Assembly (NCBI GenBank): GCA_016432485.1
Contig: CP066691.1
Coordinates: forward strand, 11,348-75,347
Direction of reading: 5' to 3'
DNA length: 64,000 nucleotides
From: Candidatus Niyogibacteria bacterium
Lineage (GTDB): Bacteria; Patescibacteriota; Minisyncoccia; HO2-45-28
Position numbers and translations under genes: made by a program. Shown here piece after piece: positions 1 through 64,000 of this stretch (within the stretch, counting starts at the first letter, position 1; each line of letters opens with the position of its first letter). The notes below the pieces were generated by a model that saw only the letters and a list, made by a program, of their open reading frames with translations, ran no database searches and had not been told where the DNA came from.

Positions 1-1039
1 GGCGGAGTTTAAGGGCAAAGATATTTTGGTGACCGGAGGAACCGGTTCCATTGGTTCTGAAATTGTCAGGCAGCTTATTTCTTTTGGGCCGAGAAAAATA
101 AGGGTTTTTGCCAGAAGCGAGTATGCCCACCATAAATTCAGGCGGGAAATGGGGCCCGAGCAGGACCACTCGGTACGTTTCATTATCGGCGACATCAGGG
201 ATAAGGACCGGCTTAAGCTTGCTATGGAGAATGTGGATATTGTTTTTCACGCGGCAGCCATGAAGCACGTTGATATTTGCGATAACGACCCCTTTGAGGC
301 GGTTGCCACCAATATCATAGGCACCCAAAATGTAATCAACGCGTCCAGGGAACTCAATGTCGGCAAGGTTATCGCCATCTCCACCGATAAAGCCGTTAAT
401 CCCGAAGGTGTTCTGGGTGTTTCCAAATTGATGGCCGAAAAGTTAATTCTAAATTCTTATTATTATCGCGGCCACAAAAAAACCCAATATACCTGCGTGC
501 GTTTCGGAAATGTTCTGGGTTCTTCCGGAAGCATCTTGCCGACATTTAAAAATCAAATTATAAAAAACGGCTATATTACTGTTACCGACCCGAAGATGAC
601 TCGTTTCGTGATGACTATTCCGCAAGCGGTTAAACTGGTTTTGCGCGCGGCCGTTTTAACAAAGGGGCAGGAGATTTTTGTTTTAAAAATGCCCGCGGTA
701 AAACTCGGGGATTTAGCTGATTGCGCGATTAGGCACTATTCCGATGTTTTTGGCAAAAACCCCGCCGATATTAAAAGAAAGATTATAGGGTTGCGCGCTG
801 GAGAGAAAAAACACGAACAACTTCTGGCAAATCATGAGATAGATAAAGTTTTTGAAACCGAAGATATGTATATTTTAACTCCCCGAGAAGATGTTTGGGG
901 CTATTTTCATAAAAGCGGTTATCTCGGCAGGCCTCAAAAAGCCACTCGCGGTTTTTCTTCCGAATTTGCCAAAAAACTTAAGCCGAAAGAAATTTTAAAA
1001 TTACTTAAAGAAACAGACAGCGATTTGAATATCGTTTAA
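1..1039 (+). CDS. Polysaccharide biosynthesis protein, CapD/PseB/FnlA-like UDP-GlcNAc 4,6-dehydratase (Polysacc_synt_2 family); 5' end truncated by window edge
   Basis: Reading frame is open from position 2 (AEFKGKDILVTGGTGSIGSE...), with the Rossmann GGTGSIG motif. It is paralogous to the pseB-like gene at 8849..9835 (shared blocks IGDIRD, VFHAAA, NIIGTQNV, ISTDKA, GNVLGS, TDPKMTRF). Confidence 0.8.
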   Translation, partial: AEFKGKDILVTGGTGSIGSEIVRQLISFGPRKIRVFARSEYAHHKFRREMGPEQDHSVRFIIGDIRDKDRLKLAMENVDIVFHAAAMKHVDICDNDPFEAVATNIIGTQNVINASRELNVGKVIAISTDKAVNPEGVLGVSKLMAEKLILNSYYYRGHKKTQYTCVRFGNVLGSSGSILPTFKNQIIKNGYITVTDPKMTRFVMTIPQAVKLVLRAAVLTKGQEIFVLKMPAVKLGDLADCAIRHYSDVFGKNPADIKRKIIGLRAGEKKHEQLLANHEIDKVFETEDMYILTPREDVWGYFHKSGYLGRPQKATRGFSSEFAKKLKPKEILKLLKETDSDLNIV

Positions 1040-1056
1040 GTCGGAACAAAAGAAAA

Positions 1057-1092
1057 AAGACGATCCCCTCGGATCGCCTTTTTGATTTTTTG
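1057..1092. terminator. Bidirectional rho-independent terminator-like hairpin (gacgatccc ctc ggatcgcc) followed by T-tract
   Basis: GC hairpin then ctttttgatttttt, sitting between convergent genes ending at 1039(+) and 1103(-). Confidence 0.4.
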
Positions 1093-1102
1093 GGAATAAT
1101 TT

Positions 1103-2071
1103 TTATCCGCCAAAAGACAAAGCAATGGTTATTGCTCCGATTACCGCCAACAGAACCAGAATTTTTTCTATTCCCCGATATTGTTTATATTCGTCAAACA
1201 TAAAGAGTCCCAAAATCATCCTTCCGAGCATCTGGGAAACAAAAAAGATCGGCTTTACTACGGTAAGGGGCGCGAGCTGCAGCGCCCAGTATGAAAGAAA
1301 AATAGAGGAAAAAATAGATCCGCCTGCGACGGCAGTCATCCATAAAGTGGTTCTGATTGGAAGCGGACTTAGTTCTCTATTCATTTCATCGTTTTTCTTT
1401 TCATTGTCCTTGTTTTCGTTATCCTTTTTTGGGAAAATACTTTTTATCTTGGTTATGCAAAAGATTGCCAGCGCCATCAGGAATGCTCCGCCATACCATC
1501 CGAAAACAAATTTACCGACGGAAATATCGCTAAGAGCAAAATACCGCATAGAGAAAGTGGCAAATCCCCAGATAACCGTATAAACGGCGACATAGATGAA
1601 AAGCTTTGGGGCGACATGCTCTTCTCCGATCTTTTGCTTGCGGTAGTTGCTGAATCCAAGCCCTATAATTGTAACCACGCAAAGAAAAAGACCCGCGCCC
1701 ATCCCGAAATTTAGGTATTTGCTCTCGTTTAGGACGATGTAGCCCAAAGTTATGGCAATGACATCATCCATGAATAAAGTTATGGACACAAAACTAAGGG
1801 AATGCTGGTCTGCCTTCCATTGGCAGTAAGCGGCGTAGCCGTTCGCGGCGCCTATGGACGTTATGAACAAGAGTGTTTTATCAAAGACTAATTGTCCAAG
1901 GAATAACGCGGCGACGGAACCGAAAGCCGCGGCAAAAAAGTAATGCAGGGTAAAGCGGTTGTTAAAACTGATTTTGTCGGTATGTATAAGTTTTGCTTTT
2001 CCGAACCAGGGGTAAAATATGTTGCCGATTAGAATTCTTATAATTACCGGCACAAGCCACATTCCGGCCAT
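1103..2071 (-). CDS. DMT/EamA-family-like integral membrane transporter (about 10 TM) with a Lys/Asn/Glu-rich internal loop
   Basis: Polytopic hydrophobic protein with two repeated halves and an EamA-like C terminus (TVVKPIFFVSQMLGRMILGLFMFDE). The low-complexity loop reads KKDNENKDNEKKNDE. Confidence 0.5.
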   Translation of the reverse strand: MAGMWLVPVIIRILIGNIFYPWFGKAKLIHTDKISFNNRFTLHYFFAAAFGSVAALFLGQLVFDKTLLFITSIGAANGYAAYCQWKADQHSLSFVSITLFMDDVIAITLGYIVLNESKYLNFGMGAGLFLCVVTIIGLGFSNYRKQKIGEEHVAPKLFIYVAVYTVIWGFATFSMRYFALSDISVGKFVFGWYGGAFLMALAIFCITKIKSIFPKKDNENKDNEKKNDEMNRELSPLPIRTTLWMTAVAGGSIFSSIFLSYWALQLAPLTVVKPIFFVSQMLGRMILGLFMFDEYKQYRGIEKILVLLAVIGAITIALSFGG

Positions 2072-2198
2072 TTCCGCTTGCCCCTCTGTTTATCTTGTTG
2101 ATTTCAAACAACTTTCAAACTCAATTAATGTTTAGCAGAATTTTACCAAAAAGTCAAGCAGGGTTGTTAAATTGTGATATATTTTTTATGTTTAGAAT

Positions 2199-4376
2199 GT
2201 GTCTAAAAACGTGAAAATTATAGCTACTCTGGGCCCCGCAACCAGAAAAGAAGGCGATGTGCTTAAAATGCGCGGCCGTGTTGATTTTATCAGGGTAAAT
2301 ATGTCCCACTCTTCGCTTGAGGACTTGGATTATTTTGTTAAAATTTCAAAAAAAGTCGGCATCCCTTTTATTCTTGATACCGAGGGGTCGCAGATAAGGA
2401 GCGGAAGGTTTGAAAAACCGCCCGTTTATTTTAATAAAAACGATATGGTGGAGCTTTTGGGCGAGAGCGGAATTAAATCTGTAGGAGATAAAAATAAGAT
2501 TTATCTTCGTCCAAAAGAAATAATCCCGCAGCTTGAAGAAGGAGATATTCTTTATATGGATTTTGACACGTTGGCTTTGCGTGTTACCGATAACACTTTG
2601 CGTGACAAGGGGCGCGTTGGGACTAGCGTTATTACGGGAGGTTTTTTGGGCAACAATAAAGGTGTCGTGGTTGATTCGGCTTTTACTAAATCATATAGTT
2701 TGCCCACTCTTTCGCCAAAAGACACAGAAGCCATAAAAATCGGACTTGCTGAAAACCTCGGCTATATCGCCGCCTCGTTTATGCGTTCGGGGGAGGCCGT
2801 TGATGAGGTAAGAGAGGAAACGGATGGCAAGATGAAAATTATTTCAAAGATAGAATGCCAAGACGGCCTGAATAATTTAGATGACATTATTGCCAAGTCC
2901 GACTTTTTGCTTATTGACAGGGGCGACTTAAGTAAAGAAGTCCCTTTGGAAGACATCCCGTTTCTGCAAAAGGAAATAATTTCAAAAGCAAAAAGCGCAG
3001 GCAAAGGCACGTATGTCGCCACAAATCTTTTAGAAACAATGGTTGAGAAGAAAAAATCGACAAGGGCTGAAGTATGCGACGTGGTCAATATAATCCGCGA
3101 CGGAGCTTATGGGCTGACGTTGGCGTCAGAGACCGCCATAGGAAAATATTCCATGGAATGTATAAATATGCTAAATACCTTAATCTCGCGCGCCGGGTTG
3201 GGAAAAGGCAGCGACGCTTTAATTGCCCCTCACGGCGGAAAGCTTATCCATAGAATGATAAACACCCCGCCCGATAGTTCTTACTTAAACTCGCTTAAAA
3301 AATTGGAAATATCAGATGATATAGCGATGGACACGGAGCAGATAGCAACCGGCGTTTTCAGCCCACTGGAAGGTTTTATGGGGCGGGCAGATTTTCAAAG
3401 CGTTTTAGACAGCGCCCGTCTTGCAAACGGTCTGGTCTGGCCGCTTCCGATTGTTCTGGACGCCAGGCAAAATGACGCTGACGGATTTAATGCCGGAGAA
3501 GATATCGCGCTTACGCATAAGGGAGAGACACTTGCCATTTTACACTTGGATGAAAAATTTAATTTTGACAAAAAAGAAACAGCCCGAAAGATTTACGGAA
3601 CTCTAAACGAAGAACATACCGGCGTGCGGGGGGTTTTCGCGATGAATCCGGTTTTACTTGCCGGAAAAATTTCTCTTTTAAAAAGGAGAAATGCCGAACA
3701 CTTGGCTTACGCTCTGACTCCGAAGCAAGTGAGGCGGATTTTTAAAGAAAGGCACTGGTCGCGCGTGGTCGGGTTTCATACAAGAAATGTGATTCATAGA
3801 AGTCATGAGCATATACAGCTTGCCGCAATGAAGCAGGAAAACTGCGACGGGCTGTTTGTGCATCCGGTGGTCGGTAAGAAAAAGCCTGGCGATTACAACG
3901 CACGCTACATAATCAAGAGTTATGAAAGGATGCTCGGCGGCTTATATCCTGAAAATAAAGTTGTACTCGCAGCTTTCAATACCTATTCAAGATATGCCGG
4001 GCCAAGAGAGGCGTTATTTACCGCCATTTGCCGCCAGAATTTCGGCTGCAGTCATTTTGTGGTCGGACGAGACCATACCGGAGTCGGAAATTTTTATCCT
4101 CCGACGGCCTCGCACGACATATTTGACAAGTTTCCCGACCTGGGCATTAAAGCCGTGAAATTTGACGAAGTGTTTTATTCCAAAAAACTGGGTGCTTATG
4201 TGCGCGGCGAGGACAGCCCGAATCATGCTCCCGAGGACAAACTTTCCATCAGCGGCACCCAGGCGCGAAAAATGTTTGAGCGCGGTGTGGCGCCTCCGGA
4301 GTGGTTTATGCGCCCGGAAGTGTCCGGAATAATTATTGACGCCTTAAAACGCGGCGAAAAAGTGTTTGTGGAATAA
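2199..4376 (+). CDS. sat: Fusion protein: N-terminal pyruvate-kinase-like barrel domain (about aa 1-335) + C-terminal sulfate adenylyltransferase (ATP sulfurylase, Sat)
   Basis: The N-terminal part shows PK signatures in order: KIIATLGPAT, RVNMSHSS, LDTEGSQIR, ISKIECQDGLNN, LIDRGDLSKEVP, ATNLLETM, STRAEVCDV. The C-terminal part shows ATP sulfurylase signatures: APHGGKLI, GFHTRNVIHRSHEHIQ, VHPVVGKKKPGDY, VVGRDHTGVG. GTG start. Confidence 0.8.
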   Translation: MSKNVKIIATLGPATRKEGDVLKMRGRVDFIRVNMSHSSLEDLDYFVKISKKVGIPFILDTEGSQIRSGRFEKPPVYFNKNDMVELLGESGIKSVGDKNKIYLRPKEIIPQLEEGDILYMDFDTLALRVTDNTLRDKGRVGTSVITGGFLGNNKGVVVDSAFTKSYSLPTLSPKDTEAIKIGLAENLGYIAASFMRSGEAVDEVREETDGKMKIISKIECQDGLNNLDDIIAKSDFLLIDRGDLSKEVPLEDIPFLQKEIISKAKSAGKGTYVATNLLETMVEKKKSTRAEVCDVVNIIRDGAYGLTLASETAIGKYSMECINMLNTLISRAGLGKGSDALIAPHGGKLIHRMINTPPDSSYLNSLKKLEISDDIAMDTEQIATGVFSPLEGFMGRADFQSVLDSARLANGLVWPLPIVLDARQNDADGFNAGEDIALTHKGETLAILHLDEKFNFDKKETARKIYGTLNEEHTGVRGVFAMNPVLLAGKISLLKRRNAEHLAYALTPKQVRRIFKERHWSRVVGFHTRNVIHRSHEHIQLAAMKQENCDGLFVHPVVGKKKPGDYNARYIIKSYERMLGGLYPENKVVLAAFNTYSRYAGPREALFTAICRQNFGCSHFVVGRDHTGVGNFYPPTASHDIFDKFPDLGIKAVKFDEVFYSKKLGAYVRGEDSPNHAPEDKLSISGTQARKMFERGVAPPEWFMRPEVSGIIIDALKRGEKVFVE

Positions 4377-4392
4377 ATAAGGATGAACAAAT

Positions 4393-5364
4393 CTAACCGC
4401 GTCTAAATAATTCGCGCATTAAAGCCCCGCCCATACTCTTCATTCTTTTTATTTCCCTGATAATCTCCGTTCTCGCTTTTCTTTTTAAATGCCCTTCCGG
4501 GAGAAGGGTAATATGTTTATAACTTTTGTAGACCTCGTCCAGTTTTAAAGGAGAAAAACGTTTTAGCGCCTGTAGCCGTTCTATATCTGCAAAAATGGTT
4601 TCTTTTGGAATTTTTGCTGTCGGGTTATTATAGTACGCGTCAAAAATCGGAAGTAATTCGTCCCAAAATGGATGCGGAGCGAGAGTTACTTCCGTATCCT
4701 CGTTTCCGCGCGGACCGTAATGGGCGCTAACAAAGTGTCCGTCGCGCCATTTTTGCGCTCTCTTTGGATGTGAATCAGGAAAAGTTACTTTCCACCACTC
4801 GTTTAAATGCGGTCTCATAGCCAGATTGAGAAATGAAGACAGAGCTTCAATTGTGTCGTTATTTCTGCTAATGATGTCTTCCATTCGCGCGCGCAGCACT
4901 TTGTCCAGCAGGAAGCTTTTAATGAAGAAAGTCGTATAATCAATGGCGGCGCAAACCACGTTATTATCGGTAAAATATTGTGTTATAGTGCTGTTTTTGG
5001 CCAACCAGGTTCTTATGTCGCGGATTGTAAAAATTACAGGGTGGGGATTAAGAATGTCCATGGGGCAAGCGTTCATTTCGAATTCCGGCGCGTCAGAGCC
5101 CACGACCTTAAAAGGATATCCTTTTTCGGCTAAAAATTTTTGCAAGCGTATAAAAAAATCCTCCGGTATTGCTCCGTAGGAAAAAAGATTTCTGGCATCA
5201 GGGTAAGAAGAAATAAATCGCCCTCCGTATTTATCAAGCGAGTGTCTGCCGATTCTTGTTTCATACAGAATAAAAACATCCGGGTGGGCATTAAGCATTT
5301 GCACGATGACCGAGGTGCCGGTTTTGGCCGCGCCCACGACAAAAATAATGTTTTTATTCTCCAT
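4393..5364 (-). CDS. Sulfotransferase family protein (PAPS-dependent type)
   Basis: An N-terminal 5'-PSB-like P-loop (IFVVGAAKTGTSVI) and an RD-x-R..S region (TIRDIRTWLAKNS) are present. The gene is convergent with the sat fusion gene. Confidence 0.6.
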   Translation of the reverse strand: MENKNIIFVVGAAKTGTSVIVQMLNAHPDVFILYETRIGRHSLDKYGGRFISSYPDARNLFSYGAIPEDFFIRLQKFLAEKGYPFKVVGSDAPEFEMNACPMDILNPHPVIFTIRDIRTWLAKNSTITQYFTDNNVVCAAIDYTTFFIKSFLLDKVLRARMEDIISRNNDTIEALSSFLNLAMRPHLNEWWKVTFPDSHPKRAQKWRDGHFVSAHYGPRGNEDTEVTLAPHPFWDELLPIFDAYYNNPTAKIPKETIFADIERLQALKRFSPLKLDEVYKSYKHITLLPEGHLKRKARTEIIREIKRMKSMGGALMRELFRRG

Positions 5365-5456
5365 TTGGACAGTCTAATATAAAATGATGCTGAAAATCAA
5401 ATACGCTTTCTTTGTCTAGATTTTTTGCGGGTTTTGTTGTATTGTAGATTTTAAAT

Positions 5457-7238
5457 ATGACTATGGGAGTGAACAAAATTGTTCGGATAATTACGCTCGC
5501 GAAATCAGCTTTCGGGCAATATAAATGGCAAATTGCTCTTTTAGCGGGGCTTAGTTTTTTGAGCGGCGTTCTGGATGTGGTGGGAATCAACGCTATTATT
5601 CCCATTTTTTCCGTGATTCAGGGCGGGGGCGCGACCGACATTATTTCAAAAACGACAAAAAGTTTTTTCTTATTTTTCGGCGTTCCTTTCACGGTCAGAT
5701 ATCTTATGATTTTTATGGCCTTGATGTTTTCGGCAAAGGCCGCGTTTCTTTTCGCGTCCAAATATATAAATTTGAAGATAGCCGCGGACTACGAAAAAAA
5801 CACCAGAAATGAATTGTTTAGGGCAATGGTTGAAAGCAACTGGCCCCATCTCGCGAGGCAAAAGGCCGGACACCTTAGTCAGGTTTTGATTATGAATGTA
5901 GAGAGAGGCTCGTCTCTTCTTATTCATCTCGGGGGATCCGCTCTCATTGTCACGAATTTTTTGGTCTACGGTTTTCTGGCGCTAAATGTGTCTTTTCTTA
6001 TAGCAATGCTCGCTTTTGCTTTCGGAGGAATAATCCTTCTGGTTTTTAAACCGCTTTATTACAGAACTAAGATGGCCTCTGAAGAGATGGTCCGAAAATA
6101 CAAAGATTTGGCCCATTACACCGATGAAACCGTTTTGGGAATGAAAGCCGTAAAGTCGGCTCGGGTCGAAGAACCGGTTTTAAAATTGTCCTCTAAATAT
6201 TTTAGCGCGATGAGAAAGCTTTATTTGCGCATCGGATTTCTTAGAAGCATTACGGATGTTCTTCTCCAGCCAATTGCCGCTTTTTTCATTTTGGGAATTC
6301 TTGCCGTTTTTTACAAAACAGGAACATTGCATTTTGTTTCTTTTGCCGTAATTATTTACGCGATTAACCGGGTTTTTTCCAATGTTCAGGCGGCTCAAAC
6401 CGAAATACATGTTTTGAATTCAGACGCGCCGCATGTTTTGAGCATTTTGGCGTTTAAGGAAGAGGCGAAACTTAATAAGGAAAAAGAAACGGGAACAAAA
6501 TCGTTTCAATTCGGCAAATCAATTGAATTTCGAAATGTCGGTTTTTCTTACGATGGCGATAGCCGGACTCTGTCGGACATAAATTTTTCCGTCGCCAAAG
6601 GCGAAATGCTGGGAATTATCGGTCCGTCGGGCGCTGGAAAATCAACTCTCGTGGATTTGTTTTTGCGGCTTCAAATTCCTCAAAAAGGCGCCATTTTGGC
6701 CGACGGAGAAAACATAAAAGACATTAAGCTCGGGGATTGGAGGGCAAACATCGCTTATGTTTCCCAGGAGGCGTTTTTAATGAATGACACTATTTATGAA
6801 AATATCAGATTTTACAATGAAGGACTGAACAAGGAAGACATAATTGACGCGGCAAAACTCGCGAACATTTACGATTTTATTCAGGCATTGCCTGACGGAT
6901 TTGAAACGGTGGTCGGTGAACGCGGTATGCGGCTTTCCGGCGGAGAACGTCAGCGCGTAGTTCTTGCCCGGGCGCTTGTCAGGAAGCCGCAAATTTTGAT
7001 TTTGGATGAAGCAACGAGTTCGCTTGACAACGAATCAGAGCTCTTAATTCAAAGAGCGGTTGAAAAGCTGAGGGGCAAAATGACCATTATCGTCATAGCG
7101 CATCGTTTGAGTACCGTTGAAAATTCCGATAAACTGGTTGTGCTTGAAAATGGCAGGGTCTCCGAGGCCGGAGCTCCAACCGAACTTTTAAGAGATAAAC
7201 ATTCCTATTTTTTTAAAGTTTATAATTTAAGAAAATAA
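5457..7238 (+). CDS. ABC exporter, fused permease/ATPase (MsbA/lipid-flippase-like)
   Basis: Six-TM N-terminal half, Walker A GPSGAGKST, ABC signature LSGGERQR, Walker B ILILDEATSSLD, H-loop AHRL. Confidence 0.85.
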   Translation: MTMGVNKIVRIITLAKSAFGQYKWQIALLAGLSFLSGVLDVVGINAIIPIFSVIQGGGATDIISKTTKSFFLFFGVPFTVRYLMIFMALMFSAKAAFLFASKYINLKIAADYEKNTRNELFRAMVESNWPHLARQKAGHLSQVLIMNVERGSSLLIHLGGSALIVTNFLVYGFLALNVSFLIAMLAFAFGGIILLVFKPLYYRTKMASEEMVRKYKDLAHYTDETVLGMKAVKSARVEEPVLKLSSKYFSAMRKLYLRIGFLRSITDVLLQPIAAFFILGILAVFYKTGTLHFVSFAVIIYAINRVFSNVQAAQTEIHVLNSDAPHVLSILAFKEEAKLNKEKETGTKSFQFGKSIEFRNVGFSYDGDSRTLSDINFSVAKGEMLGIIGPSGAGKSTLVDLFLRLQIPQKGAILADGENIKDIKLGDWRANIAYVSQEAFLMNDTIYENIRFYNEGLNKEDIIDAAKLANIYDFIQALPDGFETVVGERGMRLSGGERQRVVLARALVRKPQILILDEATSSLDNESELLIQRAVEKLRGKMTIIVIAHRLSTVENSDKLVVLENGRVSEAGAPTELLRDKHSYFFKVYNLRK

Positions 7239-7240
7239 AC

Positions 7241-7522
7241 ATGCCCAGTACAATTACACCGATTGTGTTCTTCTACACTTATGTTCTGCGTAGCGATAAA
7301 GATGGCGATAATTACATAGGTTACAGCCACGATCTAAAAAAGAGATCAGAAGAACACAAAAAAGGCCTTGTTCCTGCCACTAAACACAGAAGGCCATTGA
7401 AGTTAATATATTATGAAGCATGTTTAAACAAAGAGGACGCTCAACAAAGAGAAAGATATTTAAAAACCACAAGGGGTCGAAGGTGGTTTGGCATGAGATT
7501 GCGAAATTATAAATCGGTGTAA
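7241..7522 (+). CDS. GIY-YIG nuclease family protein (YhbQ/UPF0213-like, 93 aa)
   Basis: GIY-YIG core (FYTYVLRSDKDGDNYIGYSHDLKKRSEEH) with C-terminal RERYLK...GRRW. The ORF is bounded by 18-bp perfect inverted repeats. Confidence 0.8.
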   Translation: MPSTITPIVFFYTYVLRSDKDGDNYIGYSHDLKKRSEEHKKGLVPATKHRRPLKLIYYEACLNKEDAQQRERYLKTTRGRRWFGMRLRNYKSV

Positions 7523-7530
7523 TTGTACTG
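7244..7530 (+). mobile_element. Small putative mobile unit: GIY-YIG ORF flanked by perfect terminal inverted repeats cagtacaattacaccgat / atcggtgtaattgtactg
   Basis: The sequence at 7246-7263 is the exact reverse complement of 7513-7530. The unit is inserted precisely between the ABC gene stop (7238) and the next gene. Its termini (CCCAGTACAATTA) are shared with the 140-bp element at 9836-9974. Confidence 0.6.
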
Positions 7531-8845
7531 CAAAACCTGTTTGCCCGGAATTATTTTTCACGAGCACTATGATGCCTGGGACGGCAAGCCCGCGCCGGCT
7601 TTGGCTTCGGCCGAATTTGAGCCGCCGTCTTACGAACTTATCAGTAAGTTCCATAAGACGGAGTCATTAGTCTTAACAATGATGAATAAACGTTTTGACT
7701 GGATGGGGACGGATGAACGAAGACATCTTTACTACACAATGCTTTCATACTGGAACGGAGTGGTTAAAAAATTTAATCCGGATGCCGTGATTTTCAGTAC
7801 TGCTCCGCACACCGTGTATGATTATATTCTTTACGAAATCGCGCGCTCGGAAAACATTAAAACAGTTATGTTTTGGAATATGTCTCCGATAGACGGCCGG
7901 CTGTTTTTCTATGAAGATTTTCGCGAGGGGAGCGGGCTTTTAAGTAAAATTACGCGAAAAAACATGAGTTACAATTTTTCGGTTTCTGATTTAAGCGAGG
8001 AAACGAGGAAATTTTATGAAACCGGAACATTAATCGGCGTTGACGCCCTCCCGCTCTATTTAAAAGAAGACCATGAACGCTTCGCTTTTTTAAACAGGAT
8101 GATTCTAAAGACGAAAGCGATTTTAGCGACTATTAAGCGGGGAGAATTTGTTGAACAGACGGCGCGGCGCGCGGCCAATTTTTTTAAAGAAAATATCCGG
8201 GACGAACACATTCGGGCGCAGTTTATTCCCGATTACTCCCAAAAATTCGTTTATGTCCCTCTGCATTATCAGCCCGAATGCACAACTTCCCCCTTGGGAG
8301 ACATATTTGTTGACCAAATTCTGATGATTAAAATTCTTTCAGCGTCTCTTCCCGTCGGATGGAAAATTTACGCAAAAGAACATCCTTTTCAATGGTATCA
8401 GCGCGGGCTAAATTTCGCGGGCTCGCGTTACCGCGGCTACTACGATAAAATATCCGGCATTAAAAATGTTCGTCTGGTGCCCCTGGAAACTGACAATTAT
8501 GAACTGATAAATCGCGCTCAAGCCGTGGCAACCGTCGGCGGCACCGCCGGCATTGAGGCGCTTTTACGCCAAAAACCCGTTATAGTTTTTGGTTATCCCT
8601 GGTATCGCTCTTGTCCCCATGTTTTCAAAGCGGACGGCGTGGAATCTTGCAGCAAGGCTCTTCAAAAAATCGCGGACGGATTTTCCGTGAATAATCAATC
8701 GATAATAAATTTTTTAAAAAACCTTGACGAAAGCACGATTCGCGGGTATGTTGACGAATATGGTCAGAGGTTTGTAAGGTTGAGCGCGGAAGAAAACTCG
8801 GCAAACATATCGCGCGCGATTTTGGAAATAATAACGGAAAAATAA
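7523..8845 (+). CDS. Capsule_synth family protein (KpsS/KpsC-like beta-Kdo-transferase family; candidate CMP-ulosonic-acid transferase)
   Basis: Blocks align with E. coli KpsS: VYVPLHYQPE, EHPFQWYQRG, LVPLETDNYELINRAQAVATVGGTAGIEALLRQKPVIVFG. The true start is probably the ATG at 7679 (MMNKRF...), because 7523-7678 contains the IR terminus and a strong hairpin and uses a TTG start. Confidence 0.6.
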   Translation: MYCKTCLPGIIFHEHYDAWDGKPAPALASAEFEPPSYELISKFHKTESLVLTMMNKRFDWMGTDERRHLYYTMLSYWNGVVKKFNPDAVIFSTAPHTVYDYILYEIARSENIKTVMFWNMSPIDGRLFFYEDFREGSGLLSKITRKNMSYNFSVSDLSEETRKFYETGTLIGVDALPLYLKEDHERFAFLNRMILKTKAILATIKRGEFVEQTARRAANFFKENIRDEHIRAQFIPDYSQKFVYVPLHYQPECTTSPLGDIFVDQILMIKILSASLPVGWKIYAKEHPFQWYQRGLNFAGSRYRGYYDKISGIKNVRLVPLETDNYELINRAQAVATVGGTAGIEALLRQKPVIVFGYPWYRSCPHVFKADGVESCSKALQKIADGFSVNNQSIINFLKNLDESTIRGYVDEYGQRFVRLSAEENSANISRAILEIITEK

Positions 8846-8848
8846 TCT

Positions 8849-9835
8849 ATGTCGTTTGAATGCTTAAAAGATAAAGCTATTTTAATAACCGGAGGCACCG
8901 GTTCTTTCGGCCGGAGTTTTGTCCGTCATTTGCTGGGCTCTAAAGCAAAAAAGATTGTTGTTTTTTCAAGGGACGAGCTGAAGCAATCCGAGATGCAGAG
9001 CGAAATGAAAGACGAGCGTCTGCGGTTTTTTATAGGCGATATTCGCGATTTGTCCCGCCTTCAAAGGGCTTTTCGGGATGTTGATGTCGTGGTGCATGCC
9101 GCGGCTCTTAAACAGGTGCCGGCAATGGAATACAATCCGTTTGAGGCGGTGCAAACCAATATAATCGGAAGCCAAAATGTTATTGAAGCCGCGATTGACC
9201 AAGGTGTCCGAAAAGTTTTACTTATATCAACCGACAAAGCCGCGGAGCCGATAAATCTTTACGGCGCCACTAAGCTCTGCGCGGAAAAATTGTTTATAAG
9301 CGGAAATTCTTACGCTCCGGGGAAAACCATTCTTAGCGCGGTGAGATACGGGAATGTTATCGGCAGTCGCGGGAGCGTTATTGACGTTCTTAAAAGAAGT
9401 CGGGATGTCAAGCGCGTTTACATCACGGATCCGGCTATGACTCGTTTTTGGATTACCTTAAATCAAAGTTTTAAACTTGTGGATTTCGCGCTTGAAAATA
9501 TGACCGGAGGAGAAATTTTTATACCGAAACTTTCAAGCATGAAACTTTCGGACTTGTTTGATGTTTTGGCGCCGGGAGCCGAGCGGGAAATAATCGGTCC
9601 TCGCGCCGGAGAAAAAATTCATGAAGTACTGCTTACCAGCGAAGAGTCCTATAGGGCGTTGGAAATGGAAGATATGTATGTGGTGCTCCCTCTGTTTCCT
9701 TATGAGGCGGATATTCATTCCAAATATCATGAATCTGGACGGAAACCCGAGTCGGGATTTCGCTTCGCCAGCCACACGAATAAAAATTGGCTTACTAAAG
9801 AGGATTTTAAAAAAATACTTAACGACGAATTATGA
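8849..9835 (+). CDS. pseB: UDP-N-acetylglucosamine 4,6-dehydratase (inverting), PseB/FlaA1-like
   Basis: ILITGGTGSFGRSFV start, then IGDIRD, VVHAAALKQVP, ISTDKAAEPINLYGATK, TDPAMTRFWITL. The protein is a short (328 aa) CapD-type enzyme. Confidence 0.85.
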   Translation: MSFECLKDKAILITGGTGSFGRSFVRHLLGSKAKKIVVFSRDELKQSEMQSEMKDERLRFFIGDIRDLSRLQRAFRDVDVVVHAAALKQVPAMEYNPFEAVQTNIIGSQNVIEAAIDQGVRKVLLISTDKAAEPINLYGATKLCAEKLFISGNSYAPGKTILSAVRYGNVIGSRGSVIDVLKRSRDVKRVYITDPAMTRFWITLNQSFKLVDFALENMTGGEIFIPKLSSMKLSDLFDVLAPGAEREIIGPRAGEKIHEVLLTSEESYRALEMEDMYVVLPLFPYEADIHSKYHESGRKPESGFRFASHTNKNWLTKEDFKKILNDEL

Positions 9836-9974
9836 CCCAGTACAATTAAATCGAATGCTAAATTTAGTTTCTTGGGTGGTATAAATATGTATTATTATAA
9901 AATTATATTTAAGCAAATTAGTCGGGAGTTTGCTTGCGAATTTAGCAAGAAACTTTCGATTTAATTGTACTGGG
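9836..9974. mobile_element. MITE-like ORF-less element with 20-bp perfect terminal inverted repeats (cccagtacaattaaatcgaa ... ttcgatttaattgtactggg)
   Basis: The sequence at 9836-9855 is the exact reverse complement of 9955-9974. Its termini match those of the GIY-YIG unit at 7244-7530. It fills the entire pseB-pseC spacer, and its right end supplies GGG just before the pseC ATG. Confidence 0.6.
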
Positions 9975-11111
9975 ATGATTCCTTATAGCCGTCAGTCTGT
10001 TGACGCGAACGATATCAAAGCGGTTGTCGGGGTCTTGTCGTCTGATTTTATTACGCAAGGGCCGACGGTGTCTAAATTTGAAAAATCGCTCGCGCTTTAT
10101 TGCGGTGTTGAGTACGCAGTCGCAGTTTCAAACGGAACGGCTGCTTTGCATCTGGCGTATCTCGCCGCCGGATTAAAGAAGGGGGACGAGGCAATTACGA
10201 CCCCGAACACTTTTGCCGCGACCTCAAATATGCTTCTTGTCGTCGGCGCGAGGCCCGTTTTTGCCGATATCCGTCTTGATACGCGTAATCTTGACGAGAC
10301 AAAAATTGAAAAGCTGATTACCCCGAAAACAAAAGTGATTGTGCCCGTGCATTTCGCGGGATTGCCTTGCGATATGAAAACAATTTCATCAATCGCCAAA
10401 AAACGCCGTTTATTGGTTATTGAAGACGCTTGCCATGCTTTAGGCGCCAGGTATCGCGATTCCAAAATAGGCGATTGTAAGTACTCGGACATGGCCGTAT
10501 TCAGCTTTCATCCGGTAAAAACGATAACAACCGGCGAAGGCGGAGCGGTATTAACCAATAAAAAATCATATTACGATAAACTCTTGCGTTTGAGAAGTCA
10601 CGGCATTCACAAAGACAAAATCGGAAAAAATGTCATGACGGCTCTCGGATACAACTACAGGATGACCGATATTCAGGCCGCTTTGGGCTTGTCCCAACTT
10701 TCTAAAGTTGATTCTTTTGTCAGGCGGCGCAATCAAGTCGCGAGATATTATGAGGAGGAATTAAAAAATTCCAAAGATGTTTTGTTGCCCGTAAGCTTTC
10801 CCGGATATTATTCAGCGGGGCATATTTATGTAATAAGGGTTTCCAACCGGAAGAATCGCGATGAGCTCGCGTCTTTTTTAAAAAAGAACGGCATCGGCGC
10901 GAACTTCCATTATCCGGCCGTTTATTCCCACCCGTATTACAGGCGCAACGGTTATAAAAATATCCGCCTTGCTCAAACGGAAAAATACCATAATTCTTGC
11001 ATCACTCTTCCGTGTTACCCCGGTCTTTCCAAATCAATTGTTCGTGAAATCGCGGGGCTTATTAATAAATTTTTCATAAAAAATGAAAATACACGCGTTG
11101 ACTCCGTCTGA
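9975..11111 (+). CDS. pseC: DegT/DnrJ/EryC1/StrS-family PLP aminotransferase, PseC-like (UDP-4-amino-4,6-dideoxy-N-acetyl-beta-L-altrosamine transaminase)
   Basis: MIPYSRQSVD...DFITQGP start; SNGTAALHLA; PLP-lysine region SFHPVKTITTGEGG; C-terminal YPGL. The ATG at 9975 is preferred over the upstream TTG. Confidence 0.85.
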   Translation: MIPYSRQSVDANDIKAVVGVLSSDFITQGPTVSKFEKSLALYCGVEYAVAVSNGTAALHLAYLAAGLKKGDEAITTPNTFAATSNMLLVVGARPVFADIRLDTRNLDETKIEKLITPKTKVIVPVHFAGLPCDMKTISSIAKKRRLLVIEDACHALGARYRDSKIGDCKYSDMAVFSFHPVKTITTGEGGAVLTNKKSYYDKLLRLRSHGIHKDKIGKNVMTALGYNYRMTDIQAALGLSQLSKVDSFVRRRNQVARYYEEELKNSKDVLLPVSFPGYYSAGHIYVIRVSNRKNRDELASFLKKNGIGANFHYPAVYSHPYYRRNGYKNIRLAQTEKYHNSCITLPCYPGLSKSIVREIAGLINKFFIKNENTRVDSV

Positions 11112-12183
11112 TTGCGGCCGGTGGGATGATTTTTGTCTGGAGTCAGACGATGCGTGGTTTTGGCACACTTTCGGATGGCTCAAATACACTCTTGATTATA
11201 AACCGGAATATAAACCGCGTTCGCTTTCTTTTTTTATGGAAGAGGGAGGTCGGATTATTGCGATCTCGCCTTTGATTCTCGAAGAACGCGGGAGCGTAAA
11301 AGAATTTTCTTACGGCGGAGGCTGGGGTCCAATACCGGCGTTAGCCAATGATTTAACCAAAAACGAACGGGAAAAAATTACCAAAGCTGTTTTTGAAGAA
11401 ATCGACAGGAAAGCTAAAGAAGAAGGGGTCAAATTGGCAAAATTTCGTTTCTCAACGCTTAATAAATCATTTATTGAAACGGGGGAGCAGAAATTCAATC
11501 ACTTAATGAAGTTCGGATATTTCGGCGAAATGCTCAACACCCAAGTTATTGATCTCTCGCGCTCTTTGGATGTTCTGCGCGGCGCTTTGCGTCACGGCCA
11601 TGATTCCGATATTTCCCGCGCCGAAAAATCACTAAAGGCCGAAGTGTATGATTCCGAAACCATAACGGGGCCGGTATTTGAAGAATATGTAAAATTGCAT
11701 CACAAGGCCTCGGGGCGTTCTACTCGTCCGCGTTCAACTTTTGATATGATGCATAAATGGATCGAGAACAAAAACGCATTTCTGGTCGGGGTAAAAAAAG
11801 ACGGCAAATTCGCCGGTTTCTCTTATTTTTTCAGTTTTAAAAACAATGTTTATTACGGTTCGTCCTGCAATGACCCGGATGTCGAAAAAATGCCCATAGG
11901 GCATCTAATTCAGTGGACGGCTATTCGCTGGATGCGCGAAAAAAATTTTGGATTTTACGAAATAGGCTGGCAGCAGTACGGAAACACTCTTTTTGATTTT
12001 CCTTCCGAAAAAGAAATAGATATCGCGCGGTTCAAGCGCGGTTTTGGCGGAGAAACTTACCCGCTTTTTATAGGCGAAAAGTATTATGATAAGGATTATT
12101 TCCTGACGATTTATAAGCAAAGGATTGGCGATTACTCCGGATTTTTAGCGAAAACACACCATGAAGAACAACCGATTCAATGA
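11083..12183 (+). CDS. FemAB/Acetyltransf_6 (GNAT-fold) family protein; candidate aminoacyl/acyl transferase acting on an amino sugar
   Basis: About 360 aa with FemAB-like architecture and a C-terminal GNAT-like region (FLVGVKKDGKFAGFSYFF...YYGSS). It lies inside the pse cluster. Confidence 0.5.
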   Translation: MKIHALTPSDCGRWDDFCLESDDAWFWHTFGWLKYTLDYKPEYKPRSLSFFMEEGGRIIAISPLILEERGSVKEFSYGGGWGPIPALANDLTKNEREKITKAVFEEIDRKAKEEGVKLAKFRFSTLNKSFIETGEQKFNHLMKFGYFGEMLNTQVIDLSRSLDVLRGALRHGHDSDISRAEKSLKAEVYDSETITGPVFEEYVKLHHKASGRSTRPRSTFDMMHKWIENKNAFLVGVKKDGKFAGFSYFFSFKNNVYYGSSCNDPDVEKMPIGHLIQWTAIRWMREKNFGFYEIGWQQYGNTLFDFPSEKEIDIARFKRGFGGETYPLFIGEKYYDKDYFLTIYKQRIGDYSGFLAKTHHEEQPIQ

Positions 12184-13174
12184 ACAAAATATAAAACCGG
12201 AAAGCAAAGATTTTCAGGAAGCCCTCGCGTCTGATATCGCGGTTTTGGCCGCCTCCAAAAGTAAATTTATAAAAGTATCGTGTCCCGCTTGCGGAAAAGA
12301 CGATGCCGGATCCGCCTTTGAAAAATACGGTTTCAATTTTGATGTTTGTCGTAAATGCGGCACGGCATATATGAATCCCAGGGCTACGCCCAAAATTTTG
12401 CGGGATTTTTATGAACACTCGCTGGTTTATGAGTGTTGGAATAAATTTATTTTTCCCGCGTCCGAAAAAATGCGCAGAGAAAACATTGTTAAACCGCGGG
12501 TGCGGCGAATTTTGGAAATATGCGACAAATTTGACGTTCCGACTGATTGTTTGGTTGAAGTTGGGGCTGGTTTCGGCACGTTTTGTAAAGAAGCAAAAGC
12601 CACAGGCAGATTTTCTAAAATTATCGCGATTGAGCCAATGCCTGCGCTTGCGCAATCATGCCGCAAGCGGGGCATAGAGACCATCAACGATTTTATTGAA
12701 AACATTAAGTTTCTCAATACGCCTCCGGACATAATCGTTTCTTTTGAGGTGATTGAGCATCTTTTTTCGGCCGAGGAATTTTTAAAAACTTGCAGAGGCC
12801 TTATGAATCCGGGGTCTATTATTGCGGTAACCTGCCCTAATTTTAAGGGGTTTGACATTTCTACGCTCGGGATTATGTCGGAAAGCATTGACCATGAGCA
12901 TATCAATCTTTTTAACCCGGATTCGCTTAAAATTCTTTTTAAGCGCGCCGGTTTTGAGGCGCTGGAATGCTTCACGCCTGGAGAATTGGATGCCGAAATT
13001 GTCAGAAATAAGGTTCTTGCCGGAAAGTTCAGTGTGTCTGACCGACTTTTTTTGAAGACGATACTGATTGATAGATGGAATGAATTGGGCGCCGGATTCC
13101 AGAAATTTCTGAAAGAGAATAACCTCTCGTCCCATACATGGTTCGTAGCGAGAAAGCCTTATGATCGGAAATAA
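12161..13174 (+). CDS. Class I SAM-dependent methyltransferase with N-terminal Cys4 zinc ribbon
   Basis: CPACG...CRKCG ribbon; SAM motif I LVEVGAGFGTF; motif post-I IIAIEP; IIVSFEVIEHL. Confidence 0.75.
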   Translation: MKNNRFNEQNIKPESKDFQEALASDIAVLAASKSKFIKVSCPACGKDDAGSAFEKYGFNFDVCRKCGTAYMNPRATPKILRDFYEHSLVYECWNKFIFPASEKMRRENIVKPRVRRILEICDKFDVPTDCLVEVGAGFGTFCKEAKATGRFSKIIAIEPMPALAQSCRKRGIETINDFIENIKFLNTPPDIIVSFEVIEHLFSAEEFLKTCRGLMNPGSIIAVTCPNFKGFDISTLGIMSESIDHEHINLFNPDSLKILFKRAGFEALECFTPGELDAEIVRNKVLAGKFSVSDRLFLKTILIDRWNELGAGFQKFLKENNLSSHTWFVARKPYDRK

Positions 13175-13787
13175 AAAAGTCTGCATACTTGACTACGGTT
13201 CCGGAAATGTCGGCTCTGTCTTTAATATGTTTCAGACCTTGATTGACACGGCTGTTATCTCAAATAAATCGGAGGATATTGTCGGCGCCACTCATATCGT
13301 GCTTCCGGGAGTTGGCGCGTTCGGCGCTTCAATGGACAAAATTAAAAAAACAATTACGCTGGATGTCTTGAAGCGCGAGATTTTTGAAAACAAAAAACCA
13401 TTTTTAGGCATTTGTGTGGGCATGCAAGTTTTGGCCGATAAGGGTTTTGAATTCGGAGAATATGACGGTCTCGGTTGGATTCCGGGGGAGGTGAGAAAAA
13501 TAAATTCGGGCAAACTCCCTCTGCCGCATATCGGCTGGAACAGCGTTGTTGCGCTGAAAAAAAATCCGCTTTTGGACGGGTTAAGTGAAAGTCAAGATTT
13601 TTATTTTGTTCACAGCTTCGTTTTTGATGAAAAAGACGCGGAAAGTGTTGCCGCTAAAACAGAATACGGAGAGAAGTTTAATTCCATAATAGCCAAAGGC
13701 AATATTTTTGGAGTCCAATTTCATCCTGAAAAGAGCCAGAAAGCCGGCTCAATTTTATTAAAAAATTTTCTCTCTATAACACAATGA
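13161..13787 (+). CDS. hisH: Imidazole glycerol phosphate synthase HisH-like glutamine amidotransferase (WbuY-type, LPS/glycan-associated)
   Basis: Class-I GATase: ILDYGSGNVGSV; catalytic Cys in GICVGMQVL; GVQFHPEKS. It is paired with a HisF homolog and a PP-loop amidotransferase. Confidence 0.8.
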   Translation: MIGNKKVCILDYGSGNVGSVFNMFQTLIDTAVISNKSEDIVGATHIVLPGVGAFGASMDKIKKTITLDVLKREIFENKKPFLGICVGMQVLADKGFEFGEYDGLGWIPGEVRKINSGKLPLPHIGWNSVVALKKNPLLDGLSESQDFYFVHSFVFDEKDAESVAAKTEYGEKFNSIIAKGNIFGVQFHPEKSQKAGSILLKNFLSITQ

Positions 13788-14590
13788 AGAAGCGGCGTCT
13801 GATTCCGGTTTTACTCCTTAAAAACGGATGGCTTGTTCAGAGCAAGGGCTTCCAATTTTATCAAAATCTCGGAAATCCCGTAACTTCCGCAAAGCGTCTT
13901 TCGGAATGGGCGTCCGATGAGCTTATTTATCTTGATATTTCGCGTGATGAAGTGTATGATTTAAGGCGGGACGATTTGGGGCATGAAAACCGCCGCTCTT
14001 TTCTGGAAATAATTCAGGATGTTTCAAAGGTGACCTTTATGCCAATGACCGTGGGGGGGCGGATAAGGACGCTTGCCGACATTGAGCGCCGCCTTTCTTT
14101 GGGGGCTGATAAGATATCCATAAATACGGCCGCACTTCTGAATCAAAATTTTATAACCGAGGCGGCGCGTGAATTTGGCTCTCAATCTGTGGTTGTGTCG
14201 GTTGACTTTAAAAAAATAGGCGATAAGTTTGTTGTTATGTCCGAAGGAGGAACAAAGGAAACGGATTATTCTCCGCTAGAGTGGGCGAAGATCGCACAAA
14301 GCGCGGGCGCGGGGGAAATACTTTTAAATTCAATTGACCGAGACGGCGCGCGCACGGGATATGAAATTGATGTCATCGCCGAAGTTTCAGAAAATGTGAA
14401 AATACCCGTTATTGCCTGCGGCGGCGCGGGCGAATGGGCGCATTTTGCCGAAATTCTTGAAAAAACCAAGGCAGACGCGGTGGCAGCCGCAAATATTTTC
14501 CAATATACCGACCAGAGCGTTTATCAAGCGAAAAAATATCTATATGAACGCGGTTATAATGTCAGACCCCCTGATTTATTAACCGTATAA
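13784..14590 (+). CDS. hisF: HisF-like cyclase subunit homolog (WbuZ-type)
   Basis: (beta/alpha)8 HisF signatures: LIPVLLLKNG, DELIYLDIS, TVGGGIRT, SVDFKK, IPVIACGGAG. Confidence 0.8.
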   Translation: MKKRRLIPVLLLKNGWLVQSKGFQFYQNLGNPVTSAKRLSEWASDELIYLDISRDEVYDLRRDDLGHENRRSFLEIIQDVSKVTFMPMTVGGRIRTLADIERRLSLGADKISINTAALLNQNFITEAAREFGSQSVVVSVDFKKIGDKFVVMSEGGTKETDYSPLEWAKIAQSAGAGEILLNSIDRDGARTGYEIDVIAEVSENVKIPVIACGGAGEWAHFAEILEKTKADAVAAANIFQYTDQSVYQAKKYLYERGYNVRPPDLLTV

Positions 14591-14602
14591 ATTTTAATCA
14601 AG

Positions 14603-15823
14603 ATGAATTATTGTAAACGTTGCGTATATCCGCAAATTGCGGTCAATTTGGAAATAAATAACGACGGCATCTGTTCAAGCTGCGGAGTTTTTGAAAAATT
14701 CAAAAAATTAACGCCGGAGTTTTGGGCGCAAAGAAAAAAGAAATTTGAGGAGTTAATCAAAGAAATTTCAAAAAACAATACGTCCGATTACGACTGTGTT
14801 ATTCCGGTCTCCGGCGGCAAGGACAGTTATTATCAGACGCATATGATGGTTTCCGTTTACGGCTTAAAACCGCTTTTAGTGACATATCACGGCAATAACT
14901 ATTTGCCGGAAGGCGATTATAACCGCGATAGAATGCGCCATGTCTTTAATGCCGACCATCTTGTTTTCGGGCCGTCAGTCGAGGTTTTAAAAAAGCTGAA
15001 TCGTCTTTGTTTTCGTAAAATGGGCGATATGAATTGGCACGCGCACTGCGGCATAATGACTTATCCGATTCAGGTAGCGGTGAAATTTAACATTCCTTTA
15101 GTCATCTGGGGGGAAACGAGCTGGGACATATCGGGGATGTATGAGCCGGAGGATTTTGTGGAATTCAGCGCGCGCGCGAGACACGAACATAGTTTGCGCG
15201 GTTTTGAGTGGCACGATATGCTTAACGACGAAAAGGAGAAATTAAGCGAAAAGGATTTGCTCTGGACGAAATATCCTACGGACGACGAGATTTTAAAAGT
15301 CGGCGTCAGGGGTTTGTACATCGGTAATTTTTTTAGATGGGACCCGAATAAGCATTCTAAAATGGTGCAGGAAAAATATGGTTGGAAGCCGAGAGAAGTT
15401 CCGTTTGAAAGGACTTATCGCAAGTTTTCAAATTTGGATGACAGGTATGAAAATGGAGCGCATGATTTGTTAAAGTTCATAAAGTTCGGCTACGGCCGGG
15501 CTTCGGACCACGCGTCCAAAGACATACGCGACGGCTATATGACGCGCGAAGAAGGGATTGAAAAAGTAAGAAAGCATGACCATGTTGTTTCAAGCGATTT
15601 GAACTACTGGCTTGATTATGTCGGGATGTCCGAGGAAGAATTTTGGCGAGTAGCGGACACCTTTCGCGACCCGCGTGTCTGGAGAATTGAAAATGGAGCA
15701 TGGGTTAAGGATAATGTTTGGGGAACTTCCTCTGCTTACGGCCCCGTTTATCTTTCCGAGGAACAAAGCAAGGAATTTAATAAAAGGCAGAAAAATTTGG
15801 GCCTAAAAAATAATGGCAAATAA
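14603..15823 (+). CDS. N-acetyl sugar amidotransferase (PP-loop ATP pyrophosphatase, WbuX/TIGR03573-like)
   Basis: N-terminal CxxC...CxxC, PP-loop SGGKDS, and co-occurrence with HisH/HisF homologs. This is the characteristic trio for N-acetimidoyl (acetamidino) sugar formation. Confidence 0.7.
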   Translation: MNYCKRCVYPQIAVNLEINNDGICSSCGVFEKFKKLTPEFWAQRKKKFEELIKEISKNNTSDYDCVIPVSGGKDSYYQTHMMVSVYGLKPLLVTYHGNNYLPEGDYNRDRMRHVFNADHLVFGPSVEVLKKLNRLCFRKMGDMNWHAHCGIMTYPIQVAVKFNIPLVIWGETSWDISGMYEPEDFVEFSARARHEHSLRGFEWHDMLNDEKEKLSEKDLLWTKYPTDDEILKVGVRGLYIGNFFRWDPNKHSKMVQEKYGWKPREVPFERTYRKFSNLDDRYENGAHDLLKFIKFGYGRASDHASKDIRDGYMTREEGIEKVRKHDHVVSSDLNYWLDYVGMSEEEFWRVADTFRDPRVWRIENGAWVKDNVWGTSSAYGPVYLSEEQSKEFNKRQKNLGLKNNGK

Positions 15824-16697
15824 ACTTTGTTTGGGAACTGTTCAACTGGGGCTGGATTACGGCATGAATAACAAGCGAGGGAAGCCTTCGCGCGAGGAGT
15901 CCTTGGCGATTTTGGACCGCGCATATGAGGGCGGCATAGAGGTGTTTGACACGGCTTACGCTTACGGCGACGCCGAAGATATTTTGGGCGAGTGGTTGGA
16001 AGGCCGCGGATTGAACAACAAAATTTCTGTAATTTCAAAATTAAAACCGCATACAACGGAAGTTGAAGAAGAAGTTAAAAAATCGCTTGCGCGTTTGAAG
16101 CGCGATTATTTGGACGGTTATTTACTGCATACGCCCGAATATATTTATAACGACGCCGTTTGGTCAGCCCTTAAATCCGTAAAGAAGAAAGGATTGGTAA
16201 AAAATATCGGCGTCTCAATTTACGAGGAAAAAGACGCGATGTACGCTGTCCAAGAACGTAAGGTTGATTATGTCCAGATTCCATACAGCGTTTTTGACCA
16301 GCGTTTGCATAAAACAGATTTTTTTGAAACCGCGCGAAAAAACGGCGTAAAAGTTTTTGCCCGCAGCGCATTTTTGCAAGGTCTTGTTTTTATGGATGAA
16401 GGGGCAATACCGGATTATTTATCTGACGCAAAAGAATATCTGCGCGAATTTAATAACATTATAAAGAAACATGGTTTTACGCGGGCCGAAGCGGCGCTTT
16501 TATTTTCACATAAAAATCCAGCTATTGACTATGTTGTTTTTGGAGTGGATAATATAGAGCAACTGGAAGAAAATTTGCGCATTATCCGGGACTCAAAAAA
16601 TTTTGACGCTTGCGCGAAAGAACTGCGCGATAAATTTACCGATATTAAAAAAAGCATTATTTTCCCAAGCTTATGGAAAAGTCGTCAAAAAAAATAA
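15813..16697 (+). CDS. Aldo/keto reductase family oxidoreductase
   Basis: LGTVQLGLDYG, FDTAYAYGDAE, LHTPE and other AKR blocks. Confidence 0.8.
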   Translation: MANKLCLGTVQLGLDYGMNNKRGKPSREESLAILDRAYEGGIEVFDTAYAYGDAEDILGEWLEGRGLNNKISVISKLKPHTTEVEEEVKKSLARLKRDYLDGYLLHTPEYIYNDAVWSALKSVKKKGLVKNIGVSIYEEKDAMYAVQERKVDYVQIPYSVFDQRLHKTDFFETARKNGVKVFARSAFLQGLVFMDEGAIPDYLSDAKEYLREFNNIIKKHGFTRAEAALLFSHKNPAIDYVVFGVDNIEQLEENLRIIRDSKNFDACAKELRDKFTDIKKSIIFPSLWKSRQKK

Positions 16698-18010
16698 TCC
16701 CTAAAGGGGTAAGATTATGGAACCGTGCGAAAAATCTGATTCCCGGAGGAACCCAGCTTTTGTCCAAGAGAGCGGAGATGTTTCTGCCCGATGGTTGGCC
16801 GTCTTATTACAAAAAAGCCAAGGGGGTTGAGGTCTGGGATTTAAGCGGCAGAAAATTTATAGATATGTCTTATATGTCTTTGGGCGCGGCTACGCTTGGT
16901 TATTCCGATCCTGACGTAAATAAAGCCGTAAGCAAGGTGTTAAATAACGGCGTGGTCTCCACTTTAAATACTCCTTTTGACGTGGAATTGGCGGAGCTTT
17001 TGTGTAAACTGCATCCGTGGGCCGGACAAGTGAAATTCGCAAGGACGGGCGGCGAGGCAATGACAGTTGCCGTCAGGATTGCAAGAGCATATACCGACCG
17101 CGACAAAATAGTTTTTTGCGGATACCATGGTTGGCATGATTGGTATTTGGCCGCCAACCTGGCTCATAAAAAAAATCTTGACGGGCATCTTCTCCCCGGA
17201 CTTTTTCCGAGAGGCGTTCCCCGCGCGTTAAAGGGCACCGCTTTCACTTTTCATTATAATAAGTTTTCGGAGCTTGAAAGAATTGCCGCAAGACATAAAA
17301 AAACCATTGCGGCCGTTGTCATTGAACCGATGCGTCACCACGAACCCGAAGACGATTTCTTAAAAAAAGTTCGGAATCTTGTTTCAAAAATCGGCGCCGT
17401 TTTAATTTTTGACGAAATCACCATAGGTTTCCGAAAAAATATAGGCGGAGTCCATCTTTTATATAAAGTAAATCCCGACATAGCCGTTTTTGCCAAAGGA
17501 ATTTCAAACGGACATCCTATGGCGGCGATTATCGGCAAAAAACGCGTTATGGACGCGGCAGAAACATCGTTTATATCCTCAACTTATTGGACTGAAGCGG
17601 TGGGTCCCGCCGCGGTAATCGCGACCATAAAAAAGATGCAGCGGCTTAATGTTCCCGCCCATCTTAAAAAAATAGGTGAAAAAATAAGCGAGGGGTGGAA
17701 AATCCGCGCCGCGAATTACGGCTTGAAAATAAACATTTTAGGTCCCGAGCCGTTAATCACTTTTTCTTTTGATTACGGTTCAAAAAATCAGATTCTCAAG
17801 ACCATCTTTACGCAGGAAATGCTTAAACGCGGATTTTTAGCGGGGCCCAGTGTTTATGTTTCCTACGCGCATAAAGATTCGCATGTGAAAAAATATCTTA
17901 AAGCGATTGATGAAGTGTTTGCTATTGTAAAAAAATCCGTTGACAGCAAAAACCCTAAAAAATTTCTTAAGGGTCCCGTGGCGCGTTCAGGATTCAAACG
18001 CTTAACATGA
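16673..18010 (+). CDS. Class-III PLP aminotransferase, glutamate-1-semialdehyde 2,1-aminomutase-like (HemL-like) of glycan clusters
   Basis: LIPGGTQ, DLSGRKFIDMS, FARTGGEAMTVAVRIARAYT, FDEITIGFR, AKGISNGHPMAAI (PLP lysine). Confidence 0.75.
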   Translation: MEKSSKKIIPKGVRLWNRAKNLIPGGTQLLSKRAEMFLPDGWPSYYKKAKGVEVWDLSGRKFIDMSYMSLGAATLGYSDPDVNKAVSKVLNNGVVSTLNTPFDVELAELLCKLHPWAGQVKFARTGGEAMTVAVRIARAYTDRDKIVFCGYHGWHDWYLAANLAHKKNLDGHLLPGLFPRGVPRALKGTAFTFHYNKFSELERIAARHKKTIAAVVIEPMRHHEPEDDFLKKVRNLVSKIGAVLIFDEITIGFRKNIGGVHLLYKVNPDIAVFAKGISNGHPMAAIIGKKRVMDAAETSFISSTYWTEAVGPAAVIATIKKMQRLNVPAHLKKIGEKISEGWKIRAANYGLKINILGPEPLITFSFDYGSKNQILKTIFTQEMLKRGFLAGPSVYVSYAHKDSHVKKYLKAIDEVFAIVKKSVDSKNPKKFLKGPVARSGFKRLT

Positions 18011-18765
18011 TTGCGGCGATTATACAGGCGCGTTTGGGTTCAAGCCGCCTTCCGGGCAAGGTGTTAAAAAACATTTGCGGCAAGCCGATGCTCGAGCATT
18101 TGCTGGAGAGAGTTAAACGCGCGAAAAGTTTGGATAAAATCATTGTTGCCACAACTGAAAAACCGGAAGATGGGGCAGTAGCCGAGCTTGCCAAAAATTA
18201 CGGAGTAGAATTTTTTCGCGGTTCCGAGAAAGATGTTTTAGACCGATATTATCAAACCGCCAAAAAATTTTCAGTAACTCATATTGTTCGTTTGACGGGC
18301 GACTGTCCTTTGATGGATCCGGAAATCATTAATGAAGTCGTTAATTTTTATGTTCAGAATTTGGATAAATATGATTACGTTTCTAATGTCCATCCGCCGA
18401 CATATCCTGACGGAATGGATGTCGAAGCATTTTCAATTGACGTTTTGGAAAAATCTCGGCAAGAAGCCGAATTGCCGTCCGAGCGCGAGCACGTGACGGC
18501 CTATATCGGAAATCATCCGGAGATTTTTCGCGCCTGCAATGTCAAATATAAAACTGATGTCTCCGGCATTCGTTTGACCGTTGACAATCGGGAGGATTTC
18601 GCCGTTATGAGTTCCGTTTTCCGCGAGCTTTACGCGAAAAACGAAAATTTTAATTTAGACGATATTTTAAATCTTTATAAAGAAAATCCGGAAATATTTT
18701 CAGCAAACAGCCGTATTAAAAGAAACGAAGGGTATGCCAAGTCCGTTAGAGAAGATGAGTTTTAA
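18007..18765 (+). CDS. pseF: CMP-nonulosonate (pseudaminic/N-acylneuraminate) cytidylyltransferase, PseF/SpsF-like
   Basis: MIAAIIQARLGSSRLPGKVL, RLTGDCPL. CTP-transferase fold adjacent to the pse genes. Confidence 0.7.
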   Translation: MIAAIIQARLGSSRLPGKVLKNICGKPMLEHLLERVKRAKSLDKIIVATTEKPEDGAVAELAKNYGVEFFRGSEKDVLDRYYQTAKKFSVTHIVRLTGDCPLMDPEIINEVVNFYVQNLDKYDYVSNVHPPTYPDGMDVEAFSIDVLEKSRQEAELPSEREHVTAYIGNHPEIFRACNVKYKTDVSGIRLTVDNREDFAVMSSVFRELYAKNENFNLDDILNLYKENPEIFSANSRIKRNEGYAKSVREDEF

Positions 18766-20084
18766 TGAAAAAGTCGTGGATATTTTTTGATTTGGACGGA
18801 GTATTGGTTGACAGCGTTCCCTTGCTTAAGAGGACCTTTTTTGACTTCGGAAGGAAATTTTCCGTTAAATTAAGTCCGGCTGATTTTGACAAGTGCAACG
18901 GCTTAAATGTCAAAGAAATAGCGGCTTACTTAAAAAGGAAGGGCGGCTTGAGTTATTCCGTGAAGGATTTGAAAAAAAAGTATGAGGAGGTGCTCAAAAA
19001 AGTTCGGAGCGGCATTCGCGTTAAAAAGGAAGTTTTAGACGCATTGAAAAAACTTAAAAAAAGAGGGTGGAATTTGGCATTGGTGACAAGCGCGCCGTCC
19101 GGGTATTTACGGGCCATTATAAAAAAAGGAGGGGCGGAAAAACTTTTTGATTTTACCGTAAGCGGCGAAGATTTTAAAAAAGCCAAACCTCATCCGGAAA
19201 TTTATTTGAAAGCCGTCAAAAAAGCGGGGAGAGGTTTTTACGTGGCCGTGGAGGATTCGGAAAACGGGCTTGCCGCCGCTCGCAAGGCCGGCTGTTTCGC
19301 GCTTAAATACGACAGGAATCTTAAAAAAGATTCATTTTTTTCTTTTAGAAATTTCAACGACCTGCGCAAAAAATTGATTATCGCGGGGGAAAATTCCTTT
19401 TTAGCCGCAAAAATTACCGCAAAAAATAAAATATCTTTTCGTGAAGACAAAAAAATTCATCTCAACTTTTTTTCAAGAGCCGAGATTAACGATTTTTGGC
19501 GCAAGTCCAGGAAAAAAAATTCACGCCTTTTTGACGGCAAGATTTTTGCTCTGGGTTATGAAGCCGCGCCGTTTGATTTTCACGGCAAGTTTACCGACTA
19601 CGCGGGCGCTTTTTACTCGGCTGAAAAAGGAAGGCCCGCGGGTCCGATTTATTGCGGCGTTACGGGTATCGCGCGTTTTAACGGCGGCTATCTGCTTGCC
19701 CGCAGAAGCAATGACACAACGCGCGGCGGATTATACGAATTTGCGCCGGCGGGCGCCATTGATGCTTCGGCTCAAAGGGGCGGGAGGGCTCAACCTCTTG
19801 TACAGCTGAAAAAGGAACTAAAAGAGGAAATGGGATTCGACAGTCGTTGTATCTCCTCCATAACGCCCGTCTTTTTGGCGCTTGAGATTAGCACGGGCGT
19901 TATGGATGTTTTTTTCAAAATTCAACTATCCGGATTATCCGATGTTCATTCGTTTTTTAACGCGAGCTCCGAGCACGAAGATTTCAAGTTTTTTTCAAGA
20001 CGCGGGCTTAAAAAAGCTCTGCGGCAAAAACCGGAAATGTTTTTGGAGAATGTCGGACTCGTGCAGCAGCTGGATTTTTTGTAG
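18765..20084 (+). CDS. HAD-superfamily phosphatase (N-terminal) fused to a C-terminal domain with a degenerate Nudix-like signature
   Basis: HAD motif I FFDLDGVLVDS; motif II LVTSAP; motif III/IV KKAKPHPEIY...AVEDSENG. The C-terminal 200 aa ends with ...LVQLKKELKEEMGF (Nudix-box-like but non-canonical). Confidence 0.55.
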   Translation: MKKSWIFFDLDGVLVDSVPLLKRTFFDFGRKFSVKLSPADFDKCNGLNVKEIAAYLKRKGGLSYSVKDLKKKYEEVLKKVRSGIRVKKEVLDALKKLKKRGWNLALVTSAPSGYLRAIIKKGGAEKLFDFTVSGEDFKKAKPHPEIYLKAVKKAGRGFYVAVEDSENGLAAARKAGCFALKYDRNLKKDSFFSFRNFNDLRKKLIIAGENSFLAAKITAKNKISFREDKKIHLNFFSRAEINDFWRKSRKKNSRLFDGKIFALGYEAAPFDFHGKFTDYAGAFYSAEKGRPAGPIYCGVTGIARFNGGYLLARRSNDTTRGGLYEFAPAGAIDASAQRGGRAQPLVQLKKELKEEMGFDSRCISSITPVFLALEISTGVMDVFFKIQLSGLSDVHSFFNASSEHEDFKFFSRRGLKKALRQKPEMFLENVGLVQQLDFL

Positions 20085-20130
20085 CAGGTATGTTATTTTT
20101 CTGAAAGACGTTCGCGACGGGGGAAAACCA

Positions 20131-20583
20131 ATGAAGTTAATGGACTTGAAGCCCGCGGAAATACGCTCTTATTTGGAGATGTTGCTTAAATGGAGGAATG
20201 ACCCGGATACGAGGCGGCAATCCAGAAGAACTCAGGTTTTTAAAAAAGGGGATTACGAAAGAGAGCTTTTGGGAAGAGTTGCCCAAAATGGGATTATTTA
20301 TCTCGCTTTGGAAAATAAAAAACCGGTTGGGGTTTTGATGGTTGATAAATTTTCTGAAGGCGAAGGTCTTGAGTTTTCGTGGACCGTCGCGCCCCAAGAA
20401 CGCGGAAAGGGATTCGGCAAAAAAATGCTCGCTCTGGCCGTTAAAGACCCAAGGTTCGCGGGTGAAAGACTGGTGGCGGTAATAAAAAACAGGAACTATG
20501 CTTCAATAAAAATGGTGCATGGCCTCGGTTTTGTAAAATTTTCGAAAAAAGGAGGAATGTCTTTTTGGGAAAGAAATAATTGA
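20131..20583 (+). CDS. pseH: GNAT family N-acetyltransferase, candidate PseH
   Basis: 150 aa. Acetyl-CoA motif A QERGKGFGKKML. Position between pseF and pseI. The ORF-track start at 19882 overlaps the upstream gene, so the ATG at 20131 is preferred. Confidence 0.55.
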   Translation: MKLMDLKPAEIRSYLEMLLKWRNDPDTRRQSRRTQVFKKGDYERELLGRVAQNGIIYLALENKKPVGVLMVDKFSEGEGLEFSWTVAPQERGKGFGKKMLALAVKDPRFAGERLVAVIKNRNYASIKMVHGLGFVKFSKKGGMSFWERNN

Positions 20584-20612
20584 GCCCCGCCTCGGCGCGG
20601 GCCTTTCTTTTC
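20584..20612 (+). terminator. Terminator-like imperfect GC hairpin (gccccgcctcggcgcgggc) followed by T-rich tract
   Basis: Lies immediately after the pseH stop. It is followed by cctttcttttcc. Confidence 0.4.
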
Positions 20613-20615
20613 CTA

Positions 20616-20656
20616 TCCGAATCCGAACTCGGTTCGGACCGAACTCGGTTCGGATT
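20616..20656. repeat. Intergenic copy of the CCGAACTCGGTTCGG palindromic repeat family (two tandem half-units)
   Basis: Reads tccgaactcggttcgga ccgaactcggttcgga. The same half-unit forms the perfect palindromes at 23030-23070 and 23210-23250. Confidence 0.6.
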
Positions 20657-20774
20657 TGTGCGGGAAAACAATTGCCCCGAGTTTTTGCTGCGGAGTGTCC
20701 GGAATGCGCGCTTCTTAACCATCATTTGACACAATGTATTTTTAAGCGTAGTTTGATGGTTATTCAACGTAAAT

Positions 20775-21890
20775 ATGTCGGAAATTTTTAAAATTGGCAA
20801 TAAGTCGGTTGGAGGCGGACAGCCGGTTTTTTTGGTGGCCGAAATTTCCGCGAACCACCATCAAAAATATGAAGAAGCGGTTAAGCTGGTGAGGGCGGCG
20901 CGCGAGGCCGGGGCTGACGCCGTAAAACTTCAGACCTACACTCCCGACACCATAACTTTGAATTCCGACAAAGAGTGGTTTAGGGTGGGCGGGGAAAATA
21001 ACCCCGATGATTGGCAGAAAAAGACCCTTTACCAGCTTTACCAGGCCGCCTATACCCCCTGGGAATGGCAGCCAAAGCTGAAAAAACTCGCGGATGACCT
21101 GGACATTATTCTTTTTTCAACGCCTTTTGATGAAAGCGCGGTTGATTTTCTGGAGTCTATTGAAGTTCCTTGCTATAAAATTGCTTCGTATGAAGTTAAC
21201 GATTTTTTGCTTTTGCGCCGCGTTGCCCGCACCGGAAAGCCGGTTATAATTTCCTTGGGTTATGCTTCAGCAAAGGACGCCGACTTCGCTATAAAAACTT
21301 TGCGCGAAAACGGAGCCAAGGACATAGCCGCGCTTCATTGCGTAACGCAATACGAAACAGAGCCGGATTTTTCCGGCATGAATTTGGCGACGATTAAAAA
21401 TATTGCCGAACGGTTTGACGTTGTGTCCGGATTTTCCGATAATAACGCGGGTATTGAAGCGCCGTTGATTGCGGCCGCCGCGGGCGCCAAGATTATTGAA
21501 AAGCATGTTATTTTGGATAGAAAAAGCGGAGGTTCGGATGCCGGATTTTCTCTGGAACCGCAGGAATTTAAATTGATGGCTGAAAAAATAAGGGCAGGCG
21601 ACAGTATTGCCGATGGTGAAAAAACAAAAATCGCTTTGGGCGGCGTTCATTACGGACCGGCCAGCGCCGCCGAAGAACACAATAAACGTTTCCGCCGTTC
21701 GCTCTTCGTTTGCAAAAACATTAAAAGAGGCGAGAAATTTAGTCCCGAAAATATTCGTTCTGTTCGTCCGGCATTCGGCTTGCCCACCAAGCATTTTGAC
21801 GAAATAATCGGCAGAGCCGCGACCGCGGATATTGAATTCGGCACGCCTCTGAAAAAAGAACACATAAAGGGCCGCCTTGATTTAAATTGA
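20775..21890 (+). CDS. pseI: Pseudaminic acid synthase / N-acetylneuraminate synthase family (NeuB/PseI) with C-terminal SAF domain
   Basis: KIGNKSVGGGQPVFLVAEISANHHQKYEEA, KLQTY, IISLGYAS, EKHVILDR, C-terminal SAF (NIRSVRP). Confidence 0.85.
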   Translation: MSEIFKIGNKSVGGGQPVFLVAEISANHHQKYEEAVKLVRAAREAGADAVKLQTYTPDTITLNSDKEWFRVGGENNPDDWQKKTLYQLYQAAYTPWEWQPKLKKLADDLDIILFSTPFDESAVDFLESIEVPCYKIASYEVNDFLLLRRVARTGKPVIISLGYASAKDADFAIKTLRENGAKDIAALHCVTQYETEPDFSGMNLATIKNIAERFDVVSGFSDNNAGIEAPLIAAAAGAKIIEKHVILDRKSGGSDAGFSLEPQEFKLMAEKIRAGDSIADGEKTKIALGGVHYGPASAAEEHNKRFRRSLFVCKNIKRGEKFSPENIRSVRPAFGLPTKHFDEIIGRAATADIEFGTPLKKEHIKGRLDLN

Positions 21891-21913
21891 TATAGCCTGC
21901 TATATTAAAATTT

Positions 21914-24154
21914 ATGAACTTAATCAAATATCTGGGTTGGGCGATAATCGTCGGTCTTTTCGCGATTGTCCTCATAACCCCCTTCTTCGTTTCGGAATCA
22001 ATGTTTTTTCCGTTTATTACGGGCAAAAATTTTTTATTCCGTATAATCGTTGAAATAATTTTCGCTCTCTGGATTATATTGGCTATGGCCGACAGCCGGT
22101 ATCGGCCAAAGGCCTCGCCCATATTGTGGGCAGCGTGCTCTGTTGTCGGGGTTTTAATCCTTTCCACGATTTTTGGCGTAAACCCTTATCGCAGTTTTTG
22201 GTCTAACTTCGAAAGAATGGAGGGCTTAATATCGCATCTGCATCTACTCGCCTATTTTTTGGTTTTGATAAGCATGTTTAAGTCGTCCATTCAGTGGCGC
22301 AGATTTTTTTATGCTATCTCGGCTTCCGGAGCGGCTATGGCTTTATACGGATATTTTCAGGCGCTCGGTATTTTGACAATCTCCGTTCAAAGCGGTCCGC
22401 GCGCGGACGGCTCGTTCGGCAACGCGAGTTATATGGCCATTTTCATCCTTTTAAACGTCTTTTTCGCTTCTTACTTGTTTTTTACCGAAGAGCGCAAGTG
22501 GCTGAAAAACATATTCGCGGGATTAGTCGTTTTTGAAATTCCCGTTGTGTTTTTGACGGCAACTCGAGGCGCGATTCTGGGGCTTATCGGCGGTTTTTTT
22601 CTTCTCGCCCTGCTTCTCGCCTTTTTTTCAAAAGACAAGCGCTTTCGCTGGGCTTCGATCGGCGTGATAGGAGGCGTTATTCTTTTGGTTCTGATTTTTC
22701 TTTCGGTAAAAAATACCGATTTTGTCAGGAATAACTATGTTTTCCAGCGTTTCGGCGACCTTAGTTTTGCGGAGCGAACGATCCAGTCGCGTTTTATTAT
22801 TTGGAAAATGTCATTTGAGGGGTTTAAGGAAAGGCCAATTTTTGGATGGGGAATTGAAAATTTCGGTCAGGTTTTTAACAAATATTATGAGCCTGCTTTA
22901 TGGCTCCAGGAGCCGTGGTTTGACCGGGCGCATAATGTTATTTTTGACTGGCTTGTGAGTTCCGGCATCATCGGACTTTTGGCATACTTATCGCTTTTTG
23001 GTTCGGCCATATATATTATTTGGAAAAAATCCGAACTCGGTTCGGAATTGGATTCCGAACCGAGTTCGGAATCGGAATCTGCAAAATTGATAACGGCAGT
23101 AGTTTTTACCTCGCTTCTTGCCGCTTACTTTTTTAACAACTTTTTTATTTTTGACAACCTAACATCTTATATTCTATTTTTTTCCGTTCTAGCCTTTATC
23201 CACTTTTATACGAACTCGGTTCGGAATCCAATTCCGAACCGAGTTCGGACTTGGACATCGGGGCCACTTCATTCGTTTCTTGTGGCATTTATTATTTTGG
23301 GGCTTATTTTTTCACTCTATTTCTTAAATATAAAACCGATATTGGCCAATACTTGGCTTTTGCAGGCGCTAAAGGACACTAATTTTCAAGGACAAAATAT
23401 TGATTTGGTCTTATCCGATTTTGAAAATGTCTTTAATTTACGGACATTTGGAACAGGGGAGGCGAGAGAGCAGTTAAGCACCTATGCTAATGCTGTTTTC
23501 GGTTCCGTTTTGCCCCAAAAGTTAAAGGACAAAGTCACACAAGTGTCTATTAATGAGCTTGAACGTCAGACTAGGGATAATCCTGAAGATCCTCGCGGTT
23601 ATCTTTTTCTGTCCTCTATGTATACCAATGCCGGACGCCACGAGGACGCCCTGCGCGCGGTTGAGCGTGCCCTTGAGCTTTCTCCAAATAAACAGCAAAT
23701 TCTTTTCCTTTTAGCGGAAACTCACCTTAATCTGGGCGGCGTTAAAAGGGCCTATGATTTGGTAAAAATTGCTTATGAATCGGCCCCGGAATATCAAAAA
23801 GCAGTCCAAAATTTTGCCACTATGTCCATTATTAATGGTTTGTCCGATGAAGCTGAAAAGGCTCTGATAAAATTTTTTGGGACTGCTCTGGTGGCAGATC
23901 AGCAGTTGGTTAATGCCTACGCGCGGGTTGGAAATTACGAACGGGTACGCGATATTTGGTTGGAATTCATTAGGAAGGACCCGCAAAACGTCCAATATCA
24001 TATTAATCTTGCTGCCACCTATATGGAGCTTGGCGAGCGTCGGGAGGCCATAAATGAAATTGAAAAAGCCATTGAACTAAATCCTCAATTTAAAGATCAG
24101 GGCAGAGCGCTGATAAATGAGATAAATGCCGGCAGGAATCCTGTGAGCAGGTAA
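21914..24154 (+). CDS. Membrane protein with O-antigen ligase/Wzy_C-like polytopic domain fused to C-terminal TPR repeats; candidate glycan ligase/oligosaccharyltransferase
   Basis: About 12 TM segments with a Wzy_C-like region (TATRGAILGLIGGFFLL). The C-terminal 250 aa consists of TPR repeats. It contains two in-frame palindromic insertions. Confidence 0.6.
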   Translation: MNLIKYLGWAIIVGLFAIVLITPFFVSESMFFPFITGKNFLFRIIVEIIFALWIILAMADSRYRPKASPILWAACSVVGVLILSTIFGVNPYRSFWSNFERMEGLISHLHLLAYFLVLISMFKSSIQWRRFFYAISASGAAMALYGYFQALGILTISVQSGPRADGSFGNASYMAIFILLNVFFASYLFFTEERKWLKNIFAGLVVFEIPVVFLTATRGAILGLIGGFFLLALLLAFFSKDKRFRWASIGVIGGVILLVLIFLSVKNTDFVRNNYVFQRFGDLSFAERTIQSRFIIWKMSFEGFKERPIFGWGIENFGQVFNKYYEPALWLQEPWFDRAHNVIFDWLVSSGIIGLLAYLSLFGSAIYIIWKKSELGSELDSEPSSESESAKLITAVVFTSLLAAYFFNNFFIFDNLTSYILFFSVLAFIHFYTNSVRNPIPNRVRTWTSGPLHSFLVAFIILGLIFSLYFLNIKPILANTWLLQALKDTNFQGQNIDLVLSDFENVFNLRTFGTGEAREQLSTYANAVFGSVLPQKLKDKVTQVSINELERQTRDNPEDPRGYLFLSSMYTNAGRHEDALRAVERALELSPNKQQILFLLAETHLNLGGVKRAYDLVKIAYESAPEYQKAVQNFATMSIINGLSDEAEKALIKFFGTALVADQQLVNAYARVGNYERVRDIWLEFIRKDPQNVQYHINLAATYMELGERREAINEIEKAIELNPQFKDQGRALINEINAGRNPVSR
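23030..23070. repeat. 41-bp perfect palindromic element inserted in frame in CDS (encodes SELGSELDSEPSSE)
   Basis: Reads tccgaactcggttcggaat tgg attccgaaccgagttcgga. Two 19-bp arms are exact reverse complements, with a 3-nt spacer. Confidence 0.7.
23210..23250. repeat. Second copy of the palindromic element, opposite orientation (spacer cca), in frame (encodes TNSVRNPIPNRVRT)
   Basis: Reads acgaactcggttcggaat cca attccgaaccgagttcggac. It is read in a different frame and orientation from copy 1, which argues for DNA-level insertion. Confidence 0.7.
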
Positions 24155-24328
24155 AAAAATTTTACCTCGGATACTTATCCACAGGTCGCCTACTTGCGGC
24201 CTTTTTTCTTTAATAAGATACTAAATACAAGGGCATTTTATATGTCCTGAAATGGTCTGAATTTTAATAATTTTTTATTATTAATTATTAAATAGTTTAA
24301 TTACTAATTAATCTAAAAGCATAAAAAT

Positions 24329-25816
24329 ATGCGTAATGTCTTAAGTTTTTTTGATACTCGTCGAATCAGCGGCATAATTGCCGCGACAGTTTTGTCGCTT
24401 TTAATGGTGGCCCTCATTACATACGGTGCGACCACAATAAGCACGAATATAGATACTGCAGGAACATTGAATGTTAGCGGCGCAACTACGCTTAACGGCG
24501 CGGCTACTTTGGGCGATGCGATTGGTGACAATGTTACAATAACCGGCAATGCCACCACATCGAATTCATTGTATGTGACCGGCGGATTTGTTGTTGATGG
24601 TTATGCGACTACAACAGCGAACAACGGAAATTTCGAGACTGCGGGCACGCTTACCGTAACCGGCGCCTCAAACTTGAACGGCGCGGTAACTTTGGGTGAT
24701 GCGATTGGTGACAATGTTACAATAACCGGCAATGCCACCACATCGAATTCATTGTATGTGACCGGCGGATTTGTTGTTGATGGTTATGCGACTACAACAG
24801 CGGGCAGTGGAAATTTCGCGACCGAAGGCTCGCTTTTGGTTACCGATCTTTCTACTTTGACCGGCGGTTTTATTTCCTCCGCTTCCTCTACGGTAAATTC
24901 TCGCTTGAATGTGCAAGGTCCGCTTTCAGCTTCCAGCTCATTGATAGTGGCCGGCACGGCAACTTTTGATGGTAATGTTACGGTAACAGGCACTTTCTCG
25001 CCTTCGCAGACGTCAGCAACTAACTTTACTGTTAACGCTTCCACCTCCTTAAACAGAGTACAGGTAGCAGGAAATTTTTCAGCTTCTTCCACAGCTGACA
25101 TATTGGGGGAGGCAAATTTTCAGGGCGGATTTATTGGTAACTCTTCCTCCTCTGTAAATAGGTTGCAGGTTGCCGGGTACCTTTCAGCTTCCAGCTCATT
25201 ATTGGTGGCCGGAGCAACTACGCTTGATGGCGCGGTTACTTTGGGAAATGCCGAGGCAGACAACATTGCGGTCTCAGGCACAATCACCGGATTTTTCTCT
25301 AACGCTTCTTCATCCGTTCATTCCAACTTTAACGTAAATGGCCCGCTTTCCGCTTCCAGCTCATTGATAGTGGCCGGAGCAAGTACGCTTGATGGTAATG
25401 TCACTTTGGGCAATGCCGCGGCGGACGTCATTACAATTACTGGCAACGCCTCCACGACCAACTCATTGACGGTTGGGGCCACGGCAAGCACGACTAAATT
25501 AATTGTCGGTGGCAATGATATAAACGGCACATTTGCCGGAATGGTCTTTGGGACCTGCAACTTGACATCCGCAGCTCTTGCTGCCTCAACGACCAAGAAC
25601 TTTGCCTGCACGAGCGCCACAGGAGTGCGCTCTAGCGATACACTATTCGTTAACGCGACTTCCAGTTTGGTTTCCGGCCGTTTTGACGATCAAATCTTCA
25701 TTCGCGCAGCGTCTTCGTCAATTCTCAACCAGATAAATGTGGATATTACCAATACAGGAATAACCTCGGGTTCTCAAACAATATCAGGCACTTTGCAATT
25801 CTGGGCAGTGCGATAA
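24329..25816 (+). CDS. Thr/Gly/Asn/Ser-rich tandem-repeat surface protein with N-terminal membrane anchor; candidate glycosylated filament/adhesin
   Basis: N-terminal hydrophobic anchor, then 61-aa repeats (GDAIGDNVTITGNATTSNSLYVTGGFVVDGYATTTA). A 105-bp DNA block is exactly duplicated at 24515-24619 and 24698-24802. The protein is 35-40% Ser+Thr+Gly+Asn+Ala. Confidence 0.6.
   Translation: MRNVLSFFDTRRISGIIAATVLSLLMVALITYGATTISTNIDTAGTLNVSGATTLNGAATLGDAIGDNVTITGNATTSNSLYVTGGFVVDGYATTTANNGNFETAGTLTVTGASNLNGAVTLGDAIGDNVTITGNATTSNSLYVTGGFVVDGYATTTAGSGNFATEGSLLVTDLSTLTGGFISSASSTVNSRLNVQGPLSASSSLIVAGTATFDGNVTVTGTFSPSQTSATNFTVNASTSLNRVQVAGNFSASSTADILGEANFQGGFIGNSSSSVNRLQVAGYLSASSSLLVAGATTLDGAVTLGNAEADNIAVSGTITGFFSNASSSVHSNFNVNGPLSASSSLIVAGASTLDGNVTLGNAAADVITITGNASTTNSLTVGATASTTKLIVGGNDINGTFAGMVFGTCNLTSAALAASTTKNFACTSATGVRSSDTLFVNATSSLVSGRFDDQIFIRAASSSILNQINVDITNTGITSGSQTISGTLQFWAVR
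24474..24802. repeat. Intragenic tandem repeat (183-bp period, 105-bp identical core)
   Basis: The core gatgcgattggtgacaatgttacaataaccggcaatgccaccacatcgaattcattgtatgtgaccggcggatttgttgttgatggttatgcgactacaacagcg occurs twice. Confidence 0.8.
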
Positions 25817-25849
25817 TTTAGAAGTTAATTAAAAACTAAATTATCGCCC

Positions 25850-27244
25850 ATGAAAAAAATCTACATAACGATTTTAACTTCTCTCCTGATTCCTACGGCT
25901 TCATTTGCCGCTCTGGGCGATTTCACTTTTGATTCCAATGTTGACCTAACTCTTAACGGCGTAACCATAGATGTTTCTGGCTCTGGTTTTACGGCTGATA
26001 GAATTGAGGTCAGCGCCAATAGTTTTGACATTGGTATTTCTGCGGGCGGCGGATTTGAGGTTACTTCTTCTGATCGCAGGAAAATAACCGCAACTGTGGT
26101 TGGGTCATTGGAAACAGGATTTTCTTGCACCAGCAGTAATTCCAAAATGACCGTTTCTAACCCCGGTAACGCTCCTTTCGCAACCACTACTCTGTCCGTT
26201 TCTTCTGATACTTGCGCTACGGAAGGAGGCAGTAGCAGCAGTGGCGGTGGTGGCGGCGGCGGCGGAGGTTCTGCGCCGAGCGTTCCCGCGCAAACTCAAG
26301 TCGCAACACCCGCGGTTCCGGCTGTTCCGACCGTAAGTCCGGCAGTGCCGGCAGTTCCTTCGGCCGCGGCTCAGCCGTCAGCGGTGGCAGTTGCGGTGAG
26401 TCCGGCGTTTAATCGCTCATTGACTATTGGTTCAAAGGGTGAAGACGTTAAGCGCCTTCAACAGCTGTTAAACTCCGATTCTGACACCGTAATTGCGGCG
26501 TCAGGTGTTGGTTCTCCCGGAAACGAATCGGAATATTTCGGCTCGCTTTCTGAAAAAGCCGTACAAAAATTCCAGGCTAAATATGGCCTAGCCAAGGCAG
26601 GCGATGCCGGATATGGATATGTTGGACCGAAAACAAGGGCGAAACTGGCTGAAGTGTTTGTAAAAAGCGCAGCTGCGGCTCCAGAATTGCCGGTAGTGCC
26701 GGCTGTTCCTTCGCCGGTCGCGGCCGCAGTGAGCCCTGTCTTTAACCGCGCTCTCACGATTGGTTCTAAAGGAGAGGATGTTAAGCGTATCCAGCAATTG
26801 CTTAACTCCGACCCTGACACTATGATTGCTTCATCAGGCGTCGGTTCTGCGGGAAATGAAACAGAATATTTCGGCTCGCTTTCTGAAAAAGCCGTACAAA
26901 AATTCCAAGTTAAATATGATGTAGCCAAAGCAGGCGATGCCGGATATGGATTTGTTGGGCCGAAAACAAGGGCGAAACTGGCTGAAGTGTTCGGAGAGTC
27001 CGCGGCGGTTCCAGCCGCTCCAGCGGCGCCAGCCGTAACGCCAGAAGTAACACCAGCGCCCGCCGTAACTCCCGCTCCAACCCCGGCTCCAGCCGCTCCG
27101 GCGCCAGTCCCATTCTGGCTGCAACTGACTCCCGCTACACCCGGTTCGGCTAATGTTTACACTCCTCCGCCGGCTCCGGAGCCAACAGCGCCTCAATCCG
27201 GAGATGTTCTGCCCTGGATGCAAGGAATGGTGCCCGCCAATTAG
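25850..27244 (+). CDS. Secreted protein with two peptidoglycan-binding (PG_binding_1-like) domains separated by Pro/Ala/Val-rich linkers; Gly/Ser run
   Basis: Signal peptide (MKKIYITILTSLLIPTASFA), then a GGGGGGGGG run. The domain LTIGSKGEDVKR(L/I)QQLLNSD...YFGSLSEKAVQKFQ..KY..AKAGDAGYG(Y/F)VGPKTRAKLAEVF occurs twice (333-bp DNA repeat period). The tail is Pro-rich. Confidence 0.65.
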   Translation: MKKIYITILTSLLIPTASFAALGDFTFDSNVDLTLNGVTIDVSGSGFTADRIEVSANSFDIGISAGGGFEVTSSDRRKITATVVGSLETGFSCTSSNSKMTVSNPGNAPFATTTLSVSSDTCATEGGSSSSGGGGGGGGGSAPSVPAQTQVATPAVPAVPTVSPAVPAVPSAAAQPSAVAVAVSPAFNRSLTIGSKGEDVKRLQQLLNSDSDTVIAASGVGSPGNESEYFGSLSEKAVQKFQAKYGLAKAGDAGYGYVGPKTRAKLAEVFVKSAAAAPELPVVPAVPSPVAAAVSPVFNRALTIGSKGEDVKRIQQLLNSDPDTMIASSGVGSAGNETEYFGSLSEKAVQKFQVKYDVAKAGDAGYGFVGPKTRAKLAEVFGESAAVPAAPAAPAVTPEVTPAPAVTPAPTPAPAAPAPVPFWLQLTPATPGSANVYTPPPAPEPTAPQSGDVLPWMQGMVPAN

Positions 27245-27262
27245 GCGCTGAGTATTCTGACG

Positions 27263-27300
27263 AAAAAACCGCCCCGCAGCTGCGGGGCGGTTTGGTTTTT
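27263..27300. terminator. Bidirectional rho-independent terminator (ccgccccgcagctgcggggcgg + T-tract)
   Basis: Perfect 9-bp GC stem with A-tract upstream and T-tract downstream, between convergent genes. Confidence 0.7.
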
Positions 27301-28349
27301 TAGCCATTTTTACCGGAGCCGTATTTTTGTATGGTTTCGGCCATAATTTTCACAGCTCGTCCTTTTTCCTGAGGCGCGGGATAGATTTCTTTCTGCCGCT
27401 CAATCATAGCCGTAAAATCTTGGCCAAAGGCCAAGGAGAGTTCGTCGGGGCTGTAGACAGGGAGGATAACGCCGGATTCGCACGGTCTCCACGATCTTTT
27501 AGTGGTTGATTCTTCTAAGCTGTCTAACGCTTCTTTTGAACAGTAACATATGACGGGCACTCGCAGGCAGGCCGCGTTAATGCCGATGGAACTGCCGGGC
27601 GTATCCACCACATAATCCGCGCCGGGGATAATATCCATTGTGGGCATTTTGTCTTTTGGGACAAACAAAGCCCGAAAGATTGGCGAAAGAATTTTTGCGT
27701 AAATCCGCGGGTCGTTTCTGTAGTTTTGATCTCCCGGATGAATACCAATGATAATTGTCCGCAAAGAATAGTTATTTTTTCCGGCGGCAAGAGCGCCATT
27801 CAGGTTTTTTAGCATTGCCAAATTTGGTTCAAGCGCGGTGCCAAGAGAGCATAGAATGACTTTCTCCCCCGTTTGAATCTTGAATAGCGAACGAACCTCA
27901 TATTTTGAAAATCGCGGGGAGAAAAAATATTCCCATGTCGGGTTGCCCGAGGCCACGATTTCGGCGTCGGGGAAAAGTTTTTGCGCCTCTACTTTCTCTT
28001 CTTCTCCGACCGTAAACAGAAACGAAGTTCTTTTTCTCAGAAATTCAGGAATCCATGGCCTGCGGAAAGCATCATAGGTGTCGGCGTAAAAACCGAAAGG
28101 AACATCTTGTTTCAGCGCTTTTTCTGCAATTTCCAGCTCTGTTTGGGCAAGTTTTTCTGGCCCGGACATGCCAATAAGAATCACATCTGCTAGATAAACT
28201 AAGTCGCGGACAGCGTTAGAGGATAAATCTATTTCTTTTCCGCATCCAAGTAGCGAAATAGTTTGAATGCCGCGGGCGGCCAAATGCCGGTTAAGCATAG
28301 CAAACGCGACTGACGGAGCCATTATATTGCCGGCAAGCGTTACATGCAT
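27300..28349 (-). CDS. Hypothetical protein, GT-B/UDP-GlcNAc-2-epimerase-like fold (possible PseG/NeuC-like UDP-sugar hydrolase or glycosyltransferase)
   Basis: The N terminus (MHVTLAGNIMAPSVAFAML) resembles the epimerase/MurG-type G-rich start. The C-terminal VVDTPGSSIGINAACLRVPVICY resembles the GT-B nucleotide-binding half. Assignment is weak. Confidence 0.3.
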   Translation of the reverse strand: MHVTLAGNIMAPSVAFAMLNRHLAARGIQTISLLGCGKEIDLSSNAVRDLVYLADVILIGMSGPEKLAQTELEIAEKALKQDVPFGFYADTYDAFRRPWIPEFLRKRTSFLFTVGEEEKVEAQKLFPDAEIVASGNPTWEYFFSPRFSKYEVRSLFKIQTGEKVILCSLGTALEPNLAMLKNLNGALAAGKNNYSLRTIIIGIHPGDQNYRNDPRIYAKILSPIFRALFVPKDKMPTMDIIPGADYVVDTPGSSIGINAACLRVPVICYCSKEALDSLEESTTKRSWRPCESGVILPVYSPDELSLAFGQDFTAMIERQKEIYPAPQEKGRAVKIMAETIQKYGSGKNG

Positions 28350-28470
28350 CTGTTTGCCTCCTTAAGGATTGAGGGTTATTTCAACGATTAATTCCTAGAG
28401 CATTTTAAATTAAAAAAATGTTTATGTCAATAAATTTTATAAATTCAATTATTTCTGTTATCATATCCAA

Positions 28471-29667
28471 ATGACCGACGCAGTTTTATACAGAAAATAT
28501 CGTCCGAAAGTTTTTGACGAGGTTATAGGGCAGCCGCATGTGGTTAAAATTCTGAAAAACGCTCTGAAACTTAACCGTATAGCCCACGCTTATCTTTTTT
28601 CAGGACCCAGAGGCACCGGCAAAACCAGCGTTGCCCGTATTCTTGCCCGTGCCGTCAACTGTGCCAATTTAGCCAAAATTTCTGGAGGAAATTTTGATGC
28701 TAAATTGAGCATCCGCCGAAGCCTTGCTGCGCCCTCCTCCGTAGCCTCTGGCGAAGGATGGGGCGAAGGCGGACCACTCGCGCCCTGCAACTCTTGCCAA
28801 ACTTGCGGAGATTTTATGACCGGTAGGACGCTTGATTTGGTTGAGCTAGATGCCGCCTCTAACCGCGGAATTGATGAAATTCGGGCAATTTGCGATGCCG
28901 CGAACTTTTTGCCCGTTTCGGCCAAGCGCAAGGTTTATATAATTGATGAGGTTCATATGCTTACCCCGCCGGCTTTTAACGCCCTTTTAAAAACGTTGGA
29001 AGAGCCGCCTTCTCATGTGGTTTTTATTCTTGCTACAACCGAGCCCGAAAAAGTTCCCGACACCATAAGTTCCCGATGCCAGCATTTGAGATTCGGGCGG
29101 ATGACGGACGAGGTTTTGGCCGGAGCAATTTTAGGCATCGGCGAGAAAGAGGGTTTTGAAGTTGAACCGGAAGCCACTGAAACTCTCGCGCTTTTTGCGG
29201 ACGGTTCGCTAAGAGACGCGCTAAATCTTCTGGGGCAGGTTTCTATATTGGCCGGCATCTTAGAAACCAGACCTTTTGCGGGCGGGCCCGAACGCAAGAG
29301 GGCCGGTTTTAAGCCAAAAATAATCGCCAAAGACGTGCGGGAATTTTTTGGCGCGCCCGCGCAAAGCGTTATGAACGAACTGGTTTCGGCAATTTCGGCA
29401 AAAGACCATGAGCGCGCTTTTAAATGTTTGCGTTTGTCCTTAAATAACGGTTCTGACCCCAAGGTTTTTATAAAAATTCTTACTCACGATTTCAGAAACA
29501 GATTTTTAAATGTTTTAGGCGGAGGAATTGACGACCGTAATTTTTCGGCAGATCGTCTTGAGAAAATCCTTTTAACGCTTCTGGATACCGCAAGCACCCG
29601 TTTTTTCTCTCCTCACCGCGAACTGCCGCTTGAACTTGCCATATCCAGAATAATAAGGGAAGTGTAG
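28471..29667 (+). CDS. dnaX: DNA polymerase III subunit gamma/tau (short form) with a 35-aa insertion in the zinc-module region
   Basis: YRPKVFDEVIGQ, Walker A GPRGTGKTS, LDLVELDAAS, Walker B YIIDEVHML, sensor-1 ILATTEP. Confidence 0.85.
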   Translation: MTDAVLYRKYRPKVFDEVIGQPHVVKILKNALKLNRIAHAYLFSGPRGTGKTSVARILARAVNCANLAKISGGNFDAKLSIRRSLAAPSSVASGEGWGEGGPLAPCNSCQTCGDFMTGRTLDLVELDAASNRGIDEIRAICDAANFLPVSAKRKVYIIDEVHMLTPPAFNALLKTLEEPPSHVVFILATTEPEKVPDTISSRCQHLRFGRMTDEVLAGAILGIGEKEGFEVEPEATETLALFADGSLRDALNLLGQVSILAGILETRPFAGGPERKRAGFKPKIIAKDVREFFGAPAQSVMNELVSAISAKDHERAFKCLRLSLNNGSDPKVFIKILTHDFRNRFLNVLGGGIDDRNFSADRLEKILLTLLDTASTRFFSPHRELPLELAISRIIREV

Positions 29668-31184
29668 TGAGCAAGGATTTTTTTGTTTTTTTATGCGTCG
29701 TGCTGCTGCTTGCGGTTGTTTTGCATTTTGGCGCGGATAAATTTCCAGATCCGGATGTTTTTTATCATTTTCGCCACGCGGATTTATATTGGGAAAACAG
29801 CATCGCAATGTCCGGCTTCCCGTGGGTTTCTTTTTCGGTCATAAATGATTTTTCCTCCGATATTTGGTACGGCTTTCATTTTCTTTTGATTCCCTTTACA
29901 TGGTTTCAAAATGAAATTTTGGGACTGAATCTCGCGGGCGTTTTCGTAACGGCAGCCGCTCTTTTGATTTTTTACTTTGCCGTTAAAAAGGCGGGAATTT
30001 TTTGGCATTACTTCTGGCCGTTTTTCCTGCTTTTTTCATCACCTCTTGTTTTATATCGTTTCACAATGCTCCGCCCGCATCTTTTATCTCTCGCGTTGTC
30101 GGCATTATTTTTTGTTTTCGCCGTCCAGGGGTCTATTTGGGGTGTTTTTTGGGCGGGTTTTTTAATCGCCTTTTTTCATCTGGGTCTTTTCTGGGCGCCA
30201 GTTTTAATTTTTGGAATTGTCGCTCTTGTCAAATTTTTTTCAGAAAAAATAATAATATGGCGTTCCGGCGCGGCGCTTGCTCTAGGGCTTTTGCTTGGCT
30301 GGGTCTTACGTCCGAATCCTTTGGGCGCTTTGAAAATAGCAAAAACACAGATTTTTGACCTTCTTATTGCGCGTAAAGATGCCATTCCTCTTAATTTCGG
30401 AATGGAGCTTTCCCCTATGACTGTTTCCGGTCTCGCTGCCTTTTCAATTTTTACGATTTTTTGGCTTTCGGTGATGTTTATATTTTTTTGCGCGGTATTC
30501 AAAAAAAACCAAGTCGTGTCAAAGCGCCAATTCCTATTTTTATGGGCGGGACTTGTGCTTTCTTTAATTTTCTTTTTGCTAACCTTGTTTGTTGCTCAGC
30601 GCTCGTTTGATTTTTGGGTTATGTTCGGAGTTCTATTTATTGCCTTTGTTTTTACTTATTTTTTGAGAAAGGATTATTGGTACAAATACGCGCTCGCGGC
30701 CATTTTTTTGATCATGGTCATATATAGTTTTTACGGCTATCAGAAAAACATATCTCAATTCGGCTGGGATGCCGAAAGATTCAGGTCCGCTTCCGAATGG
30801 CTCAAAGAAAATTCTAAAGAAGGCGAAATTGTTTTTAACGTAGCGTGGGAATATTTTCCGGAACTCTTTTTTTGGAATACGCATAACCGATATATCAGCG
30901 GAATGGACCCGATTTTTCAGTATATTTATGACCCCGAGCTTTACTGGAAGGCGTATTATCTTGGAACCGGGCGTACGACCGGCTTCACTTGTGCTTCAAC
31001 ATTTTGCGAAGAAAAGGACTTTGAGGATACATACGCGGTTCTAAAAAACGATTTTGGCGCGTCTTTCGTTTTTCTTTCGCGCGCGTATGACGATAATTTA
31101 TACAATTATTTTTCAAACGATCAGCACTACTCGCTTGGATACGAAAATGCCGACTCCGCGGTTTTTAAAATAATAAAAAAATAA
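29667..31184 (+). CDS. Polytopic membrane protein, GT-C-like (ArnT/PMT_2-type) putative glycosyltransferase
   Basis: More than 11 TM segments. A first periplasmic loop with D-x-D (PDPDVFYHF) is followed by a large C-terminal soluble domain. GTG start. Confidence 0.4.
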   Translation: MSKDFFVFLCVVLLLAVVLHFGADKFPDPDVFYHFRHADLYWENSIAMSGFPWVSFSVINDFSSDIWYGFHFLLIPFTWFQNEILGLNLAGVFVTAAALLIFYFAVKKAGIFWHYFWPFFLLFSSPLVLYRFTMLRPHLLSLALSALFFVFAVQGSIWGVFWAGFLIAFFHLGLFWAPVLIFGIVALVKFFSEKIIIWRSGAALALGLLLGWVLRPNPLGALKIAKTQIFDLLIARKDAIPLNFGMELSPMTVSGLAAFSIFTIFWLSVMFIFFCAVFKKNQVVSKRQFLFLWAGLVLSLIFFLLTLFVAQRSFDFWVMFGVLFIAFVFTYFLRKDYWYKYALAAIFLIMVIYSFYGYQKNISQFGWDAERFRSASEWLKENSKEGEIVFNVAWEYFPELFFWNTHNRYISGMDPIFQYIYDPELYWKAYYLGTGRTTGFTCASTFCEEKDFEDTYAVLKNDFGASFVFLSRAYDDNLYNYFSNDQHYSLGYENADSAVFKIIKK

Positions 31185-31241
31185 CGAAGAAATAGAATGC
31201 GCGCCTTTAAAAATTCTTGAATTAATAATAAGATGATAGAT

Positions 31242-31270
31242 TGTCAAATCGGCAAAAATAATTTATAATA
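31242..31270 (+). promoter_or_regulatory. Sigma70-type promoter TTGTCA-17-TATAAT for tRNA-Gln
   Basis: -35 at 31242-31247 and -10 at 31265-31270, with a 17-nt spacer. The tRNA begins 10 nt downstream. Confidence 0.55.
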
Positions 31271-31279
31271 AGTAATTAT

Positions 31280-31350
31280 TGCCGGGTCGTCTAACGGTAG
31301 GACATCGCCCTTTGGAGGCGAGTATCTTGGTTCGAATCCAAGCCCGGCAG
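31280..31350 (+). tRNA. tRNA-Gln (anticodon UUG)
   Basis: Cloverleaf folds by hand: acceptor TGCCGGG/CCCGGCA (U1-A72, as in bacterial tRNA-Gln), anticodon stem TCGCC/GGCGA, loop CTTTGGA, T-arm CTTGG-TTCGAAT-CCAAG. No encoded CCA. Confidence 0.85.
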
Positions 31351-31422
31351 CAGCGAAAAGCGGCTATATTGCCTCGCGGCAGGCCGATTTAAGCAATCCC
31401 CAATTATTATTAGAATAAACAT

Positions 31423-32517
31423 ATGCAAAAACCACAATTTTTTAATAAAAAAGAAGAATTGCCGGCGGACGCGGAATTAATAGACGCGTTTGAAAGATCG
31501 TTAAAAGAGCTTTTTTTTGTCAGAAATCCGCGTTTTAAGAAAGGAATGCCGGGGGTAGACGAGGCGCTGGCAAAATTTATGCGCGATGACGCCAAAGCTG
31601 TAAACGGGGTGTATGTTTATTATCCGTGGCTCAAAAAGGCGATTTATTTGCCTGAAGAAAAAATTTATTTTGAACTTCGCACCGCGAGGAACAAAAACGT
31701 AATTCACGTCGATGAACAGGAAAAGTACCGCGACATAAAAATCGGAATTGCCGGAATGTCGGTCGGTTCAAATGTTGCTTCCACTCTCGCTTTGACCGGC
31801 GGGCCGAAAAATATGCGTCTGACCGATTTTGATGAAATTGAGGCGACCAATTTAAACCGAATCCGCGCCGGACTGCCGTCAATCGGCCAGAATAAAGCGA
31901 TATTTTTCGCCCAAAATATTTATGAACTTGACCCGTGGGCCGAATTGGATGTTTACGATAAAGGCGTCAATAAAGATAATCTGGAGGAATTCATAAGAGG
32001 GCTGGATATTTTTATTGACGAGATGGATTCCATTGAACTTAAAGTCCGCGCGCGCTTTATTGCCAAAAAAATCGGCATACCGGTTTTAATGGCGACCGAT
32101 AACGGCGACGGCGTTATCTTTGACGTTGAGCGCTACGACGAAAATCCCGATCAGGCGATTTTTAACGGCCGCGTTGAGATAACCGAAGAAGAACTGGCCA
32201 ATCTCAAAACTTTTCAGGATTGGATTAAAATCGCTTCAAAAATAGTTGGGGCGGAAGCTCATACGCCAAGAATGCTGGAATCGCTCTTGGAGCTCGGCAA
32301 GACAATTGCCGGCGTGCCGCAAATAGGTAGCGGCGCCTCAATGGCCGGGGCCGTCATAAGCTACGCTGTTCGCAAAATTGCCATCGGAGACCCAATGCCG
32401 TCCGGCCGTTATATAATAAGTTTGGATGAAAAAATAACTTTTGGTTATAATACCCCCGAAGGCCTAAAAAGCAGGGAAGAAGCGATCAAGGATTTTCTGT
32501 CAAAATTTGGGAAATAA
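31423..32517 (+). CDS. ThiF/MoeB/E1-like adenylyltransferase family protein with a 110-aa N-terminal extension
   Basis: Rossmann motif IKIGIAGMSVGSNVASTLALTG followed by DFDEIEATNLNR (the D-x-D-x-E...SNLNRQ-like E1 motif). Confidence 0.6.
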   Translation: MQKPQFFNKKEELPADAELIDAFERSLKELFFVRNPRFKKGMPGVDEALAKFMRDDAKAVNGVYVYYPWLKKAIYLPEEKIYFELRTARNKNVIHVDEQEKYRDIKIGIAGMSVGSNVASTLALTGGPKNMRLTDFDEIEATNLNRIRAGLPSIGQNKAIFFAQNIYELDPWAELDVYDKGVNKDNLEEFIRGLDIFIDEMDSIELKVRARFIAKKIGIPVLMATDNGDGVIFDVERYDENPDQAIFNGRVEITEEELANLKTFQDWIKIASKIVGAEAHTPRMLESLLELGKTIAGVPQIGSGASMAGAVISYAVRKIAIGDPMPSGRYIISLDEKITFGYNTPEGLKSREEAIKDFLSKFGK

Positions 32518-32700
32518 CAAGCAATATATAAAATAGTATATATAAAAGAAAACAGTAATATATAATAGTATATATAAAAGTAATGATGTTTAAAGTAAGT
32601 TTAAAATATTAAATGTATGTCTAAAGCATGTTTAAAGTATTAATGTTTATAAATACCACGATCGTGTCATTTATAAACATACGCGTCATTTCTAAACTCT
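32518..32700. repeat. AT-rich intergenic region with direct repeats (AATAGTATATATAAAAG x2; ATGTTTAAAGTA x2) and nested palindrome TTTATAAAT-ACCACGATCGTGTC-ATTTATAAA
   Basis: Read directly from the sequence. It lies between convergent ThiF-like and PaaX-like genes. Confidence 0.6.
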
Positions 32701-32709
32701 AAACATAGA

Positions 32710-33306
32710 TTATTTGTCGCCAAAAAAATATTCTTTTAATTCGTTTTCTCGGTCCAGATTTTCCAATATACCAATGCGAACAAAAGGCAAAAGCGCTGGA
32801 TCAACGATTTCTTTCCAGAAGTCTTCCGGGATCGGCAGGGGATGGATCCAGACGCTTTTTTGAATAGGGTAAAAATTAAGGGTTTTTAATTCTGTTCTTA
32901 AAAAGTCGCGATATTTCCTTAGACGTTCCGGAATGTCAAAAATTATTATTCTCCACTTGCCGTCCCAGTCGTATTTTGACGGTCCTATAAAAAAATCGGC
33001 AAACTCAAGTATGGTGCGAAAAATTTTGCTTTTTTTCTTGCCTTCGCGAGTAAGGATAAAATTTTGTTCCCCATCTTTTTTGTAATGTTTGACCAGACCC
33101 TTTTTGCGCAGTTGGTAAAGGCCTTGATAGACGGACCTTTTTCCGGCTTTTATGTTTCCGTGTTCGCAGAAAGTGTGATAATAGGGATGCGGCCAAAATG
33201 CCTTTGCGGTTCCCGTGGTTATATCTCCCAGTATAGCCAGCAGTGTTTTTATGAGAGTAATAGCGGGGAAGCGTCTTTTCGAGAAGGTTTTTTTGTGTTT
33301 ATTCAT
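32710..33306 (-). CDS. PaaX-family transcriptional regulator (short, 198 aa)
   Basis: The N-terminal wHTH resembles PaaX (LLAILGD...SVYQGLYQLRKKGLV...ILTREG). The C-terminal block WDGKWRIIIFDIPERLRKYRDFLRTELKTLNFYPIQKSVWIHP matches the PaaX_C signature (WDGRW...SIPE...LR..L...GF..LQ.GLWISP). Confidence 0.65.
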   Translation of the reverse strand: MNKHKKTFSKRRFPAITLIKTLLAILGDITTGTAKAFWPHPYYHTFCEHGNIKAGKRSVYQGLYQLRKKGLVKHYKKDGEQNFILTREGKKKSKIFRTILEFADFFIGPSKYDWDGKWRIIIFDIPERLRKYRDFLRTELKTLNFYPIQKSVWIHPLPIPEDFWKEIVDPALLPFVRIGILENLDRENELKEYFFGDK

Positions 33307-33441
33307 ATGTTTAATTTTACTACGATCGTGAAAAAATCAAACACTTGACAAAGTATGAGAATAAGAGTACGATAAAGATTGAATAAATAAGGCTCTTTCA
33401 ACTTTCACAGCACTTTCAATTTTCACAAGGGAGGAAACAAG

Positions 33442-33930
33442 ATGACGCGCTTGGCGTGGTTCGCGATTTTGTTTGTCGGTTTTATAGTGGGTTGGGCTGC
33501 TTCAAATGTGTTTCCTCTGCCGTTTCCGGACCGAGGGCACCGTCTTTTCGGGGTTCGCGATGAAAAAGCGGCAGAGGCGGTGATAGCGGTACTCGAAGAG
33601 AACGGGCTTAGGAAGAAATGGGCCTTTGACGCCGAGCCGACGCACCAGGTTGTGATGAGTGACAACATGACTGTCATTGCCTGGTTTGACGAAGCGGCTT
33701 CTAAGCTGCCCAAGAACGCCATCTCGGTGGCGGTAGATAATCCGCGTAGCAGCGCTGCCCGCGCTGTGGCGATCTTGCGGATGAAAAGATACGAGGCATC
33801 TTTCAGCCAGCCCATGAAAGACCTGCCGGATAACACGTTGTATCTGGTCAAGACCGATGCCATGCCTTACAGCGGGCTGGTTTTCCGAAAGCCTTTTTGG
33901 AAGATGCCATCGCCTAGAATCAGGAAATAG
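33442..33930 (+). CDS. Hypothetical membrane-anchored protein (GC-rich gene, about 57% GC)
   Basis: N-terminal TM (LAWFAILFVGFIVGWAA). GGAGG RBS 7 nt upstream. The overlapping antisense ORF 33502..33978 was judged spurious. Confidence 0.45.
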   Translation: MTRLAWFAILFVGFIVGWAASNVFPLPFPDRGHRLFGVRDEKAAEAVIAVLEENGLRKKWAFDAEPTHQVVMSDNMTVIAWFDEAASKLPKNAISVAVDNPRSSAARAVAILRMKRYEASFSQPMKDLPDNTLYLVKTDAMPYSGLVFRKPFWKMPSPRIRK

Positions 33931-34013
33931 GTGATGGCGAATCAAAAGCTGGGTACGCGAGTATCCAGCTTTTTTCATTTTTCTGTTATAATTAGTTTAT
34001 TAAAATCAGACAG

Positions 34014-35072
34014 ATGGTTGATAGAGAAACAATAACCAAAATAATAGAATACGGCTCTTACGCGCCTTCGGGGGATAATTCCCAGCCGTGGAGGTTTGAG
34101 ATTGAAGGAAATAAAATCAATATTTTTAATATCCCGGGCAAAGATAACCCTATTTTAAATGTGCGAAACAGCGGTTCGTATGTTGCTCACGGGGCCCTGA
34201 TTGAAAATATGCTGATTGCCGCTTCACAAATGGGCTTTACGGCCGATTTAAAAATTTTCCCGCAAGGCATTTCCGATTTGGTTTCAAGTATTACACTTTC
34301 GCCCTCTAGCGCCAAAAGCGAGCCGCTTTTTCCGTTTATCAAAGAGCGCGCCACGAACCGCAAGCCGTATAAAAAAATTCCGCTTTCCGAAGCCGAAAAA
34401 GAAGTTTTGCTTTCGGCCGGCTCCGCGATTCCCGGCTGCGAGCTCAAATTGGTTGAAGAGCGGGAAATGATAAGAACCGTAGCCGAAGCCATGAGCGTTA
34501 CCGAAAGAGTGGCTCTGGAAACTATGGCCCTGCACAACCTTTTTTTCAAAAGCATTTTTTGGGATGAGACAAAAAATAAAAGAGGAGAGTCGGGCCTTTA
34601 CATAAAAACACTGGAAGTTCCGCCGCCGGTTCGGGTCATTTTTAAAATGATAAAGAAATGGCCGGTTATGCGTTTTTTTAACGCGTTTGGTTTCAATAAA
34701 TTGGCGGCTAAAGGCAATGCCGCGCTTTACGCTCAATCCGCCGCCCATGGCGCGATAATTATTGAAGATGAAAGTCAAAACTTTGTCGCCGCCGGCCGCG
34801 TCTTTCAAAGGGCGTGGCTTGAAGCAACCCGGCTCGGATTATCTCTACAGCCGGTTACCGGAACGCTTTTTTTGGCCAGGCGCGTTGAGGGCCGTGAAGA
34901 TAATCCTTTCAGCGAAAAAAACTCCGACCTTATACGCAAGGCGTCTCAAAAAATATCTTTTATTTTCGGCATAAACGGCTCTAGGGTCGCGGCCATGCTT
35001 TTTAGAATCGGCAGAGCCGATTCTCCCAGCGCCAGATCCGGACGCAAGATACCGGAGGTAATTTTCAAATAA
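34014..35072 (+). CDS. Nitroreductase-family flavoprotein (two-domain form)
   Basis: YAPSGDNSQPWRF nitroreductase motif, with a second NfnB-like half (AQSAAHGAIIIEDE...). Confidence 0.7.
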   Translation: MVDRETITKIIEYGSYAPSGDNSQPWRFEIEGNKINIFNIPGKDNPILNVRNSGSYVAHGALIENMLIAASQMGFTADLKIFPQGISDLVSSITLSPSSAKSEPLFPFIKERATNRKPYKKIPLSEAEKEVLLSAGSAIPGCELKLVEEREMIRTVAEAMSVTERVALETMALHNLFFKSIFWDETKNKRGESGLYIKTLEVPPPVRVIFKMIKKWPVMRFFNAFGFNKLAAKGNAALYAQSAAHGAIIIEDESQNFVAAGRVFQRAWLEATRLGLSLQPVTGTLFLARRVEGREDNPFSEKNSDLIRKASQKISFIFGINGSRVAAMLFRIGRADSPSARSGRKIPEVIFK

Positions 35073-36697
35073 TGAGTTTTAATTTTTTTCAAAATCTGGA
35101 CCTTTTGTCGGTGGGCGTGGCCGTGGCCGCCATCGGCATTTTGGGTTTTGTCGTATATTTGAATAACCGCCGCAGCATAACCAGCCGGACTTTTTTGTTT
35201 TTTTCCGTCATCACTATTTTTTGGAGCATCGCCAATTATTTGCAATACAACATCGCGAATCCGGCGGTCTCTTTTTGGATGCTGAAATTGGTGGTTTTTT
35301 TCGCGGTGTGGCACGCTTTTTTAATTTTCCGGCTTTTTTATGTTTTTCCCGAGGATGCCGTTATTTTTCCAAAAAGTTATAAGACCGCTCTTTTGCCCCT
35401 AGTTATCGCGACTTCCGTCATCGTTTTGACTCCTTTGGTTTTTGAAAGTATCGCCGAGGTTTCAGCGGATGGCGCCATAGCCAGAGTCAACAACGGTCCG
35501 GCCATAGCTTTATTTTCGGCCATTGTCGTAAGTTTGATTTTCGCCGCGGTTTTTTTGCTGGTTAAAAAAACTTTTTTGGCTAAAAAAGGCAAAAAAAGCC
35601 AATTCGTATGGGTGCTAACCGGAACATTTTTGACTTTCACGCTTCTTTTGATTTTTAATTTTGTTTTGCCGGCATTTTTTAACCGTCCCGATTTTATTCC
35701 TTTAGGCCCGGTTTTTTTGCTGCCGTTCGCGATCTTTACTTTTTACGCCATATTGAAGCATAAACTTCTGGATATAAAAGTCATTTCCACCGAAGTAGTC
35801 GCTTTTTTTCTGGTGATCGCCGCTTTTTCGCAGATTCTTCTTTCAAAATCGGCGGGGGAGACCATTTTTCAGGTTTCGGTTTTCATATTACTTTTGATCT
35901 TCAGCATTCTCTTGATAAGAAGCGTGATGCGCGAAGTCCGTCAGCGCGAGGAGCTTCAGGAATTGACCAAAAAACTTGAATCGGCTAACGCCGAATTGAG
36001 AAAATTAGACCAACTGAAATCCGACTTTTTGTCTTTCGCCACTCATCAGCTTCGTTCCCCCCTGTCCATAACCAAGGGCTACATATCAATGATTATTGAG
36101 GGTTCTTTCGGCCAAGCAAGCGATATGATTATTGAAAGATTGAAAAGGGTTTACGAGTCCAATGAACGGCTTATTAAACTTGTTGACGATTTTTTAAACC
36201 TTTCGCGCATAGAACAAGGCAGGATGAGCTACGATTTCAGCCGCGCTTCGCTTGACGAGATCGCGGAAGAGGTGGTTGGAGAATTAACGGAAGCGGCCAA
36301 GAAAAAAGGGCTTGAGCTTCTGTGGCAAAAACCCATTCCGCCGCTGCCGCAAACAGTTCTGGACAGTTCAAAAATACACGAAGTTATTTATAATTTGGTT
36401 GATAATGCCATTAAATACACTCAAAGGGGAAAAGTGGCGCTTAAGGCCGAAAAATCGGGAATTTTTTTGCGCTTGTCAGTGAGCGACACCGGCATCGGAC
36501 TCAACGAAGAGGATAGGGGGCGTCTTTTTGAGCGTTTCAGTCGGACTGAACGCGGCTATCGAGCCAACGCGCAAGGGCACGGCATAGGGCTTTATGTCGC
36601 GCGCTATATTATTGAAGCCCACGGAGGAAAAATTTGGGCCGAATCACCCGGGTTGGGACAAGGCAGCGTTTTTCGCGTTGAATTGCCGATTAAATGA
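35072..36697 (+). CDS. Sensor histidine kinase (polytopic N-terminal sensor domain; no adjacent response regulator)
   Basis: About 8 TM segments, coiled-coil, H-box ATHQLRSPLSITKGY, N-box DNAIKYT, G-boxes DTGIGL and GHGIGLYVARYII. Confidence 0.85.
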   Translation: MSFNFFQNLDLLSVGVAVAAIGILGFVVYLNNRRSITSRTFLFFSVITIFWSIANYLQYNIANPAVSFWMLKLVVFFAVWHAFLIFRLFYVFPEDAVIFPKSYKTALLPLVIATSVIVLTPLVFESIAEVSADGAIARVNNGPAIALFSAIVVSLIFAAVFLLVKKTFLAKKGKKSQFVWVLTGTFLTFTLLLIFNFVLPAFFNRPDFIPLGPVFLLPFAIFTFYAILKHKLLDIKVISTEVVAFFLVIAAFSQILLSKSAGETIFQVSVFILLLIFSILLIRSVMREVRQREELQELTKKLESANAELRKLDQLKSDFLSFATHQLRSPLSITKGYISMIIEGSFGQASDMIIERLKRVYESNERLIKLVDDFLNLSRIEQGRMSYDFSRASLDEIAEEVVGELTEAAKKKGLELLWQKPIPPLPQTVLDSSKIHEVIYNLVDNAIKYTQRGKVALKAEKSGIFLRLSVSDTGIGLNEEDRGRLFERFSRTERGYRANAQGHGIGLYVARYIIEAHGGKIWAESPGLGQGSVFRVELPIK

Positions 36698-36864
36698 GTA
36701 ATTTCTAATTGATCTTAAAAAATTAACCTAATTACTCTAATTTACCTAATTAATCTAAAAAATATCCAAGCACTAAATCCTAAAAATTGGACATTAGGGT
36801 TTGGGATTTGTTTAGAATAATTAGAGCAATTAGAAATTAGAAATTTCGATGTTATACTGATTTT

Positions 36865-38292
36865 ATGTCAGAAAGGACACTAACCAAGGATATTCCAAAT
36901 AAAGTTGGTGAGATCGTAAAATTAATGGGCTGGGTTGATGTCAGACGCGACCATGGCAAGCTGATTTTTATTGATTTACGCGACCGCTGGGGCAAGGTTC
37001 AGATTGTTTTTAACCCTAAAGACGCCGAACTGCTGAAACTGGCCGACAAACTCCGCTCGGAGTGGGTGGTGGCTATTGAAGGCGAAGTTAAGGAAAGGCC
37101 TAAAGGAATGGAAAATCCCGAACTGCCAACGGGCAAAGTTGAAATTGAAGCAAAACGGCTTGAAATATTGTCTGAAGCCAAAACTCCGCCTTTTGACATT
37201 TCGGGCGCCGGTTTTGATGTCGGCGAAGATAATCGGCTGAAATATCGCTATCTGGATTTGCGAAGAGCGCGCTTGCAAAAAAATCTTTCTTTGAGGGCCG
37301 ATACAATTTCATTCATGCGCGAATATTTGCGCGGCTTTGATTTTACGGAAGTTGAAACGCCTATTTTAACCAAGTCCACTCCGGAAGGCGCGAGAGATTA
37401 TGTCGTGCCTTCGCGGCTGCAGCCAGGAAATTTTTACGCTCTTCCGCAGTCGCCCCAGCAGTATAAACAGCTTTTAATGGTCGCGGGGCTTGAAAGATAT
37501 TTTCAGATTGCCAGGGCTTTTCGCGATGAAGACACAAGAGGCGACAGACAGCCGGAATTTTCACAGCTTGATTTGGAAATGAGCTTTGTTTCCCCGGAAG
37601 ACGTGATGGGCGTTATAGAAGGTCTTTTTGTCAAACTTGTAGAAAAACTTTTTCCGGATAAAAGAATATCCAAAAAGCCATTCCCTTTAATCTCTTATAA
37701 AACGGCGAAAGAAATTTATAGAAGCGATAGGCCGGATTTGAGGGAAAATAAAGACGACCAAAACGAGCTTGCGTTTGCTTTTGTCGTTGATTTTCCTATG
37801 TTTGAAAAAGGGGAGGGCGGCGGCTGGGGAGCGACACATCATCCGTTTACTAAAATTCGCCGCGGCGAAAGTGGAGACGAAGGAGTTTTATCGGCGCTTA
37901 AGGGTCCGCTTGAAAACATTTTCTCGGAACAATACGATATTGTGTTAAACGGCAACGAAATTGGCGGGGGATCAATCAGAGAACATAAGCCAGAAATATT
38001 GGAGGCGGTTTTTATCGCTTTGGGGCATAAAAAAGCGGAGGTCAGAGAAAAATTCGGGCATCTGCTTGAGGCCTTTGAATACGGTGTTCCGCCTCACGGG
38101 GGGATAGCCATCGGTCTTGAACGGCTGATAATGATTTTGGCCGGCGAACCCAATATCCGAGAAGTAATCGCTTTCCCTAAAACAGGCGACGGCCGGGATT
38201 TGATGATGTCAGCACCGTCGGAATTGGATAAAAAACAGCTGGACGAGCTCGGGTTGAATATAAAAAGAAAGAAAAACAAGCGAAGCGTATAA
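36865..38292 (+). CDS. aspS: Aspartate--tRNA ligase (compact form lacking the bacterial GAD insertion)
   Basis: OB-fold N-terminal, class-II motif 2 FRDEDTRGDRQPEFSQLD, motif 3 GGIAIGLERLIMIL. Confidence 0.85.
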   Translation: MSERTLTKDIPNKVGEIVKLMGWVDVRRDHGKLIFIDLRDRWGKVQIVFNPKDAELLKLADKLRSEWVVAIEGEVKERPKGMENPELPTGKVEIEAKRLEILSEAKTPPFDISGAGFDVGEDNRLKYRYLDLRRARLQKNLSLRADTISFMREYLRGFDFTEVETPILTKSTPEGARDYVVPSRLQPGNFYALPQSPQQYKQLLMVAGLERYFQIARAFRDEDTRGDRQPEFSQLDLEMSFVSPEDVMGVIEGLFVKLVEKLFPDKRISKKPFPLISYKTAKEIYRSDRPDLRENKDDQNELAFAFVVDFPMFEKGEGGGWGATHHPFTKIRRGESGDEGVLSALKGPLENIFSEQYDIVLNGNEIGGGSIREHKPEILEAVFIALGHKKAEVREKFGHLLEAFEYGVPPHGGIAIGLERLIMILAGEPNIREVIAFPKTGDGRDLMMSAPSELDKKQLDELGLNIKRKKNKRSV

Positions 38293-38395
38293 AATTGGCG
38301 ACCTTGCGCGAGCGCAGTCCCGCACTGAACCGCAAGGTTCTAGTACGGGAGAAAAAATAGTTCCGTAGCTTTAGCGAAGGAGGATAAGAAGTGTC

Positions 38396-38746
38396 ATGGA
38401 GCGTAAGAACATGAAAACATTAAAATTTAGACACAATTTAGTTCAGAAAGTGTTGGATGGCAGTAAAACTGTTACATGGCGGCTTTTCGATGATAAGAAT
38501 ATACAAGTAGGAGATCAAATTGAGCTTATTGATTGGGAATCAGGAGGAAAGTTTGCCGAGGCGAAAATTACAGGAGTGCGAGAAAAAAAGCTGGGCGAGA
38601 TAGAGGAAAAAGATTTTGAAGGGCATGAAAAATATCAGAGCAATGAGGAAATGCTGGAGCATTACAAGAAATACTATGAGGAAAAGGTTGATATGAACAC
38701 AGAAGTTAAAATAATTGATTTTAAACTCCTGCGCGATAGTCAATAA
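38396..38746 (+). CDS. ASCH domain protein
   Basis: ASCH/PUA-like signature LVQKVLDGSKTVTWRL. Confidence 0.6.
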   Translation: MERKNMKTLKFRHNLVQKVLDGSKTVTWRLFDDKNIQVGDQIELIDWESGGKFAEAKITGVREKKLGEIEEKDFEGHEKYQSNEEMLEHYKKYYEEKVDMNTEVKIIDFKLLRDSQ

Positions 38747-38829
38747 GTAACAGAAGTGCCATGGGAGATGAGACAAGAAAAAAGGAGCCCCATCGAGCAG
38801 GGCTCCACGGGGCGAAGCTGAGATTACAA

Positions 38830-39111
38830 CTAGGCAACTAGAAGATCATTCACGACCTTGTCATAGAAAGACCGTGCCAGCTTCTGATCGTGAGCTATGG
38901 AGGAGTAATTGACTCCCGAGGCGTGAACTGAGACGAAAATCGTCCCACGATACTCCCTCATACCGACATAATGCTGGGAGTCAGGGGGCGCAACGATTTG
39001 AAATCCGTCGTTCGTCAACAGGGGTCGAGTGATTGCCTCGAGAATTTCGTCGTCCCACGGCTCGATCATAGACAGCGCAGACTCGTAAATGAAACGAACG
39101 ATTTTCTTCAC
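38830..39111 (-). CDS. Hypothetical protein (93 aa), part of GC-rich islet
   Basis: Clean ORF co-directional with 39156..39392. Composition differs from the flanking genes. Confidence 0.4.
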   Translation of the reverse strand: MKKIVRFIYESALSMIEPWDDEILEAITRPLLTNDGFQIVAPPDSQHYVGMREYRGTIFVSVHASGVNYSSIAHDQKLARSFYDKVVNDLLVA

Positions 39112-39155
39112 GCGACACCTCCTTTTAAAAGATTGGTTGAATCGATTAGAGATGC

Positions 39156-39392
39156 TCAGTTCTCGAAGCGTCGAACGAGTCCCTGGAGTTCCCCAGACGC
39201 CATGTGTACGAGCATCACAGCGCGAGACTTTTCATAACCCTGACTCATCAAGTCTTGAGCTGTCTGCATATGTGCTTTGGCGTCATGTGGCTTCCAGCCG
39301 GCATCCTGTAACATCAGGACCACGAGTTGGAACTCGTCCTCGTCGACTCGCAAGCTCGACACATCCCACTCCAATCTGATTTCTTTCGCCAT
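39156..39392 (-). CDS. Hypothetical protein (78 aa), first gene downstream of repeat-operator copy 1
   Basis: ORF start is 90 nt downstream (on the minus strand) of the 60-bp repeat carrying the 12-bp palindrome. Confidence 0.4.
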   Translation of the reverse strand: MAKEIRLEWDVSSLRVDEDEFQLVVLMLQDAGWKPHDAKAHMQTAQDLMSQGYEKSRAVMLVHMASGELQGLVRRFEN

Positions 39393-39486
39393 TGTTCACC
39401 CCCTGTCAGGTTTGATTTTACGGAATTTTAGTCTAGCGAAATGATAGCATATCTTGTATCAAAAGTCAAATTTTTGTACTGGAAGG

Positions 39487-39541
39487 GTACATTCAACTTT
39501 GAAGCGCAACATTTCTTGCAAAGGCGACGCCTTTGCAAGTC
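39487..39541. repeat. Copy 1 of a 55-60-bp direct repeat containing the perfect palindrome CTTGCAAAGGCG-A-CGCCTTTGCAAG (operator-like)
   Basis: GGTACATTCAACTTTGAAGCGCAACATTTCTTGCAAAGGCGACGCCTTTGCAAGT recurs at 40749-40803 with one mismatch. Both copies sit just upstream of minus-strand gene starts. Confidence 0.65.
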
Positions 39542-39638
39542 AAAAATATAAAAAGTGTCATGGGGCGCAGGGATGTACGAAAATGAAAAGTACCCACGCA
39601 TGGCGGGTACTACGGATTTTGGTGGCTTCCGAGACGGT

Positions 39639-39851
39639 TTAGTCGAAGAGGTAATCGAGTTCCGGGTGCGGTTCTCGAATACCGTTCATAACCATCTCAG
39701 TTTTGCCACACGAGAGACACCGCCAGAGGGCTTCGCTGTGCTCCCATGGAAATTGGTCACCGGGTGGATACTTCATCGAGCTCTCCAGCTCTTGGCATCC
39801 ACCACAGTGATGGCAATCCATGTGGTTTGCACCTTCATGTGGACGCGGCAT
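39639..39851 (-). CDS. Small Cys/His-rich zinc-ribbon protein (about 70 aa)
   Basis: CHHCGGC ... CLSCG. Strong RBS AGGAGG 6 nt upstream of the ATG at 39851 (the ORF track's 39857 is a GTG two codons upstream). Confidence 0.5.
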   Translation of the reverse strand: MPRPHEGANHMDCHHCGGCQELESSMKYPPGDQFPWEHSEALWRCLSCGKTEMVMNGIREPHPELDYLFD

Positions 39852-40129
39852 GGTCACCTCCTGTTAAGTTGTTAAGTTGGACTACTGCCTAAAGTATAGC
39901 ATGAAAGTATACGATTTGTCAAGTTTTTGCCCGCATGACATTTTCTATAAACCGACCGATTTGATAAGTTCGAAAATGGAAAAACGGCTTAAAATAAGCA
40001 AAATCCCCGCCTACGCCAAGGCTTCGGCGGGCAGGCCTGCGGTTGGTTATTAAAAAAGCAGAAGTGCTGTGCCCTTCCGTAGCTCGAAAAGCGGAGGAGG
40101 GTCATGGTGCGTAGAAAAAAGGCCAGCAA

Positions 40130-40633
40130 TTAAGATTGCCGGACCGAAGATTGAAGCTTTTTGAATTCCTCAATAGAGTAGGTGTCGTGTGTTTGAGGAT
40201 CATCTGGCGTGAAGAGAGTATTAGCAAGAACAATCAGTCCGCTGTCAGGTTGTAGGACTTCGTAAGTATGCAGAATATACGGGGGCATCCAGAGGCCATC
40301 CCCAATGTTAAGAGTATCTTCTCTAATGCTTCCGTGGACATCTTCGCATTTCCATAAAATCTGTCCGTTAAGACAAAAAACGATTTCTTCACGAATATGG
40401 TGAAATTCGGTTCCGCCTATTCTTCCGCAAGGCAAATTCATAACAGTGTATGAACGAAATCCTCGGATGTCACTTGGCACATGCGCAAGCTCGCTTGCGT
40501 CATAACGAAAGAACTGCTGAATGACTTTATTATACGGAAGAGCTAATAGTACCGTGAGTTTACCACCCGACTTGGTATCCCATGGTCCTCGAGGTGAAAA
40601 ACTCATCACATCACGGACTTTGCGATATGCCAT
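40130..40633 (-). CDS. Cupin-fold protein, FdtA/WxcM-like sugar 3,4-ketoisomerase domain
   Basis: GTEFHHIREEIVFCLNGQI...GLWMPPYILH...LIVLANTLFTPDDPQTHDTYSIEEF aligns with the FdtA blocks G.HAH...EQVLICLNGS...LYIPP.IWH...LLVLAS.YYDE.DY..DYDEF. Confidence 0.55.
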   Translation of the reverse strand: MAYRKVRDVMSFSPRGPWDTKSGGKLTVLLALPYNKVIQQFFRYDASELAHVPSDIRGFRSYTVMNLPCGRIGGTEFHHIREEIVFCLNGQILWKCEDVHGSIREDTLNIGDGLWMPPYILHTYEVLQPDSGLIVLANTLFTPDDPQTHDTYSIEEFKKLQSSVRQS

Positions 40634-40748
40634 ACTTAACTTACTCCCTGTAGTGTCTGGAATTCTGTAAAGTATTTTACATTATTGCCCACCGGTCGTC
40701 AAGGAATTAGGGTAATGTGCGCACACTTTTGGCGATTTTTCCTGACTG

Positions 40749-40803
40749 GTACATTCAACTTTGAAGCGCAACATTTCTTGCAAAAGCGACGCCTTTGCAA
40801 GTT
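40749..40803. repeat. Copy 2 of the operator-like direct repeat (palindrome variant CTTGCAAAAGCGACGCCTTTGCAAG)
   Basis: See copy 1. It lies upstream of the cupin gene start (40633, minus strand) and downstream of the terminator of the 40897..41379 gene. Confidence 0.65.
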
Positions 40804-40831
40804 ACAAGTCACCCACTACATAACCTTGGCA

Positions 40832-40880
40832 ATAAAAAAATCGCCACGGACCCGATGAATGTGGGGCCCGTGGCGGCGCT
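40832..40880 (-). terminator. Rho-independent terminator on the minus strand (cgccacgggcccc...gggtccgtggcg + TTTTTTT)
   Basis: The reverse complement reads gccgccacgggccccacattcatcgggtccgtggcgattttttta, directly after the stop of 40897..41379. Confidence 0.55.
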
Positions 40881-40896
40881 CGGATTTTTTGGTCTA

Positions 40897-41379
40897 TTAT
40901 TGATTCGTTGAACGTTGCAGGTGTTTGATATAGTTTTTGGTTTCAAACAGTCCTTCATATAACCCATATAAAAGTTCATATGCGGCTGTCAGGGCTAATT
41001 GGAATAAAATCATAACCGTATAATTGTTATAGTTAAAAGGGTTAGATATCAAGACGGGTATTGCAAATTCTAGATGCCACAGAAGTATCGCCAATAATCC
41101 TCCGAGTATCAAAGCAGATCCAATGCCGCCGGAAAAAGACATAAAGTAAATGTTGGAAGTTTTCATTCTGCTGTCGGGTTTTATCGCGACTTCGCCTATA
41201 TAGCCCGTAAATAGACCGGAGAAGATGCAAAGCCTTGTCTTTAAAATTTTCACATTGCATAGCCGCGCCGCAATCCAGTGCGCGCTTTCATGCAGTATAG
41301 TGGAAATAATGTGCCAAAACAAAAGACCGGAAACCATAAATAATATAGGAAAAAGTACTTCAACTATCAGCGGTCGCAT
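40897..41379 (-). CDS. Small polytopic membrane protein with HExxH motif (putative membrane-embedded zinc metallopeptidase, DUF3267/M50-like)
   Basis: Four to five TM helices. HESAHW lies within or adjacent to the first helix. Confidence 0.45.
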   Translation of the reverse strand: MRPLIVEVLFPILFMVSGLLFWHIISTILHESAHWIAARLCNVKILKTRLCIFSGLFTGYIGEVAIKPDSRMKTSNIYFMSFSGGIGSALILGGLLAILLWHLEFAIPVLISNPFNYNNYTVMILFQLALTAAYELLYGLYEGLFETKNYIKHLQRSTNQ

Positions 41380-41499
41380 ACTTTTTCTCCTTTTAAAGGT
41401 GCTCGGTTATTTCAGAATGCCGTTATAAATAATAGCATATCCGTTTTATCATGTCAAATTTTCCTTTTCTCGCGTATAAAAATATGATAAAGTTTTTTA

Positions 41500-42204
41500 A
41501 TGGCGTACAAAGTAAAAACTGAGAAATTTGAAGGACCGTTTGACGCGCTTTTAGACCTGATTGAAGAAAAGAAACTTTCAATCAGTGAAATTTCTTTGGC
41601 TCAAGTATGTGAGGACTATTTGAAGCATTTTAAAACCTTGGGTGATATTTCGCGCTCGGAAGCCGCCTCTTTTTTGGCCGTTGGAGCAACCCTGATGCTT
41701 ATAAAATCGCGGACACTCCTACCGGCTCTGGAACTTACGCCCGAGGAGGAAGAATCCATTGAGGAACTGGAAAATCGCCTGAAATTATTAAGAAAGTTCA
41801 GGTCCCTTGCCAGGAATATTCACGAATACGGCGCGAGAAACACTCCGCTTTTTTCGCGGGAGGCTTTCAGTGGCCATGAATTCGGTTTTTTGCCCCCTGA
41901 AAAAGTGACGATTTCGCTCCTTCAAAAGTTGGCCGGAAGAATAATTGATACCCTGCCTAAAACGGATTTGCTTCTTGAGCGCACATTGGTTAAAGTTATC
42001 ACTATTGAAGAAAAAACCCGCGAATTGATGGGGCGCATACAAAACCGTCTCTCCGGATCTCTTGAAAAGATTATTTCGGCCAAAGATAAAATTGAGCTGA
42101 TTGTCGGATTTCTGGCGCTTTTGGAATTAATCAAGCAGGGAATTTTCGAAATTGAGCAGAAAAGCCCTTTTGGCGAAGTGGAATTAAAAAAAGCACCCGT
42201 TTAA
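41500..42204 (+). CDS. scpA: Segregation and condensation protein A
   Basis: N terminus FEGPFDALLDLIEEKKLSISEISLAQV, typical of ScpA/kleisin. Confidence 0.8.
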   Translation: MAYKVKTEKFEGPFDALLDLIEEKKLSISEISLAQVCEDYLKHFKTLGDISRSEAASFLAVGATLMLIKSRTLLPALELTPEEEESIEELENRLKLLRKFRSLARNIHEYGARNTPLFSREAFSGHEFGFLPPEKVTISLLQKLAGRIIDTLPKTDLLLERTLVKVITIEEKTRELMGRIQNRLSGSLEKIISAKDKIELIVGFLALLELIKQGIFEIEQKSPFGEVELKKAPV

Positions 42205-42205
42205 A

Positions 42206-42748
42206 ATGAACAGTTTAACTAAAAGGATAGAAGCCATACTTTTTATTCACGGAGAACCCGTGGCGCTTGAAAGATTGGTTAAGATTTTGGGTATAGACAT
42301 CACCGAAATTCGTAAAGCCGCCGAAGAACTGGACCAGCGGCTGATTGATACGGCTTTGACTTTAGTCTGGAAAGGAAATGACCTTCAATTAGTTACGCGC
42401 CCCGCCTTATCAAAGGACGTTGAGGTTTTGGTTAAAGAGGAAATGTCCAAGGAAATAAGCCGCGCTTCGTCCGAGACGCTCGCGATTGCAGCCTATCGCG
42501 GCCCTTTGACCAGAGCTGAAATAGACTATATCCGCGGCGTTAATTCTTCCTACACCTTAAGAAATCTTTTGATCCGCGGACTGATAGAAAGAAAAACAAA
42601 CCCAAAAGACGCGCGGACGTATATATATCAGGTTTCAATTGATTTTCTTAAATTTCTTGGTCTTGCCAAATTAGAAGAATTGCCGGAATACGCCGGGTTT
42701 TCGGATAAGCTCGGACAATTTTTATCCGACAAGCCCAAAGAAAAATGA
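42206..42748 (+). CDS. scpB: Segregation and condensation protein B
   Basis: IEAILFIHGEPVALERL wHTH tandem. Position directly after scpA. Confidence 0.8.
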   Translation: MNSLTKRIEAILFIHGEPVALERLVKILGIDITEIRKAAEELDQRLIDTALTLVWKGNDLQLVTRPALSKDVEVLVKEEMSKEISRASSETLAIAAYRGPLTRAEIDYIRGVNSSYTLRNLLIRGLIERKTNPKDARTYIYQVSIDFLKFLGLAKLEELPEYAGFSDKLGQFLSDKPKEK

Positions 42749-43719
42749 TGCGATACGCGCTTTTTTTGCTTATATTGGTTTTGTTTGCCGGAGTCGGCGT
42801 CTCGCGGCCCGATATTAAAATCGCGCGGCCTGATGCGTATTTTTTTACCGCAAGTCCGTCCGCCGAAAAATATCCTCCGGAAATTGTTGATCCGTTTAAG
42901 GATTTAACCATTGAAGCCGAGTCAGCCGTTCTTTTGGATTTATCCGGCGATAAAATAATTTTCAAAAAAAATTCCGATTTTGAGCGGCCTTTGGCCAGTT
43001 TGACCAAGTTGGTTACGGCGGCTGTTTTTTATGATTTGGTTGAGGACATTTTATCTGCCGAAAACGCCGGTTTGCCGATCGGGCAGGAATCAGCCTCTAT
43101 TGTTATCCCCATAACTTCGGAAGCCGTAAAGCAGGAAGGCGATGATGGATTTTTGGTAAACGAATCTTTTCGGGCCGAGGATTTAGTGTCGGCGATGCTG
43201 GTCAGGTCTTCAAATGACGCGGCTTACGCTTTGTCTTCCTGGCTGCAGAAAAAATCCAATAAACCCGACTCCTTATGGTTTGTAAATGAAATGAATGTTT
43301 TTGTAAGCGGCATCGGTTTGCACCAAACTTATTTTTTAAATCCCACGGGGTTAGATGTTGACGATTATCTTGCGGGGGCCTATGGTACTGCCGAGGAAAT
43401 GGCCCGTCTTTTTTCGTGGCTGATAAAAAACAAGTTTGACATTATTTCCGCGACATCCGGGCCGCAGATCACCGTTTATTCCGTTCAAGGAAAGAAACAT
43501 ATTTTTGAATCAATCGCCGTCCCCGTAATGCCCATTCCCGAACTTATATCGGCCAAAACAGGCTATACTGAACTTGCGGGAGGAAACCTTGTTTTTGCTT
43601 TTGGCCTTGGAGTCGGGCGTCAGTTTATCGCAGTCGTTTTAGGGTCGTCTTATGAAGGAAGGTTTGAGGACGCCATGAAACTTTACGCGGCTGCCTCCCG
43701 ATACGTTAAAAATTTATGA
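42745..43719 (+). CDS. D-alanyl-D-alanine carboxypeptidase (S11 serine peptidase, DacA/PBP5-like)
   Basis: Signal anchor, SxxK (PLASLTKL), SxN (RSSNDAA), KTG (AKTGYT). Confidence 0.75.
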   Translation: MMRYALFLLILVLFAGVGVSRPDIKIARPDAYFFTASPSAEKYPPEIVDPFKDLTIEAESAVLLDLSGDKIIFKKNSDFERPLASLTKLVTAAVFYDLVEDILSAENAGLPIGQESASIVIPITSEAVKQEGDDGFLVNESFRAEDLVSAMLVRSSNDAAYALSSWLQKKSNKPDSLWFVNEMNVFVSGIGLHQTYFLNPTGLDVDDYLAGAYGTAEEMARLFSWLIKNKFDIISATSGPQITVYSVQGKKHIFESIAVPVMPIPELISAKTGYTELAGGNLVFAFGLGVGRQFIAVVLGSSYEGRFEDAMKLYAAASRYVKNL

Positions 43720-44774
43720 TTCTCAACGTTTTTAAAGTTTTCGGCCTTTCAATTATTGCTTTTTTTGTCGGCATTCTTCTTACGCCTATTTTTACCCGCT
43801 ATCTTTATAAATATAAAATGTGGCGTAAGGACGCGCGGCAGTTTGCCCCCGATGGTTCTCCGACGCCTATTTTCAGCGAATTGCATAAGGGGCGCGAAAC
43901 AAGCGTGCCGCGGCTTGGCGGAGTTTTAATTTGGTTTGTCCCCTTGGTGATAATTGCCGTAATTGGTTTCCTGTCTTCTTTTTTTCCGTCAAATTTTGTT
44001 TTGCACAAATTAAATTTTTTAAGCCGGGACCAGACTTGGCTGCCTCTTTTTACTTTAATCGCCGCGGCTCTAGTCGGGCTGGCTGACGATCTTCTGCAAA
44101 TTTTCGGAAGGGGAAAATATATAGCCGGCGGCATGCGTTTTTCAAGAAGGCTTGCCATGATAATTCTCATTGCCGCGGCAGGAGCCTGGTGGTTTTATTC
44201 TAAATTGGGAGTTGATTCGGTTTTTATTCCTTTTTTCGGAGATTTTTCTTTAGGACTTTTGTTCCCCTTATTTTTTGTTTTGGTTATGGTCGCCACTTTT
44301 TCGGGCGGAGTGATTGACGGGCTGGATGGATTAGCCGGCGGGGTGCTGGCCGCGGCGTTCTCGGCTTATGCCGGCATTGCTTTTTTCCAGAATCAAATTG
44401 ACCTTGCCGCATTTTCGGGGGTGATAATCGGCTCGCTCCTTGCCTTTTTGTGGTATAACATTCCGCCCGCCAGATTTTATATGGGTGAGTCGGGCATAAT
44501 GGGGCTTACTACGACTTTGACGGTGCTCGCATTTCTGACCGATTCGGTCTTGGTTTTGCCGATTATCGCTTTGCCGCTTGTTTTGGCATCAGCTTCCAGT
44601 TTGATCCAGCTTTTATCCAAAAAGTTTTTTGGGCGGAAAATTTTTAAAGTGGCGCCTTTGCATCATCATTTAGAAGCCATAGGCTGGCCGGCTTACAAAG
44701 TAACCATGCGTTTTTGGGTGGTGGCCGTGGTTTTTTCGGTGATAGGAATGGTTTTAACTTTGATTGGGCGTTAA
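43716..44774 (+). CDS. mraY: Phospho-N-acetylmuramoyl-pentapeptide transferase
   Basis: Ten TM segments, LADDLLQI (DDxxD), GLDGLAGG, APLHHHLE. Confidence 0.85.
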   Translation: MILNVFKVFGLSIIAFFVGILLTPIFTRYLYKYKMWRKDARQFAPDGSPTPIFSELHKGRETSVPRLGGVLIWFVPLVIIAVIGFLSSFFPSNFVLHKLNFLSRDQTWLPLFTLIAAALVGLADDLLQIFGRGKYIAGGMRFSRRLAMIILIAAAGAWWFYSKLGVDSVFIPFFGDFSLGLLFPLFFVLVMVATFSGGVIDGLDGLAGGVLAAAFSAYAGIAFFQNQIDLAAFSGVIIGSLLAFLWYNIPPARFYMGESGIMGLTTTLTVLAFLTDSVLVLPIIALPLVLASASSLIQLLSKKFFGRKIFKVAPLHHHLEAIGWPAYKVTMRFWVVAVVFSVIGMVLTLIGR

Positions 44775-44794
44775 GCTTTTAGGGGGAAACGTTT

Positions 44795-46480
44795 ATGTTT
44801 TGGAATAAGTATAAAAATTTTGTCCGTAAAGATATTGAACCGGATGAAATTTTTATGGACTCCGCGAATTTGCCGGGATTTGAACGCGGTCTTTTTGAGG
44901 GCCGTATTGAAGCCCCGCTTTCAAACAGGGTGCCTTATTCCGTTTTCGCCGTTTTTTTATTTGTGGCATTCGCGGCATTGGCGCTTTTGATTCGTCTTCA
45001 GGTAATTAATCATGACGCGTATTTAGCCAGAGCCGAGAATAACACTCTTACGCGCGTAAGACTTTCAGCCGAACGGGGGCTTATTTATGATCGGAATATG
45101 AATGAACTTGCCTGGAATTCTTCCGACGGCAGGGCTTACTGGAAAGATTCCGGGTTGGCGCATATTTTGGGCTATCTGGGATATCCGGATAAGATTTTGG
45201 CAGGTATTGATCCAAAATCCAGGGTAGGCAGAGGCGGCATTGAAGCGGTTTACGAAGAACTTTTGCGCGGAAAAGATGGCTCCAGGCTTATTGAAGAAAG
45301 CGCTGACGGCGATATTTTATCCCAGAGTGTTGAATTGGAACCGGTAAACGGAAAGAGCGTTGTTTTGACTATTGATGCCGAGATGCAGTCCAAATTTTTT
45401 TCCATCGTGGAGGAGGTGGTTAAAACCCGCGGTTTTCGCGCCGGAGCCGGCGCGGTTATAGACGTTCAAACCGGAGAGATTTTGGCGGCGGTAAGTTTTC
45501 CGGAATTTAGTTCCGAGGTTTTGTCGCAGAGTTCTTCCGAGGAAGAAATTATTTCTTATTTGAAAAGCGGCAGCCAGCCCTTTTTTTTCCGGGCGTTTGA
45601 AGGCCTTTACGCTCCCGGCTCTATTTTTAAAACCGTCGTCGCGTTGGCCGCGCTTAGTGAAAAAATTATAGATCCCGCGAAACAAATTTTTAGCGCCGGA
45701 AGCATATCCATACCCAACCCTTATTTTCCGGACCAATCCAGCACTTTTTATGATTGGAAGGCCCACGGTTGGGTTGATATGCGTCGGGCTCTGGCCGTTT
45801 CGTCAAACATTTATTTTTATACGGTTGGCGGCGGGTTCGGAAATCAGAATGGTCTGGGAGTAAAAAAAATAACGGACTACGCCTTAAGGATGGGGCTTGG
45901 GAAAAAGGTCGGCGTGGAACTTGCGGAGTCTGAAGGGTTTTTGCCGAGTCCTGAATGGAAAGAAAAAAACGACCCTTTGGATCCGGTCTGGCGCATAGGC
46001 GATACTTACAATTTAAGCATCGGCCAGGGGATGGTACAGGTTACGCCTCTGCAAATGGCCTCTGTTGTCGCGACCATATCCCGAGGCGGCGTAAGTTCGG
46101 ATATTCATCTGGTCAAAGGAACGATGCTGCGGGATAAATTTGATCCGATTAATTTGCAGCCGGATAAAAAAGCGGATATACCCGATGATGCATTTGAGAT
46201 TGTAAAAGAGGGGATGAAGCAGGCCGCTGAATATGGTACTGCCTCGGCCCTTTCCGGCTTGGGGGTGAAAGTCGGCGGCAAGACGGGGACAGCCGAGATA
46301 GGTTCGGAAAAAAAGAAAGTAAATTCATGGCTCCTCGGATTTATGCCGTATGATAATCCAAGAATGGCTGTGTCCATTGTCTTGGAAGCGGGAAACTCTC
46401 AAAATTTAGTTGGCGCTACGTACGCGGCCAGAGAGTTGATTTTATGGCTTGTGGAAAACAGGCCTGAATATTTGCGCTGA
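44795..46480 (+). CDS. Penicillin-binding protein 2/FtsI-family peptidoglycan D,D-transpeptidase
   Basis: N-terminal anchor, RGLIYDRNMNELA, SxxK SIFKTV, SxN SSNIYF, KTG KTGTAE. Confidence 0.8.
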   Translation: MFWNKYKNFVRKDIEPDEIFMDSANLPGFERGLFEGRIEAPLSNRVPYSVFAVFLFVAFAALALLIRLQVINHDAYLARAENNTLTRVRLSAERGLIYDRNMNELAWNSSDGRAYWKDSGLAHILGYLGYPDKILAGIDPKSRVGRGGIEAVYEELLRGKDGSRLIEESADGDILSQSVELEPVNGKSVVLTIDAEMQSKFFSIVEEVVKTRGFRAGAGAVIDVQTGEILAAVSFPEFSSEVLSQSSSEEEIISYLKSGSQPFFFRAFEGLYAPGSIFKTVVALAALSEKIIDPAKQIFSAGSISIPNPYFPDQSSTFYDWKAHGWVDMRRALAVSSNIYFYTVGGGFGNQNGLGVKKITDYALRMGLGKKVGVELAESEGFLPSPEWKEKNDPLDPVWRIGDTYNLSIGQGMVQVTPLQMASVVATISRGGVSSDIHLVKGTMLRDKFDPINLQPDKKADIPDDAFEIVKEGMKQAAEYGTASALSGLGVKVGGKTGTAEIGSEKKKVNSWLLGFMPYDNPRMAVSIVLEAGNSQNLVGATYAARELILWLVENRPEYLR

Positions 46481-46567
46481 TTATGTTATGCTTTTGGGGT
46501 TGACTTTCTTTTTAAAAAAGACTATACTTCTTTGATTGTTTAAGTCGCGATATAAAAATTTATTAAA

Positions 46568-47044
46568 ATGAATAATTTTCAAGACGCTGAATATTTGAGT
46601 CAGGAAGGTTTTGACCGCCTGAAAGCCGAATTAAAGAGCCTGAAGAATGAAAAAAGAAAGGAAATAGCGAGCCGTCTGGAATATGCCAAGGGACTCGGCG
46701 ATCTTTCCGAGAACTCCGAATACCACGAGGCCAAGGAGGCCCAGCTGGAAAATGAAGGCCGGATTGTTGAGTTGGAAGATGTGCTGGCGCGTTCGGTGAT
46801 TATGTCTAAAGCCCCCGCCAAAAATAACGTGGCCATAGGGTCAACCGTGGTTGTGGCTCGCGCCGGTTCTTCCGATTCTTTTACCTATATTCTTGTGGGG
46901 TCTGAAGAATCCAATCCCATTAAATCAAAAATATCTTACGGATCCCCTCTGGGGCGGGCTCTTTTGGGGCGTAAAAAAGGCGAGGAAGTTAAAGTTGTTG
47001 CTCCCAGGGGAGAGATAAAATATAAAATTCTTGATATAATGTAA
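46568..47044 (+). CDS. greA: Transcription elongation factor GreA
   Basis: YLSQEGFDRLKAEL...GDLSENSEYHEAKE coiled-coil plus C-terminal FKBP-like domain. Confidence 0.85.
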   Translation: MNNFQDAEYLSQEGFDRLKAELKSLKNEKRKEIASRLEYAKGLGDLSENSEYHEAKEAQLENEGRIVELEDVLARSVIMSKAPAKNNVAIGSTVVVARAGSSDSFTYILVGSEESNPIKSKISYGSPLGRALLGRKKGEEVKVVAPRGEIKYKILDIM

Positions 47045-47046
47045 AG

Positions 47047-48504
47047 ATGAGTCTTGATGAAATCAGGTCGGATAGACTGAATAAACTAGCAAAAATTAAA
47101 GCCGCCGGAATTGAGCCATATCCCGTCATAAGCTCGGGATTATTTGATTTAAGCAAGGTAAGGTCAGAATTTAACTCGCTCAAAAAGAAAAAATCGCTGA
47201 TTTTAAGCGGAAGAATTGTAGCTATGCGCGTCCACGGCGGGTCTATTTTTTGCGACATCTTTGACGGCCGCGATAAGTTTCAGGTTTATCTGAAAGAGGA
47301 CGATTTGGGTCGTAACTTCTCGCTTTTTTCGGAATTGGCCGACTCAGGAGATTTTTTTGAGTTCAAAGGCAGGCTTTTTTTAACCAAGAAAAAAGAAAAA
47401 ACCCTTTTGGTTTCCGGCTGGCGGATTTTAGCCAAAAGTTTAAGGCCGCTTCCCGAAAAATGGCATGGCCTGCAAGATGTTGAAGAAAGATACCGCCGGC
47501 GCTATCTGGATTTATTGTCAAATCCGGAAGTGCGCGAGCGTTTTGACAAGCGCACAAAGATTGTTACGGAAATCAGAAAATTTCTGGACAAGTTGGGGTT
47601 TCAGGAAGTTGAAACGCCGCTTTTGCACGCGCTTGCCGGAGGGGCCGCGGCCAAGCCCTTTAAAACCCACCATAACGCGCTGGACTACGAATTTTATCTG
47701 CGCATAGCTCCGGAACTTTATTTAAAAAGGCTGCTTATCGGCGGAATGGAAAAGCTTTATGAAATCGGGCGAAATTTCAGGAACGAAGGCGTTGACGTTT
47801 CTCATAATCCGGAATTCACGATGCTTGAACTTTACGAATCGTTTTCAGACGCGGAAAATCATCGGGATTTTGTTGAGAAACTTTTAAAACATTTGGTTAA
47901 AACCATAAATAAGTCCTTGATTGTCAAGTATCAGGGGAGTGAAATGAATTTCGGAAAAAAATTTGTCTCCATCACTTTTGAAGACGCTTTGAGCCGGTTT
48001 GCCCTGGTAAATAATTATAAAAAAATATCGGAAGAAGAATTAAAACTTAAAGCCAAACAGTTCGGCATAGAGCTGGAGCACGGAGATTTTAAGGCAAAAA
48101 TTGCCGATAAAATTTTTAAAAAGATTTGCCGTCCTAAAATAATACAGCCGACTTTTGTTTTGTATTATCCTTTGGAAATTTTGCCTTTGGCTAAAGAATC
48201 AGGCGAGTATCCGGGGATGGCAGATATGTATCAGTTAGTCATAGGCGGTTTGGAATTAGTTAAGGGTTTTTCGGAATTGAACAATCCTTCCGAACAGCGC
48301 CTGCGTTTTGAAGCGCAGGAAGAAATGCGTAAAGCAGGCGACCAGGAAGCAAGCCGAATGGACGAAGAATATCTTGAAGCAATGGAATACGGCATGCCTC
48401 CGGCGGCAGGTTTGGGCATGGGCATTGACCGTTTAGTTATGTTTTTGACTAATACCGCCAATATCCGCGAAGTCATCCTTTTTCCCACACTGCGTCCGGA
48501 ATAA
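47047..48504 (+). CDS. lysS: Lysine--tRNA ligase (class II)
   Basis: OB-fold N-terminal, motif 2 FRNEG...HNPEFTMLE, ELNNPSEQRLRF, motif 3 GLGMGIDRLVMFLT. Confidence 0.85.
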   Translation: MSLDEIRSDRLNKLAKIKAAGIEPYPVISSGLFDLSKVRSEFNSLKKKKSLILSGRIVAMRVHGGSIFCDIFDGRDKFQVYLKEDDLGRNFSLFSELADSGDFFEFKGRLFLTKKKEKTLLVSGWRILAKSLRPLPEKWHGLQDVEERYRRRYLDLLSNPEVRERFDKRTKIVTEIRKFLDKLGFQEVETPLLHALAGGAAAKPFKTHHNALDYEFYLRIAPELYLKRLLIGGMEKLYEIGRNFRNEGVDVSHNPEFTMLELYESFSDAENHRDFVEKLLKHLVKTINKSLIVKYQGSEMNFGKKFVSITFEDALSRFALVNNYKKISEEELKLKAKQFGIELEHGDFKAKIADKIFKKICRPKIIQPTFVLYYPLEILPLAKESGEYPGMADMYQLVIGGLELVKGFSELNNPSEQRLRFEAQEEMRKAGDQEASRMDEEYLEAMEYGMPPAAGLGMGIDRLVMFLTNTANIREVILFPTLRPE

Positions 48505-48535
48505 GTAAAATATTTAGGAAATTAAAATTAAAGAC

Positions 48536-48562
48536 GGGCTCCGACGATATTTGTCGGAGCCC
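48536..48562 (+). terminator. Terminator-like hairpin gggctccgac-gatatttg-tcggagccc after lysS (weak T-tract)
   Basis: Perfect 10-bp stem 30 nt after the lysS stop. Confidence 0.4.
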
Positions 48563-48731
48563 GTTCGGGTCTCTCGGTTCTCTCCTCTGTTATTTTGTTT
48601 ATCTCAGAAGATGTAGTCCGCCTCCAGCGGGTAGTCCTCCTGGGTGTTCTTGAGTCTCGCTGTGGGCGGGGCGAGCGTCGGAAACCGAGGGTGTCCGAGA
48701 CCGAGGGTCGGAACAATTTTGCCTCGGATAG

Positions 48732-48887
48732 TTATCCACAATAGAGGATTTGATTGTTTTTTAGAGTAAAGTGGTATAAAATTATATATAAGTGGTGAAT
48801 TGTGGATAAATCTGTGGATAGTGTGGATAAATACCGATATTGCCTACGAACGGAGTGAGTAGACGCAATATCGAGCGTTTATCCACC
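48732..48887. promoter_or_regulatory. Cluster of five DnaA boxes plus AT-rich tract (oriC-like or DnaA-regulated region) upstream of mraZ
   Basis: TTATCCACA at 48732-40. TGTGGATAA at 48801-09 and 48823-31. TGTGGATAG at 48814-22. TTATCCACC at 48879-87. AT-rich run aaagtggtataaaattatatataag at 48770-48795. Confidence 0.6.
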
Positions 48888-49032
48888 CTCACACCCAAAA
48901 ATCACGTATTATGTTCAATTTTTATGAATCATATTCAAGGAGAGAATTAAAAGCGACGCCCCCCAAGTTGTTTTTGGGTGTGAGGGTGCGCAATTTTACA
49001 ACCAAAATTTCTTCGCCTAACGGCTCGAAATT

Positions 49033-49482
49033 TTGGGAAAAATTGGCATGTTAATAGGCGAATTTCAGCACATATTGGACTCCAAAAAACGGGTGGCATT
49101 ACCTGCCAAATTAAGGCGTGAACTTGGTAAAAACGCCGTAATTACGCGCGGATTGGATAAATGCCTTTTTGTTTATCCTCTTAAAGAATGGGAAAAAGTC
49201 GCCGAAAAACTTTCAAATCTTCCGGTGGGGCAAGCCGCCAACAGAAGTTTCGTGCGTTTGTTTTTGGCCGGAGCGGCTTATGTTGAAACAGACCAACTCG
49301 GGCGCGTTTTGGTTCCGGACTATTTGAAAGAATACGCCGGCCTTTCGGAAAGAGTGGTAATAGCCGGCGTTTACAAGCGTTTGGAAATTTGGGACGCGAC
49401 CAGATGGGATAGTTATAAGCGGGAAATAGAAAAGCAGGCGGATGTTTTGGCGGAAAAACTCGGCGAGATCGGGGCCTACTAG
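49033..49482 (+). CDS. mraZ: Transcriptional regulator MraZ
   Basis: Tandem MraZ domains: GEFQHILDSKKRVALP and DQLGRVLVPDYL. Confidence 0.85.
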   Translation: MGKIGMLIGEFQHILDSKKRVALPAKLRRELGKNAVITRGLDKCLFVYPLKEWEKVAEKLSNLPVGQAANRSFVRLFLAGAAYVETDQLGRVLVPDYLKEYAGLSERVVIAGVYKRLEIWDATRWDSYKREIEKQADVLAEKLGEIGAY

Positions 49483-49485
49483 GGT

Positions 49486-50376
49486 ATGGTCCACATTCCT
49501 GTTCTTTTAAACGAAGCCATAAAATTTTTACAGCCGGAAAAAGGAGGGGCTTTTATTGACGCGACAGCCGACGGCGGAGGTCACACGAAAGAAATTTTAA
49601 AAAGAATGGCCCCAAATGCCATTCTGGTAGCCGTAGACAGAGACGCGAAAGCCATAAAAAATTTGCAAGAAAAATTCGCGCTCAAACGCCGTCTCAAAAC
49701 GGTTGCCGGAAATTTCAGAAATCTGAAAAAACTCGTCTCAAAATTTTCCAAGTCCTATGACGGCATACTTTTTGACCTGGGGATGAGTTCAAACCAGCTG
49801 GAAGCGTCGGGCAGGGGATTTTCATTTCAAAAAGACGAACCGCTTATTATGACCTTTGAATCAAGCCCTGAACCCGGCCAATTGACGGCGGCCGAGATTA
49901 TAAATACTTGGCCCGAAGAGAAGCTGGCTGAAATTTTTTGGAAATACGGCCAAGAACGCGATTCAAGGCGAATAGCCCGAATGATTGTTCAGGAAAGGAA
50001 GCGCTCAAGAATTTTAAGCTCCGCCCAATTGGCCGGACTGATAGGCGATTTTCGGAAAGCCAAATACTCCGGGATAAATCCCGCCACCAAAGTTTTTCAG
50101 GCCTTGAGAATCGCGGTTAACGACGAATTGCCGGCCCTTGAAGAAGGTTTGTCCGAGGCCTGGGATCTTTTGATTGAGGGCGGACGGATCGCGGTCATAT
50201 CTTTCCATTCTTTGGAAGACAGGATAGTGAAAAATTTTTTCAGAAACAAAAAAAATGAAGGCGTTGCCGAAATTTTAACCAAAAAACCTCTGCGCCCGGC
50301 GATTGAAGAAATAAAGCAAAACCCGCGTTCGCGTTCAGCTAAATTGCGCTCGGCTACTAAATTAAAAAATGAGTAA
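49486..50376 (+). CDS. rsmH: 16S rRNA (cytosine1402-N4)-methyltransferase RsmH (MraW)
   Basis: HIPVLLNE, DATADGGGHT, DLGMSSNQLE. Confidence 0.85.
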   Translation: MVHIPVLLNEAIKFLQPEKGGAFIDATADGGGHTKEILKRMAPNAILVAVDRDAKAIKNLQEKFALKRRLKTVAGNFRNLKKLVSKFSKSYDGILFDLGMSSNQLEASGRGFSFQKDEPLIMTFESSPEPGQLTAAEIINTWPEEKLAEIFWKYGQERDSRRIARMIVQERKRSRILSSAQLAGLIGDFRKAKYSGINPATKVFQALRIAVNDELPALEEGLSEAWDLLIEGGRIAVISFHSLEDRIVKNFFRNKKNEGVAEILTKKPLRPAIEEIKQNPRSRSAKLRSATKLKNE

Positions 50377-50701
50377 TTTTAAAAAAACAATTTTATATCC
50401 GTCATATTCAAGAACCGATGCCTTAAACTTCAGGGTCTTTTGGATTTCGGCCTTCTTTCTGGCGGCGTTTCTGCTGGTTTATATTTATTCCGTTTATCTG
50501 ACAATTGATTTATCATACGGAATAGAAAAAGAACTGCGGCTAATTAAAAGCGAAAGTATTGCTTATCAGCAAATTGAGGAACAGTATATCAATAAACTGG
50601 AAAGTCTTCAGGACGCGGGCCGCCAGACGCTTGGTTTGGCAGCGCCTAAGAAGCAATCTTTTGTAGAACGTTACAGCGCCGTGGCTCGGGCCGGATTATA
50701 A
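50369..50701 (+). CDS. ftsL: FtsL-like cell-division protein (single TM + coiled coil)
   Basis: Position between rsmH and ftsI. One TM (FWISAFFLAAFLLVYIYSVY) followed by a heptad-rich region. Confidence 0.5.
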   Translation: MSNFKKTILYPSYSRTDALNFRVFWISAFFLAAFLLVYIYSVYLTIDLSYGIEKELRLIKSESIAYQQIEEQYINKLESLQDAGRQTLGLAAPKKQSFVERYSAVARAGL

Positions 50702-50718
50702 ATTAAATTTCTAACGGG

Positions 50719-52431
50719 ATGAAATCGCAACTTGACGGCAGGATGCTTGCTGTTACATGTATCTTGAGCGTTTTCGGCTTGATTATCGTCAGCCGATTAT
50801 TTTTTCTGCAGGTCGTATCTCGCTCGTACTACCAAACTTTGGCCGAACGTCAGCATATATCTTCTAAGGACGCGAGCGTCCGGCGGGGCAATATTTACTT
50901 TCGTGAAAAAGACGGGGGCCTTTTTTCCGTAGCCACCGTCAAAAGCGGATATTTGGTTTACGTTGACCCCAGAAAAATAAAAGATGCGGAACTCGTTTAT
51001 GAAGCCTTGTTAAAATTTTTCCCGGAAATAGATCGGGAGGATTTTTTGAACCGCGCCTCTAAAAAAAATGACCCCTTTGAAATCGTAGCCAGGCGCGCGT
51101 CTTCCGAATTAGCTCAAAGCGTTTTAGAACTGGAACTTGCGGGCGTTGGCGTTTCGCCGGAGGAATGGCGGTTTTATCCGGCCAAGGAACTGGCTTCGTC
51201 AGTTGTCGGATTCGCGGGATATAAAGACGACGAAATTGTCGGCCGGTACGGCATTGAGTATTCTCAGGAAGATTTGCTGAAGGGCAGCGAAAATTATTTG
51301 CAGGGGCGCCGGACCCTTGCCGGAACTTTTCTTGATTGGGGGAAAAAAATTTTTCCGGGAGTAAAATCTTCGGGTAGCGTGGTTTTGACCATAGAACCGC
51401 AGGCGCAGTTTTTTTTGGAAAAGGTTTTGGACGACGCGTATAAGAAATGGAAAGTCCAGCGCGCGGGCGCGATTGTGATGGATCCGGCAACCGGCCGCAT
51501 TTTGGCCATGGCCGTTCGCCCGGCGTTTGACCCGAACCATTACGGTGAAGTTGAGTCTCTCGGCGTTTTCATTAATCCGATAACCGAACATATTTATGAG
51601 CTGGGCTCGGTTTTTAAACCCCTAACCATGGCCGCGGGTATTGATTTGGGAAAAATTTCTTCAAAGACTACTTATTTTGACCAAGGTTTTCTGGTTATTG
51701 ACGGTAAGCGCATAGAAAATTATGACGGCAAAGGACGCGGAACAGCTGATATGCAGCGGGTGTTGAGTGAATCTTTGAATACGGGCGCGGTTTTCGTTAT
51801 GCGTCAAATCGGGTCCGCGGCTTTGAAAGATTATTTCGGCCGCTTCGGCTTTGGGGGAAAAACCGGCATTGAACTTCCGGGCGAAGTTTCGGGAAGTTTG
51901 GCCAATTTTGAATCGGGCCGGGAAATAGAATCGGCGACGGCCGCTTTCGGGCAGGGAATCGCGGTTACGCCCATTGAATTTTTAAGAGCTATAAGTGTTC
52001 TGGCCAACGGGGGCAAGCTGGTCAGGCCTTTTATTGTTGACAGCATTTTATTTGACGGCGCCCCTGATGAAAAAACAGAACCTCAAATTATAGATGGCAT
52101 TATCAAGCCCGAAACTGCCGAAGAAATAACCAGAATGCTGGTCAAAGTGGTGGATGAAGCTTTGGTCGGCGGCGTTTTAAAAAACGCGCATTATTCCATT
52201 GCGGCCAAAACCGGAACGGCTCAGATGCCCAATGAGTCCGGCAGAGGATATTCCAACGATTATCTTCATGCTTTTTTCGGATACGGTCCGGCTTACAGCG
52301 CTCGTTTTGCCATAGTTATGTTTTTGGTCCGGCCTCAAGGGGCGCGCTACGCCTCCGAAACTTTGTCAGTGCCTTTTATTGAAACAATGAAATTTTTGCT
52401 AAACTATTATAATGTTCCTCCGGACAGATAA
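50719..52431 (+). CDS. ftsI: Peptidoglycan D,D-transpeptidase FtsI (PBP3-like)
   Basis: dcw-cluster position, SxxK SVFKPL, SxN SESLN, KTG KTGTAQ. Confidence 0.8.
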   Translation: MKSQLDGRMLAVTCILSVFGLIIVSRLFFLQVVSRSYYQTLAERQHISSKDASVRRGNIYFREKDGGLFSVATVKSGYLVYVDPRKIKDAELVYEALLKFFPEIDREDFLNRASKKNDPFEIVARRASSELAQSVLELELAGVGVSPEEWRFYPAKELASSVVGFAGYKDDEIVGRYGIEYSQEDLLKGSENYLQGRRTLAGTFLDWGKKIFPGVKSSGSVVLTIEPQAQFFLEKVLDDAYKKWKVQRAGAIVMDPATGRILAMAVRPAFDPNHYGEVESLGVFINPITEHIYELGSVFKPLTMAAGIDLGKISSKTTYFDQGFLVIDGKRIENYDGKGRGTADMQRVLSESLNTGAVFVMRQIGSAALKDYFGRFGFGGKTGIELPGEVSGSLANFESGREIESATAAFGQGIAVTPIEFLRAISVLANGGKLVRPFIVDSILFDGAPDEKTEPQIIDGIIKPETAEEITRMLVKVVDEALVGGVLKNAHYSIAAKTGTAQMPNESGRGYSNDYLHAFFGYGPAYSARFAIVMFLVRPQGARYASETLSVPFIETMKFLLNYYNVPPDR

Positions 52432-52464
52432 AATACCAAACACTAAATATTAAAGTTAAATTAG

Positions 52465-53763
52465 ATGAAACCATTTTTTAAATATATTATTATCGGTATT
52501 TTGGGACTGGAAGCACGGCTGATTATTAAAAAATATAAGCCCGAAATTATCGCTATTACCGGCAGTGTCGGCAAAACCTCGGCTAAGGAGGCGATATACG
52601 CTGTTTTATCCCAAAAATTTTCCGTAAGAAAAAGCGAGAAGAGCTACAATAGCGAGTTAGGCGTGCCTCTGACTTTGATAGGCGAATTAAACCCCTGGTA
52701 CTCCGCGTCCGGCTGGATGAAAGTCATTTTTAAAGGACTGGGGCTGATTTTTAAGAACGACCGTCTTTATCCGAAAAAAATAATAATTGAATTTGGCGCT
52801 GATAGGCCGGGTGATATCGCAAATCTGGCCGGTTTTTTAAAACCATCAATCGGAGTGGTTACGGCCATAGGCGAAATTCCGGTGCATGTTGAATTTTTTT
52901 CGGGGCCCGAAGAATTGGCTAAAGAAAAGGCAAAATTAATTGAGGGGCTTATGAGTTCCGGATGGGCGGTTTTAAACGGCGATGATTATGTTGTTTTGGA
53001 TATGGCTTCAAAAACCCGCGCGAATATTTTAACTTACGGTTTGGGCGCGGATTTAAAATTAAGGGCTTCGGAATACGTTTTGATGTATCGCGACGGCCTT
53101 AATATTCCCGAAGGTATTACCTTCAAGATGGATTATGAAGGGTCAAGCGTGCCGGTCAGAATCTTTAACACTTTTGGAAAACACAATGTTTATAGCGCTC
53201 TTGGCGGCGCGGCTTGCGGAATTATAAACGGAATGAATTTGGTGGAAATTGCCGAAGCGCTGGGCAAATATCAAAGTCCGCCGGGACGCCTTAAACTTAT
53301 TGAGGGCGAAAAGGGGACTTGGATTTTGGATGACACTTATAACGCCGCCCCCCAAGCTATGCACGCGGCCATAGACACCTTGCGGGATTTGCCCGCTAAA
53401 AGAAAAATAGCCGTCATTGGTGATATGCTGGAAATAGGAAAATTTACGATTCAATCGCATCAAAAAGTTGGGGACCAGCTTAAAGGTGTTGCTGATTTCC
53501 TCATTACAGTCGGGCCTCGGGCTAAATTTATAGCTCGGGAACTTTTAGACCACGGATTTGGCGAGAAAAATGTGATAAGCGTTTCCGATTCGTACGAAGC
53601 CGGCAAAGAATTGGAGAGTATCATTGAACCCGAAGACCTTATTTTGGTTAAAGGTTCTCAAGCTATGAGGATGGAGCGGGTGGTTGAAGAAATTATGGCT
53701 CATCCCGAAAAGAAATCCGAGCTGCTTGTCAGACAAGAGCCGGAGTGGTTAAATAAAACTTGA
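52465..53763 (+). CDS. murF: UDP-N-acetylmuramoyl-tripeptide--D-alanyl-D-alanine ligase
   Basis: Mur-ligase P-loop ITGSVGKTSAKE, YNSELGVPLTL, central and C-terminal Mur domains. Confidence 0.75.
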   Translation: MKPFFKYIIIGILGLEARLIIKKYKPEIIAITGSVGKTSAKEAIYAVLSQKFSVRKSEKSYNSELGVPLTLIGELNPWYSASGWMKVIFKGLGLIFKNDRLYPKKIIIEFGADRPGDIANLAGFLKPSIGVVTAIGEIPVHVEFFSGPEELAKEKAKLIEGLMSSGWAVLNGDDYVVLDMASKTRANILTYGLGADLKLRASEYVLMYRDGLNIPEGITFKMDYEGSSVPVRIFNTFGKHNVYSALGGAACGIINGMNLVEIAEALGKYQSPPGRLKLIEGEKGTWILDDTYNAAPQAMHAAIDTLRDLPAKRKIAVIGDMLEIGKFTIQSHQKVGDQLKGVADFLITVGPRAKFIARELLDHGFGEKNVISVSDSYEAGKELESIIEPEDLILVKGSQAMRMERVVEEIMAHPEKKSELLVRQEPEWLNKT

Positions 53764-53797
53764 AAGTTTAAAGGTTTAAAAGTTTCAGGGTTAAAAA

Positions 53798-53870
53798 GCC
53801 CCTATCGTCTAGTGGCCTAGGACGTCAGGTTCTCATCCTGGAAACCGGGGTTCGATTCCCCGTGGGGGCG
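53798..53870 (+). tRNA. tRNA-Glu (anticodon CUC)
   Basis: Acceptor GCCCCTA/TGGGGGC, D-arm TCTAGTGGCCTAGGA typical of tRNA-Glu, anticodon stem TCAGG/CCTGG with loop TTCTCAT, T-arm CGGGG-TTCGATT-CCCCG. Confidence 0.8.
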
Positions 53871-53889
53871 CGAGTAAGACGAAAAAGTA

Positions 53890-54909
53890 TTATAACTCCA
53901 TCAGAGCCAGAACTCCCTGGTCAAGGATGTATATTTTATTATTCAAAACGGTGAATTGCGGATTTTTGCCTTTGTAAATCGGCTGGATGTTGCGTGAGCC
54001 GCGGCCGTCAATTTCAGAGGCAAAAATTCCGTTCGCAAACGCGATTACAGCCAGGTCGCTTCTTTTTGGGAAAAAAGACGCTCCGCGGATCTGCGATTTC
54101 GTTTCAAAGACCAATTCGTCGGAAGAAGACAAAAAGTAAGGCAGGGGAGTTGCGAGCCAGTTAACCCAGACATTTTTATTGTCGTAGCGCATTTCCGCTT
54201 TTTGGCGGTAATCCAAAGCAGAGGCAGAATCCGGCTCTGCCAGCGCATCGTCTAATTTAGCGGATATTTTTTTGGCAGAGACCGATCTTTTTGAAAAATC
54301 AAAAGTCAAAGAAAGCGTTTTATTGTCAAAAAAAACTTCAGCCGAACCTTTTTTCCAGGAAACAATTTTTAAGGGACTTTCGCTTGTAAGCAATTTTTTG
54401 GAAACCGAAGTAGCCGGGCTTAAGAATTCATTTTCGGCCGGCAAATAAAAAGTCAGAGTATAAGCGTCGCCCTTTTTTTCTTCCAATAAAAGCAAAGAAT
54501 TATCGTTTGACGCCAAGAGCGATTCAAAGGGGCCGTTTAAGAGCATTTTGCCGTTTATATTTTGAGGAAGCATAAACGCCTTGGCTTCGGCTACCGCGCT
54601 TTCGGTCACAATAAGTTTTTTGGTCCACGGCCAGAATCCGTCTTTTGAAACCGCGACCGAATAAGTCCCCGGAGTCAGGTCTTGTATAAAAACCCCGCTT
54701 TGAAGAAAATTGGTGTTCTTAACAAATTTTCCGTTTAAATATACTTCGGCTCCGGCTTCTGGCACGGCGATAAAAAGTCCGCCGATTCTTTTTATTGTAA
54801 GGTCGGAAGTAAGCCGCCAGCCGGTGGTATAAAAAACTATGGGCGGAGCGATGATTAAAAAAACCAGCGTTGAAAGCCAGAATAATTTTCTGCGATTTTT
54901 AAGAGTCAT
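53890..54909 (-). CDS. PEGA-domain membrane-anchored protein
   Basis: N-terminal TM, then PEGA-like beta domain (VPEAGAEVYLNGKFV...TPGTYSVAVSKDGFWPW). Confidence 0.55.
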   Translation of the reverse strand: MTLKNRRKLFWLSTLVFLIIAPPIVFYTTGWRLTSDLTIKRIGGLFIAVPEAGAEVYLNGKFVKNTNFLQSGVFIQDLTPGTYSVAVSKDGFWPWTKKLIVTESAVAEAKAFMLPQNINGKMLLNGPFESLLASNDNSLLLLEEKKGDAYTLTFYLPAENEFLSPATSVSKKLLTSESPLKIVSWKKGSAEVFFDNKTLSLTFDFSKRSVSAKKISAKLDDALAEPDSASALDYRQKAEMRYDNKNVWVNWLATPLPYFLSSSDELVFETKSQIRGASFFPKRSDLAVIAFANGIFASEIDGRGSRNIQPIYKGKNPQFTVLNNKIYILDQGVLALMEL

Positions 54910-54932
54910 AATGTTATTGTATTATCGTAGTT

Positions 54933-55538
54933 ATGGCGCATAAAAGCAAGCTGATTATGGGAGTGGATGAAGCGGGACGCGGGCCGCTGGCCGGACCCGT
55001 GACGCTCGCGGCAATACTCTGTTCCCGTAAATCCGCGGCGATTTTTAAGGGAATTAAAGATTCTAAACACTTAAGCCCGAAAGCTCGAGAAAAATGGCTG
55101 AAAAAAATTAAAAATCATCCAGGAATTTTTTATGCCGCGACTTCGGTCGGTCCGTCAATCATAGACCGTTTTGGCATATCAAAAGCGATTAGAATCGCAA
55201 TCGCGCGGCTTTTGCGAAAATCGTTTGGCGGCGCGGCCGTAAAGAATGGGAGGTTTGGGGAGCAAACCCAGATTCTTCTTGACGGCAGTTTGAAGGCGCC
55301 CGCGATTTACACTCAAAAGACAATCATCAAAGGTGATGAGAAAATTCCGGTAATAGCCGCGGCCTCCGTGGTTGCTAAAGTTTCCAGAGACCGCAAAATG
55401 GTTCGTCTTGCCGGTTTATTCCCTCAATACGCTTTTGATATCCATAAAGGCTACGGCACGCGCCTGCATTATAAAATGCTTAAAAAACACGGCCCTTGTG
55501 AAATTCACAGAATTTCGTTTTTAAGCAATTTTTTATAA
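54933..55538 (+). CDS. rnhB: Ribonuclease HII
   Basis: GVDEAGRGPLAGPV active-site motif. Confidence 0.85.
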   Translation: MAHKSKLIMGVDEAGRGPLAGPVTLAAILCSRKSAAIFKGIKDSKHLSPKAREKWLKKIKNHPGIFYAATSVGPSIIDRFGISKAIRIAIARLLRKSFGGAAVKNGRFGEQTQILLDGSLKAPAIYTQKTIIKGDEKIPVIAAASVVAKVSRDRKMVRLAGLFPQYAFDIHKGYGTRLHYKMLKKHGPCEIHRISFLSNFL

Positions 55539-55539
55539 A

Positions 55540-55567
55540 AGTGTCCTGACTACGTATCATTTGACAA
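55540..55567 (+). promoter_or_regulatory. Sigma70-type promoter TTGACA-16-TATACT
   Basis: -35 at 55540-45 and -10 at 55562-67. It precedes a 95-nt leader and an AGGAGG RBS. Confidence 0.5.
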
Positions 55568-55668
55568 AAAAGTCATATCTGTTATACTCCGAATGGAATG
55601 GAGTTTTGGTTTGTCCGGAGCAAAGGCTTCGGGCGTTTGATAAAGTGAAATAACGAAGGAGGATGGAA

Positions 55669-56097
55669 ATGTCCTACGTCGCCTTAGCAGCTTTGTTTGC
55701 TGTTCTTAGCGTCATTTTTTATCTATTACCCGTATTTTCTAAAGACTCTTCATCGCGTCTTATTTCATTTTTTGTCGGTACAATATTTTTCGCGATGGCT
55801 TTAGCCGTTGCTCGTTTCATTGGTTTTGGCCATATAGGCGACATTCATTTACTTTATCAAGATGCCATATATAAAGTTGTGGGCACAGCGACAGACATTA
55901 CTGATTCGATGAAAGTCATTTTTGTGCGCGACCGAAAAGATCCCTCAAAACTTCTTGTTATACGCAGTGAAAAAAGTTTTCCAATCGGAGCTTTTGTGGA
56001 AGTTGTCGGGGTTCCCGGCTGTAAAAGCCAGAATAAGGGAGTGCTCTGCAAAGAACTTCGGCAGGCATTTCCGGCTCCTGCCGCAAAAAAGGAATAG
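55669..56097 (+). CDS. Hypothetical small membrane protein
   Basis: Two N-terminal TM helices plus a soluble C-terminal domain. The RBS AGGAGG sits 6 nt before the ATG at 55669. The ATG at 55663 is immediately adjacent to the RBS and unlikely to be the start. Confidence 0.45.
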
Positions 56098-56109
56098 AAA
56101 TTTGTTTAA

Positions 56110-56143
56110 GGGCGCGATCTGAATATCGCGCCCTGATTCTTTT
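56110..56143 (+). terminator. Rho-independent terminator (gggcgcgat-ctgaat-atcgcgccc + T-tract)
   Basis: Perfect 9-bp GC stem followed by tgattctttt. Confidence 0.65.
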
Positions 56144-56170
56144 GACAGCGTTTTATCAATTATATATAAT
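56142..56170 (+). promoter_or_regulatory. Consensus sigma70 promoter TTGACA-17-TATAAT upstream of rpmF
   Basis: Exact consensus hexamers with a 17-nt spacer. Confidence 0.6.
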
Positions 56171-56177
56171 AAACTCA

Positions 56178-56459
56178 ATGGTTGTCAGAATGCGTCATAC
56201 AAAGGGCCATACGGGCCGCAGGCGTTCGCATCACGCCCTGTCCGCTAGCGCGACTGTTTTATGCCCGAAATGCGGAGAATTAAAACTGCCGCAGAGGGTT
56301 TGTTCGAATTGCGGAACCTATAAAGGCCGCGAGGTTATTGATGTTTTAAAAAAATTAAGCAAAAAAGAAAAGAAAAGGAAAGAAAAAGAGCTCGCGAAAC
56401 AAGAAACCGAGCGAGCCGAGTCCAAGACGCTTGACGCAGCCGAGTTATCGCGGAAATAA
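56178..56459 (+). CDS. rpmF: 50S ribosomal protein L32 with Lys/Glu-rich C-terminal extension
   Basis: [16 protein letters not shown]...[25 protein letters not shown] matches the L32 zinc-ribbon pattern. Confidence 0.75.
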
Positions 56460-56504
56460 AATAACGAATTAGCAGTTGATAATCGCAAATTGAAAATTTT
56501 TTAA

Positions 56505-57395
56505 ATGGCCAATCGTCACCTTTCCCGCAGCATAGTTTTGCAGACCCTCTTTGAATGGGATTTTAACGGTTTTGTTTCAAAGAGCGCGGATGCCGGGCTT
56601 GAGCGCAATTTAAGCGAATTCGCTCCCGGACTTGAAGACGGCGGTTTTTCCAAAAAATTGATTAAGGGCATTGTTAAAAAGCGAAAGGAGCTGGATAAAA
56701 TCATTGAAAAAGCGGCGCCCGAATGGCCTTTGGCGCAAATCGCGATGATTGATCGCAATGTTCTGCGCATCGGACTTTACGAGCTTATTTTCGGCGACCG
56801 AAAAGAGGTGCCTCCGAAAGTTGCCATCAACGAAGCGATAGAACTGGCCAAGACTTTCGGCGGCGATTCATCCGGCAGGTTCGTCAACGGGGTTCTGGGC
56901 ACGGTTTACCGCGAAATGGGCGAGCCGGGCAAAGACGACGACAGTCAAAAAAAGAAAAAAATAGCCGACCCGTCAAAACTTCCCCGAGAAGAATTGGGCG
57001 GGGGTGTTGTGTATCGGCGCGAAAATGGAAAATTAAGTTTCGCTTTGGTGCATGATGTTTTCGGATACTGGACGCTTTCCAAGGGACATCTTGAGGAGGA
57101 TGAGGATGCCCGTCAAGGAACTAGCCGCGAACTTGCCGAAGAGCTGGGACTTAAAAATCTGGAACTGCTTGAAGAAATAGGAGTTAATGAATACATCGCT
57201 TCAGACCCCAAAAAAGGTCCGGTCAGGCGGCGCGTATCCTATTTTTTAGTTGAAGCAAAAGATAAAGATTTGCGGCTTGGGCCATCTGGCGGATTGGATG
57301 ACGCCCGATGGTTCAGCATTGAAGAAATGGAAGATTTAAAAATATATGACGATATCCGTCCGCTTATTCAAAAAGCGCTTTTGAAATTAAAATGA
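56505..57395 (+). CDS. nusB: Fusion: transcription antitermination factor NusB (N-terminal) + Nudix hydrolase (C-terminal)
   Basis: The NusB fold covers about aa 1-140 (SRSIVLQTLFEWDF...). A canonical Nudix box GHLEEDEDARQGTSRELAEELGL (G-x5-E-x7-REUxEExGU) lies in the C-terminal half. Confidence 0.75.
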   Translation: MANRHLSRSIVLQTLFEWDFNGFVSKSADAGLERNLSEFAPGLEDGGFSKKLIKGIVKKRKELDKIIEKAAPEWPLAQIAMIDRNVLRIGLYELIFGDRKEVPPKVAINEAIELAKTFGGDSSGRFVNGVLGTVYREMGEPGKDDDSQKKKKIADPSKLPREELGGGVVYRRENGKLSFALVHDVFGYWTLSKGHLEEDEDARQGTSRELAEELGLKNLELLEEIGVNEYIASDPKKGPVRRRVSYFLVEAKDKDLRLGPSGGLDDARWFSIEEMEDLKIYDDIRPLIQKALLKLK

Positions 57396-58084
57396 GAGAA
57401 TTTTCAAACTTTGAGCAGGAAATAGGCTATTCTTTTCAAAGTAAGGATTTGCTTACCGAAGCTTTTACCCACCGTTCTTATTTGAATGAGAATCCGTCCT
57501 GGCCTGGCGCCCATAACGAGCGTCTGGAATTTTTAGGAGACGCTGTTTTGGAATTGATAATCACCGAATATCTTTTTTACCGATTTCCCGAAAAGCCGGA
57601 AGGCGAATTAACCAGTCTTCGGGCGGCTCTTGTTAATGCCGGCATGCTTTCAAGCGTCGCTTCGGACATGGAAATGAATAATTTTTTGCTTTTGTCGCGC
57701 GGAGAAGCCAAGGATGTCGGGCGGGCCAGAGGTTATATTTTGGCTAACGCGGTGGAGGCGTTGATAGGCGCTTTGTATCTTGACGGCGGGCAGAGCGCCG
57801 CCAAAAATTTTATTGATAAATATATCGCGGTTAAAACCGATCTGGTTTTGGAAAAGCATTTATACCGCGACGCCAAAAGTCTTTTTCAGGAGAAAGCGCA
57901 GGATATTATCGGTATTACTCCCAATTATAAAGTTCTTGAAGAATGGGGGCCTGACCACGATAAACATTTTGTTATAGGGGTCTTTATCGGAGATGAACTT
58001 GCGGCTTCAGGCGAAGGTCCCTCAAAGCAAACTGCCGAACAGAATGCCGCCGAGGATGCGCTGAAAGTTAAGGGCTGGCAGTGA
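57392..58084 (+). CDS. rnc: Ribonuclease III
   Basis: ERLEFLGDAVLELIITEYL catalytic signature plus C-terminal dsRBD. Confidence 0.85.
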   Translation: MREFSNFEQEIGYSFQSKDLLTEAFTHRSYLNENPSWPGAHNERLEFLGDAVLELIITEYLFYRFPEKPEGELTSLRAALVNAGMLSSVASDMEMNNFLLLSRGEAKDVGRARGYILANAVEALIGALYLDGGQSAAKNFIDKYIAVKTDLVLEKHLYRDAKSLFQEKAQDIIGITPNYKVLEEWGPDHDKHFVIGVFIGDELAASGEGPSKQTAEQNAAEDALKVKGWQ

Positions 58085-58089
58085 GCTCT

Positions 58090-60294
58090 ATGGCTTTTCG
58101 GCTCAAAAAACTGGAGCTTTCCGGGTTTAAGTCTTTTGCCAAGGCGACTCATTTTGATTTTCCCCAGCCGATAACGGCGATTGTGGGTCCTAATGGCGCC
58201 GGCAAATCTAATGTTGTGGAATCTATTCGCTGGGTTTTGGGCGAGCAGTCGCTGAAAAGCTTAAGAGGCAAAAAAGGCGAAGACCTTATTTTCAGCGGGT
58301 CGCAATCTGCGCCCCGGCTTTCAAAAGCGTCAGTCGCTCTTTATTTTGATAATTCTCTGCACCAGTTTCCGATTGAGTTTGATGAGGTGGTGATCGGCCG
58401 AAGAGTGTATCGCGACGGCCAAAGCGAGTATCTTCTGAACGGTTCTGAAGTGCGGCTTAAGGATATTATTGAGCTTTTGGGCAGTGTCGGGTTGGGAGTT
58501 TCACAGCATCATATAATCGGCCAGGGCGAAGCCGACCGGATTCTTTACGCGTCATCCAAAGAAAAGCAGTCGGCGTTTGAAGACGCGCTCGGCCTCAAGG
58601 TATACCAGTTTAAAAGGATAGAAGCGGAAAGAAAATTATCCAAAACCGAAGAAAATATGCGGCAAGCTCAGGCTCTGCAAAAAGAGATTAAACCGCATCT
58701 GAAACATCTTGAGCGCTTGGTTGAAAGATATAAACAGGCGGAAGACATCAAAGCCGGCCTTGAGAAAGTGTTAAAAGAATATCTGGCCCGGCTGAAAGCA
58801 ACGCTTGAGAGCGCTAAGTCAGGCCTGTCTTCAAAAAAAGAAAAGCCGGTTTCCGAACTTCGCGTCGCTGAAAAAAAGATAGAAGAACTCAAAAATAAAC
58901 TAGCCGGCCTTGAAAAATTTGAAGAAGAGCCGAAAGGATTGAAGGAATTTGACGCTGAATTGAGCCGAATCCGCGAAAGCAAGGCTAAAATTGAACGCGA
59001 TTTGGGGCGTCTCGAAGGAATGATTGAGGTTTCTTCTTCCGAATCGTCAATAGAAGGTGAAAAGATTCCCAGGGAAGACGTGGAGGACTTACTTACGAGC
59101 CTTGACGATTCATTGTCTTCGGCCATGGATACTGACGTAATTGAAGAAATATACGCCATAATTCAGGAAGTTATTTCAAAAATAACCTCTTTTTTGGGCG
59201 GTTTTGTTTCGGGCACAGAAGCCAAGTCCGGACACGAAAATTTGTTTAAGAAGAAAAAAGAGATTGAAGCGGTTCTTTTACGCTTGTCGGATGAAGAAAA
59301 GGCGGCGATCAAAAAACGGGACGCGCTGAACTCGGTTTTTTATGAATATAATCGTGATCGTCGGATGGCTGAAAAAGATATTTTTGTCCTTGAATCAGAA
59401 ACGAACAATCTGCGAAACGCTCTTGGCGTTTTAGATTTGGAACAGGAAAAAATAAAGATGAAAGAAGAGGAGTTTATCCGCGAACTGGAAGAAGCCAGGA
59501 GATTTTTCGGCGAAAGCAAAATAGAATTGGCTGATGCCGAAATTTTTAATGAAAATGAGCGCGAAAAAATGAGGAAAGAACTCGACCGGATTAAATTCCG
59601 TCTGGAAGAGGCCGGAGGCGTGGACCAGGCTATAATCGGCGAATACGAAGAAATAAAAGGGCGCGACGAATTTTTTGCCAAAGAGCTGGAAGATTTGGGC
59701 AAGGCGGCCAAGAGTTTGCGCCAAATTTCAAGGGAACTGGGCGATAAAATAGAGCACGATTTCAATCAGGGGATAGAAAAAATAAATAAAGAATTCCAGA
59801 ATTTTTTTGAAACGATGTTCGGCGGAGGAAAAGCCAGGTTGGTTGTCATTCATCCGGAAAAAAGAACTAAGAAAGAAGGAGAAGAAGATTTAATTAATAC
59901 GGAAGAAGAAGGTTTGCCTGCCGAGGCTTTGATAAAAGAAGGCGGGGTTGAAATTGATGTCAGTTTGCCGAGGAAAAAAGTGAAAGGATTGGATATGCTT
60001 TCGGGAGGTGAACGAGCTTTGACTTCCATAGCACTTTTGTTCGCGATGTCAAAGGTGAATCCGCCGCCGTTCTTGGTTTTAGACGAAACCGACGCCGCTC
60101 TGGACGAATCCAATTCCAGAAGATATAGCGCGATGCTCAAAAATCTTTCCGCGACCACTCAAGTTATCACCATCACTCATAACCGCGAAACAATGCGTCA
60201 GGCCGGCGTTCTTTACGGAGTCACCATTGGTTCTGACGGCGTTTCGCGCATTTTGTCTCTTCGTCTCTCCGAAGCTGAAGAAATAGCGAAGTAG
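58090..60294 (+). CDS. smc: SMC-family chromosome segregation ATPase, unusually short (about 735 aa)
   Basis: N-terminal Walker A GPNGAGKSN. C-terminal LSGGERALTSIALLFA signature and FLVLDETDAALD Walker B. Long coiled-coil middle region. ScpA and ScpB are encoded upstream. Confidence 0.7.
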   Translation: MAFRLKKLELSGFKSFAKATHFDFPQPITAIVGPNGAGKSNVVESIRWVLGEQSLKSLRGKKGEDLIFSGSQSAPRLSKASVALYFDNSLHQFPIEFDEVVIGRRVYRDGQSEYLLNGSEVRLKDIIELLGSVGLGVSQHHIIGQGEADRILYASSKEKQSAFEDALGLKVYQFKRIEAERKLSKTEENMRQAQALQKEIKPHLKHLERLVERYKQAEDIKAGLEKVLKEYLARLKATLESAKSGLSSKKEKPVSELRVAEKKIEELKNKLAGLEKFEEEPKGLKEFDAELSRIRESKAKIERDLGRLEGMIEVSSSESSIEGEKIPREDVEDLLTSLDDSLSSAMDTDVIEEIYAIIQEVISKITSFLGGFVSGTEAKSGHENLFKKKKEIEAVLLRLSDEEKAAIKKRDALNSVFYEYNRDRRMAEKDIFVLESETNNLRNALGVLDLEQEKIKMKEEEFIRELEEARRFFGESKIELADAEIFNENEREKMRKELDRIKFRLEEAGGVDQAIIGEYEEIKGRDEFFAKELEDLGKAAKSLRQISRELGDKIEHDFNQGIEKINKEFQNFFETMFGGGKARLVVIHPEKRTKKEGEEDLINTEEEGLPAEALIKEGGVEIDVSLPRKKVKGLDMLSGGERALTSIALLFAMSKVNPPPFLVLDETDAALDESNSRRYSAMLKNLSATTQVITITHNRETMRQAGVLYGVTIGSDGVSRILSLRLSEAEEIAK

Positions 60295-60347
60295 ACCATT
60301 TTTTGATATAGTATTTTTAGGAGTTCTTCTGAAAAAAGGGAGGGGAC

Positions 60348-60821
60348 ATGGTCTACAGCGATAAAGTCGTTGATCATTTCAATAACCCCCGCAATATCGG
60401 AAGTTTGGATAAGAATGATCCAAAAGTCGGAACGGGGATTGCCGGAGCGCCCGAGTGCGGAGACGTGATGAAATTGCAGATTAAAGTGGTCCGTGAACAT
60501 TTATGTCAGGATTGCCAGAATTCTTGGCTGGCCGAATCGCAAGAGGCGACCTGTCCGCGCTGTAACGGCAATAAAATCAATATTCGGGATGTCATAGTTG
60601 ACGCCAAGTTTAAGACCTTCGGCTGCGGCAGCGCCATTGCCAGCTCCAGTTTAGCCACCGAGTGGTTAAAAGGAAAAACTCCCGATGAAGCTCTGGAAAT
60701 CAAAAATACTCAAATAGTCAATGAACTGAGTTTGCCGCCGGTAAAAATCCACTGCTCGGTTCTGGCCGAAGACGCCATTCGAGCTGCAGTTAAAGATTTC
60801 AAAAAGAAACAGAGTGAATAA
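60348..60821 (+). CDS. iscU: IscU/NifU-like Fe-S cluster scaffold with a 30-aa CxxC...CxxC insertion
   Basis: Near-identity to IscU blocks (YSDKVVDHFNNPRN, GAPECGDVMKLQIKV, KFKTFGCGSAIASSS, LPPVKIHCSVLAEDAI). It is interrupted by VREHLCQDCQNSWLAESQEATCPRCNGNKINIRD. Confidence 0.75.
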   Translation: MVYSDKVVDHFNNPRNIGSLDKNDPKVGTGIAGAPECGDVMKLQIKVVREHLCQDCQNSWLAESQEATCPRCNGNKINIRDVIVDAKFKTFGCGSAIASSSLATEWLKGKTPDEALEIKNTQIVNELSLPPVKIHCSVLAEDAIRAAVKDFKKKQSE

Positions 60822-60831
60822 ACCGTTTTCA

Positions 60832-60885
60832 ACGGCCGTTAAAATACGGCCGTTTGACTTTTGCGGTTTTATTTTATAAACTCTT
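60832..60885 (+). terminator. Rho-independent terminator (aacggccgt-taaaatac-ggccgtt + T-rich)
   Basis: Hairpin 12 nt after the iscU stop, followed by tgacttttgcggttttatttt. Confidence 0.6.
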
Positions 60886-60888
60886 TTT

Positions 60889-61227
60889 ATGTTGGTAATA
60901 CGATTACAGCGCGTAGGACGCAAAAACGACCCTCATTTCAGGGTCGTAATTATGGATAAAAGGAGCGCGGCTAAGGCCGGCAAAGCCATTGAATTTTTGG
61001 GTTCGTACGATTCTCGCCAGAAAGCAATAAATCTCAAAGAAGACCGGATTAAATACTGGCTTTCGGTGGGCGCTAAACCATCTGATACGGTTCATAATCT
61101 TTTGATTTCCAAAAATATCATTCAGGGCGTAAAAATAGACGTTTCGGCCAAATCCAAAAAGATTGAAGCTCCGGCCGAAGTTGCGGCGGAAAAAACGGAA
61201 GAAAAAGTTGAAGAAAAATCCGAATAA
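60889..61227 (+). CDS. rpsP: 30S ribosomal protein S16 with C-terminal extension
   Basis: MLVIRLQRVGRKNDPHFRVVIMD matches the S16 N terminus. Confidence 0.85.
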   Translation: MLVIRLQRVGRKNDPHFRVVIMDKRSAAKAGKAIEFLGSYDSRQKAINLKEDRIKYWLSVGAKPSDTVHNLLISKNIIQGVKIDVSAKSKKIEAPAEVAAEKTEEKVEEKSE

Positions 61228-61265
61228 CATTTGTAGCGATCTTTCTAACGGGGTAAAATTAACTG

Positions 61266-62342
61266 ATGATGTCTGATATCGTGATTTTTATAGTCGTGCT
61301 TGCTGTTTTGGTTTTGGCGCACGAATTCGGGCATTTTATTGCCGCAAGAAGAAAAGGAGTAAGGGTGGAAGAATTCGGTTTCGGTTTTCCGCCGCGGCTT
61401 TTCGGTTTTCAAAAAGGCGAAACTTTTTACTCTTTTAATCTTTTGCCGTTGGGGGGCTTTGTTAAGATTTCAGGCGAGAACGACGTTGACTCTTCCGACC
61501 CGCGAAATTTTGCTTCTCACGGCGTCAGAACACGCGCTTCCATACTTTCGGCCGGAGTTTTTTTCAATATTATTTTGGCTTTCATTATTTTTTCTTCGGC
61601 AGTATCAATCGGGATGCCGGTTGACGCCGGGGATCCGCTCTGGAGCGGGAGAGTTCGCGATAAAGCCGTAACCGTAGTTGAAATTTTGCCGGAATCGGCC
61701 GCCGAGACCGCGGGATTAATTATCGGCGATAAAATTCTGTCGCTTGAAGCCGATGCGGCGCGGGTCGTAACGACCGGCGTTTCGGATGTTCATGAATTCA
61801 CTGTAAATCACGCGGGCCGGCCGATAAAGATTGAAATAGATAGAAACGGCCAAAAAAATATTTTATCCGCGGTTTTAAGTGAAAATAAAATCGCTCCTTT
61901 GGGCGTTGCCACGGCCGAGATAGGAAAAATAGATGTTCCTTGGTATAAAATTCCATGGGTCGGTCTGGAGCTCACTTTTTTGACGGCGTGGCGGACGCTT
62001 GGAGGGTTTTTTCACATATTTCAGATGCTTTTTTCCGGTCAATCCGTAGCCGGTTTTATCAGCGGTCCTGTCGGAATTTTTTCCATTGTTTCGGGCAGTA
62101 TTGATATGGGACTTGCGGTCATAATGTCTTTGGTCGCGGTTCTTTCCATAAATCTGGCGATTATAAACCTCATACCCATTCCGGGGCTTGACGGCGGACA
62201 CCTGCTTTTTTTGGCTGTTGAAGCCGCGCGAGGCAGGCCGGTGGGCCGGAAAATAAGCGGCTTGGCGCATGCCGCCGGTTTTGCTATCTTGATAATGCTG
62301 ATGCTCGTTGTTACTTATTTGGATATTAAACTTAGATTATAA
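61266..62342 (+). CDS. rseP: Site-2 protease family zinc metalloprotease RseP (M50) with PDZ domain
   Basis: HEFGHF HExxH in TM1, PDZ (GDKILSL), LDGG motif near the C terminus. Confidence 0.85.
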   Translation: MMSDIVIFIVVLAVLVLAHEFGHFIAARRKGVRVEEFGFGFPPRLFGFQKGETFYSFNLLPLGGFVKISGENDVDSSDPRNFASHGVRTRASILSAGVFFNIILAFIIFSSAVSIGMPVDAGDPLWSGRVRDKAVTVVEILPESAAETAGLIIGDKILSLEADAARVVTTGVSDVHEFTVNHAGRPIKIEIDRNGQKNILSAVLSENKIAPLGVATAEIGKIDVPWYKIPWVGLELTFLTAWRTLGGFFHIFQMLFSGQSVAGFISGPVGIFSIVSGSIDMGLAVIMSLVAVLSINLAIINLIPIPGLDGGHLLFLAVEAARGRPVGRKISGLAHAAGFAILIMLMLVVTYLDIKLRL

Positions 62343-62350
62343 AAACAAGG

Positions 62351-63583
62351 ATGAAACAAAGTCAATTTTTTGTCAGAACTTTAAAGGAAAAGCCGAAAGA
62401 CGCCGAAAGCGCGGGGAATGCTTTTTTGCTTAGGGGCGGATTTATAGACAAAAATTCTTCCGGGGTTTATACTTTTTTGCCCATGGGACTGCGCGTTCTT
62501 GAAAAAATCAACAAAGTTATACGCGAAGAAATGAATGCCCTCGGCGCTTCCGAACTTTTGATGCCGGCACTCATTGCCGAAAAATACTGGAAATCCACCC
62601 GGCGCTGGGATGCCGAAGTGCTTTATAAAGTTAAGGATTCGTCTGGGCAGGATTACGGCCTTGCTTTTACCCACGAAGAAGTTTTAACTCCGCTTCTTAA
62701 AAAATTCATATCCAGCTATAGAGACCTGCCGCTGGCGCTTTATCAGATTCAGACAAAGTTTAGAGATGAGCCAAGGGCCAGAGCCGGACTTATCAGGACC
62801 AAAGAGTTTGTGATGAAAGATCTTTATAGTTTTCATTCCGATGAAAAAGATTTAGAGTCTTATTATTGGCGCGCGGCCGGCGCTTACAAGAAAATATTCA
62901 AGCGTTTAGGTCTTGAAGCTAAAATTGTTGAGGCTTCGGGTGGCGGATTCACCAAAGAATATACTCACGAATTTCAGGTTCTGACACCGGCCGGTGAAGA
63001 CGAAATTTTTTACTGCCTCGATTGTGATTTCGCGCAGAATAAAGAAATCACTAAGATCAAAGAAGGAGATAAATGTCCGAACTGCGGCAAAGACAGAATT
63101 AAAAAAGAAAACGGTATTGAGGCGGGAAACATTTTCAGACTGGGCACCCGTTTTTCCGAAGCGGCCGACCTTTCATATAAAGACAAAAGCGGCAACAAAA
63201 AATTCGTGGTTATGGGTTCTTACGGCATCGGGCCTTCAAGGATAATGGGGGCGCTTGCTGAAATAAACCGCGATGAAAAAGGTCTGATTTGGACTTCGGA
63301 GACAAGTCCGTTTAAGGCTCATTTACTTGAGTTTGAAGGCGGAGAAAAACAAGCTGCCGGCGTTTATAAAGCATTGAGCGATGCCGGAGCGGAAACGCTG
63401 TATGATGATCGTAATGGAGCTACTGCCGGCGAAAAATTAGCCGATGCCGACTTGCTGGGAATTACCTGGCGGGTTATCGCGAGCGCGCGAACACGCGCTC
63501 AAAATAAAATTGAGCTTAAAATGAGAGGTGAAAATCAAAGCCGGCAGGTCACCTTAAAACAGCTTTTAAATTATGTTAAATAA
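62351..63583 (+). CDS. proS: Proline--tRNA ligase, compact form with Cys4 zinc ribbon in place of the INS editing domain
   Basis: Motif 1/2 blocks (YTFLPMGLRVL, FRDEPRARAGLIRTKEFVMKD), CLDCD...CPNCG, anticodon-binding C-terminal. Confidence 0.75.
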   Translation: MKQSQFFVRTLKEKPKDAESAGNAFLLRGGFIDKNSSGVYTFLPMGLRVLEKINKVIREEMNALGASELLMPALIAEKYWKSTRRWDAEVLYKVKDSSGQDYGLAFTHEEVLTPLLKKFISSYRDLPLALYQIQTKFRDEPRARAGLIRTKEFVMKDLYSFHSDEKDLESYYWRAAGAYKKIFKRLGLEAKIVEASGGGFTKEYTHEFQVLTPAGEDEIFYCLDCDFAQNKEITKIKEGDKCPNCGKDRIKKENGIEAGNIFRLGTRFSEAADLSYKDKSGNKKFVVMGSYGIGPSRIMGALAEINRDEKGLIWTSETSPFKAHLLEFEGGEKQAAGVYKALSDAGAETLYDDRNGATAGEKLADADLLGITWRVIASARTRAQNKIELKMRGENQSRQVTLKQLLNYVK

Positions 63584-64000
63584 ATTTTTCAGTTTTTTTT
63601 CAAAAGACGTGGGGATTGACCTTGGGACGGCCAATGTTTTGGTTTACGCGGAGGGCCGGGGCGTTGTCATAAACGAGCCGTCGGTAATCGCTTTGAATCA
63701 AAAAACCGGACAAGTGGTGGCCATAGGCGCTGAAGCCAGGCGGATGGTCGGCCGGACGCCGAGCCATGTTTCAATAGTGCGTCCGCTGGTTGAAGGCGTC
63801 ATATCTGATTTTGAGGTCACCCAGGAAATGCTTTCTTATTTTATTAAAAAAGTTCATCAGCCCAAGTCTTCTTTTTTGGCGCGGCCGCGCGTGGTTATTG
63901 GCGTGCCTTCCGGTATAACCGAGGTTGAACGCAGAGCCGTGAGGGATGCGGCGCGCAATTCAGGAGCCCGCGAAGTTTATTTGGTTGAGGAACCGATGGC
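63573..64000 (+). CDS. mreB: Rod shape-determining protein MreB (3' end beyond window)
   Basis: GIDLGTANVLVY, PSVIA, actin-fold phosphate-1 motif. It overlaps the proS stop by 11 nt and is truncated at the window edge. Confidence 0.85.
   Translation, partial: MLNKFFSFFSKDVGIDLGTANVLVYAEGRGVVINEPSVIALNQKTGQVVAIGAEARRMVGRTPSHVSIVRPLVEGVISDFEVTQEMLSYFIKKVHQPKSSFLARPRVVIGVPSGITEVERRAVRDAARNSGAREVYLVEEPM

What the first reader, a model, noticed from the sequence alone, without database searches (positions are those of the whole stretch)
2199..5364. Pyruvate-kinase barrel fused to ATP sulfurylase, next to a sulfotransferase, with no APS kinase in sight
One 725-aa ORF carries, in order, an almost complete pyruvate-kinase catalytic barrel and a full sulfate adenylyltransferase. 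The PK residues for PEP, Mg/K and ADP binding look conserved (NMSHS, ISKIE, RGDL, TRAE blocks), but the PK C-terminal regulatory domain is absent. The convergent neighbour is a PAPS-type sulfotransferase, and the locus is a nonulosonate/surface-glycan cluster. No CysC/APS-kinase P-loop protein is encoded anywhere in the 64 kb. One hypothesis is that the PK-like module regenerates ATP from PEP locally to pull the unfavourable sulfurylase reaction. A second is that it phosphorylates APS to PAPS, replacing APS kinase. Either would be an unusual sulfate-activation route feeding glycan sulfation in a reduced genome.
Basis: partly seen in the sequence, partly recalled or inferred. Interest (0 to 1): 0.75.

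Follow-up and report, generated by a model that had tools for sequence, protein, structure and literature searches.

The report
Sulfate-activating enzyme with built-in pyruvate kinase
A real and widespread but apparently undescribed enzyme joins a pyruvate-kinase catalytic barrel to ATP sulfurylase; it most likely recycles ADP to ATP from PEP during PAPS synthesis for glycan sulfation, and it does not replace APS kinase.

Summary
ORF 2199-4376 (725 aa) is a pyruvate-kinase A+B barrel without the C-domain, followed by PUA_2 and a full ATP sulfurylase. A divergent PAPS-type sulfotransferase converges on it. No APS kinase lies anywhere in the 64 kb.

It is not an artefact. Five independent assemblies reproduce the locus, and at least 267 species-level genomes encode relatives (CPR, DPANN, Chloroflexota, Acidobacteriota and others).

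The idea that the PK module replaces APS kinase is not supported. In 53 of 80 related loci an APS kinase is fused to the same chain (24) or is a separate gene nearby, mostly directly downstream (29). One protein is PK-ATPS-APSK-CysQ. PK catalytic residues are invariant whether or not APS kinase is linked.

The best reading is a PAPS-synthesis module with built-in PEP-driven recycling of ADP to ATP. This removes the ADP that traps APS kinase in a dead-end complex, much as engineered PAPS cascades do.

The window comes from an 837-kb Candidatus Niyogibacteria contig and is a derived, cysC-detached variant. No cysC ortholog from that contig was found among the best database hits, so how this organism makes PAPS remains open.

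I rate it a new variant of a known kind, of moderate to high interest.

The parts
2199..4376 (+). PK-barrel / PUA_2 / ATP-sulfurylase fusion protein (725 aa; = QQG46232.1, annotated only as 'sulfate adenylyltransferase')
2205..3161 (+). Pyruvate-kinase A+B barrel (aa 3-321), no C-terminal regulatory domain. Catalytic and ligand residues R32, N34, S36, H37, D60, T61, R67, K154, K217, E219, D243, T275 and E311 are all present.
   Evidence: Pfam; alignment to solved PKs; column conservation in 81 family members; AF2 pLDDT about 85-95 over this half
3162..3221 (+). Short linker (aa 322-341). Most family members have a linker about 25 aa longer.
   Evidence: alignment A1 is 813 columns and typical members are 751 aa; low pLDDT at 336-349
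3222..3683 (+). PUA_2 N-terminal domain of ATP sulfurylase (aa 342-495)
3708..4340 (+). ATP-sulfurylase catalytic domain (aa 504-714). HxxH (H533, H536) and GRDH (R624-H626) are intact. FQTRN reads FHTRN and GRDHAG reads GRDHTG, both family-invariant changes.
4393..5364 (-). Divergent PAPS-type sulfotransferase (323 aa; QQG46233.1). The 5'-PSB loop is GAAKTGTS (aa 11-18). An invariant RDIRTWxxK block starts at R115, where the 3'-PB motif normally sits.
1103..2071 (-). Conserved polytopic membrane protein (322 aa, about 9 hydrophobic segments, no family hit). In relatives it travels with the window-type sulfotransferase/ABC region rather than with the fusion. Its role is unknown.
5457..7238 (+). 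ABC exporter (593 aa) adjacent to the sulfotransferase. It is conserved next to the sulfotransferase ortholog in relatives and is probably a glycan or capsule exporter.
8849..21890 (+). Nonulosonate (pseudaminic/legionaminic-type) biosynthesis genes: 4,6-dehydratase, DegT aminotransferase, methyltransferase, HisH/HisF-like pair, CMP-transferase, HAD, NeuB-family synthase. This glycan is the likely sulfation target.

Best explanation
The gene encodes a member of a large, uncharacterised family of sulfate-activating enzymes. In this family an ATP sulfurylase carries, at its N-terminus, a catalytically competent pyruvate-kinase barrel that lacks the allosteric C-domain.

Proposed mechanism. The ATPS half makes APS from ATP and sulfate. 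An APS kinase converts APS plus ATP into PAPS plus ADP; across the family this kinase is fused, adjacent or encoded elsewhere. The PK half uses PEP to turn that ADP straight back into ATP. This keeps the local ATP/ADP ratio high. It removes the ADP that traps APS kinase in the dead-end E-ADP-APS complex and that also occupies the sulfurylase site. The second ATP of PAPS synthesis is thereby paid for with PEP. PAPS then feeds sulfotransferases that decorate a nonulosonate-containing surface glycan.

Shown here: the architecture, the conserved catalytic residues, and the genomic coupling to APS kinase, CysQ, sulfotransferases and nonulosonate genes.

Inferred: PK activity and its kinetic coupling to the other steps.

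The window's copy (Candidatus Niyogibacteria) is a derived variant. The fusion gene sits beside a second-type sulfotransferase without its cysC partner.
For: The PK half aligns end to end with solved PKs.

Every K+, Mg2+, PEP and nucleotide ligand is essentially invariant (at most one deviating sequence per column) in 81 family members. This holds whether APS kinase is fused (24), separate (29) or not nearby (28).

APS kinase is fused or nearby in 53/80 related loci, mostly directly downstream on the same strand. The window's nearest relatives are all linked: L010 fused at 71% identity, L009 adjacent at 69%, L082 600 bp downstream at 72%, and L090 in a fusion-APSK-sulfotransferase operon. Triple fusions have intact APSK motifs.

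One ORF is PK-PUA-ATPS-APSK-CysQ. APSK-CysQ and APSK-sulfotransferase fusions lie downstream in other loci. The recurring fusion partners thus include enzymes that clear inhibitory by-products.

Sulfotransferases occur in at least 43/81 loci, and NeuB, NeuC and CMP-transferase clusters recur.

From the literature: APS kinase is inhibited through a dead-end E-ADP-APS complex, and ADP binds ATP sulfurylase much as APS does (PMC3734648). In an engineered cascade the PAPS peak was practically missing without PK/PEP recycling of ADP (PMC9885120). A precedent exists for fusing a 'helper' enzyme to ATPS, namely pyrophosphatase in stramenopiles and haptophytes (PMC2275785).

The window protein shows no decay: 3 non-catalytic deviations at 149 near-invariant columns, against a family range of 0-14.
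Against: No biochemical data exist for any member. The PK equivalog model scores below its cut-off.

Several active-site-adjacent positions carry family-specific residues: DTKGPEIR becomes DTEGSQIR, KIEN becomes KIEC, VARGDLG becomes IDRGDLS, TQML becomes TNLL. These could signal a different substrate or cation dependence.

About a quarter of loci with adequate flanks (21 of 74), plus the window, have no APS kinase within 10 kb. Without an APS kinase no ADP is produced by the pathway itself, so the rationale there rests only on general ATP/ADP buffering.

No cysC from the window's 836,981-bp contig was seen among the top APSK hits. The AF2 model of the full protein is poor in the ATPS half, so nothing can be said about active-site proximity or channelling.
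Confidence: 0.6

Rival explanations
1. The PK-like module is a PEP-dependent APS 3'-kinase that replaces CysC. The fusion alone would then convert sulfate to PAPS.
For: No APS kinase lies in the 64 kb window. No cysC ortholog from the 836,981-bp source contig appears among the best 120 APSK hits or in the 12 multi-member clusters I opened. The adjacent sulfotransferase looks PAPS-type. The PK subfamily has its own invariant substitutions near the active site.
Against: The same PK module, with identical active-site columns, sits in one polypeptide with a canonical, motif-intact APS kinase in 24/80 loci. It sits in an operon with one in most of the other linked loci, including the window's closest relatives. 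A redundant second APS kinase in the same chain is implausible. The residues that position ADP's phosphates in PK (R32, R67, K154) are kept. PK chemistry transfers phosphate to a phosphate or carboxylate oxygen held at the metal site, not to a ribose 3'-OH; that last point is from established PK enzymology, not a test made here.
Confidence: 0.06
2. The PK barrel is a regulatory or scaffolding domain. It would act as a PEP or energy-charge sensor, or as an oligomerisation module, without meaningful turnover. The fungal ATP sulfurylase's APS-kinase-like allosteric domain would be the analogy.
For: There is a precedent of a degenerate kinase domain used allosterically in ATPS (PMC4220642). The PK C-domain, which normally mediates tetramerisation and allostery, is missing. 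The PK equivalog score is below its cut-off.
Against: Every catalytic and metal or K+ ligand (K217, E219, D243, T275, N34, S36, D60, T61) is essentially invariant (at most one deviating sequence per column) across deep divergence, about 38-100% identity. Purely regulatory descendants usually lose such residues, as the fungal APSK-like domain lost its P-loop function. Stand-alone 330-370-aa barrels of the same subfamily exist.
Confidence: 0.15
3. There is no functional coupling. The PK half would simply be the organism's glycolytic pyruvate kinase that happened to fuse to sat.
For: JGI pipelines annotate these proteins as 'pyruvate kinase'. CPR and DPANN genomes are streamlined and fusions are common in them.
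Against: The fusion also occurs in large genomes, such as the 10.4-Mb Ardenticatenaceae and 5.8-Mb Acidobacteriota contigs. These would be expected to have ordinary PKs, although I did not check. The gene is embedded in glycan/sulfation clusters, not glycolytic ones. The PK module forms its own C-domain-less subfamily, with canonical 470-480-aa PKs appearing only at about 35% identity. The fusion has been maintained through at least 11 gains or losses of APSK fusion.
Confidence: 0.05
4. In this particular genome the module is an incomplete remnant. It would make only APS, and the sulfotransferase would depend on PAPS (or an APS kinase) supplied by a host, or be inactive.
For: The cysC-less state is derived within a clade whose other members are all APSK-linked. 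No cysC ortholog from the source contig was detected. Members of this group are thought to be symbiotic with restricted metabolism (general statements in abstracts listed). Three family-invariant prolines are substituted in the window protein.
Against: Both genes are intact, identical across five samples and within the normal family range of conservation. A divergent cysC (below about 54% identity to the query), or one on another contig of the MAG, was not excluded.
Confidence: 0.14

Closest known systems
Bifunctional SAT/APS-kinase PAPS synthases (Aquifex aeolicus 2GKS; NCBIfam PRK05537; human PAPSS1/2)
   Same: A homologous ATP-sulfurylase core (2GKS E 8e-64). 24/80 relatives carry the same C-terminal functional APS-kinase arrangement as Aquifex. 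The output is PAPS for sulfation.
   Different: This family has an extra N-terminal pyruvate-kinase barrel that is not reported for any PAPS synthase in the reviews read. The window protein itself lacks the APSK domain (PRK05537 score 273, far below its cut-off of 669).
Monofunctional archaeal/bacterial ATP sulfurylase (Methanothermococcus thermolithotrophicus 8A8D; Thermus thermophilus 1V47)
   Same: These are the best sequence matches to the C-terminal 385 aa (E 2e-95 and 2e-85). The match covers the full length, and the HxxH and GRDH motifs are conserved.
   Different: The family-invariant changes FQTRN to FHTRN and GRDHAG to GRDHTG, and the N-terminal PK fusion.
Canonical pyruvate kinase (E. 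coli PykF 1PKY, rabbit muscle PK 1A49, Geobacillus 2E28)
   Same: The A+B barrel aligns over its whole length (E about 1e-42 to 1e-47). All catalytic, Mg2+, K+ and nucleotide-phosphate ligands are conserved.
   Different: There is no C-terminal allosteric/tetramerisation domain. The protein scores below the equivalog cut-off. Subfamily-specific residues flank the active site. The genomic context is glycan sulfation, not glycolysis.
Engineered PAPS-synthesis cascades with PK/PEP ATP regeneration
   Same: The same set of activities is combined (ATPS + APSK + PK with PEP). The stated purpose is to recycle ADP and relieve the dead-end E-ADP-APS inhibition of APS kinase (PMC9885120).
   Different: Those cascades mix separate, unrelated enzymes in vitro. 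Here the combination is a natural single polypeptide or operon. The coupling in the natural system is inferred, not measured.
APS kinase-ATPS-pyrophosphatase fusions of diatoms, haptophytes and oomycetes
   Same: An ATP sulfurylase is fused to a helper enzyme that removes a by-product and so favours the pathway (PMC2275785; PMC4220642).
   Different: The helper there is inorganic pyrophosphatase acting on PPi. Here it is a PK barrel presumed to act on ADP. The lineages differ (eukaryotes versus CPR, DPANN and other prokaryotes).

Membership tests
Sulfate adenylyltransferase, Sat type (TIGR00339 / NF003166; PF14306+PF01747) | Scores above the curated family cut-offs over the full length | tested here: met
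   NF003166 427.9 > 387; TIGR00339 357.1 > 322.95; PF14306 and PF01747 are matched over nearly their full length
Sulfate adenylyltransferase, Sat type (TIGR00339 / NF003166; PF14306+PF01747) | Active-site motifs QTRN-x2-H-x2-H and GRDHAG | tested here: inconclusive
   T528, R529, N530, H533, H536, R624, D625 and H626 are essentially invariant. However, Q is replaced by H527 and A by T627 in all 81 family members. The effect on catalysis is unknown.
Sulfate adenylyltransferase, Sat type (TIGR00339 / NF003166; PF14306+PF01747) | ATP + sulfate -> APS + PPi activity | not testable with these tools
   Needs an enzyme assay
Pyruvate kinase (TIGR01064; PF00224 + PF02887) | A-domain TIM barrel with inserted B domain | tested here: met
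   PF00224 aa 3-321 covers model positions 2-327/328. AF2 gives a beta-rich insert at about 76-159 with high pLDDT.
Pyruvate kinase (TIGR01064; PF00224 + PF02887) | Catalytic Lys, Mg2+ ligands Glu/Asp, proton-donor Thr, K+ ligands Asn/Ser/Asp/Thr, and nucleotide-phosphate Arg/Lys | tested here: met
   K217, E219, D243, T275, N34, S36, D60, T61, R32, R67 and K154 are present and essentially invariant in the family. The mapping to rabbit-muscle PK numbering comes from established knowledge.
Pyruvate kinase (TIGR01064; PF00224 + PF02887) | C-terminal alpha/beta regulatory domain (PF02887) | tested here: not met
   No PK_C hit. The PK match ends at aa about 332 of models of about 470-590 aa, and PUA_2 follows.
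Pyruvate kinase (TIGR01064; PF00224 + PF02887) | Score above the equivalog cut-off | tested here: not met
   TIGR01064 262.9 < 306.4; all NCBIfam PK models score below their cut-offs
Bifunctional PAPS synthase (SAT/APS kinase, PRK05537) | APS-kinase domain (PF01583) in the same chain | tested here: not met
   The domain is absent from the window protein and from the whole window. It is present in 24/80 relatives.
PAPS-dependent sulfotransferase fold (neighbour 4393-5364) | 5'-phosphosulfate-binding loop (GxxK[TS]G[TS]S type) at the N-terminus | tested here: met
   GAAKTGTS at aa 11-18. The Pfam Sulfotransfer_3 hit covers aa 7-38 (32.1 > 27), PDB 3RNL aligns there, and the loop is conserved in the family.
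PAPS-dependent sulfotransferase fold (neighbour 4393-5364) | 3'-phosphate-binding motif (strand, then R...S entering a helix) | tested here: inconclusive
   An invariant R115-D-I-R118-T-W-x-x-K123 block follows strand 110-114. The canonical Ser is not conserved. No residue-level structural superposition was available.
PAPS-dependent sulfotransferase fold (neighbour 4393-5364) | Overall sulfotransferase fold | tested here: met
   The AF2 model has pLDDT 85.9. All 19 Foldseek PDB matches with E<=1e-3 are sulfotransferases, most of them solved with PAP bound (TPST1/2, CurM/OLS ST, S4, SULT2A1). The TM-score is only about 0.4.

The most novel reading that the evidence does not exclude
In this Candidatus Niyogibacteria genome (836,981-bp contig), glycan sulfation may run with no canonical APS kinase at all. 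Either the divergent sulfotransferase accepts APS directly, or a non-orthologous activity supplies the 3'-phosphate. That activity could be the PK-like barrel or another kinase. About 20 other family loci with a sulfotransferase or adequate flanks but no nearby cysC could work the same way.
Probability: 0.18. Interest if true: 0.85.

Novelty: new variant of a known kind. Interest (0 to 1): 0.6.

Why it matters
If the PK barrel is active as proposed, nature has repeatedly built the same device that biocatalysis engineers add by hand: PEP-driven ADP recycling wired into PAPS synthesis. In the family this appears as two-, three- and even four-enzyme polypeptides (PK-ATPS-APSK-CysQ).

This would add a fourth class of ATP-sulfurylase fusion partner, after APS kinase, pyrophosphatase and APS reductase. 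It would give ready-made single-chain PAPS generators for enzymatic sulfation. It would also point to sulfated nonulosonate-type surface glycans as a common feature of CPR bacteria and DPANN archaea, whose cell-surface chemistry is central to their episymbiotic lifestyle and almost unknown.

There is a practical consequence as well. These proteins are annotated either as 'sulfate adenylyltransferase' (NCBI) or as 'pyruvate kinase' (JGI). Metabolic reconstructions of ultra-small organisms may therefore count a glycolytic pyruvate kinase or an assimilatory sulfate pathway that is not there.

The cysC-less Niyogibacteria case gives a concrete, testable system for asking whether PAPS can be bypassed.

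Tried and rejected
1. Assembly or frameshift artefact. Rejected: five independent assemblies, the NCBI protein QQG46232.1 and at least 267 genomes carry the fusion.

2. A hidden or degenerate cysC in the window. Rejected: the six-frame APSK-HMM search gave a best E of 0.27, and the Walker-A scan found nothing suitable. No CysQ is present and no second sulfotransferase.

3. Finding cysC elsewhere in the source genome. I searched with the closest relative's APS kinase. None of the top 120 hits, nor the members of the 12 multi-member clusters I opened, came from the 836,981-bp contig. The hit tables describe cluster representatives only, and about 14 lower-ranked multi-member clusters stayed unopened. 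Absence is therefore suggested, not proven.

4. AF2 model of the full fusion, to look for active-site proximity or channelling. The ATPS half was poorly modelled (pLDDT below 50, pTM 0.49), so no inference was drawn and no fold search was run on it.

5. Regulatory RNA, promoter or terminator signals around the gene. Nothing exceeded chance, and Rfam found only two tRNAs elsewhere.

6. The upstream membrane protein as a sulfate or PAPS transporter. It has no family hit and no detectable internal repeat, and it associates with the sulfotransferase/ABC region rather than with the fusion. I left it as unknown.

7. Literature. Six searches found no description of a natural PK-ATP-sulfurylase fusion. 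The library covers open-access papers only, so a prior mention elsewhere cannot be excluded.

8. Organism labels such as 'uncultured Methanosarcinales/Gammaproteobacteria/Saccharibacteria' on the binchicken MAGs looked inconsistent with the sequence relationships. I did not rely on them.


Full report

Yes. The window has a 725-aa ORF at 2199-4376(+). Pfam places a pyruvate-kinase barrel at aa 3-321, covering model positions 2-327 of 328 (E 1e-65). A PUA_2 domain follows at 342-495 and an ATP-sulfurylase catalytic domain at 504-714. No PK C-terminal domain is found.

NCBIfam's sulfate adenylyltransferase models are passed above their curated cut-offs. Every pyruvate-kinase model matches only its first ~335 positions and stays below cut-off.

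The convergent neighbour at 4393-5364(-), 16 bp away stop to stop, gives only a short Sulfotransfer_3 hit over the 5'-PSB loop. Its AF2 model (pLDDT 86) has sulfotransferases as all 19 of its significant (E<=1e-3) solved-structure matches. Most of those were solved with PAP bound, and TPST2-PAP is the best. Its family keeps GAxKTxTS and an invariant RDIRTWxxK block where the 3'-phosphate motif normally sits.

The rest of the first 22 kb is a nonulosonate/surface-glycan cluster. It includes two PseB-like dehydratases, a DegT aminotransferase, a HisH/HisF-like pair, a CMP-transferase, a NeuB-family synthase annotated as pseudaminic acid synthase, an O-antigen-ligase-like protein, an ABC exporter and a capsule gene. 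Beyond 28 kb the genes are housekeeping.

It finds nothing in any of the six frames (best E 0.27). The only Walker-A proteins are the ABC exporter, DnaX, SMC and a chance match in a PBP.

**2. Not an artefact; source of the window**

Window proteins are identical to QQG46231-QQG46287 of a Candidatus Niyogibacteria bacterium MAG on a single 836,981-bp contig. The fusion is QQG46232.1, named only 'sulfate adenylyltransferase'. Five independent Logan assemblies from different sequencing runs reproduce the order ABC exporter - sulfotransferase - fusion - membrane protein.

**3. The fusion is a large, old, overlooked family**

All of the best 120 database clusters (56-100% identity) have PK+PUA_2+ATP-sulfurylase. 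Sources call them 'sulfate adenylyltransferase' or 'pyruvate kinase'.

In one-genome-per-species GTDB contigs, 267 stretches encode a relative. The 80 loci I fetched carry labels for the following groups:
- many Patescibacteria/CPR lineages
- DPANN archaea (Woese-, Nano- and Pacearchaeota)
- Chloroflexota and Acidobacteriota
- NC10, Omnitrophota and Planctomycetota
- Gemmatimonadota, Myxococcota and others

A full-library search with the PK half alone shows that it belongs to a distinct C-domain-less subfamily. Its nearest ~140 cluster representatives are either fusion-sized (650-930 aa) or stand-alone barrels (330-370 aa). Sampled fusion-sized members are PK-PUA-ATPS with or without APSK, even at ~40% identity. 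Ordinary 470-480-aa pyruvate kinases appear only at ~35% identity.

**4. What travels with it**

In the 80 loci, an APS kinase is fused to the C-terminus in 24. In 29 it is a separate gene nearby, mostly starting within -10 to +30 bp of the fusion's stop on the same strand. No APS kinase is seen within 10 kb in 27, and six of those contigs end less than 2 kb downstream. Among loci with adequate downstream sequence, 53 of 74 are linked.

The fused APS-kinase domains have intact P-loop (WFTGLSGSGKTT), LDGD and ISPY motifs and full-length PF01583 matches. Other arrangements include:
- APS kinase fused to a CysQ-type PAP phosphatase, in either order
- APS kinase fused to a Sulfotransfer_2 domain
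- a second Sat-CysC bifunctional gene in Chloroflexota loci
- one ORF (L074) that is PK-PUA-ATPS-APSK-CysQ in a single chain

At least 43 of 81 loci have a sulfotransferase within 10 kb, equally in all three APS-kinase states. Sixteen have a CysQ-like gene. The commonest neighbours are epimerase/dehydratases, DegT aminotransferases, glycosyltransferases, CMP-transferases, NeuC-like epimerases, NeuB synthases and flippases.

The family is therefore a PAPS-supply module embedded in glycan clusters, very often nonulosonate ones.

**5. Is the PK half alive, and does it change when APS kinase is missing?**

It aligns end to end with solved pyruvate kinases. The table gives the residue mapping, using the well-known rabbit-muscle numbering from established knowledge.

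| Role | Rabbit-muscle PK | This protein |
|---|---|---|
| Phosphate binding | R72 | R32 |
| K+ site | N74 / S76 / D112 / T113 | N34 / S36 / D60 / T61 |
| Nucleotide contact | H77 | H37 |
| Nucleotide phosphate | R119, K206 | R67, K154 |
| Catalytic Lys | K269 | K217 |
| Mg2+ ligands | E271, D295 | E219, D243 |
| Proton donor | T327 | T275 |
| Active-site Glu | E363 | E311 |

All of these are essentially invariant across 81 family members (at most one deviating sequence per column). The counts are the same in the fused, separate and unlinked classes. The subfamily has its own invariant substitutions next to these residues (E62, Q65, C220, D240, N276), but they too are the same in all classes.

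On a neighbour-joining tree the three classes are thoroughly interspersed. There are at least 11 fused/unfused changes and at least 19 linked/unlinked changes. The window sits in the clade (L001 separate, (L009 separate, (L010 fused, window))).

Further close relatives that are not in GTDB agree:
- P0002 (72% identity) has cysC 600 bp downstream.
- The relative carrying the ortholog of the window's sulfotransferase has a fusion-APSK-sulfotransferase operon. The window-type sulfotransferase lies 17 kb away beside the same ABC/capsule genes.
- P0003's relative (71% identity) has cysC 17 kb away, at the head of the NeuB operon.

Compared with L088, the window has the fusion gene where the relative has two small genes, between the membrane protein and the sulfotransferase. 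The window locus is therefore a derived rearrangement in which the fusion lost its cysC neighbour.

The protein shows no sign of decay. It has three deviations, all Pro to Ser/Thr and none catalytic, at 149 near-invariant columns. The family range is 0-14.

**6. How it most likely works**

The co-occurrence of the PK barrel with a canonical APS kinase in the same chain or operon rules against the idea that the barrel is an APS kinase in disguise. It fits the idea that the barrel complements APS kinase.

APS kinase releases ADP. APS then rebinds the enzyme-ADP form to give a dead-end E-ADP-APS complex, which is the hallmark substrate inhibition of all APS kinases. ADP also binds the ATP-sulfurylase site almost exactly as APS does (PMC3734648). 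In an engineered chondroitin-sulfation cascade, the PAPS peak was practically missing unless pyruvate kinase and PEP were added to reconvert ADP to ATP (PMC9885120).

The natural fusion supplies exactly that activity in cis. The net reaction would be:

sulfate + ATP + PEP -> PAPS + PPi + pyruvate

ADP never accumulates near the APS-kinase and sulfurylase sites. The PK-ATPS-APSK-CysQ protein extends the same logic to the other inhibitory by-product, PAP. There is a precedent for fusing a by-product-removing helper to ATP sulfurylase: pyrophosphatase in diatoms, haptophytes and oomycetes (PMC2275785; PMC4220642).

The architecture, the conservation and the genomic coupling are shown here. PK turnover and the kinetic benefit are inferred. 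It can raise local ATP/ADP and make the APS-kinase step, which does the pulling, run unhindered.

**7. The open point in this genome**

I searched the 5.8-billion-protein collection with the closest relative's APS kinase. Orthologs from the contigs of many fusion-bearing relatives came back at 62-78% identity. None of the top 120, and no member of the 12 multi-member clusters I could open, comes from the 836,981-bp contig. By contrast, 9 of 9 sampled window proteins from that contig are in the collection.

This suggests that the ancestral cysC is gone from this genome. It does not exclude the following:
- a cysC below ~54% identity
- one hidden in an unopened cluster
- one on another contig of the MAG

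I could not verify that the contig is a closed chromosome. If cysC is truly absent, there are several possibilities. The sulfotransferase may depend on host PAPS, or the module may be a remnant. Alternatively the sulfotransferase may accept APS, or a non-orthologous kinase may act. The sulfotransferase's binding motifs are the same as in its 70%-identical ortholog, whose contig does encode APS kinase. That argues for the same donor in both.

**8. Comparison with known systems, and novelty**

The ATPS half is a bona fide Sat. Its best solved match is the M. thermolithotrophicus enzyme (8A8D, 2e-95), and it carries two family-specific active-site substitutions.

The PK half works like, but is not a member of, canonical pyruvate kinase: the C-domain and the equivalog score are tested here and not met.

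The window protein is not a bifunctional PAPS synthase, because it has no APSK domain. A third of its relatives are, with a PK barrel added.

Reviews of ATP-sulfurylase fusions list APS kinase, pyrophosphatase and APS reductase as partners, not pyruvate kinase. Six full-text searches found no description of this fusion. That library is open-access only.

I rate it a new variant of a known kind: a PAPS-synthesis module with an integral PEP-dependent nucleotide-recycling domain. It is widespread in CPR, DPANN and several other phyla. Environmental work reports that sulfated and nonulosonate-bearing glycoconjugates are common while their genetics are poorly known (PMC10483923). This family is a good candidate for part of that missing genetics.

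**9. Verdict**

- Interest is 0.6. It is still substantial, because an uncharacterised, multi-phylum enzyme architecture with a clear, testable mechanism and biotechnological relevance emerges, together with a concrete cysC-less test case.

Noticed in passing
L074:3-3230 (+); also L020:15042-16364, L062:12246-13580, L021:12131-13507: One ORF, cut at its N-terminus by the contig end, is PK-PUA_2-ATPS-APS kinase-CysQ (Inositol_P) in a single chain. Elsewhere APS kinase is fused to CysQ in either order, or to a Sulfotransfer_2 domain. The whole PAPS cycle is being assembled into multi-enzyme polypeptides.
   Followed up: partly
table (e.g. P0010, P0019, P0030); window 2199-4376: The same family is named 'pyruvate kinase' by JGI and 'sulfate adenylyltransferase' by NCBI. 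Automated metabolic reconstructions of CPR/DPANN genomes could wrongly score a glycolytic PK or assimilatory sulfate reduction from this gene.
   Followed up: no
P0013 (1019 aa); P0329 (1051 aa): Two further architectures turned up. One is an N-terminal sugar-nucleotidyltransferase domain (PF00483/PF12804) fused in front of PK-PUA-ATPS. The other is an unrelated protein with two PK barrels plus adenylate kinase, another apparent 'adenylate-recycling' fusion.
   Followed up: no
window 7241-7522 (+): A 93-aa GIY-YIG domain ORF sits between the ABC exporter and the capsule-synthesis gene, with start and stop abutting both neighbours. A 44%-identical copy lies inside the glycan cluster of relative L010 (14409-14690). 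It may be a small mobile or homing-type nuclease riding in these clusters.
   Followed up: partly
window 1103-2071 (-): A 322-aa polytopic membrane protein (about 9 hydrophobic segments) is encoded divergently from the fusion and has no Pfam or NCBIfam hit. It is conserved at 51-55% identity in relatives, next to the window-type sulfotransferase/ABC region. Its function is unknown; a transporter or glycan-processing role is possible.
   Followed up: partly
window 2199-4376, aa 287, 318 and about 474: The window protein replaces three prolines that are at least 97% conserved in the family (PTRAE->STRAE, GKYP->GKYS, HPGV->HTGV). All three become Ser or Thr, and two of them are also conserved in ordinary pyruvate kinases.
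   Followed up: partly
window 56505-57395 (+): A NusB domain is fused to a NUDIX hydrolase domain in one 296-aa ORF.
   Followed up: no
window 58081-60294 (+); 41500-42748 (+): The SMC_N-family protein is only 737 aa, much shorter than typical bacterial SMC. ScpA and ScpB are encoded 15 kb upstream.
   Followed up: no
window 26001-28000: There is a local GC rise to 0.525 against a background of about 0.44. It overlaps a 464-aa PG_binding_1 protein (25850-27244) and an unannotated 349-aa ORF on the opposite strand (27300-28349).
   Followed up: no
window 18765-20084 (+): A 439-aa protein has a HAD_2 phosphatase domain only in its first 178 aa. The remaining ~260 aa have no family hit. It lies between the CMP-transferase and the NeuB-family synthase.
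   Followed up: no
window 26-1039 (+) and 8849-9835 (+): Two PseB-like (Polysacc_synt_2) 4,6-dehydratase paralogs lie within 9 kb. The first, which may run off the window start, is 75-79% identical to the one upstream of the fusion in relatives L081 and L082. This suggests two sugar pathways in one cluster.
   Followed up: partly
L016:14084-15778, L024, L026, L027, L032: In Chloroflexota and NC10 loci a conventional bifunctional Sat-CysC gene (560-600 aa) lies near the PK-ATPS fusion, so these genomes carry two ATP-sulfurylase domains side by side.
   Followed up: no
window 31280-31350 (+), 53798-53870 (+): These two tRNA genes are the only Rfam matches in the window. No riboswitch or leader was detected near the sulfate-activation genes.
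   Followed up: yes

Follow-up and report, generated by a model that had tools for sequence, protein, structure and literature searches.

Miniature elements built around a minimal GIY-YIG nuclease gene bear genomic hallmarks of mobile DNA in Patescibacteria

The nearest characterised relatives of the small nuclease discussed here are the Ssn nucleases, which by experiment are specific for single-stranded DNA and guided by hairpins; the hairpins that they target, the NTS/SRM repeats, stand on either side of their genes (PMC11893778, Chenal et al. 2025, Nat Commun). In the main text of that paper the authors remarked on the IS-like layout and left open whether minimal GIY-YIG nucleases with hairpin repeats are, or once were, mobile DNA. 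Here we describe two copies of such an arrangement, elements 1 and 2, in a 64-kb window (64,000 nucleotides of the 837-kb Candidatus Niyogibacteria contig CP066691.1; all features named below lie on the plus strand). As in the Ssn loci, inverted repeats that form hairpins stand on both sides of the gene for a single-domain GIY-YIG protein of ~90-100 aa, and additional copies occur elsewhere without a gene. Ssn genes, however, stand beside compact, self-contained hairpins of 20-50 nt (consensus HGTCWY...), often paired, whereas in the present elements the gene lies in the loop between a single long-range pair of arms. The SRM pattern (HGTCWY N0-2 YYVSBRH N0-5 WNVSBRG N0-2 RNCYNB) gave 0 matches in the 64-kb window; the positive-control genes in L222 and L223, by contrast, each have 4 copies around them. 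The main text of the Ssn paper is silent on target duplications, empty sites and start-codon targeting, and CPR bacteria go unmentioned there.

RAYT/REPIN systems likewise combine one small gene, flanked by palindromic repeats, with gene-less hairpin doublets of the same repeats, in an autonomous/non-autonomous relation with hairpin recognition; RAYT is nevertheless an HUH/Y1 enzyme with a covalent intermediate and no target duplication, as opposed to the GIY-YIG hydrolase and 4-bp duplications seen here. Bacterial MITEs (e.g. Correia elements; IS-derived MITEs) are similar in their length of 50-300 bp, terminal inverted repeats (TIRs), short target-site duplications (TSDs), location at gene borders and co-transcription with neighbours, but they derive from IS with a DDE transposase or have no known enzyme, while the full-length partner here is below 320 bp and encodes a GIY-YIG protein only. 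Free-standing GIY-YIG homing genes (T4 SegA-G; I-TevI-type) share the fold and are also small selfish genes that sit between conserved genes and disturb their expression little; their enzymes differ in having ~200-250 aa, C-terminal DNA-binding modules and one cognate site, and lack inverted repeats, duplications and gene-less derivatives. The ‘peel and paste’ elements of the IS200/IS605 group are very small, have ends that are read as single-stranded hairpins and insert beside a specific tetra- or pentanucleotide, yet they use an HUH transposase (TnpA), their hairpins are sub-terminal rather than terminal-paired, and the target is not duplicated.

Element 1 has 288 bases, and its sole gene (7241..7522) encodes a 93-residue GIY-YIG nuclease, in agreement with the initial annotation (Pfam PF01541, E 1.9e-14). 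The protein consists of one Pfam GIY-YIG domain (residues 11-80) in which the family-invariant, catalytic-type residues Tyr-14, Tyr-25, Gly-27, His-39 and Glu-71 and the near-invariant Arg-35 are all kept. The AlphaFold2 model (pLDDT 89.6) shows a compact fold of three strands and three helices, and neither Pfam nor the model indicates a DNA-binding domain. Its closest folds are UPF0213 (1zg2) and Slx1 (TM 0.62, r.m.s.d. 2.0 Å over 73 residues), with PDB sequence E-values of 4e-9 and 2e-7 in the UPF0213/YhbQ and Slx1 comparison. These best structural matches are, however, chromosomal single-copy genes or, in the case of eukaryotes, repair nucleases with the partner Slx4, and we know of no association of either with terminal repeats. 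In sequence the nuclease is significantly similar to UPF0213 BH0048 and EF2693, with equal or better scores for Ssn-type proteins. The A3 family profile gave 44.8-46.1 bits for two SRM-flanked Ssn-type proteins (Azospirillum, Rhizobium; pairwise identity ~35%), 39.8 bits for BH0048 and 24 bits for E. coli YhbQ (from an approximate sequence); the SRM-flanked plasmid homologues stand in for Neisseria SsnA in this comparison, and Pfam itself does not tell UPF0213/YhbQ from Ssn-type proteins. The family around the nuclease comprises 836 clusters at E <= 1e-10.

The ORF is enclosed by a perfect inverted repeat, 7246-7264 versus 7512-7530. A repeat of 18 bp had been claimed initially; it is real and far beyond chance, with 0.01 occurrences expected for an 18-mer in the window, but its length is 19 bp. 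The left terminal inverted repeat, CCCAGTACAATTACACCGATT (7244..7264), encodes residues 2-8 (PSTITPI) of the called ORF and the right one, AATCGGTGTAATTGTACTG (7512..7530), includes the TAA stop at 7520-7522, so that the arms lie within the first codons and over the stop codon just as annotated. An element-internal start of the ORF would be GTG at 7265, where the aligned codon in the Jorgensenbacteria element at locus L047 is ATG; the left ends of these two elements are identical. Immediately upstream, CATG at 7240..7243 forms the left flank, or target copy, of element 1, and similar NATG/CCC junctions occur in 10 other elements. This tetranucleotide holds the called start codon of the nuclease and is at the same time the host start codon of a 494-aa capsule gene that the window has lost: in relatives, the start codon of that gene follows directly on the ABC-exporter stop, at a position equal to 7240..7243.

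The right side of the locus is damaged. The right end of element 1 reads GTACTG followed by CA instead of GTACTGGG, and the terminal GG that is missing is present in every intact relative. At 7531..7540 the end is fused to codon ~38-41 of a KpsS-like (Capsule_synth) gene, whose 5'-truncated remainder (7541..8845) is orthologous, from residue 41, to a 474-aa gene of relatives. The KpsS-like protein has 437 aa in the window versus 465-494 aa in 120 of 120 homologues, and syntenic relatives have the additional 494-aa capsule gene between the ABC exporter and the KpsS-like gene. Because the protein is short and that gene is missing, the right end must adjoin a deletion of ~1.6 kb, comprising the entire 494-aa capsule gene and about 40 codons of the next. 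The earlier impression that the unit fills the spacer between two glycan genes is therefore only apparent. As read from the comparison with relatives, which still keep the capsule gene, element 1 originally inserted at the start codon of this gene; with its right end deleted, a target duplication cannot be scored for it, and with this damage it is probably immobile in cis by now.

Element 2 (9836..9974) is an ORF-less miniature element of 139 bp with 20-bp perfect terminal inverted repeats (9836-9855 and 9955-9974), and bears out the description of a nearby unit with the same termini. It shares 13-nt ends, CCCAGTACAATTA...TAATTGTACTGGG, with element 1, and the two are alike at their termini only. 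As DNA it folds to a single long hairpin (-31.1 kcal/mol, z = -9.6). The left copy of its target, ATGA at 9832..9835, includes the TGA stop of a PseB-like gene, and in the right copy, ATGA at 9975..9978, the ATG starts a PseC-like aminotransferase (MIPYSRQ...). We compared presence and absence of element 2 between the window and L213-L216. Related Niyogibacteria have a single ATGA where the two flanking genes overlap: L213-L215 read ...GAGTC ATGA TCCCTTATAGC, where the window has ATGA, 139 bp and ATGA again. On this alignment, element 2 is a genuine, intact insertion with a 4-bp target duplication. Since the orthologous loci lack the element, it is not a conserved regulatory hairpin.

The same element design was found in at least three Patescibacteria lineages and on many metagenome contigs without lineage assignment. 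The termini of elements 1 and 2, sought in relatives, were found again in Jorgensenbacteria and Saccharibacteria, both where the ORF is present and where it is missing; in one Saccharibacteria MAG, gene-less copies lie on three contigs (L041, L044, L117). A search of 596 Gb of contigs with CCCAGTACAATTANNNCGA returned 120 loci, nearly all of them lone chance matches (~280 expected for 16 fixed bases), and the real matches among them were only L047 and these three contigs. Family elements have the termini CCCAGTAC, within terminal inverted repeats of 13-20 bp that open with CCCNGT and close with ACNGGG. Their interior is either one gene, for a minimal one-domain GIY-YIG nuclease of 84-100 aa (~290 bp in total), or 50-140 bp of non-coding DNA by which a hairpin is completed. 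An inverted repeat around the ORF is a family trait, as 47 of the 68 loci lie above the controls' 95th percentile (Mann-Whitney p = 3e-26), and the core motif stands on both sides of the ORF at 42 of 77 loci versus 3 of 1060 controls. Similarity of elements between genomes starts exactly at CCC and stops exactly at GGG, conservation is higher at the termini than in the ORF, and elements ~80% identical are found in different phyla at unrelated sites. Gene-less copies whose arms match the local nuclease gene occur at L134, L153, L179 and other loci, with up to three element copies inside 550 bp at L153.

Target duplications and empty sites extend beyond the window. Within the subfamily whose termini read CCCAGTA, perfect 4-bp direct repeats (TATG, ATGA, CATG, TAAA) flank 11 of the 15 elements that could be evaluated; these repeats differ between copies, match within a copy and lie mostly at start codons, and the other 4 elements lack a perfect repeat. 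A second empty site concerns a nuclease-bearing copy: L220 has CATG, 292 bp and CATG-relA, with RelA at its full length of 564 aa, compared with a single CATG in the syntenic L224 and L226. One target has even been re-used in tandem, the order in L218 being TATG, GIY element, TATG, MITE and TATG-ftsW. Insertion sites are many unrelated genes, among them relA, ileS, ftsW and rplJ-like, aspS-like and pseC-like genes, and wherever the neighbour of a nuclease-bearing copy is known (9 of 9 cases), the downstream gene runs in the same direction as the copy and starts 0-1 nt past the element. CPR genomes have almost no intergenic space. An MP[SRG] N-terminus, made up of the flanking ATG and a leader encoded by the TIR, is present in 20 of the best 120 homologues. 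For the larger 84-aa subfamily (ACCCTGTTAAATAA arms) no TSD could be defined, and the 4 nt that border CCC...GGG on the outside form an inverted rather than a direct repeat.

Some readings of the ends were set aside. Copies that are ~80% identical or from the same genome carry different 4-mers, matched on both sides, and on this ground we rejected a right-hand 4-mer that travels with the element in the style of IS200/IS605. Gene-less copies are not simple deletion derivatives of the nuclease gene either, since they have no internal homology to it. The loci L121 and L122, with the same nuclease in different upstream contexts, are uninformative on the element ends because their breakpoint lies 74 nt outside the repeat.

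Judged by these genomic comparisons, the elements are shown to be mobile DNA. The view of the initial annotation, that the window holds a very small mobile element in an autonomous and a non-autonomous form, thus finds support in the empty sites, the TSDs, the recurring termini and the family-wide repeats. From the scores of Ssn-type proteins in the profile comparison, together with the hairpin-guided cleavage of single-stranded DNA by Ssn enzymes and the target hairpins that flank their genes, we infer that the nuclease drives the movement. On balance we favour, with some confidence, the reading that both features of the window belong to a Patescibacteria family of miniature DNA transposable elements moved by a hairpin-guided nuclease.

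Could the units instead be immobile, either chance repeats or hairpins with a regulatory role as RNA or DNA, such as attenuators, terminators or processing sites? Their very stable hairpins and their location at gene starts would suit this explanation, but it is already contradicted by the orthologous loci without the units and, for chance repeats, by the low expectation given above, and we consider it barely credible. In addition, no T-tract terminator was found at the elements, Rfam has no family for them and returned only a chance hairpin match (E 0.03), and G-U-compatible pairs are in no clear excess among the stem mismatches (29 G.T, 20 A.C, 88 other). It is also very improbable that the nuclease gene belongs with the free-standing homing endonuclease genes known as Seg/Mob in phage T4, which spread by double-strand-break repair and only to the same site in genomes that lack the endonuclease. 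The GIY-YIG catalytic domain, the location between conserved genes or at their starts and a weak, sub-threshold NCBIfam match to a group I intron endonuclease family (20.4 bits, cut-off 56) point in that direction; a protein of only 93 aa without a DNA-binding domain does not, terminal inverted repeats, target duplications and gene-less derivatives are foreign to homing elements, and the TSDs at many unrelated genes already contradict it. The distinction drawn at the outset from homing endonucleases in introns or inteins, and from IS elements, holds in view of the TIRs, the TSDs, the many sites and the lack of any transposase of a known class (DDE, HUH, serine or tyrosine recombinase) in element 1, whose sole ORF is GIY-YIG. 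A domesticated Ssn-like system, in which the hairpins are sites kept by the host, the nuclease cuts hairpin-bearing single-stranded DNA (e.g. incoming transforming DNA, as in Neisseria) and the insertions are ancient and immobile, has a precedent in Ssn as described in the main text of PMC11893778. The relation to SRM-flanked Ssn-type proteins, the presence of two copies only in 64 kb and the damage to element 1 would be consistent with it. Yet related genomes differ in presence and absence with TSDs intact, a target has been re-used in tandem, ~80% identical elements occupy unrelated sites in different phyla, and the termini are conserved to the last base; this scenario is compatible with a mobile origin but leaves the TSDs unexplained, and we regard it as quite improbable.

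A further alternative, which we think unlikely without dismissing it, is that the elements are ordinary MITEs moved by a conventional (e.g. DDE) transposase encoded elsewhere, the GIY-YIG gene being cargo or serving some other selfish end, for example the cleavage of empty sites or of competitors. A TIR with a short TSD of fixed length is the typical DDE signature, a DDE enzyme could act in trans, and the interior of gene-less copies is unrelated to the nuclease gene. GIY-YIG enzymes are hydrolytic, and we know of none that catalyses strand transfer; insertion with TIRs and TSDs consequently requires a separate joining activity. Against this alternative, however, the arms co-vary with the nuclease gene over dozens of divergent loci, the start and stop of the ORF are embedded in the arms, no other gene was found inside any element with these ends in ~530 kb of related loci, and the nearest characterised relatives, the Ssn proteins, bind hairpins beside their own genes.

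If the nuclease is indeed the mobiliser, the course of events may be pictured as follows. Like Ssn, it would recognise the hairpin of the paired ends in single-stranded DNA and cut at the hairpin foot, mobilising its own element and, in trans, the gene-less copies; strand joining is not assigned to it. Insertion duplicates 4 bp of target, usually (T/C)ATG or ATGA at the start codon of a gene, the right-hand duplicate giving the host gene its start codon back. With an NATG duplication the left-hand copy is in frame with the nuclease ORF (leader MPS...), so that the nuclease would use the host translation start, and its stop codon lies 8-23 nt ahead of the restored host ATG. In the window, element 2 inserted where the PseB-like and PseC-like genes overlap in ATGA. 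Element 1 inserted at the start codon of the capsule gene and later lost the outermost bases of its right end with the adjoining host DNA; today it probably serves as a nuclease source only. We tentatively suggest, as a possibility short of an expectation, that these are the smallest autonomous DNA transposons known (~290 bp, one protein of 84-93 aa), with a mechanism outside the known transposase classes: a GIY-YIG nuclease would cut the foot of the paired ends and (T/C)ATG(A) targets, host functions would join the strands, and insertion at start codons would take over the host translation start and return ribosomes to the restored ATG.

A literature search found no published description of these GIY-YIG-bearing elements. 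They offer the clearest genomic evidence so far that such minimal nucleases and hairpin repeats are mobile DNA, and provide the classical genomic proofs of mobility, namely target duplications, empty sites and tandem re-insertion, for a sister clade of Ssn. If the nuclease is the mobilising enzyme, they would represent a route of transposition outside the DDE, HUH and recombinase classes and the smallest protein-coding mobile element known. Insertion at start codons, by which the host regains its ATG and the nuclease ORF becomes joined to host initiation signals, may explain how the parasite persists in the compact CPR genomes, and the deletion beside element 1 shows that such elements can also erode host genes. 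The family may moreover constitute a reservoir of small nucleases with putative, co-varying recognition hairpins, which would be of relevance to tools that act on single-stranded DNA.

The ORF-less element at 9836-9974 of the window (element 2) is 139 bp long and lies 2.3 kb from the nuclease-bearing unit near 7241-7530 (element 1), with which it shares its 13 terminal bases (CCCAGTACAATTA), as the initial annotation had recognised. Its terminal inverted repeats, or arms, are perfect over 20 bp, and folding as single-stranded DNA gives one long hairpin (-31.1 kcal/mol, z = -9.6). Three syntenic loci of related Niyogibacteria (L213-L215) contain an ABC exporter gene, then capsule genes of 494 and 474 aa, then a PseB-like and a PseC-like gene, the last two of which share the bases ATGA (...GAGTC ATGA TCCCTTATAGC). 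At the same junction the window reads ...GAATT ATGA, 139 bp, ATGA TTCCTTATAGC. A comparison of empty with filled sites and a search for target-site duplications had been proposed, and both succeeded here: the junction is empty in L213-L215 and filled in the window, and the 4-bp ATGA stands on both sides of element 2. Insertion of element 2 duplicated 4 bp of target. A further relative with this gene order, L216, has a different junction (TAA AC GTG), likewise without an element. No further copies were found within the 64-kb window, the part of the genome that the analysis covered.

Element 1 contains a single-domain GIY-YIG ORF of 93 aa (7241-7522; Pfam E 1.9e-14). The perfect inverted repeat first described around it, an 18-mer with a chance expectation of 0.01 occurrences, is present and extends to 19 bp (7246-7264 and 7512-7530). 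The left arm encodes residues 2-8, and the TAA stop lies inside the right arm. The view that this unit was inserted exactly between two glycan genes does not hold in that simple form, as the right end is damaged, one gene is gone and the next is 5'-truncated. The KpsS-like protein downstream has 437 aa vs. 465-494 aa in 120 of 120 homologues, and alignment to these places the loss in its first ~40 residues. Relatives have an additional 494-aa capsule gene directly 3' of the ABC exporter; this gene was not found anywhere in the window, and the ATG at 7241 occupies the position expected for its start codon from the syntenic relatives. The left junction (CATG/CCCAGT) has the same form as at other insertions, while the right end is GTACTG/CA, where every intact relative has GTACTGGG and the duplication. 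In the simplest history, element 1 originally inserted at the start codon of the 494-aa capsule gene, and a deletion of ~1.6 kb in total afterwards took its last two bases, the duplication, the whole 494-aa gene and ~40 codons of the next. The nuclease ORF is intact and keeps all family-invariant residues.

Both left arms include TACAAT (7249-7254 and 9841-9846), for which a promoter scan proposes a partner in the flank, a -35-like hexamer; TACAAT may be an inward-facing -10 box dependent on host sequence. Elsewhere in the window, a 725-aa ORF (2199-4376) appears, by eye from the translation, to have a pyruvate-kinase-like N-terminal part and an ATP-sulfurylase-like C-terminal part, and a sulfotransferase-like gene (4393-5364) adjoins it.

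Insertion with a 4-bp duplication, presence or absence between relatives and re-use of a target are seen among elements with CCCAGTA-type ends, the subfamily that our target-site figures cover. Of 15 evaluable elements, 11 are flanked by perfect 4-bp direct repeats, which are TATG in six, ATGA in three, and CATG and TAAA in one each. Imperfect flanks comprise one element matching at three of four positions, two with only ATG in common and two with nothing in common. The copies in L134b, L136 and L218 are 78-81% identical, with similarity bounded exactly by CCC/GGG; because the flanking 4-mer differs between such closely related copies, it is duplicated target and not element sequence. For the larger 84-aa subfamily no target-site duplication could be defined.

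One nuclease-bearing copy also has an empty counterpart, the second such site: locus L220 reads CATG, 292 bp, CATG-relA, with RelA full length, whereas CATG occurs only once where relA begins in the syntenic loci L224 and L226. L224 also carries a hairpin without a gene at ~1400-1470, with arms of a different type (CCCGTTAGAAAT...ATTTCTAACGGG); relA starts ~55 nt downstream of it. In L218 (1896-2350) two different elements stand in tandem at one start codon, in the order TATG, GIY element, TATG, gene-less element, TATG-ftsW; the second is 138 bp long and has other arms (CCCCGTAATACAACTTCG). Here the regenerated target was struck a second time.

Start codons are the site of nearly all insertions (pseC-like, relA, ileS, ftsW, rplJ-like, aspS-like and others), and the host ATG is restored 0-1 nt past the element end. 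Each of the nine nuclease-bearing copies whose neighbour is known is co-oriented with the downstream gene. Where the duplication is NATG, the nuclease ORF can be read in frame from the ATG of the left copy, which accounts for the MP(S/R/G) leaders in 20 of the best 120 homologues; the nuclease stop lies within the right arm, 8-23 nt ahead of the restored ATG. The preference for the exact ATG is probably due to enzyme specificity, given the tandem hit in L218, together with selection in gene-dense genomes. Insertion can also do without ATG, as at TAAA in L117.

The protein family comprises 836 clusters at 50% identity (E <= 1e-10). In most of 80 metagenome loci encoding relatives, inverted repeats bound the ORF as a discrete unit; against controls placed at random, 47 of 68 loci lie above the 95th percentile (p = 3e-26), and the core CCCNGT...ACNGGG occurs on both sides in 42 of 77 loci vs. 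3 of 1060 controls. Arms and gene co-vary; the arms differ between loci yet agree within a locus (e.g. GCCCCGTGAAATA, CCCCGTTAGACCT, ACCCTGTTAAATAA). Gene-less hairpin units bearing the local arms lie close to the nuclease gene in L134, L153, L179, L143, L187 and L206. A Jorgensenbacteria element (L047; also L131 and L132) has a 20-bp terminus identical to that of element 1 and a nuclease 77% identical; DNA similarity of ~80% runs from CCC to the right end, between flanks that are unrelated. Gene-less copies with window-type termini occur on three contigs of one Saccharibacteria MAG.

These Saccharibacteria copies (L041 3818-3955, L044 4154-4291, L117 3627-3765, reverse) contain, ~53 bp in from the left end, a further "right end" (GGTAATACTGGG), and the 4 nt after it equal the local target duplication (TATG three times in L041, TAAA three times in L117). 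The host gene upstream in L047 ends ...TTTTACTGGGTATAG (1318-1331), which resembles an element right end (TACTGGG and TATG) and may be left over from an earlier insertion or have arisen by chance. Some representatives have the GIY-YIG domain inside much longer proteins (e.g. protein P0252, 655 aa, residues 209-295), which could reflect in-frame insertion into a host gene or read-through in gene calling. A separate small GIY-YIG subgroup directly adjoins tRNA genes (L121 2290-2700; also L142, L202 and L162); upstream of the ORF in L121 stands a second copy of the 5' half of the tRNA, as might be expected had the nuclease gene inserted into the tRNA gene or beside it.

The AlphaFold2 model of the window nuclease is confident (pLDDT 89.6). 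Its top structural matches are UPF0213 BH0048 and the Slx1 nuclease domain (TM 0.62, rmsd 2.0 Å), with I-TevI and UvrC far lower; a PDB sequence search gave the same order. Ssn proteins are 94-aa single-domain GIY-YIG enzymes that cleave only single-stranded DNA beside the hairpin repeat NTS/SRM, which is found on both sides of the ssn gene and in hundreds of copies (PMC11893778). Chenal et al. 2025 liken this layout to an IS and compare it with RAYT/REP, and their main text reports no duplications or empty sites (PMC11893778). Two plasmid-borne homologues of the window nuclease, from Azospirillum (L222) and Rhizobium (L223), have SRM hairpin flanks. The family profile scores their proteins at 45-46 bits, above the 39.8 bits of UPF0213 and the 24 bits of E. 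coli YhbQ, for which a provisional sequence was used; "YhbQ-type" is a looser label than "Ssn-like". Because the profile scores Ssn-type proteins higher and a pattern search found no SRM motif in the window, we regard the window family as an Ssn relative with a different repeat architecture. Both have a minimal single-domain nuclease gene with flanking hairpin repeats and dispersed copies, but in the window family the gene is inside the hairpin and the SRM motif is lacking. L153 (475-1023) is intermediate between the two layouts: the gene lies within arms (TGCCCTGTGTAATA), and two same-armed gene-less hairpin units (95 and 60 bp) follow within 250 bp. In L222 (Azospirillum lipoferum 4B plasmid AZO_p3, 255506-255799) the Ssn-type gene lies between sufB and sufC; SRM hairpins (CGTCATCCCCGCGAAGGCGGGGATCCAG) arranged as inverted pairs border it on either side, and it looks like an insertion into a conserved operon.

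Could the nuclease be cargo of a conventional transposase acting in trans? We consider this unlikely, since it leaves unexplained both why arms and gene co-vary and why the two ends of the ORF lie within the arms. A domesticated Ssn-like system, now immobile, is compatible with a mobile origin, but it is less probable still: intact duplications, tandem hits and the occurrence of ~80%-identical copies in different phyla sit poorly with it. The duplications, the diversity of sites and the protein size contradict classical homing, which is very improbable, and regulatory hairpins or chance, contradicted by the empty sites, are the least probable of all.

That a minimal GIY-YIG nuclease can be associated with hairpin repeats at its flanks and with dispersed copies is, in general form, already published. 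As far as full-text literature searching shows, it is new that the gene lies inside the hairpin, that 4-bp duplications and empty sites exist, that start codons are targeted and the ATG restored, and that such elements occur in Patescibacteria.

GIY-YIG enzymes hydrolyse DNA. By analogy with Ssn and with the Slx1-like fold, the nuclease of these elements would recognise the hairpin of paired ends in single-stranded DNA, cut at its foot and act in trans on gene-less copies. A staggered cut by this enzyme may also underlie the 4-bp duplication. The geometry of the insertions further suggests that an element may take over translation from the host start, with re-initiation at the host gene thereafter.

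Follow-up and report, generated by a model that had tools for sequence, protein, structure and literature searches.

In the 64,000-nucleotide stretch of Candidatus Niyogibacteria DNA analysed here (hereafter the window), a pseB-like gene and a pseC-like gene are separated by a short palindromic unit, which raises the question of what this unit is, where it came from and what it does between two genes of one operon. A preliminary description had proposed a MITE-like, non-autonomous derivative of a GIY-YIG unit lying upstream, mobilised in trans, and had suggested that the insertion might supply the promoter of pseC. We examined the structure of the unit, the orthologous loci of relatives and the distribution of its termini in other genomes.

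A palindromic unit occupies the whole pseB-pseC spacer

The pseB-pseC spacer consists of one palindromic, MITE-like unit of 139 bp without an open reading frame (ORF), at 9836-9974 on the forward strand (Table 1). Its terminal 20 nt are complementary at 20 of 20 positions and enclose 99 nt. The pseB-like ORF ends at 9835 (stop codon TGA, 9833-9835) and the pseC-like ORF starts at 9975; the element is thus the entire spacer, and its last base adjoins the pseC ATG. The perfect terminal repeats and the position given in the preliminary description were thereby confirmed. Beyond a 10-nt bulge, the palindrome is lengthened by two inner arms. A 151-nt stretch around the element was folded as RNA (-50.7 kcal/mol, z -8.3 relative to shuffles) and as DNA (-31.1 kcal/mol, z -8.95), so that the folding check suggested earlier gave a stable structure in both forms. 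For the pse operon, this means that the element puts a hairpin of -50 kcal/mol immediately 5' of pseC. Several of the features by which MITEs are recognised were seen in the element: a length below about 500 bp, no transposase ORF, terminal inverted repeats and, as described below, a target-site duplication. For bacterial MITEs we refer to the review PMC10969869.

Table 1. Coordinates of the two elements of the window and of their host genes.
Feature	Position	Strand	Remarks
Left terminal inverted repeat CCCAGTACAATTAAATCGAA	9836..9855	+	20/20 complementary; first 13 nt shared with GIY-YIG cassette left end
Right terminal inverted repeat TTCGATTTAATTGTACTGGG	9955..9974	+	Pairs with left repeat
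Target ATGA, left copy	9832..9835	+	Includes pseB stop TGA
Target ATGA, right copy	9975..9978	+	Includes pseC start ATG
Inner repeat arm AGTTTCTTG	9866..9874	+	Pairs with 9946-9954; present in folds
Inner repeat arm CAAGAAACT	9946..9954	+	Partner of 9866-9874
Candidate 25-codon mini-ORF (MYYYKIIFKQISREFACEFSKKLSI)	9887..9964	+	Stop 10 nt before pseC ATG
pseB-like dehydratase, upstream host gene	8849..9835	+	Polysacc_synt_2, E 2.6e-91
pseC-like aminotransferase, downstream host gene	9975..11111	+	DegT family, E 5.5e-118
Resident GIY-YIG cassette	7244..7531	+	Left end intact (ATG followed by CCCAGTAC), right end truncated
GIY-YIG nuclease ORF, 93 aa, single domain	7241..7522	+	Pfam PF01541, E 1.9e-14
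GIY-YIG cassette, left inverted repeat	7246..7264	+	Encodes N-terminal PSTITPI
GIY-YIG cassette, right inverted repeat	7512..7530	+	Holds ORF stop TAA (7520-7522)
Capsule_synth gene minus ~34-40 N-terminal codons	7523..8845	+	Joined to truncated cassette end

Frame 0 is the sole frame open across the 139-bp element; it spans 42 codons, a length equalled by 3.7% of shuffles. The only ATG-initiated reading frame is the candidate mini-ORF from 9887, whose TAA (9962-9964) lies in the right repeat, where the GIY-YIG ORF of full cassettes has its stop codon. This mini-ORF, in the frame that the nuclease would use, is suggestive only, and any function would be inferred from weak evidence. A GIY-YIG profile (120 homologues), run against the element in all six frames, scored -1.5 bits, which is within the shuffle range and lower than many shuffles; an apparent resemblance of MYYYKIIF and FFYTYVL to GIY-YIG was dropped.

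For the proposal that the element acts as pseC promoter, the promoter scan gave one weak hybrid match, combining a -35 in pseB with a -10 (TACAAT) in the left repeat and agreeing at 9 of 12 positions; promoter-type matches in the region numbered 10, not clearly above the 5.5 +/- 2.6 expected from shuffles. Such a weak sigma-70-like match (9/12) is present at both elements of the window (7227-7254 and 9819-9846), with TACAAT inside the left repeat of this terminus subfamily and a -35-like hexamer in the upstream host DNA.

The unit is inserted into overlapping stop and start codons

The direct repeat ATGA, which the preliminary description had not recorded, lies on both sides of the element. 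The closest PseC homologues (71-73% identity) are encoded on two contigs, L056 and L057, which have the gene order of the window locus: ABC transporter, two Capsule_synth genes, pseB and pseC. Both lack the element at the orthologous junction, which is the outcome of the comparison of pseB-pseC spacers called for earlier. In L057 the empty site reads GAATCATGATTCC, with a single ATGA; pseB and pseC overlap there as GAAGAATC-ATGA-TTCCATAT, to be compared with GACGAATT-ATGA-(139 bp)-ATGA-TTCCTTAT in the window. At the junction itself, GAATC-ATGA-TTCC of L057 corresponds to GAATT-ATGA(139 bp)ATGA-TTCC of the window (GAAGAATCATGATTCCATAT against GAATTATGA(139 bp)ATGATTCCTTAT). In L056 the spacer measures 2 nt.

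These data show that the 139-bp unit was inserted where pseB and pseC ancestrally overlapped in a stop/start ATGA, and that the insertion duplicated 4 bp. Taking out the element together with one ATGA restores the ancestral overlap; owing to the duplication, neither the TGA of pseB nor the ATG of pseC was lost. The data agree equally well with a duplication of 3 bp (ATG or TGA) if the element is credited with one base more.

The same comparison bears on the idea that the hairpin was selected chiefly as an RNA or DNA element serving the pse operon (a processing site, a translational-coupling device or an operator) whose likeness to cassette ends is secondary, as an exaptation. Such a role would suit the very stable RNA fold, the location of the stop and start codons at the stem base, the mini-ORF ending 10 nt before the pseC ATG and the presence of both elements of the window within one operon. 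However, in the relatives without the element the coupling of pseB to pseC is direct, through ATGA in L057 and across a 2-nt gap in L056. Nor did the hairpin match any Rfam family: permissive settings over 7000-10300 returned only a plant microRNA hairpin model, far below threshold (32 bits against 140), and gathering thresholds over the whole window returned two tRNAs only. Moreover, the same termini bound nuclease genes at unrelated loci and in unrelated taxa, as described in the next section. We regard this idea as very unlikely.

The termini of the element recur in GIY-YIG cassettes of CPR bacteria

The second element of the window is a resident cassette that carries a GIY-YIG nuclease gene within a perfect 19-nt inverted repeat. 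As had been noted, the first 13 nt of the 139-bp element (CCCAGTACAATTA) exactly match its left end at 7244. Exact copies of this 13-mer lie at 7244 (+), 9836 (+) and 9962 (-), and a copy with two mismatches lies at 7520 (-); in 128 kb (two strands), about 0.002 exact matches are expected by arithmetic, and about 1 with up to two mismatches. The PF01541 match spans residues 11-80 of the 93-aa nuclease, in which no other domain was seen, and the nearest solved structures are UPF0213 proteins, only at E 7e-5. No match to the nuclease was obtained by tblastn against PLSDB plasmids, and neither PHROGs nor PADLOC gave a family for it. Compared with its homologues the ORF has a dN/dS of about 0.15, which indicates purifying selection on the protein.

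The resident cassette is truncated on the right, where GTACTGca stands in place of GTACTGGG-N-ATG. The nuclease ATG (7241) is found 2 nt past the stop codon of the ABC-transporter gene (7236-7238), at the position of the first Capsule_synth start codon of L056 and L057. That gene, the upstream paralogue, is missing entirely from the window, and the cassette end is fused in frame to about codon 41 of the second Capsule_synth orthologue (63% identity). Relative to L056 and L057, this corresponds to a deletion of ~1.6 kb that begins exactly at the truncated cassette end. The residual Capsule_synth ORF runs in frame from a TTG immediately after the nuclease stop codon.

The family was assembled by fetching DNA around further homologues of the GIY-YIG protein. 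Eight independent elements, the two of the window included, carry an inverted repeat of 19-23 nt at their ends, of the type CCCAGT...ACTGGG in seven and CTCCG...CGGAG in one. The gene content of the full cassettes is one single-domain GIY-YIG nuclease gene (~90-100 aa). Scans of public genomes and metagenomes gave one genuine paired match, a 292-bp unit in Candidatus Jorgensenbacteria (L013, L037). It is ~79% identical in nucleotide sequence to the Niyogibacteria cassette from CCCAGT to ACTG(GG), and the flanks are unrelated. Judged by such alignments, the comparison shows the cassettes to be discrete units in unrelated genomic contexts of several CPR lineages. Synonymous sites are near saturation (dS ~1), yet the 20-nt termini of these two cassettes are identical at 20/20 positions, which means that the ends are constrained as nucleotide sequence and not by coding alone. 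Variation within the family is mirrored between the arms: L041 has A for C at position 8 in both, and in another subgroup both arms contain ...ACTTCA.... In a more divergent cassette type (P0047; L045-L054) the repeat is another one, ACCCTGTTAAATAA, located 40 nt upstream of its own ATG.

The termini of the 139-bp element match GIY-YIG cassettes at 17 of 20 positions, with the outer 13 nt identical; compared with the Niyogibacteria and Jorgensenbacteria cassettes, positions 14, 16 and 20 differ, on both arms. Through this match the element's termini fall, at the sequence level, into the CCCAGTA... family seen at the ends of GIY-YIG cassettes from several CPR lineages. The three mirrored differences show that the element is not a copy of the ends of the neighbouring cassette, and that it was derived from, or co-evolved with, a different cassette variant.

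The proximity of the two units, only 2.3 kb apart and with 13 terminal nt in common, could also point to a chance repeat, to an assembly artefact or, as the preliminary description had considered, to a local duplication of the neighbour's ends. Duplication is contradicted by the unrelated interiors and by the three differences, each concordant between the arms. Chance is contradicted by the ~0.002 exact 13-mer matches expected (arithmetic and shuffle control). The clean 4-bp duplication relative to the orthologous empty site and the nearly identical termini in Jorgensenbacteria also count against this group of explanations. We give these three explanations next to no credence.

Cassettes lie at the start codons of host genes

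The general layout of the family is YATG, element, YATG-gene, at the start codon of a host gene. In the eight-element family the right end adjoins an ATG or lies one base away from it, except at the truncated right end of the resident cassette, and an ATG precedes the left end in six of the eight; the P0047-type cassettes likewise adjoin a host ATG on the right. The downstream host genes, on the same strand, include relA/spoT (L041), ileS (L043), radA (L061) and a cohesin-like gene (L013), in addition to pseC for the 139-bp element and an uncalled ORF in L060; the L044 contig stops at the ATG. The left and right flanks read TATG and TATG in L044, L060 and L061, CATG and CATG in L041, (T)ATG and (G)ATG in L043, and ATGA and ATGA at the 139-bp element. 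The fourth base beyond ATG agrees in five of these six intact flank pairs, which would occur by chance in ~1% of cases at a match probability of 0.3.

The nuclease ORF usually begins at the host ATG, reads through the left repeat and stops in the right repeat. At five of six intact right junctions (L013, L041, L043, L060 and L061) a stop codon (TAA, TAG or TGA) is found 10-11 nt before the host ATG; in L044 the nuclease stop lies upstream of the right repeat. Reading through the left repeat accounts for the N-termini of nuclease homologues, 26 of the 120 nearest of which begin MPS/MPR..(N/T/K)T... A common annotation oddity, the 'MPSNTTS' N-terminus seen in many small GIY-YIG proteins of CPR bacteria, is thus explained as the translation of a terminal repeat.

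In L013 (1323-1352), the left junction reads TATAG instead of TATG, and the nuclease begins at an internal ATG. The upstream gene had overlapped the target, and TATAG supplies its stop codon; it looks like a compensatory change following insertion into an overlapping stop/start.

In the window, the sequence upstream of most genes is A/T-rich and lacks a Shine-Dalgarno-like motif, and many genes overlap or adjoin the one before them. Much of the translation in this genome probably depends on coupling or unstructured leaders.

Copy number and origin of the 139-bp element

A search with the termini for further copies, as proposed in the preliminary description, found none. No second copy of the 139-bp element is present in the 64-kb window (the source contig measures 836,981 bp), and no paired copy was found in 185,579 GTDB species-representative genomes; a paired copy of its termini was likewise absent from JGI metagenomes and IMG/VR. 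The scans of public genomes and metagenomes were exact pattern matches only. The terminus patterns matched 31 times in GTDB and nine times in JGI, and all of these matches other than the Jorgensenbacteria cassette were single, unpaired and attributable to chance; in IMG/VR, two patterns gave one chance match each. blastn of the element and of its 99-nt interior against all fetched loci returned nothing beyond the seeded termini. As for polymorphism, the host protein of the Jorgensenbacteria cassette is encoded on 14 contigs, of which four distinct contexts were returned; all contained an identical cassette, so that no empty site and no filled/empty polymorphism was found among them.

Our preferred reading is that the 139-bp unit is a non-coding derivative of the inverted-repeat-bounded cassette family that carries the GIY-YIG nuclease gene, and we consider this probable. 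The interior holds no detectable GIY-YIG remnant, so it is the ends that carry the argument for descent from a full cassette. Also in keeping with this reading are the position against a host ATG, the TAA where the family has its stop codon and the likeness of the right subterminal stretch to the 3' end of the GIY-YIG ORF. The MITE-like character put forward earlier stands to the extent that the unit is a short, ORF-less, repeat-bounded insertion with a duplication relative to L057 and with the ends of the cassette family. Its membership of a multi-copy family and its mobilisation in trans are unproven: one copy was found, and trans action would have to be inferred, as we know of no GIY-YIG transposase.

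The unit might instead be an in-situ relic, in which a full cassette inserted at the pseC start, then lost its ORF by internal deletion or replacement, and never moved in its short form. This would agree with the single copy everywhere searched and with a context, adjoining the host ATG, that is exactly that of full cassettes. The right subterminal stretch TTGCGAATTTA (9934-9944), next to the inner arm CAAGAAACT, also resembles TTGCGAAATTA near the 3' end of the GIY-YIG ORF, and cassette ends are deletion-prone in this genome, as seen from the truncated right end of the resident cassette beside the ~1.6-kb deletion. On the other hand, perfect 20/20 repeats continued inward by a further palindrome (9866-9874/9946-9954) are unexpected from random decay, and the 99-nt interior has no ORF remnant at the protein level and, save for the right subterminal stretch, none at the DNA level. 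We judge an in-situ relic to be rather unlikely, though a serious alternative, and retain a short derivative of the cassette family as the working interpretation.

Relation to known systems

The closest characterised system is Ssn/NTS. Ssn enzymes are 94-aa single-domain GIY-YIG proteins whose substrate is single-stranded DNA, in which they bind a hairpin repeat and cleave immediately upstream (Chenal et al., Nat Commun 2025, PMC11893778). Hairpin repeats lie on either side of the ssn genes, in a layout that the authors call identical to that of an insertion sequence, with no insertion event shown; the NTS repeats number hundreds of copies, ORF-less copies occurring elsewhere in the genome, and the term 'start codon' does not occur in the paper (PMC11893778). 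The CPR cassettes are alike in encoding a single-domain GIY-YIG protein with no DNA-binding domain (~94 aa in Ssn, 93 aa here), in the hairpin-capable repeats on each side of the gene and in the ORF-less repeat copy elsewhere in the genome. They differ in several respects. The SRM is a local hairpin of 20-50 nt, whereas the arms of the CPR cassettes pair across the whole element, and the published SRM motif (HGTCWY..YYVSBRH..WNVSBRG..RNCYNB) had 0 matches on either strand of the window. The CPR repeats extend into the coding sequence, where they cover its start region and stop codon, and the cassettes lie at host start codons with a 4-bp duplication. Finally, NTS is present in hundreds of copies, compared with one short element in 64 kb here. 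What would be new, by comparison with Ssn, is an Ssn-like nuclease-plus-repeat element with MITE architecture.

REP/RAYT (REPIN) and IS200/IS605 elements use HUH/Y1 transposases with covalent intermediates and are not known to produce a target duplication. They resemble the present family in having one small nuclease gene between inverted palindromic sequences, short hairpin-forming non-autonomous derivatives and a presumed single-stranded hairpin chemistry; here, in contrast, the protein is of the GIY-YIG type and 4 bp are duplicated. Membership of these groups was rejected, as GIY-YIG is the only domain and there is no HUH (Y1) transposase. The comparison of REP/RAYT and IS200/IS605 with GIY-YIG nucleases was drawn by the authors of the Ssn study (PMC11893778).

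In size, terminal repeats, duplication, intra-operon position and hairpin, the 139-bp element resembles Correia/NEMIS, ERIC and RUP. These are units of 100-200 bp with terminal inverted repeats and short target duplications, which lie between genes of one operon and are co-transcribed to form long mRNA hairpins. They are multi-copy, and their known parents are insertion sequences with DDE transposases, whereas the present element is single-copy and its putative parent encodes a GIY-YIG nuclease.

Homing endonucleases such as I-TevI and Seg share with the cassettes the GIY-YIG catalytic domain of a selfish gene inserted between or at host genes. They have a C-terminal DNA-binding domain, enter the cognate allele by recombination and are not known to have terminal repeats; the CPR cassettes, in contrast, have terminal repeats, occupy many unrelated loci and encode a protein of 93 aa in the window. 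Assignment to the GIY-YIG homing endonucleases was rejected on this length and on TIGR01453, which aligns to residues 14-46 only and scores 20.4 bits (cut-off 56.05). CPR bacteria, the host group of the cassettes, also have GIY-YIG ORFs in rRNA-gene insertions that are introns of neither group I nor group II and do not look like homing (PMC11270868). The likeness lies in the host group and in GIY-YIG genes within non-intron insertions; those insertions differ in being located in rRNA genes, and PMC11270868 describes no terminal repeats. In the literature searched, repeat-bounded GIY-YIG cassettes at start codons in CPR bacteria, or short derivatives of them, were not found described.

A possible mechanism of insertion and maintenance

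By analogy with Ssn, the nuclease of a cassette may recognise the conserved CCCAGTA... termini, perhaps as a hairpin or cruciform in single-stranded DNA, and may cut the junction between element and flank beside the ATG, on each strand. Insertion would then take place at a staggered break at YATG. Elements that landed at start codons would persist, since translational coupling would maintain expression of the host gene. Of a full cassette, the 139-bp element would retain nothing but the ends that act in cis, and it would require a cognate nuclease; the resident nuclease would meet ends of which only the outer 13 nt match those of its own cassette. To our knowledge, no GIY-YIG enzyme catalyses transposition, nor do we know of any that forms a covalent DNA intermediate.

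Start-codon placement may reflect targeting, or survival alone. In a compact genome, an insertion that borrows the host ATG and returns the ribosomes ~10 nt before the restored ATG would be among the few to spare the gene, and this would explain how selfish DNA persists in compact CPR genomes. Placement at start codons could be an outcome of purifying selection, not of targeting; in addition, the register of the duplication differs, being ATGA at pseB-pseC and YATG elsewhere.

At present the 139-bp element is most likely a co-transcribed hairpin spacer. Most window genes lack a Shine-Dalgarno motif, so initiation of pseC beside a 20-bp stem probably relies on upstream ribosomes, those finishing pseB (or the mini-ORF) being probably needed to open the stem.

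Taken further, the data leave room for the tentative proposal that the CPR GIY-YIG cassettes are an unrecognised class of autonomous prokaryotic transposon. Its sole protein would be a ~90-aa Ssn-like nuclease, and it would insert at YATG with a 4-bp duplication, take over the start codon and initiation signals of a host gene for its own ORF, and hand the ribosomes back via the stop in the right repeat; the 139-bp element would be its first MITE. We put this forward as possible, though less likely than not, and we know of no prokaryotic transposon driven by a GIY-YIG nuclease alone. The filled and empty sites with their duplication, the cassette boundaries across CPR classes and the start-codon context make the mobility hypothesis testable.

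Other repeats and GIY-YIG genes

L043 carries a second GIY-YIG gene of another subfamily (121-360, - strand; 79 aa), 1.6 kb from the first and immediately 5' of infC. Instead of CCCAGT-type ends, a local GC-rich hairpin lies close before its ATG. Two types on one contig suggest that several kinds of small nuclease gene are possible per CPR contig. In L055 (330-430), a tRNA-like sequence (GCCCCCGTAGCTCAGATGG) and the 3' end of a more distant GIY-YIG homologue overlap, and no inverted repeat was seen to flank this locus.

Two further palindromic repeats of the window were considered as relatives of the 139-bp element and rejected, as the sequence families are unrelated. The intergenic region between lysS and mraZ contains, at 48884-48988, an 18-nt inverted repeat (CACCCTCACACCCAAAAA) that is perfect and encloses a 69-nt loop. 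At 23027-23252, within the ORF 21914-24154, there are two copies, 184 nt apart, of a perfect hairpin of ~40 nt (CGAACTCGGTTCGGAAT..ATTCCGAACCGAGTTCG); related half-sites occur at 20624-20656, with seven matches against 0.21 expected. The hairpins at 23027-23252 apparently represent a different family of small palindromic repeats, tolerated in frame in a membrane-protein gene.
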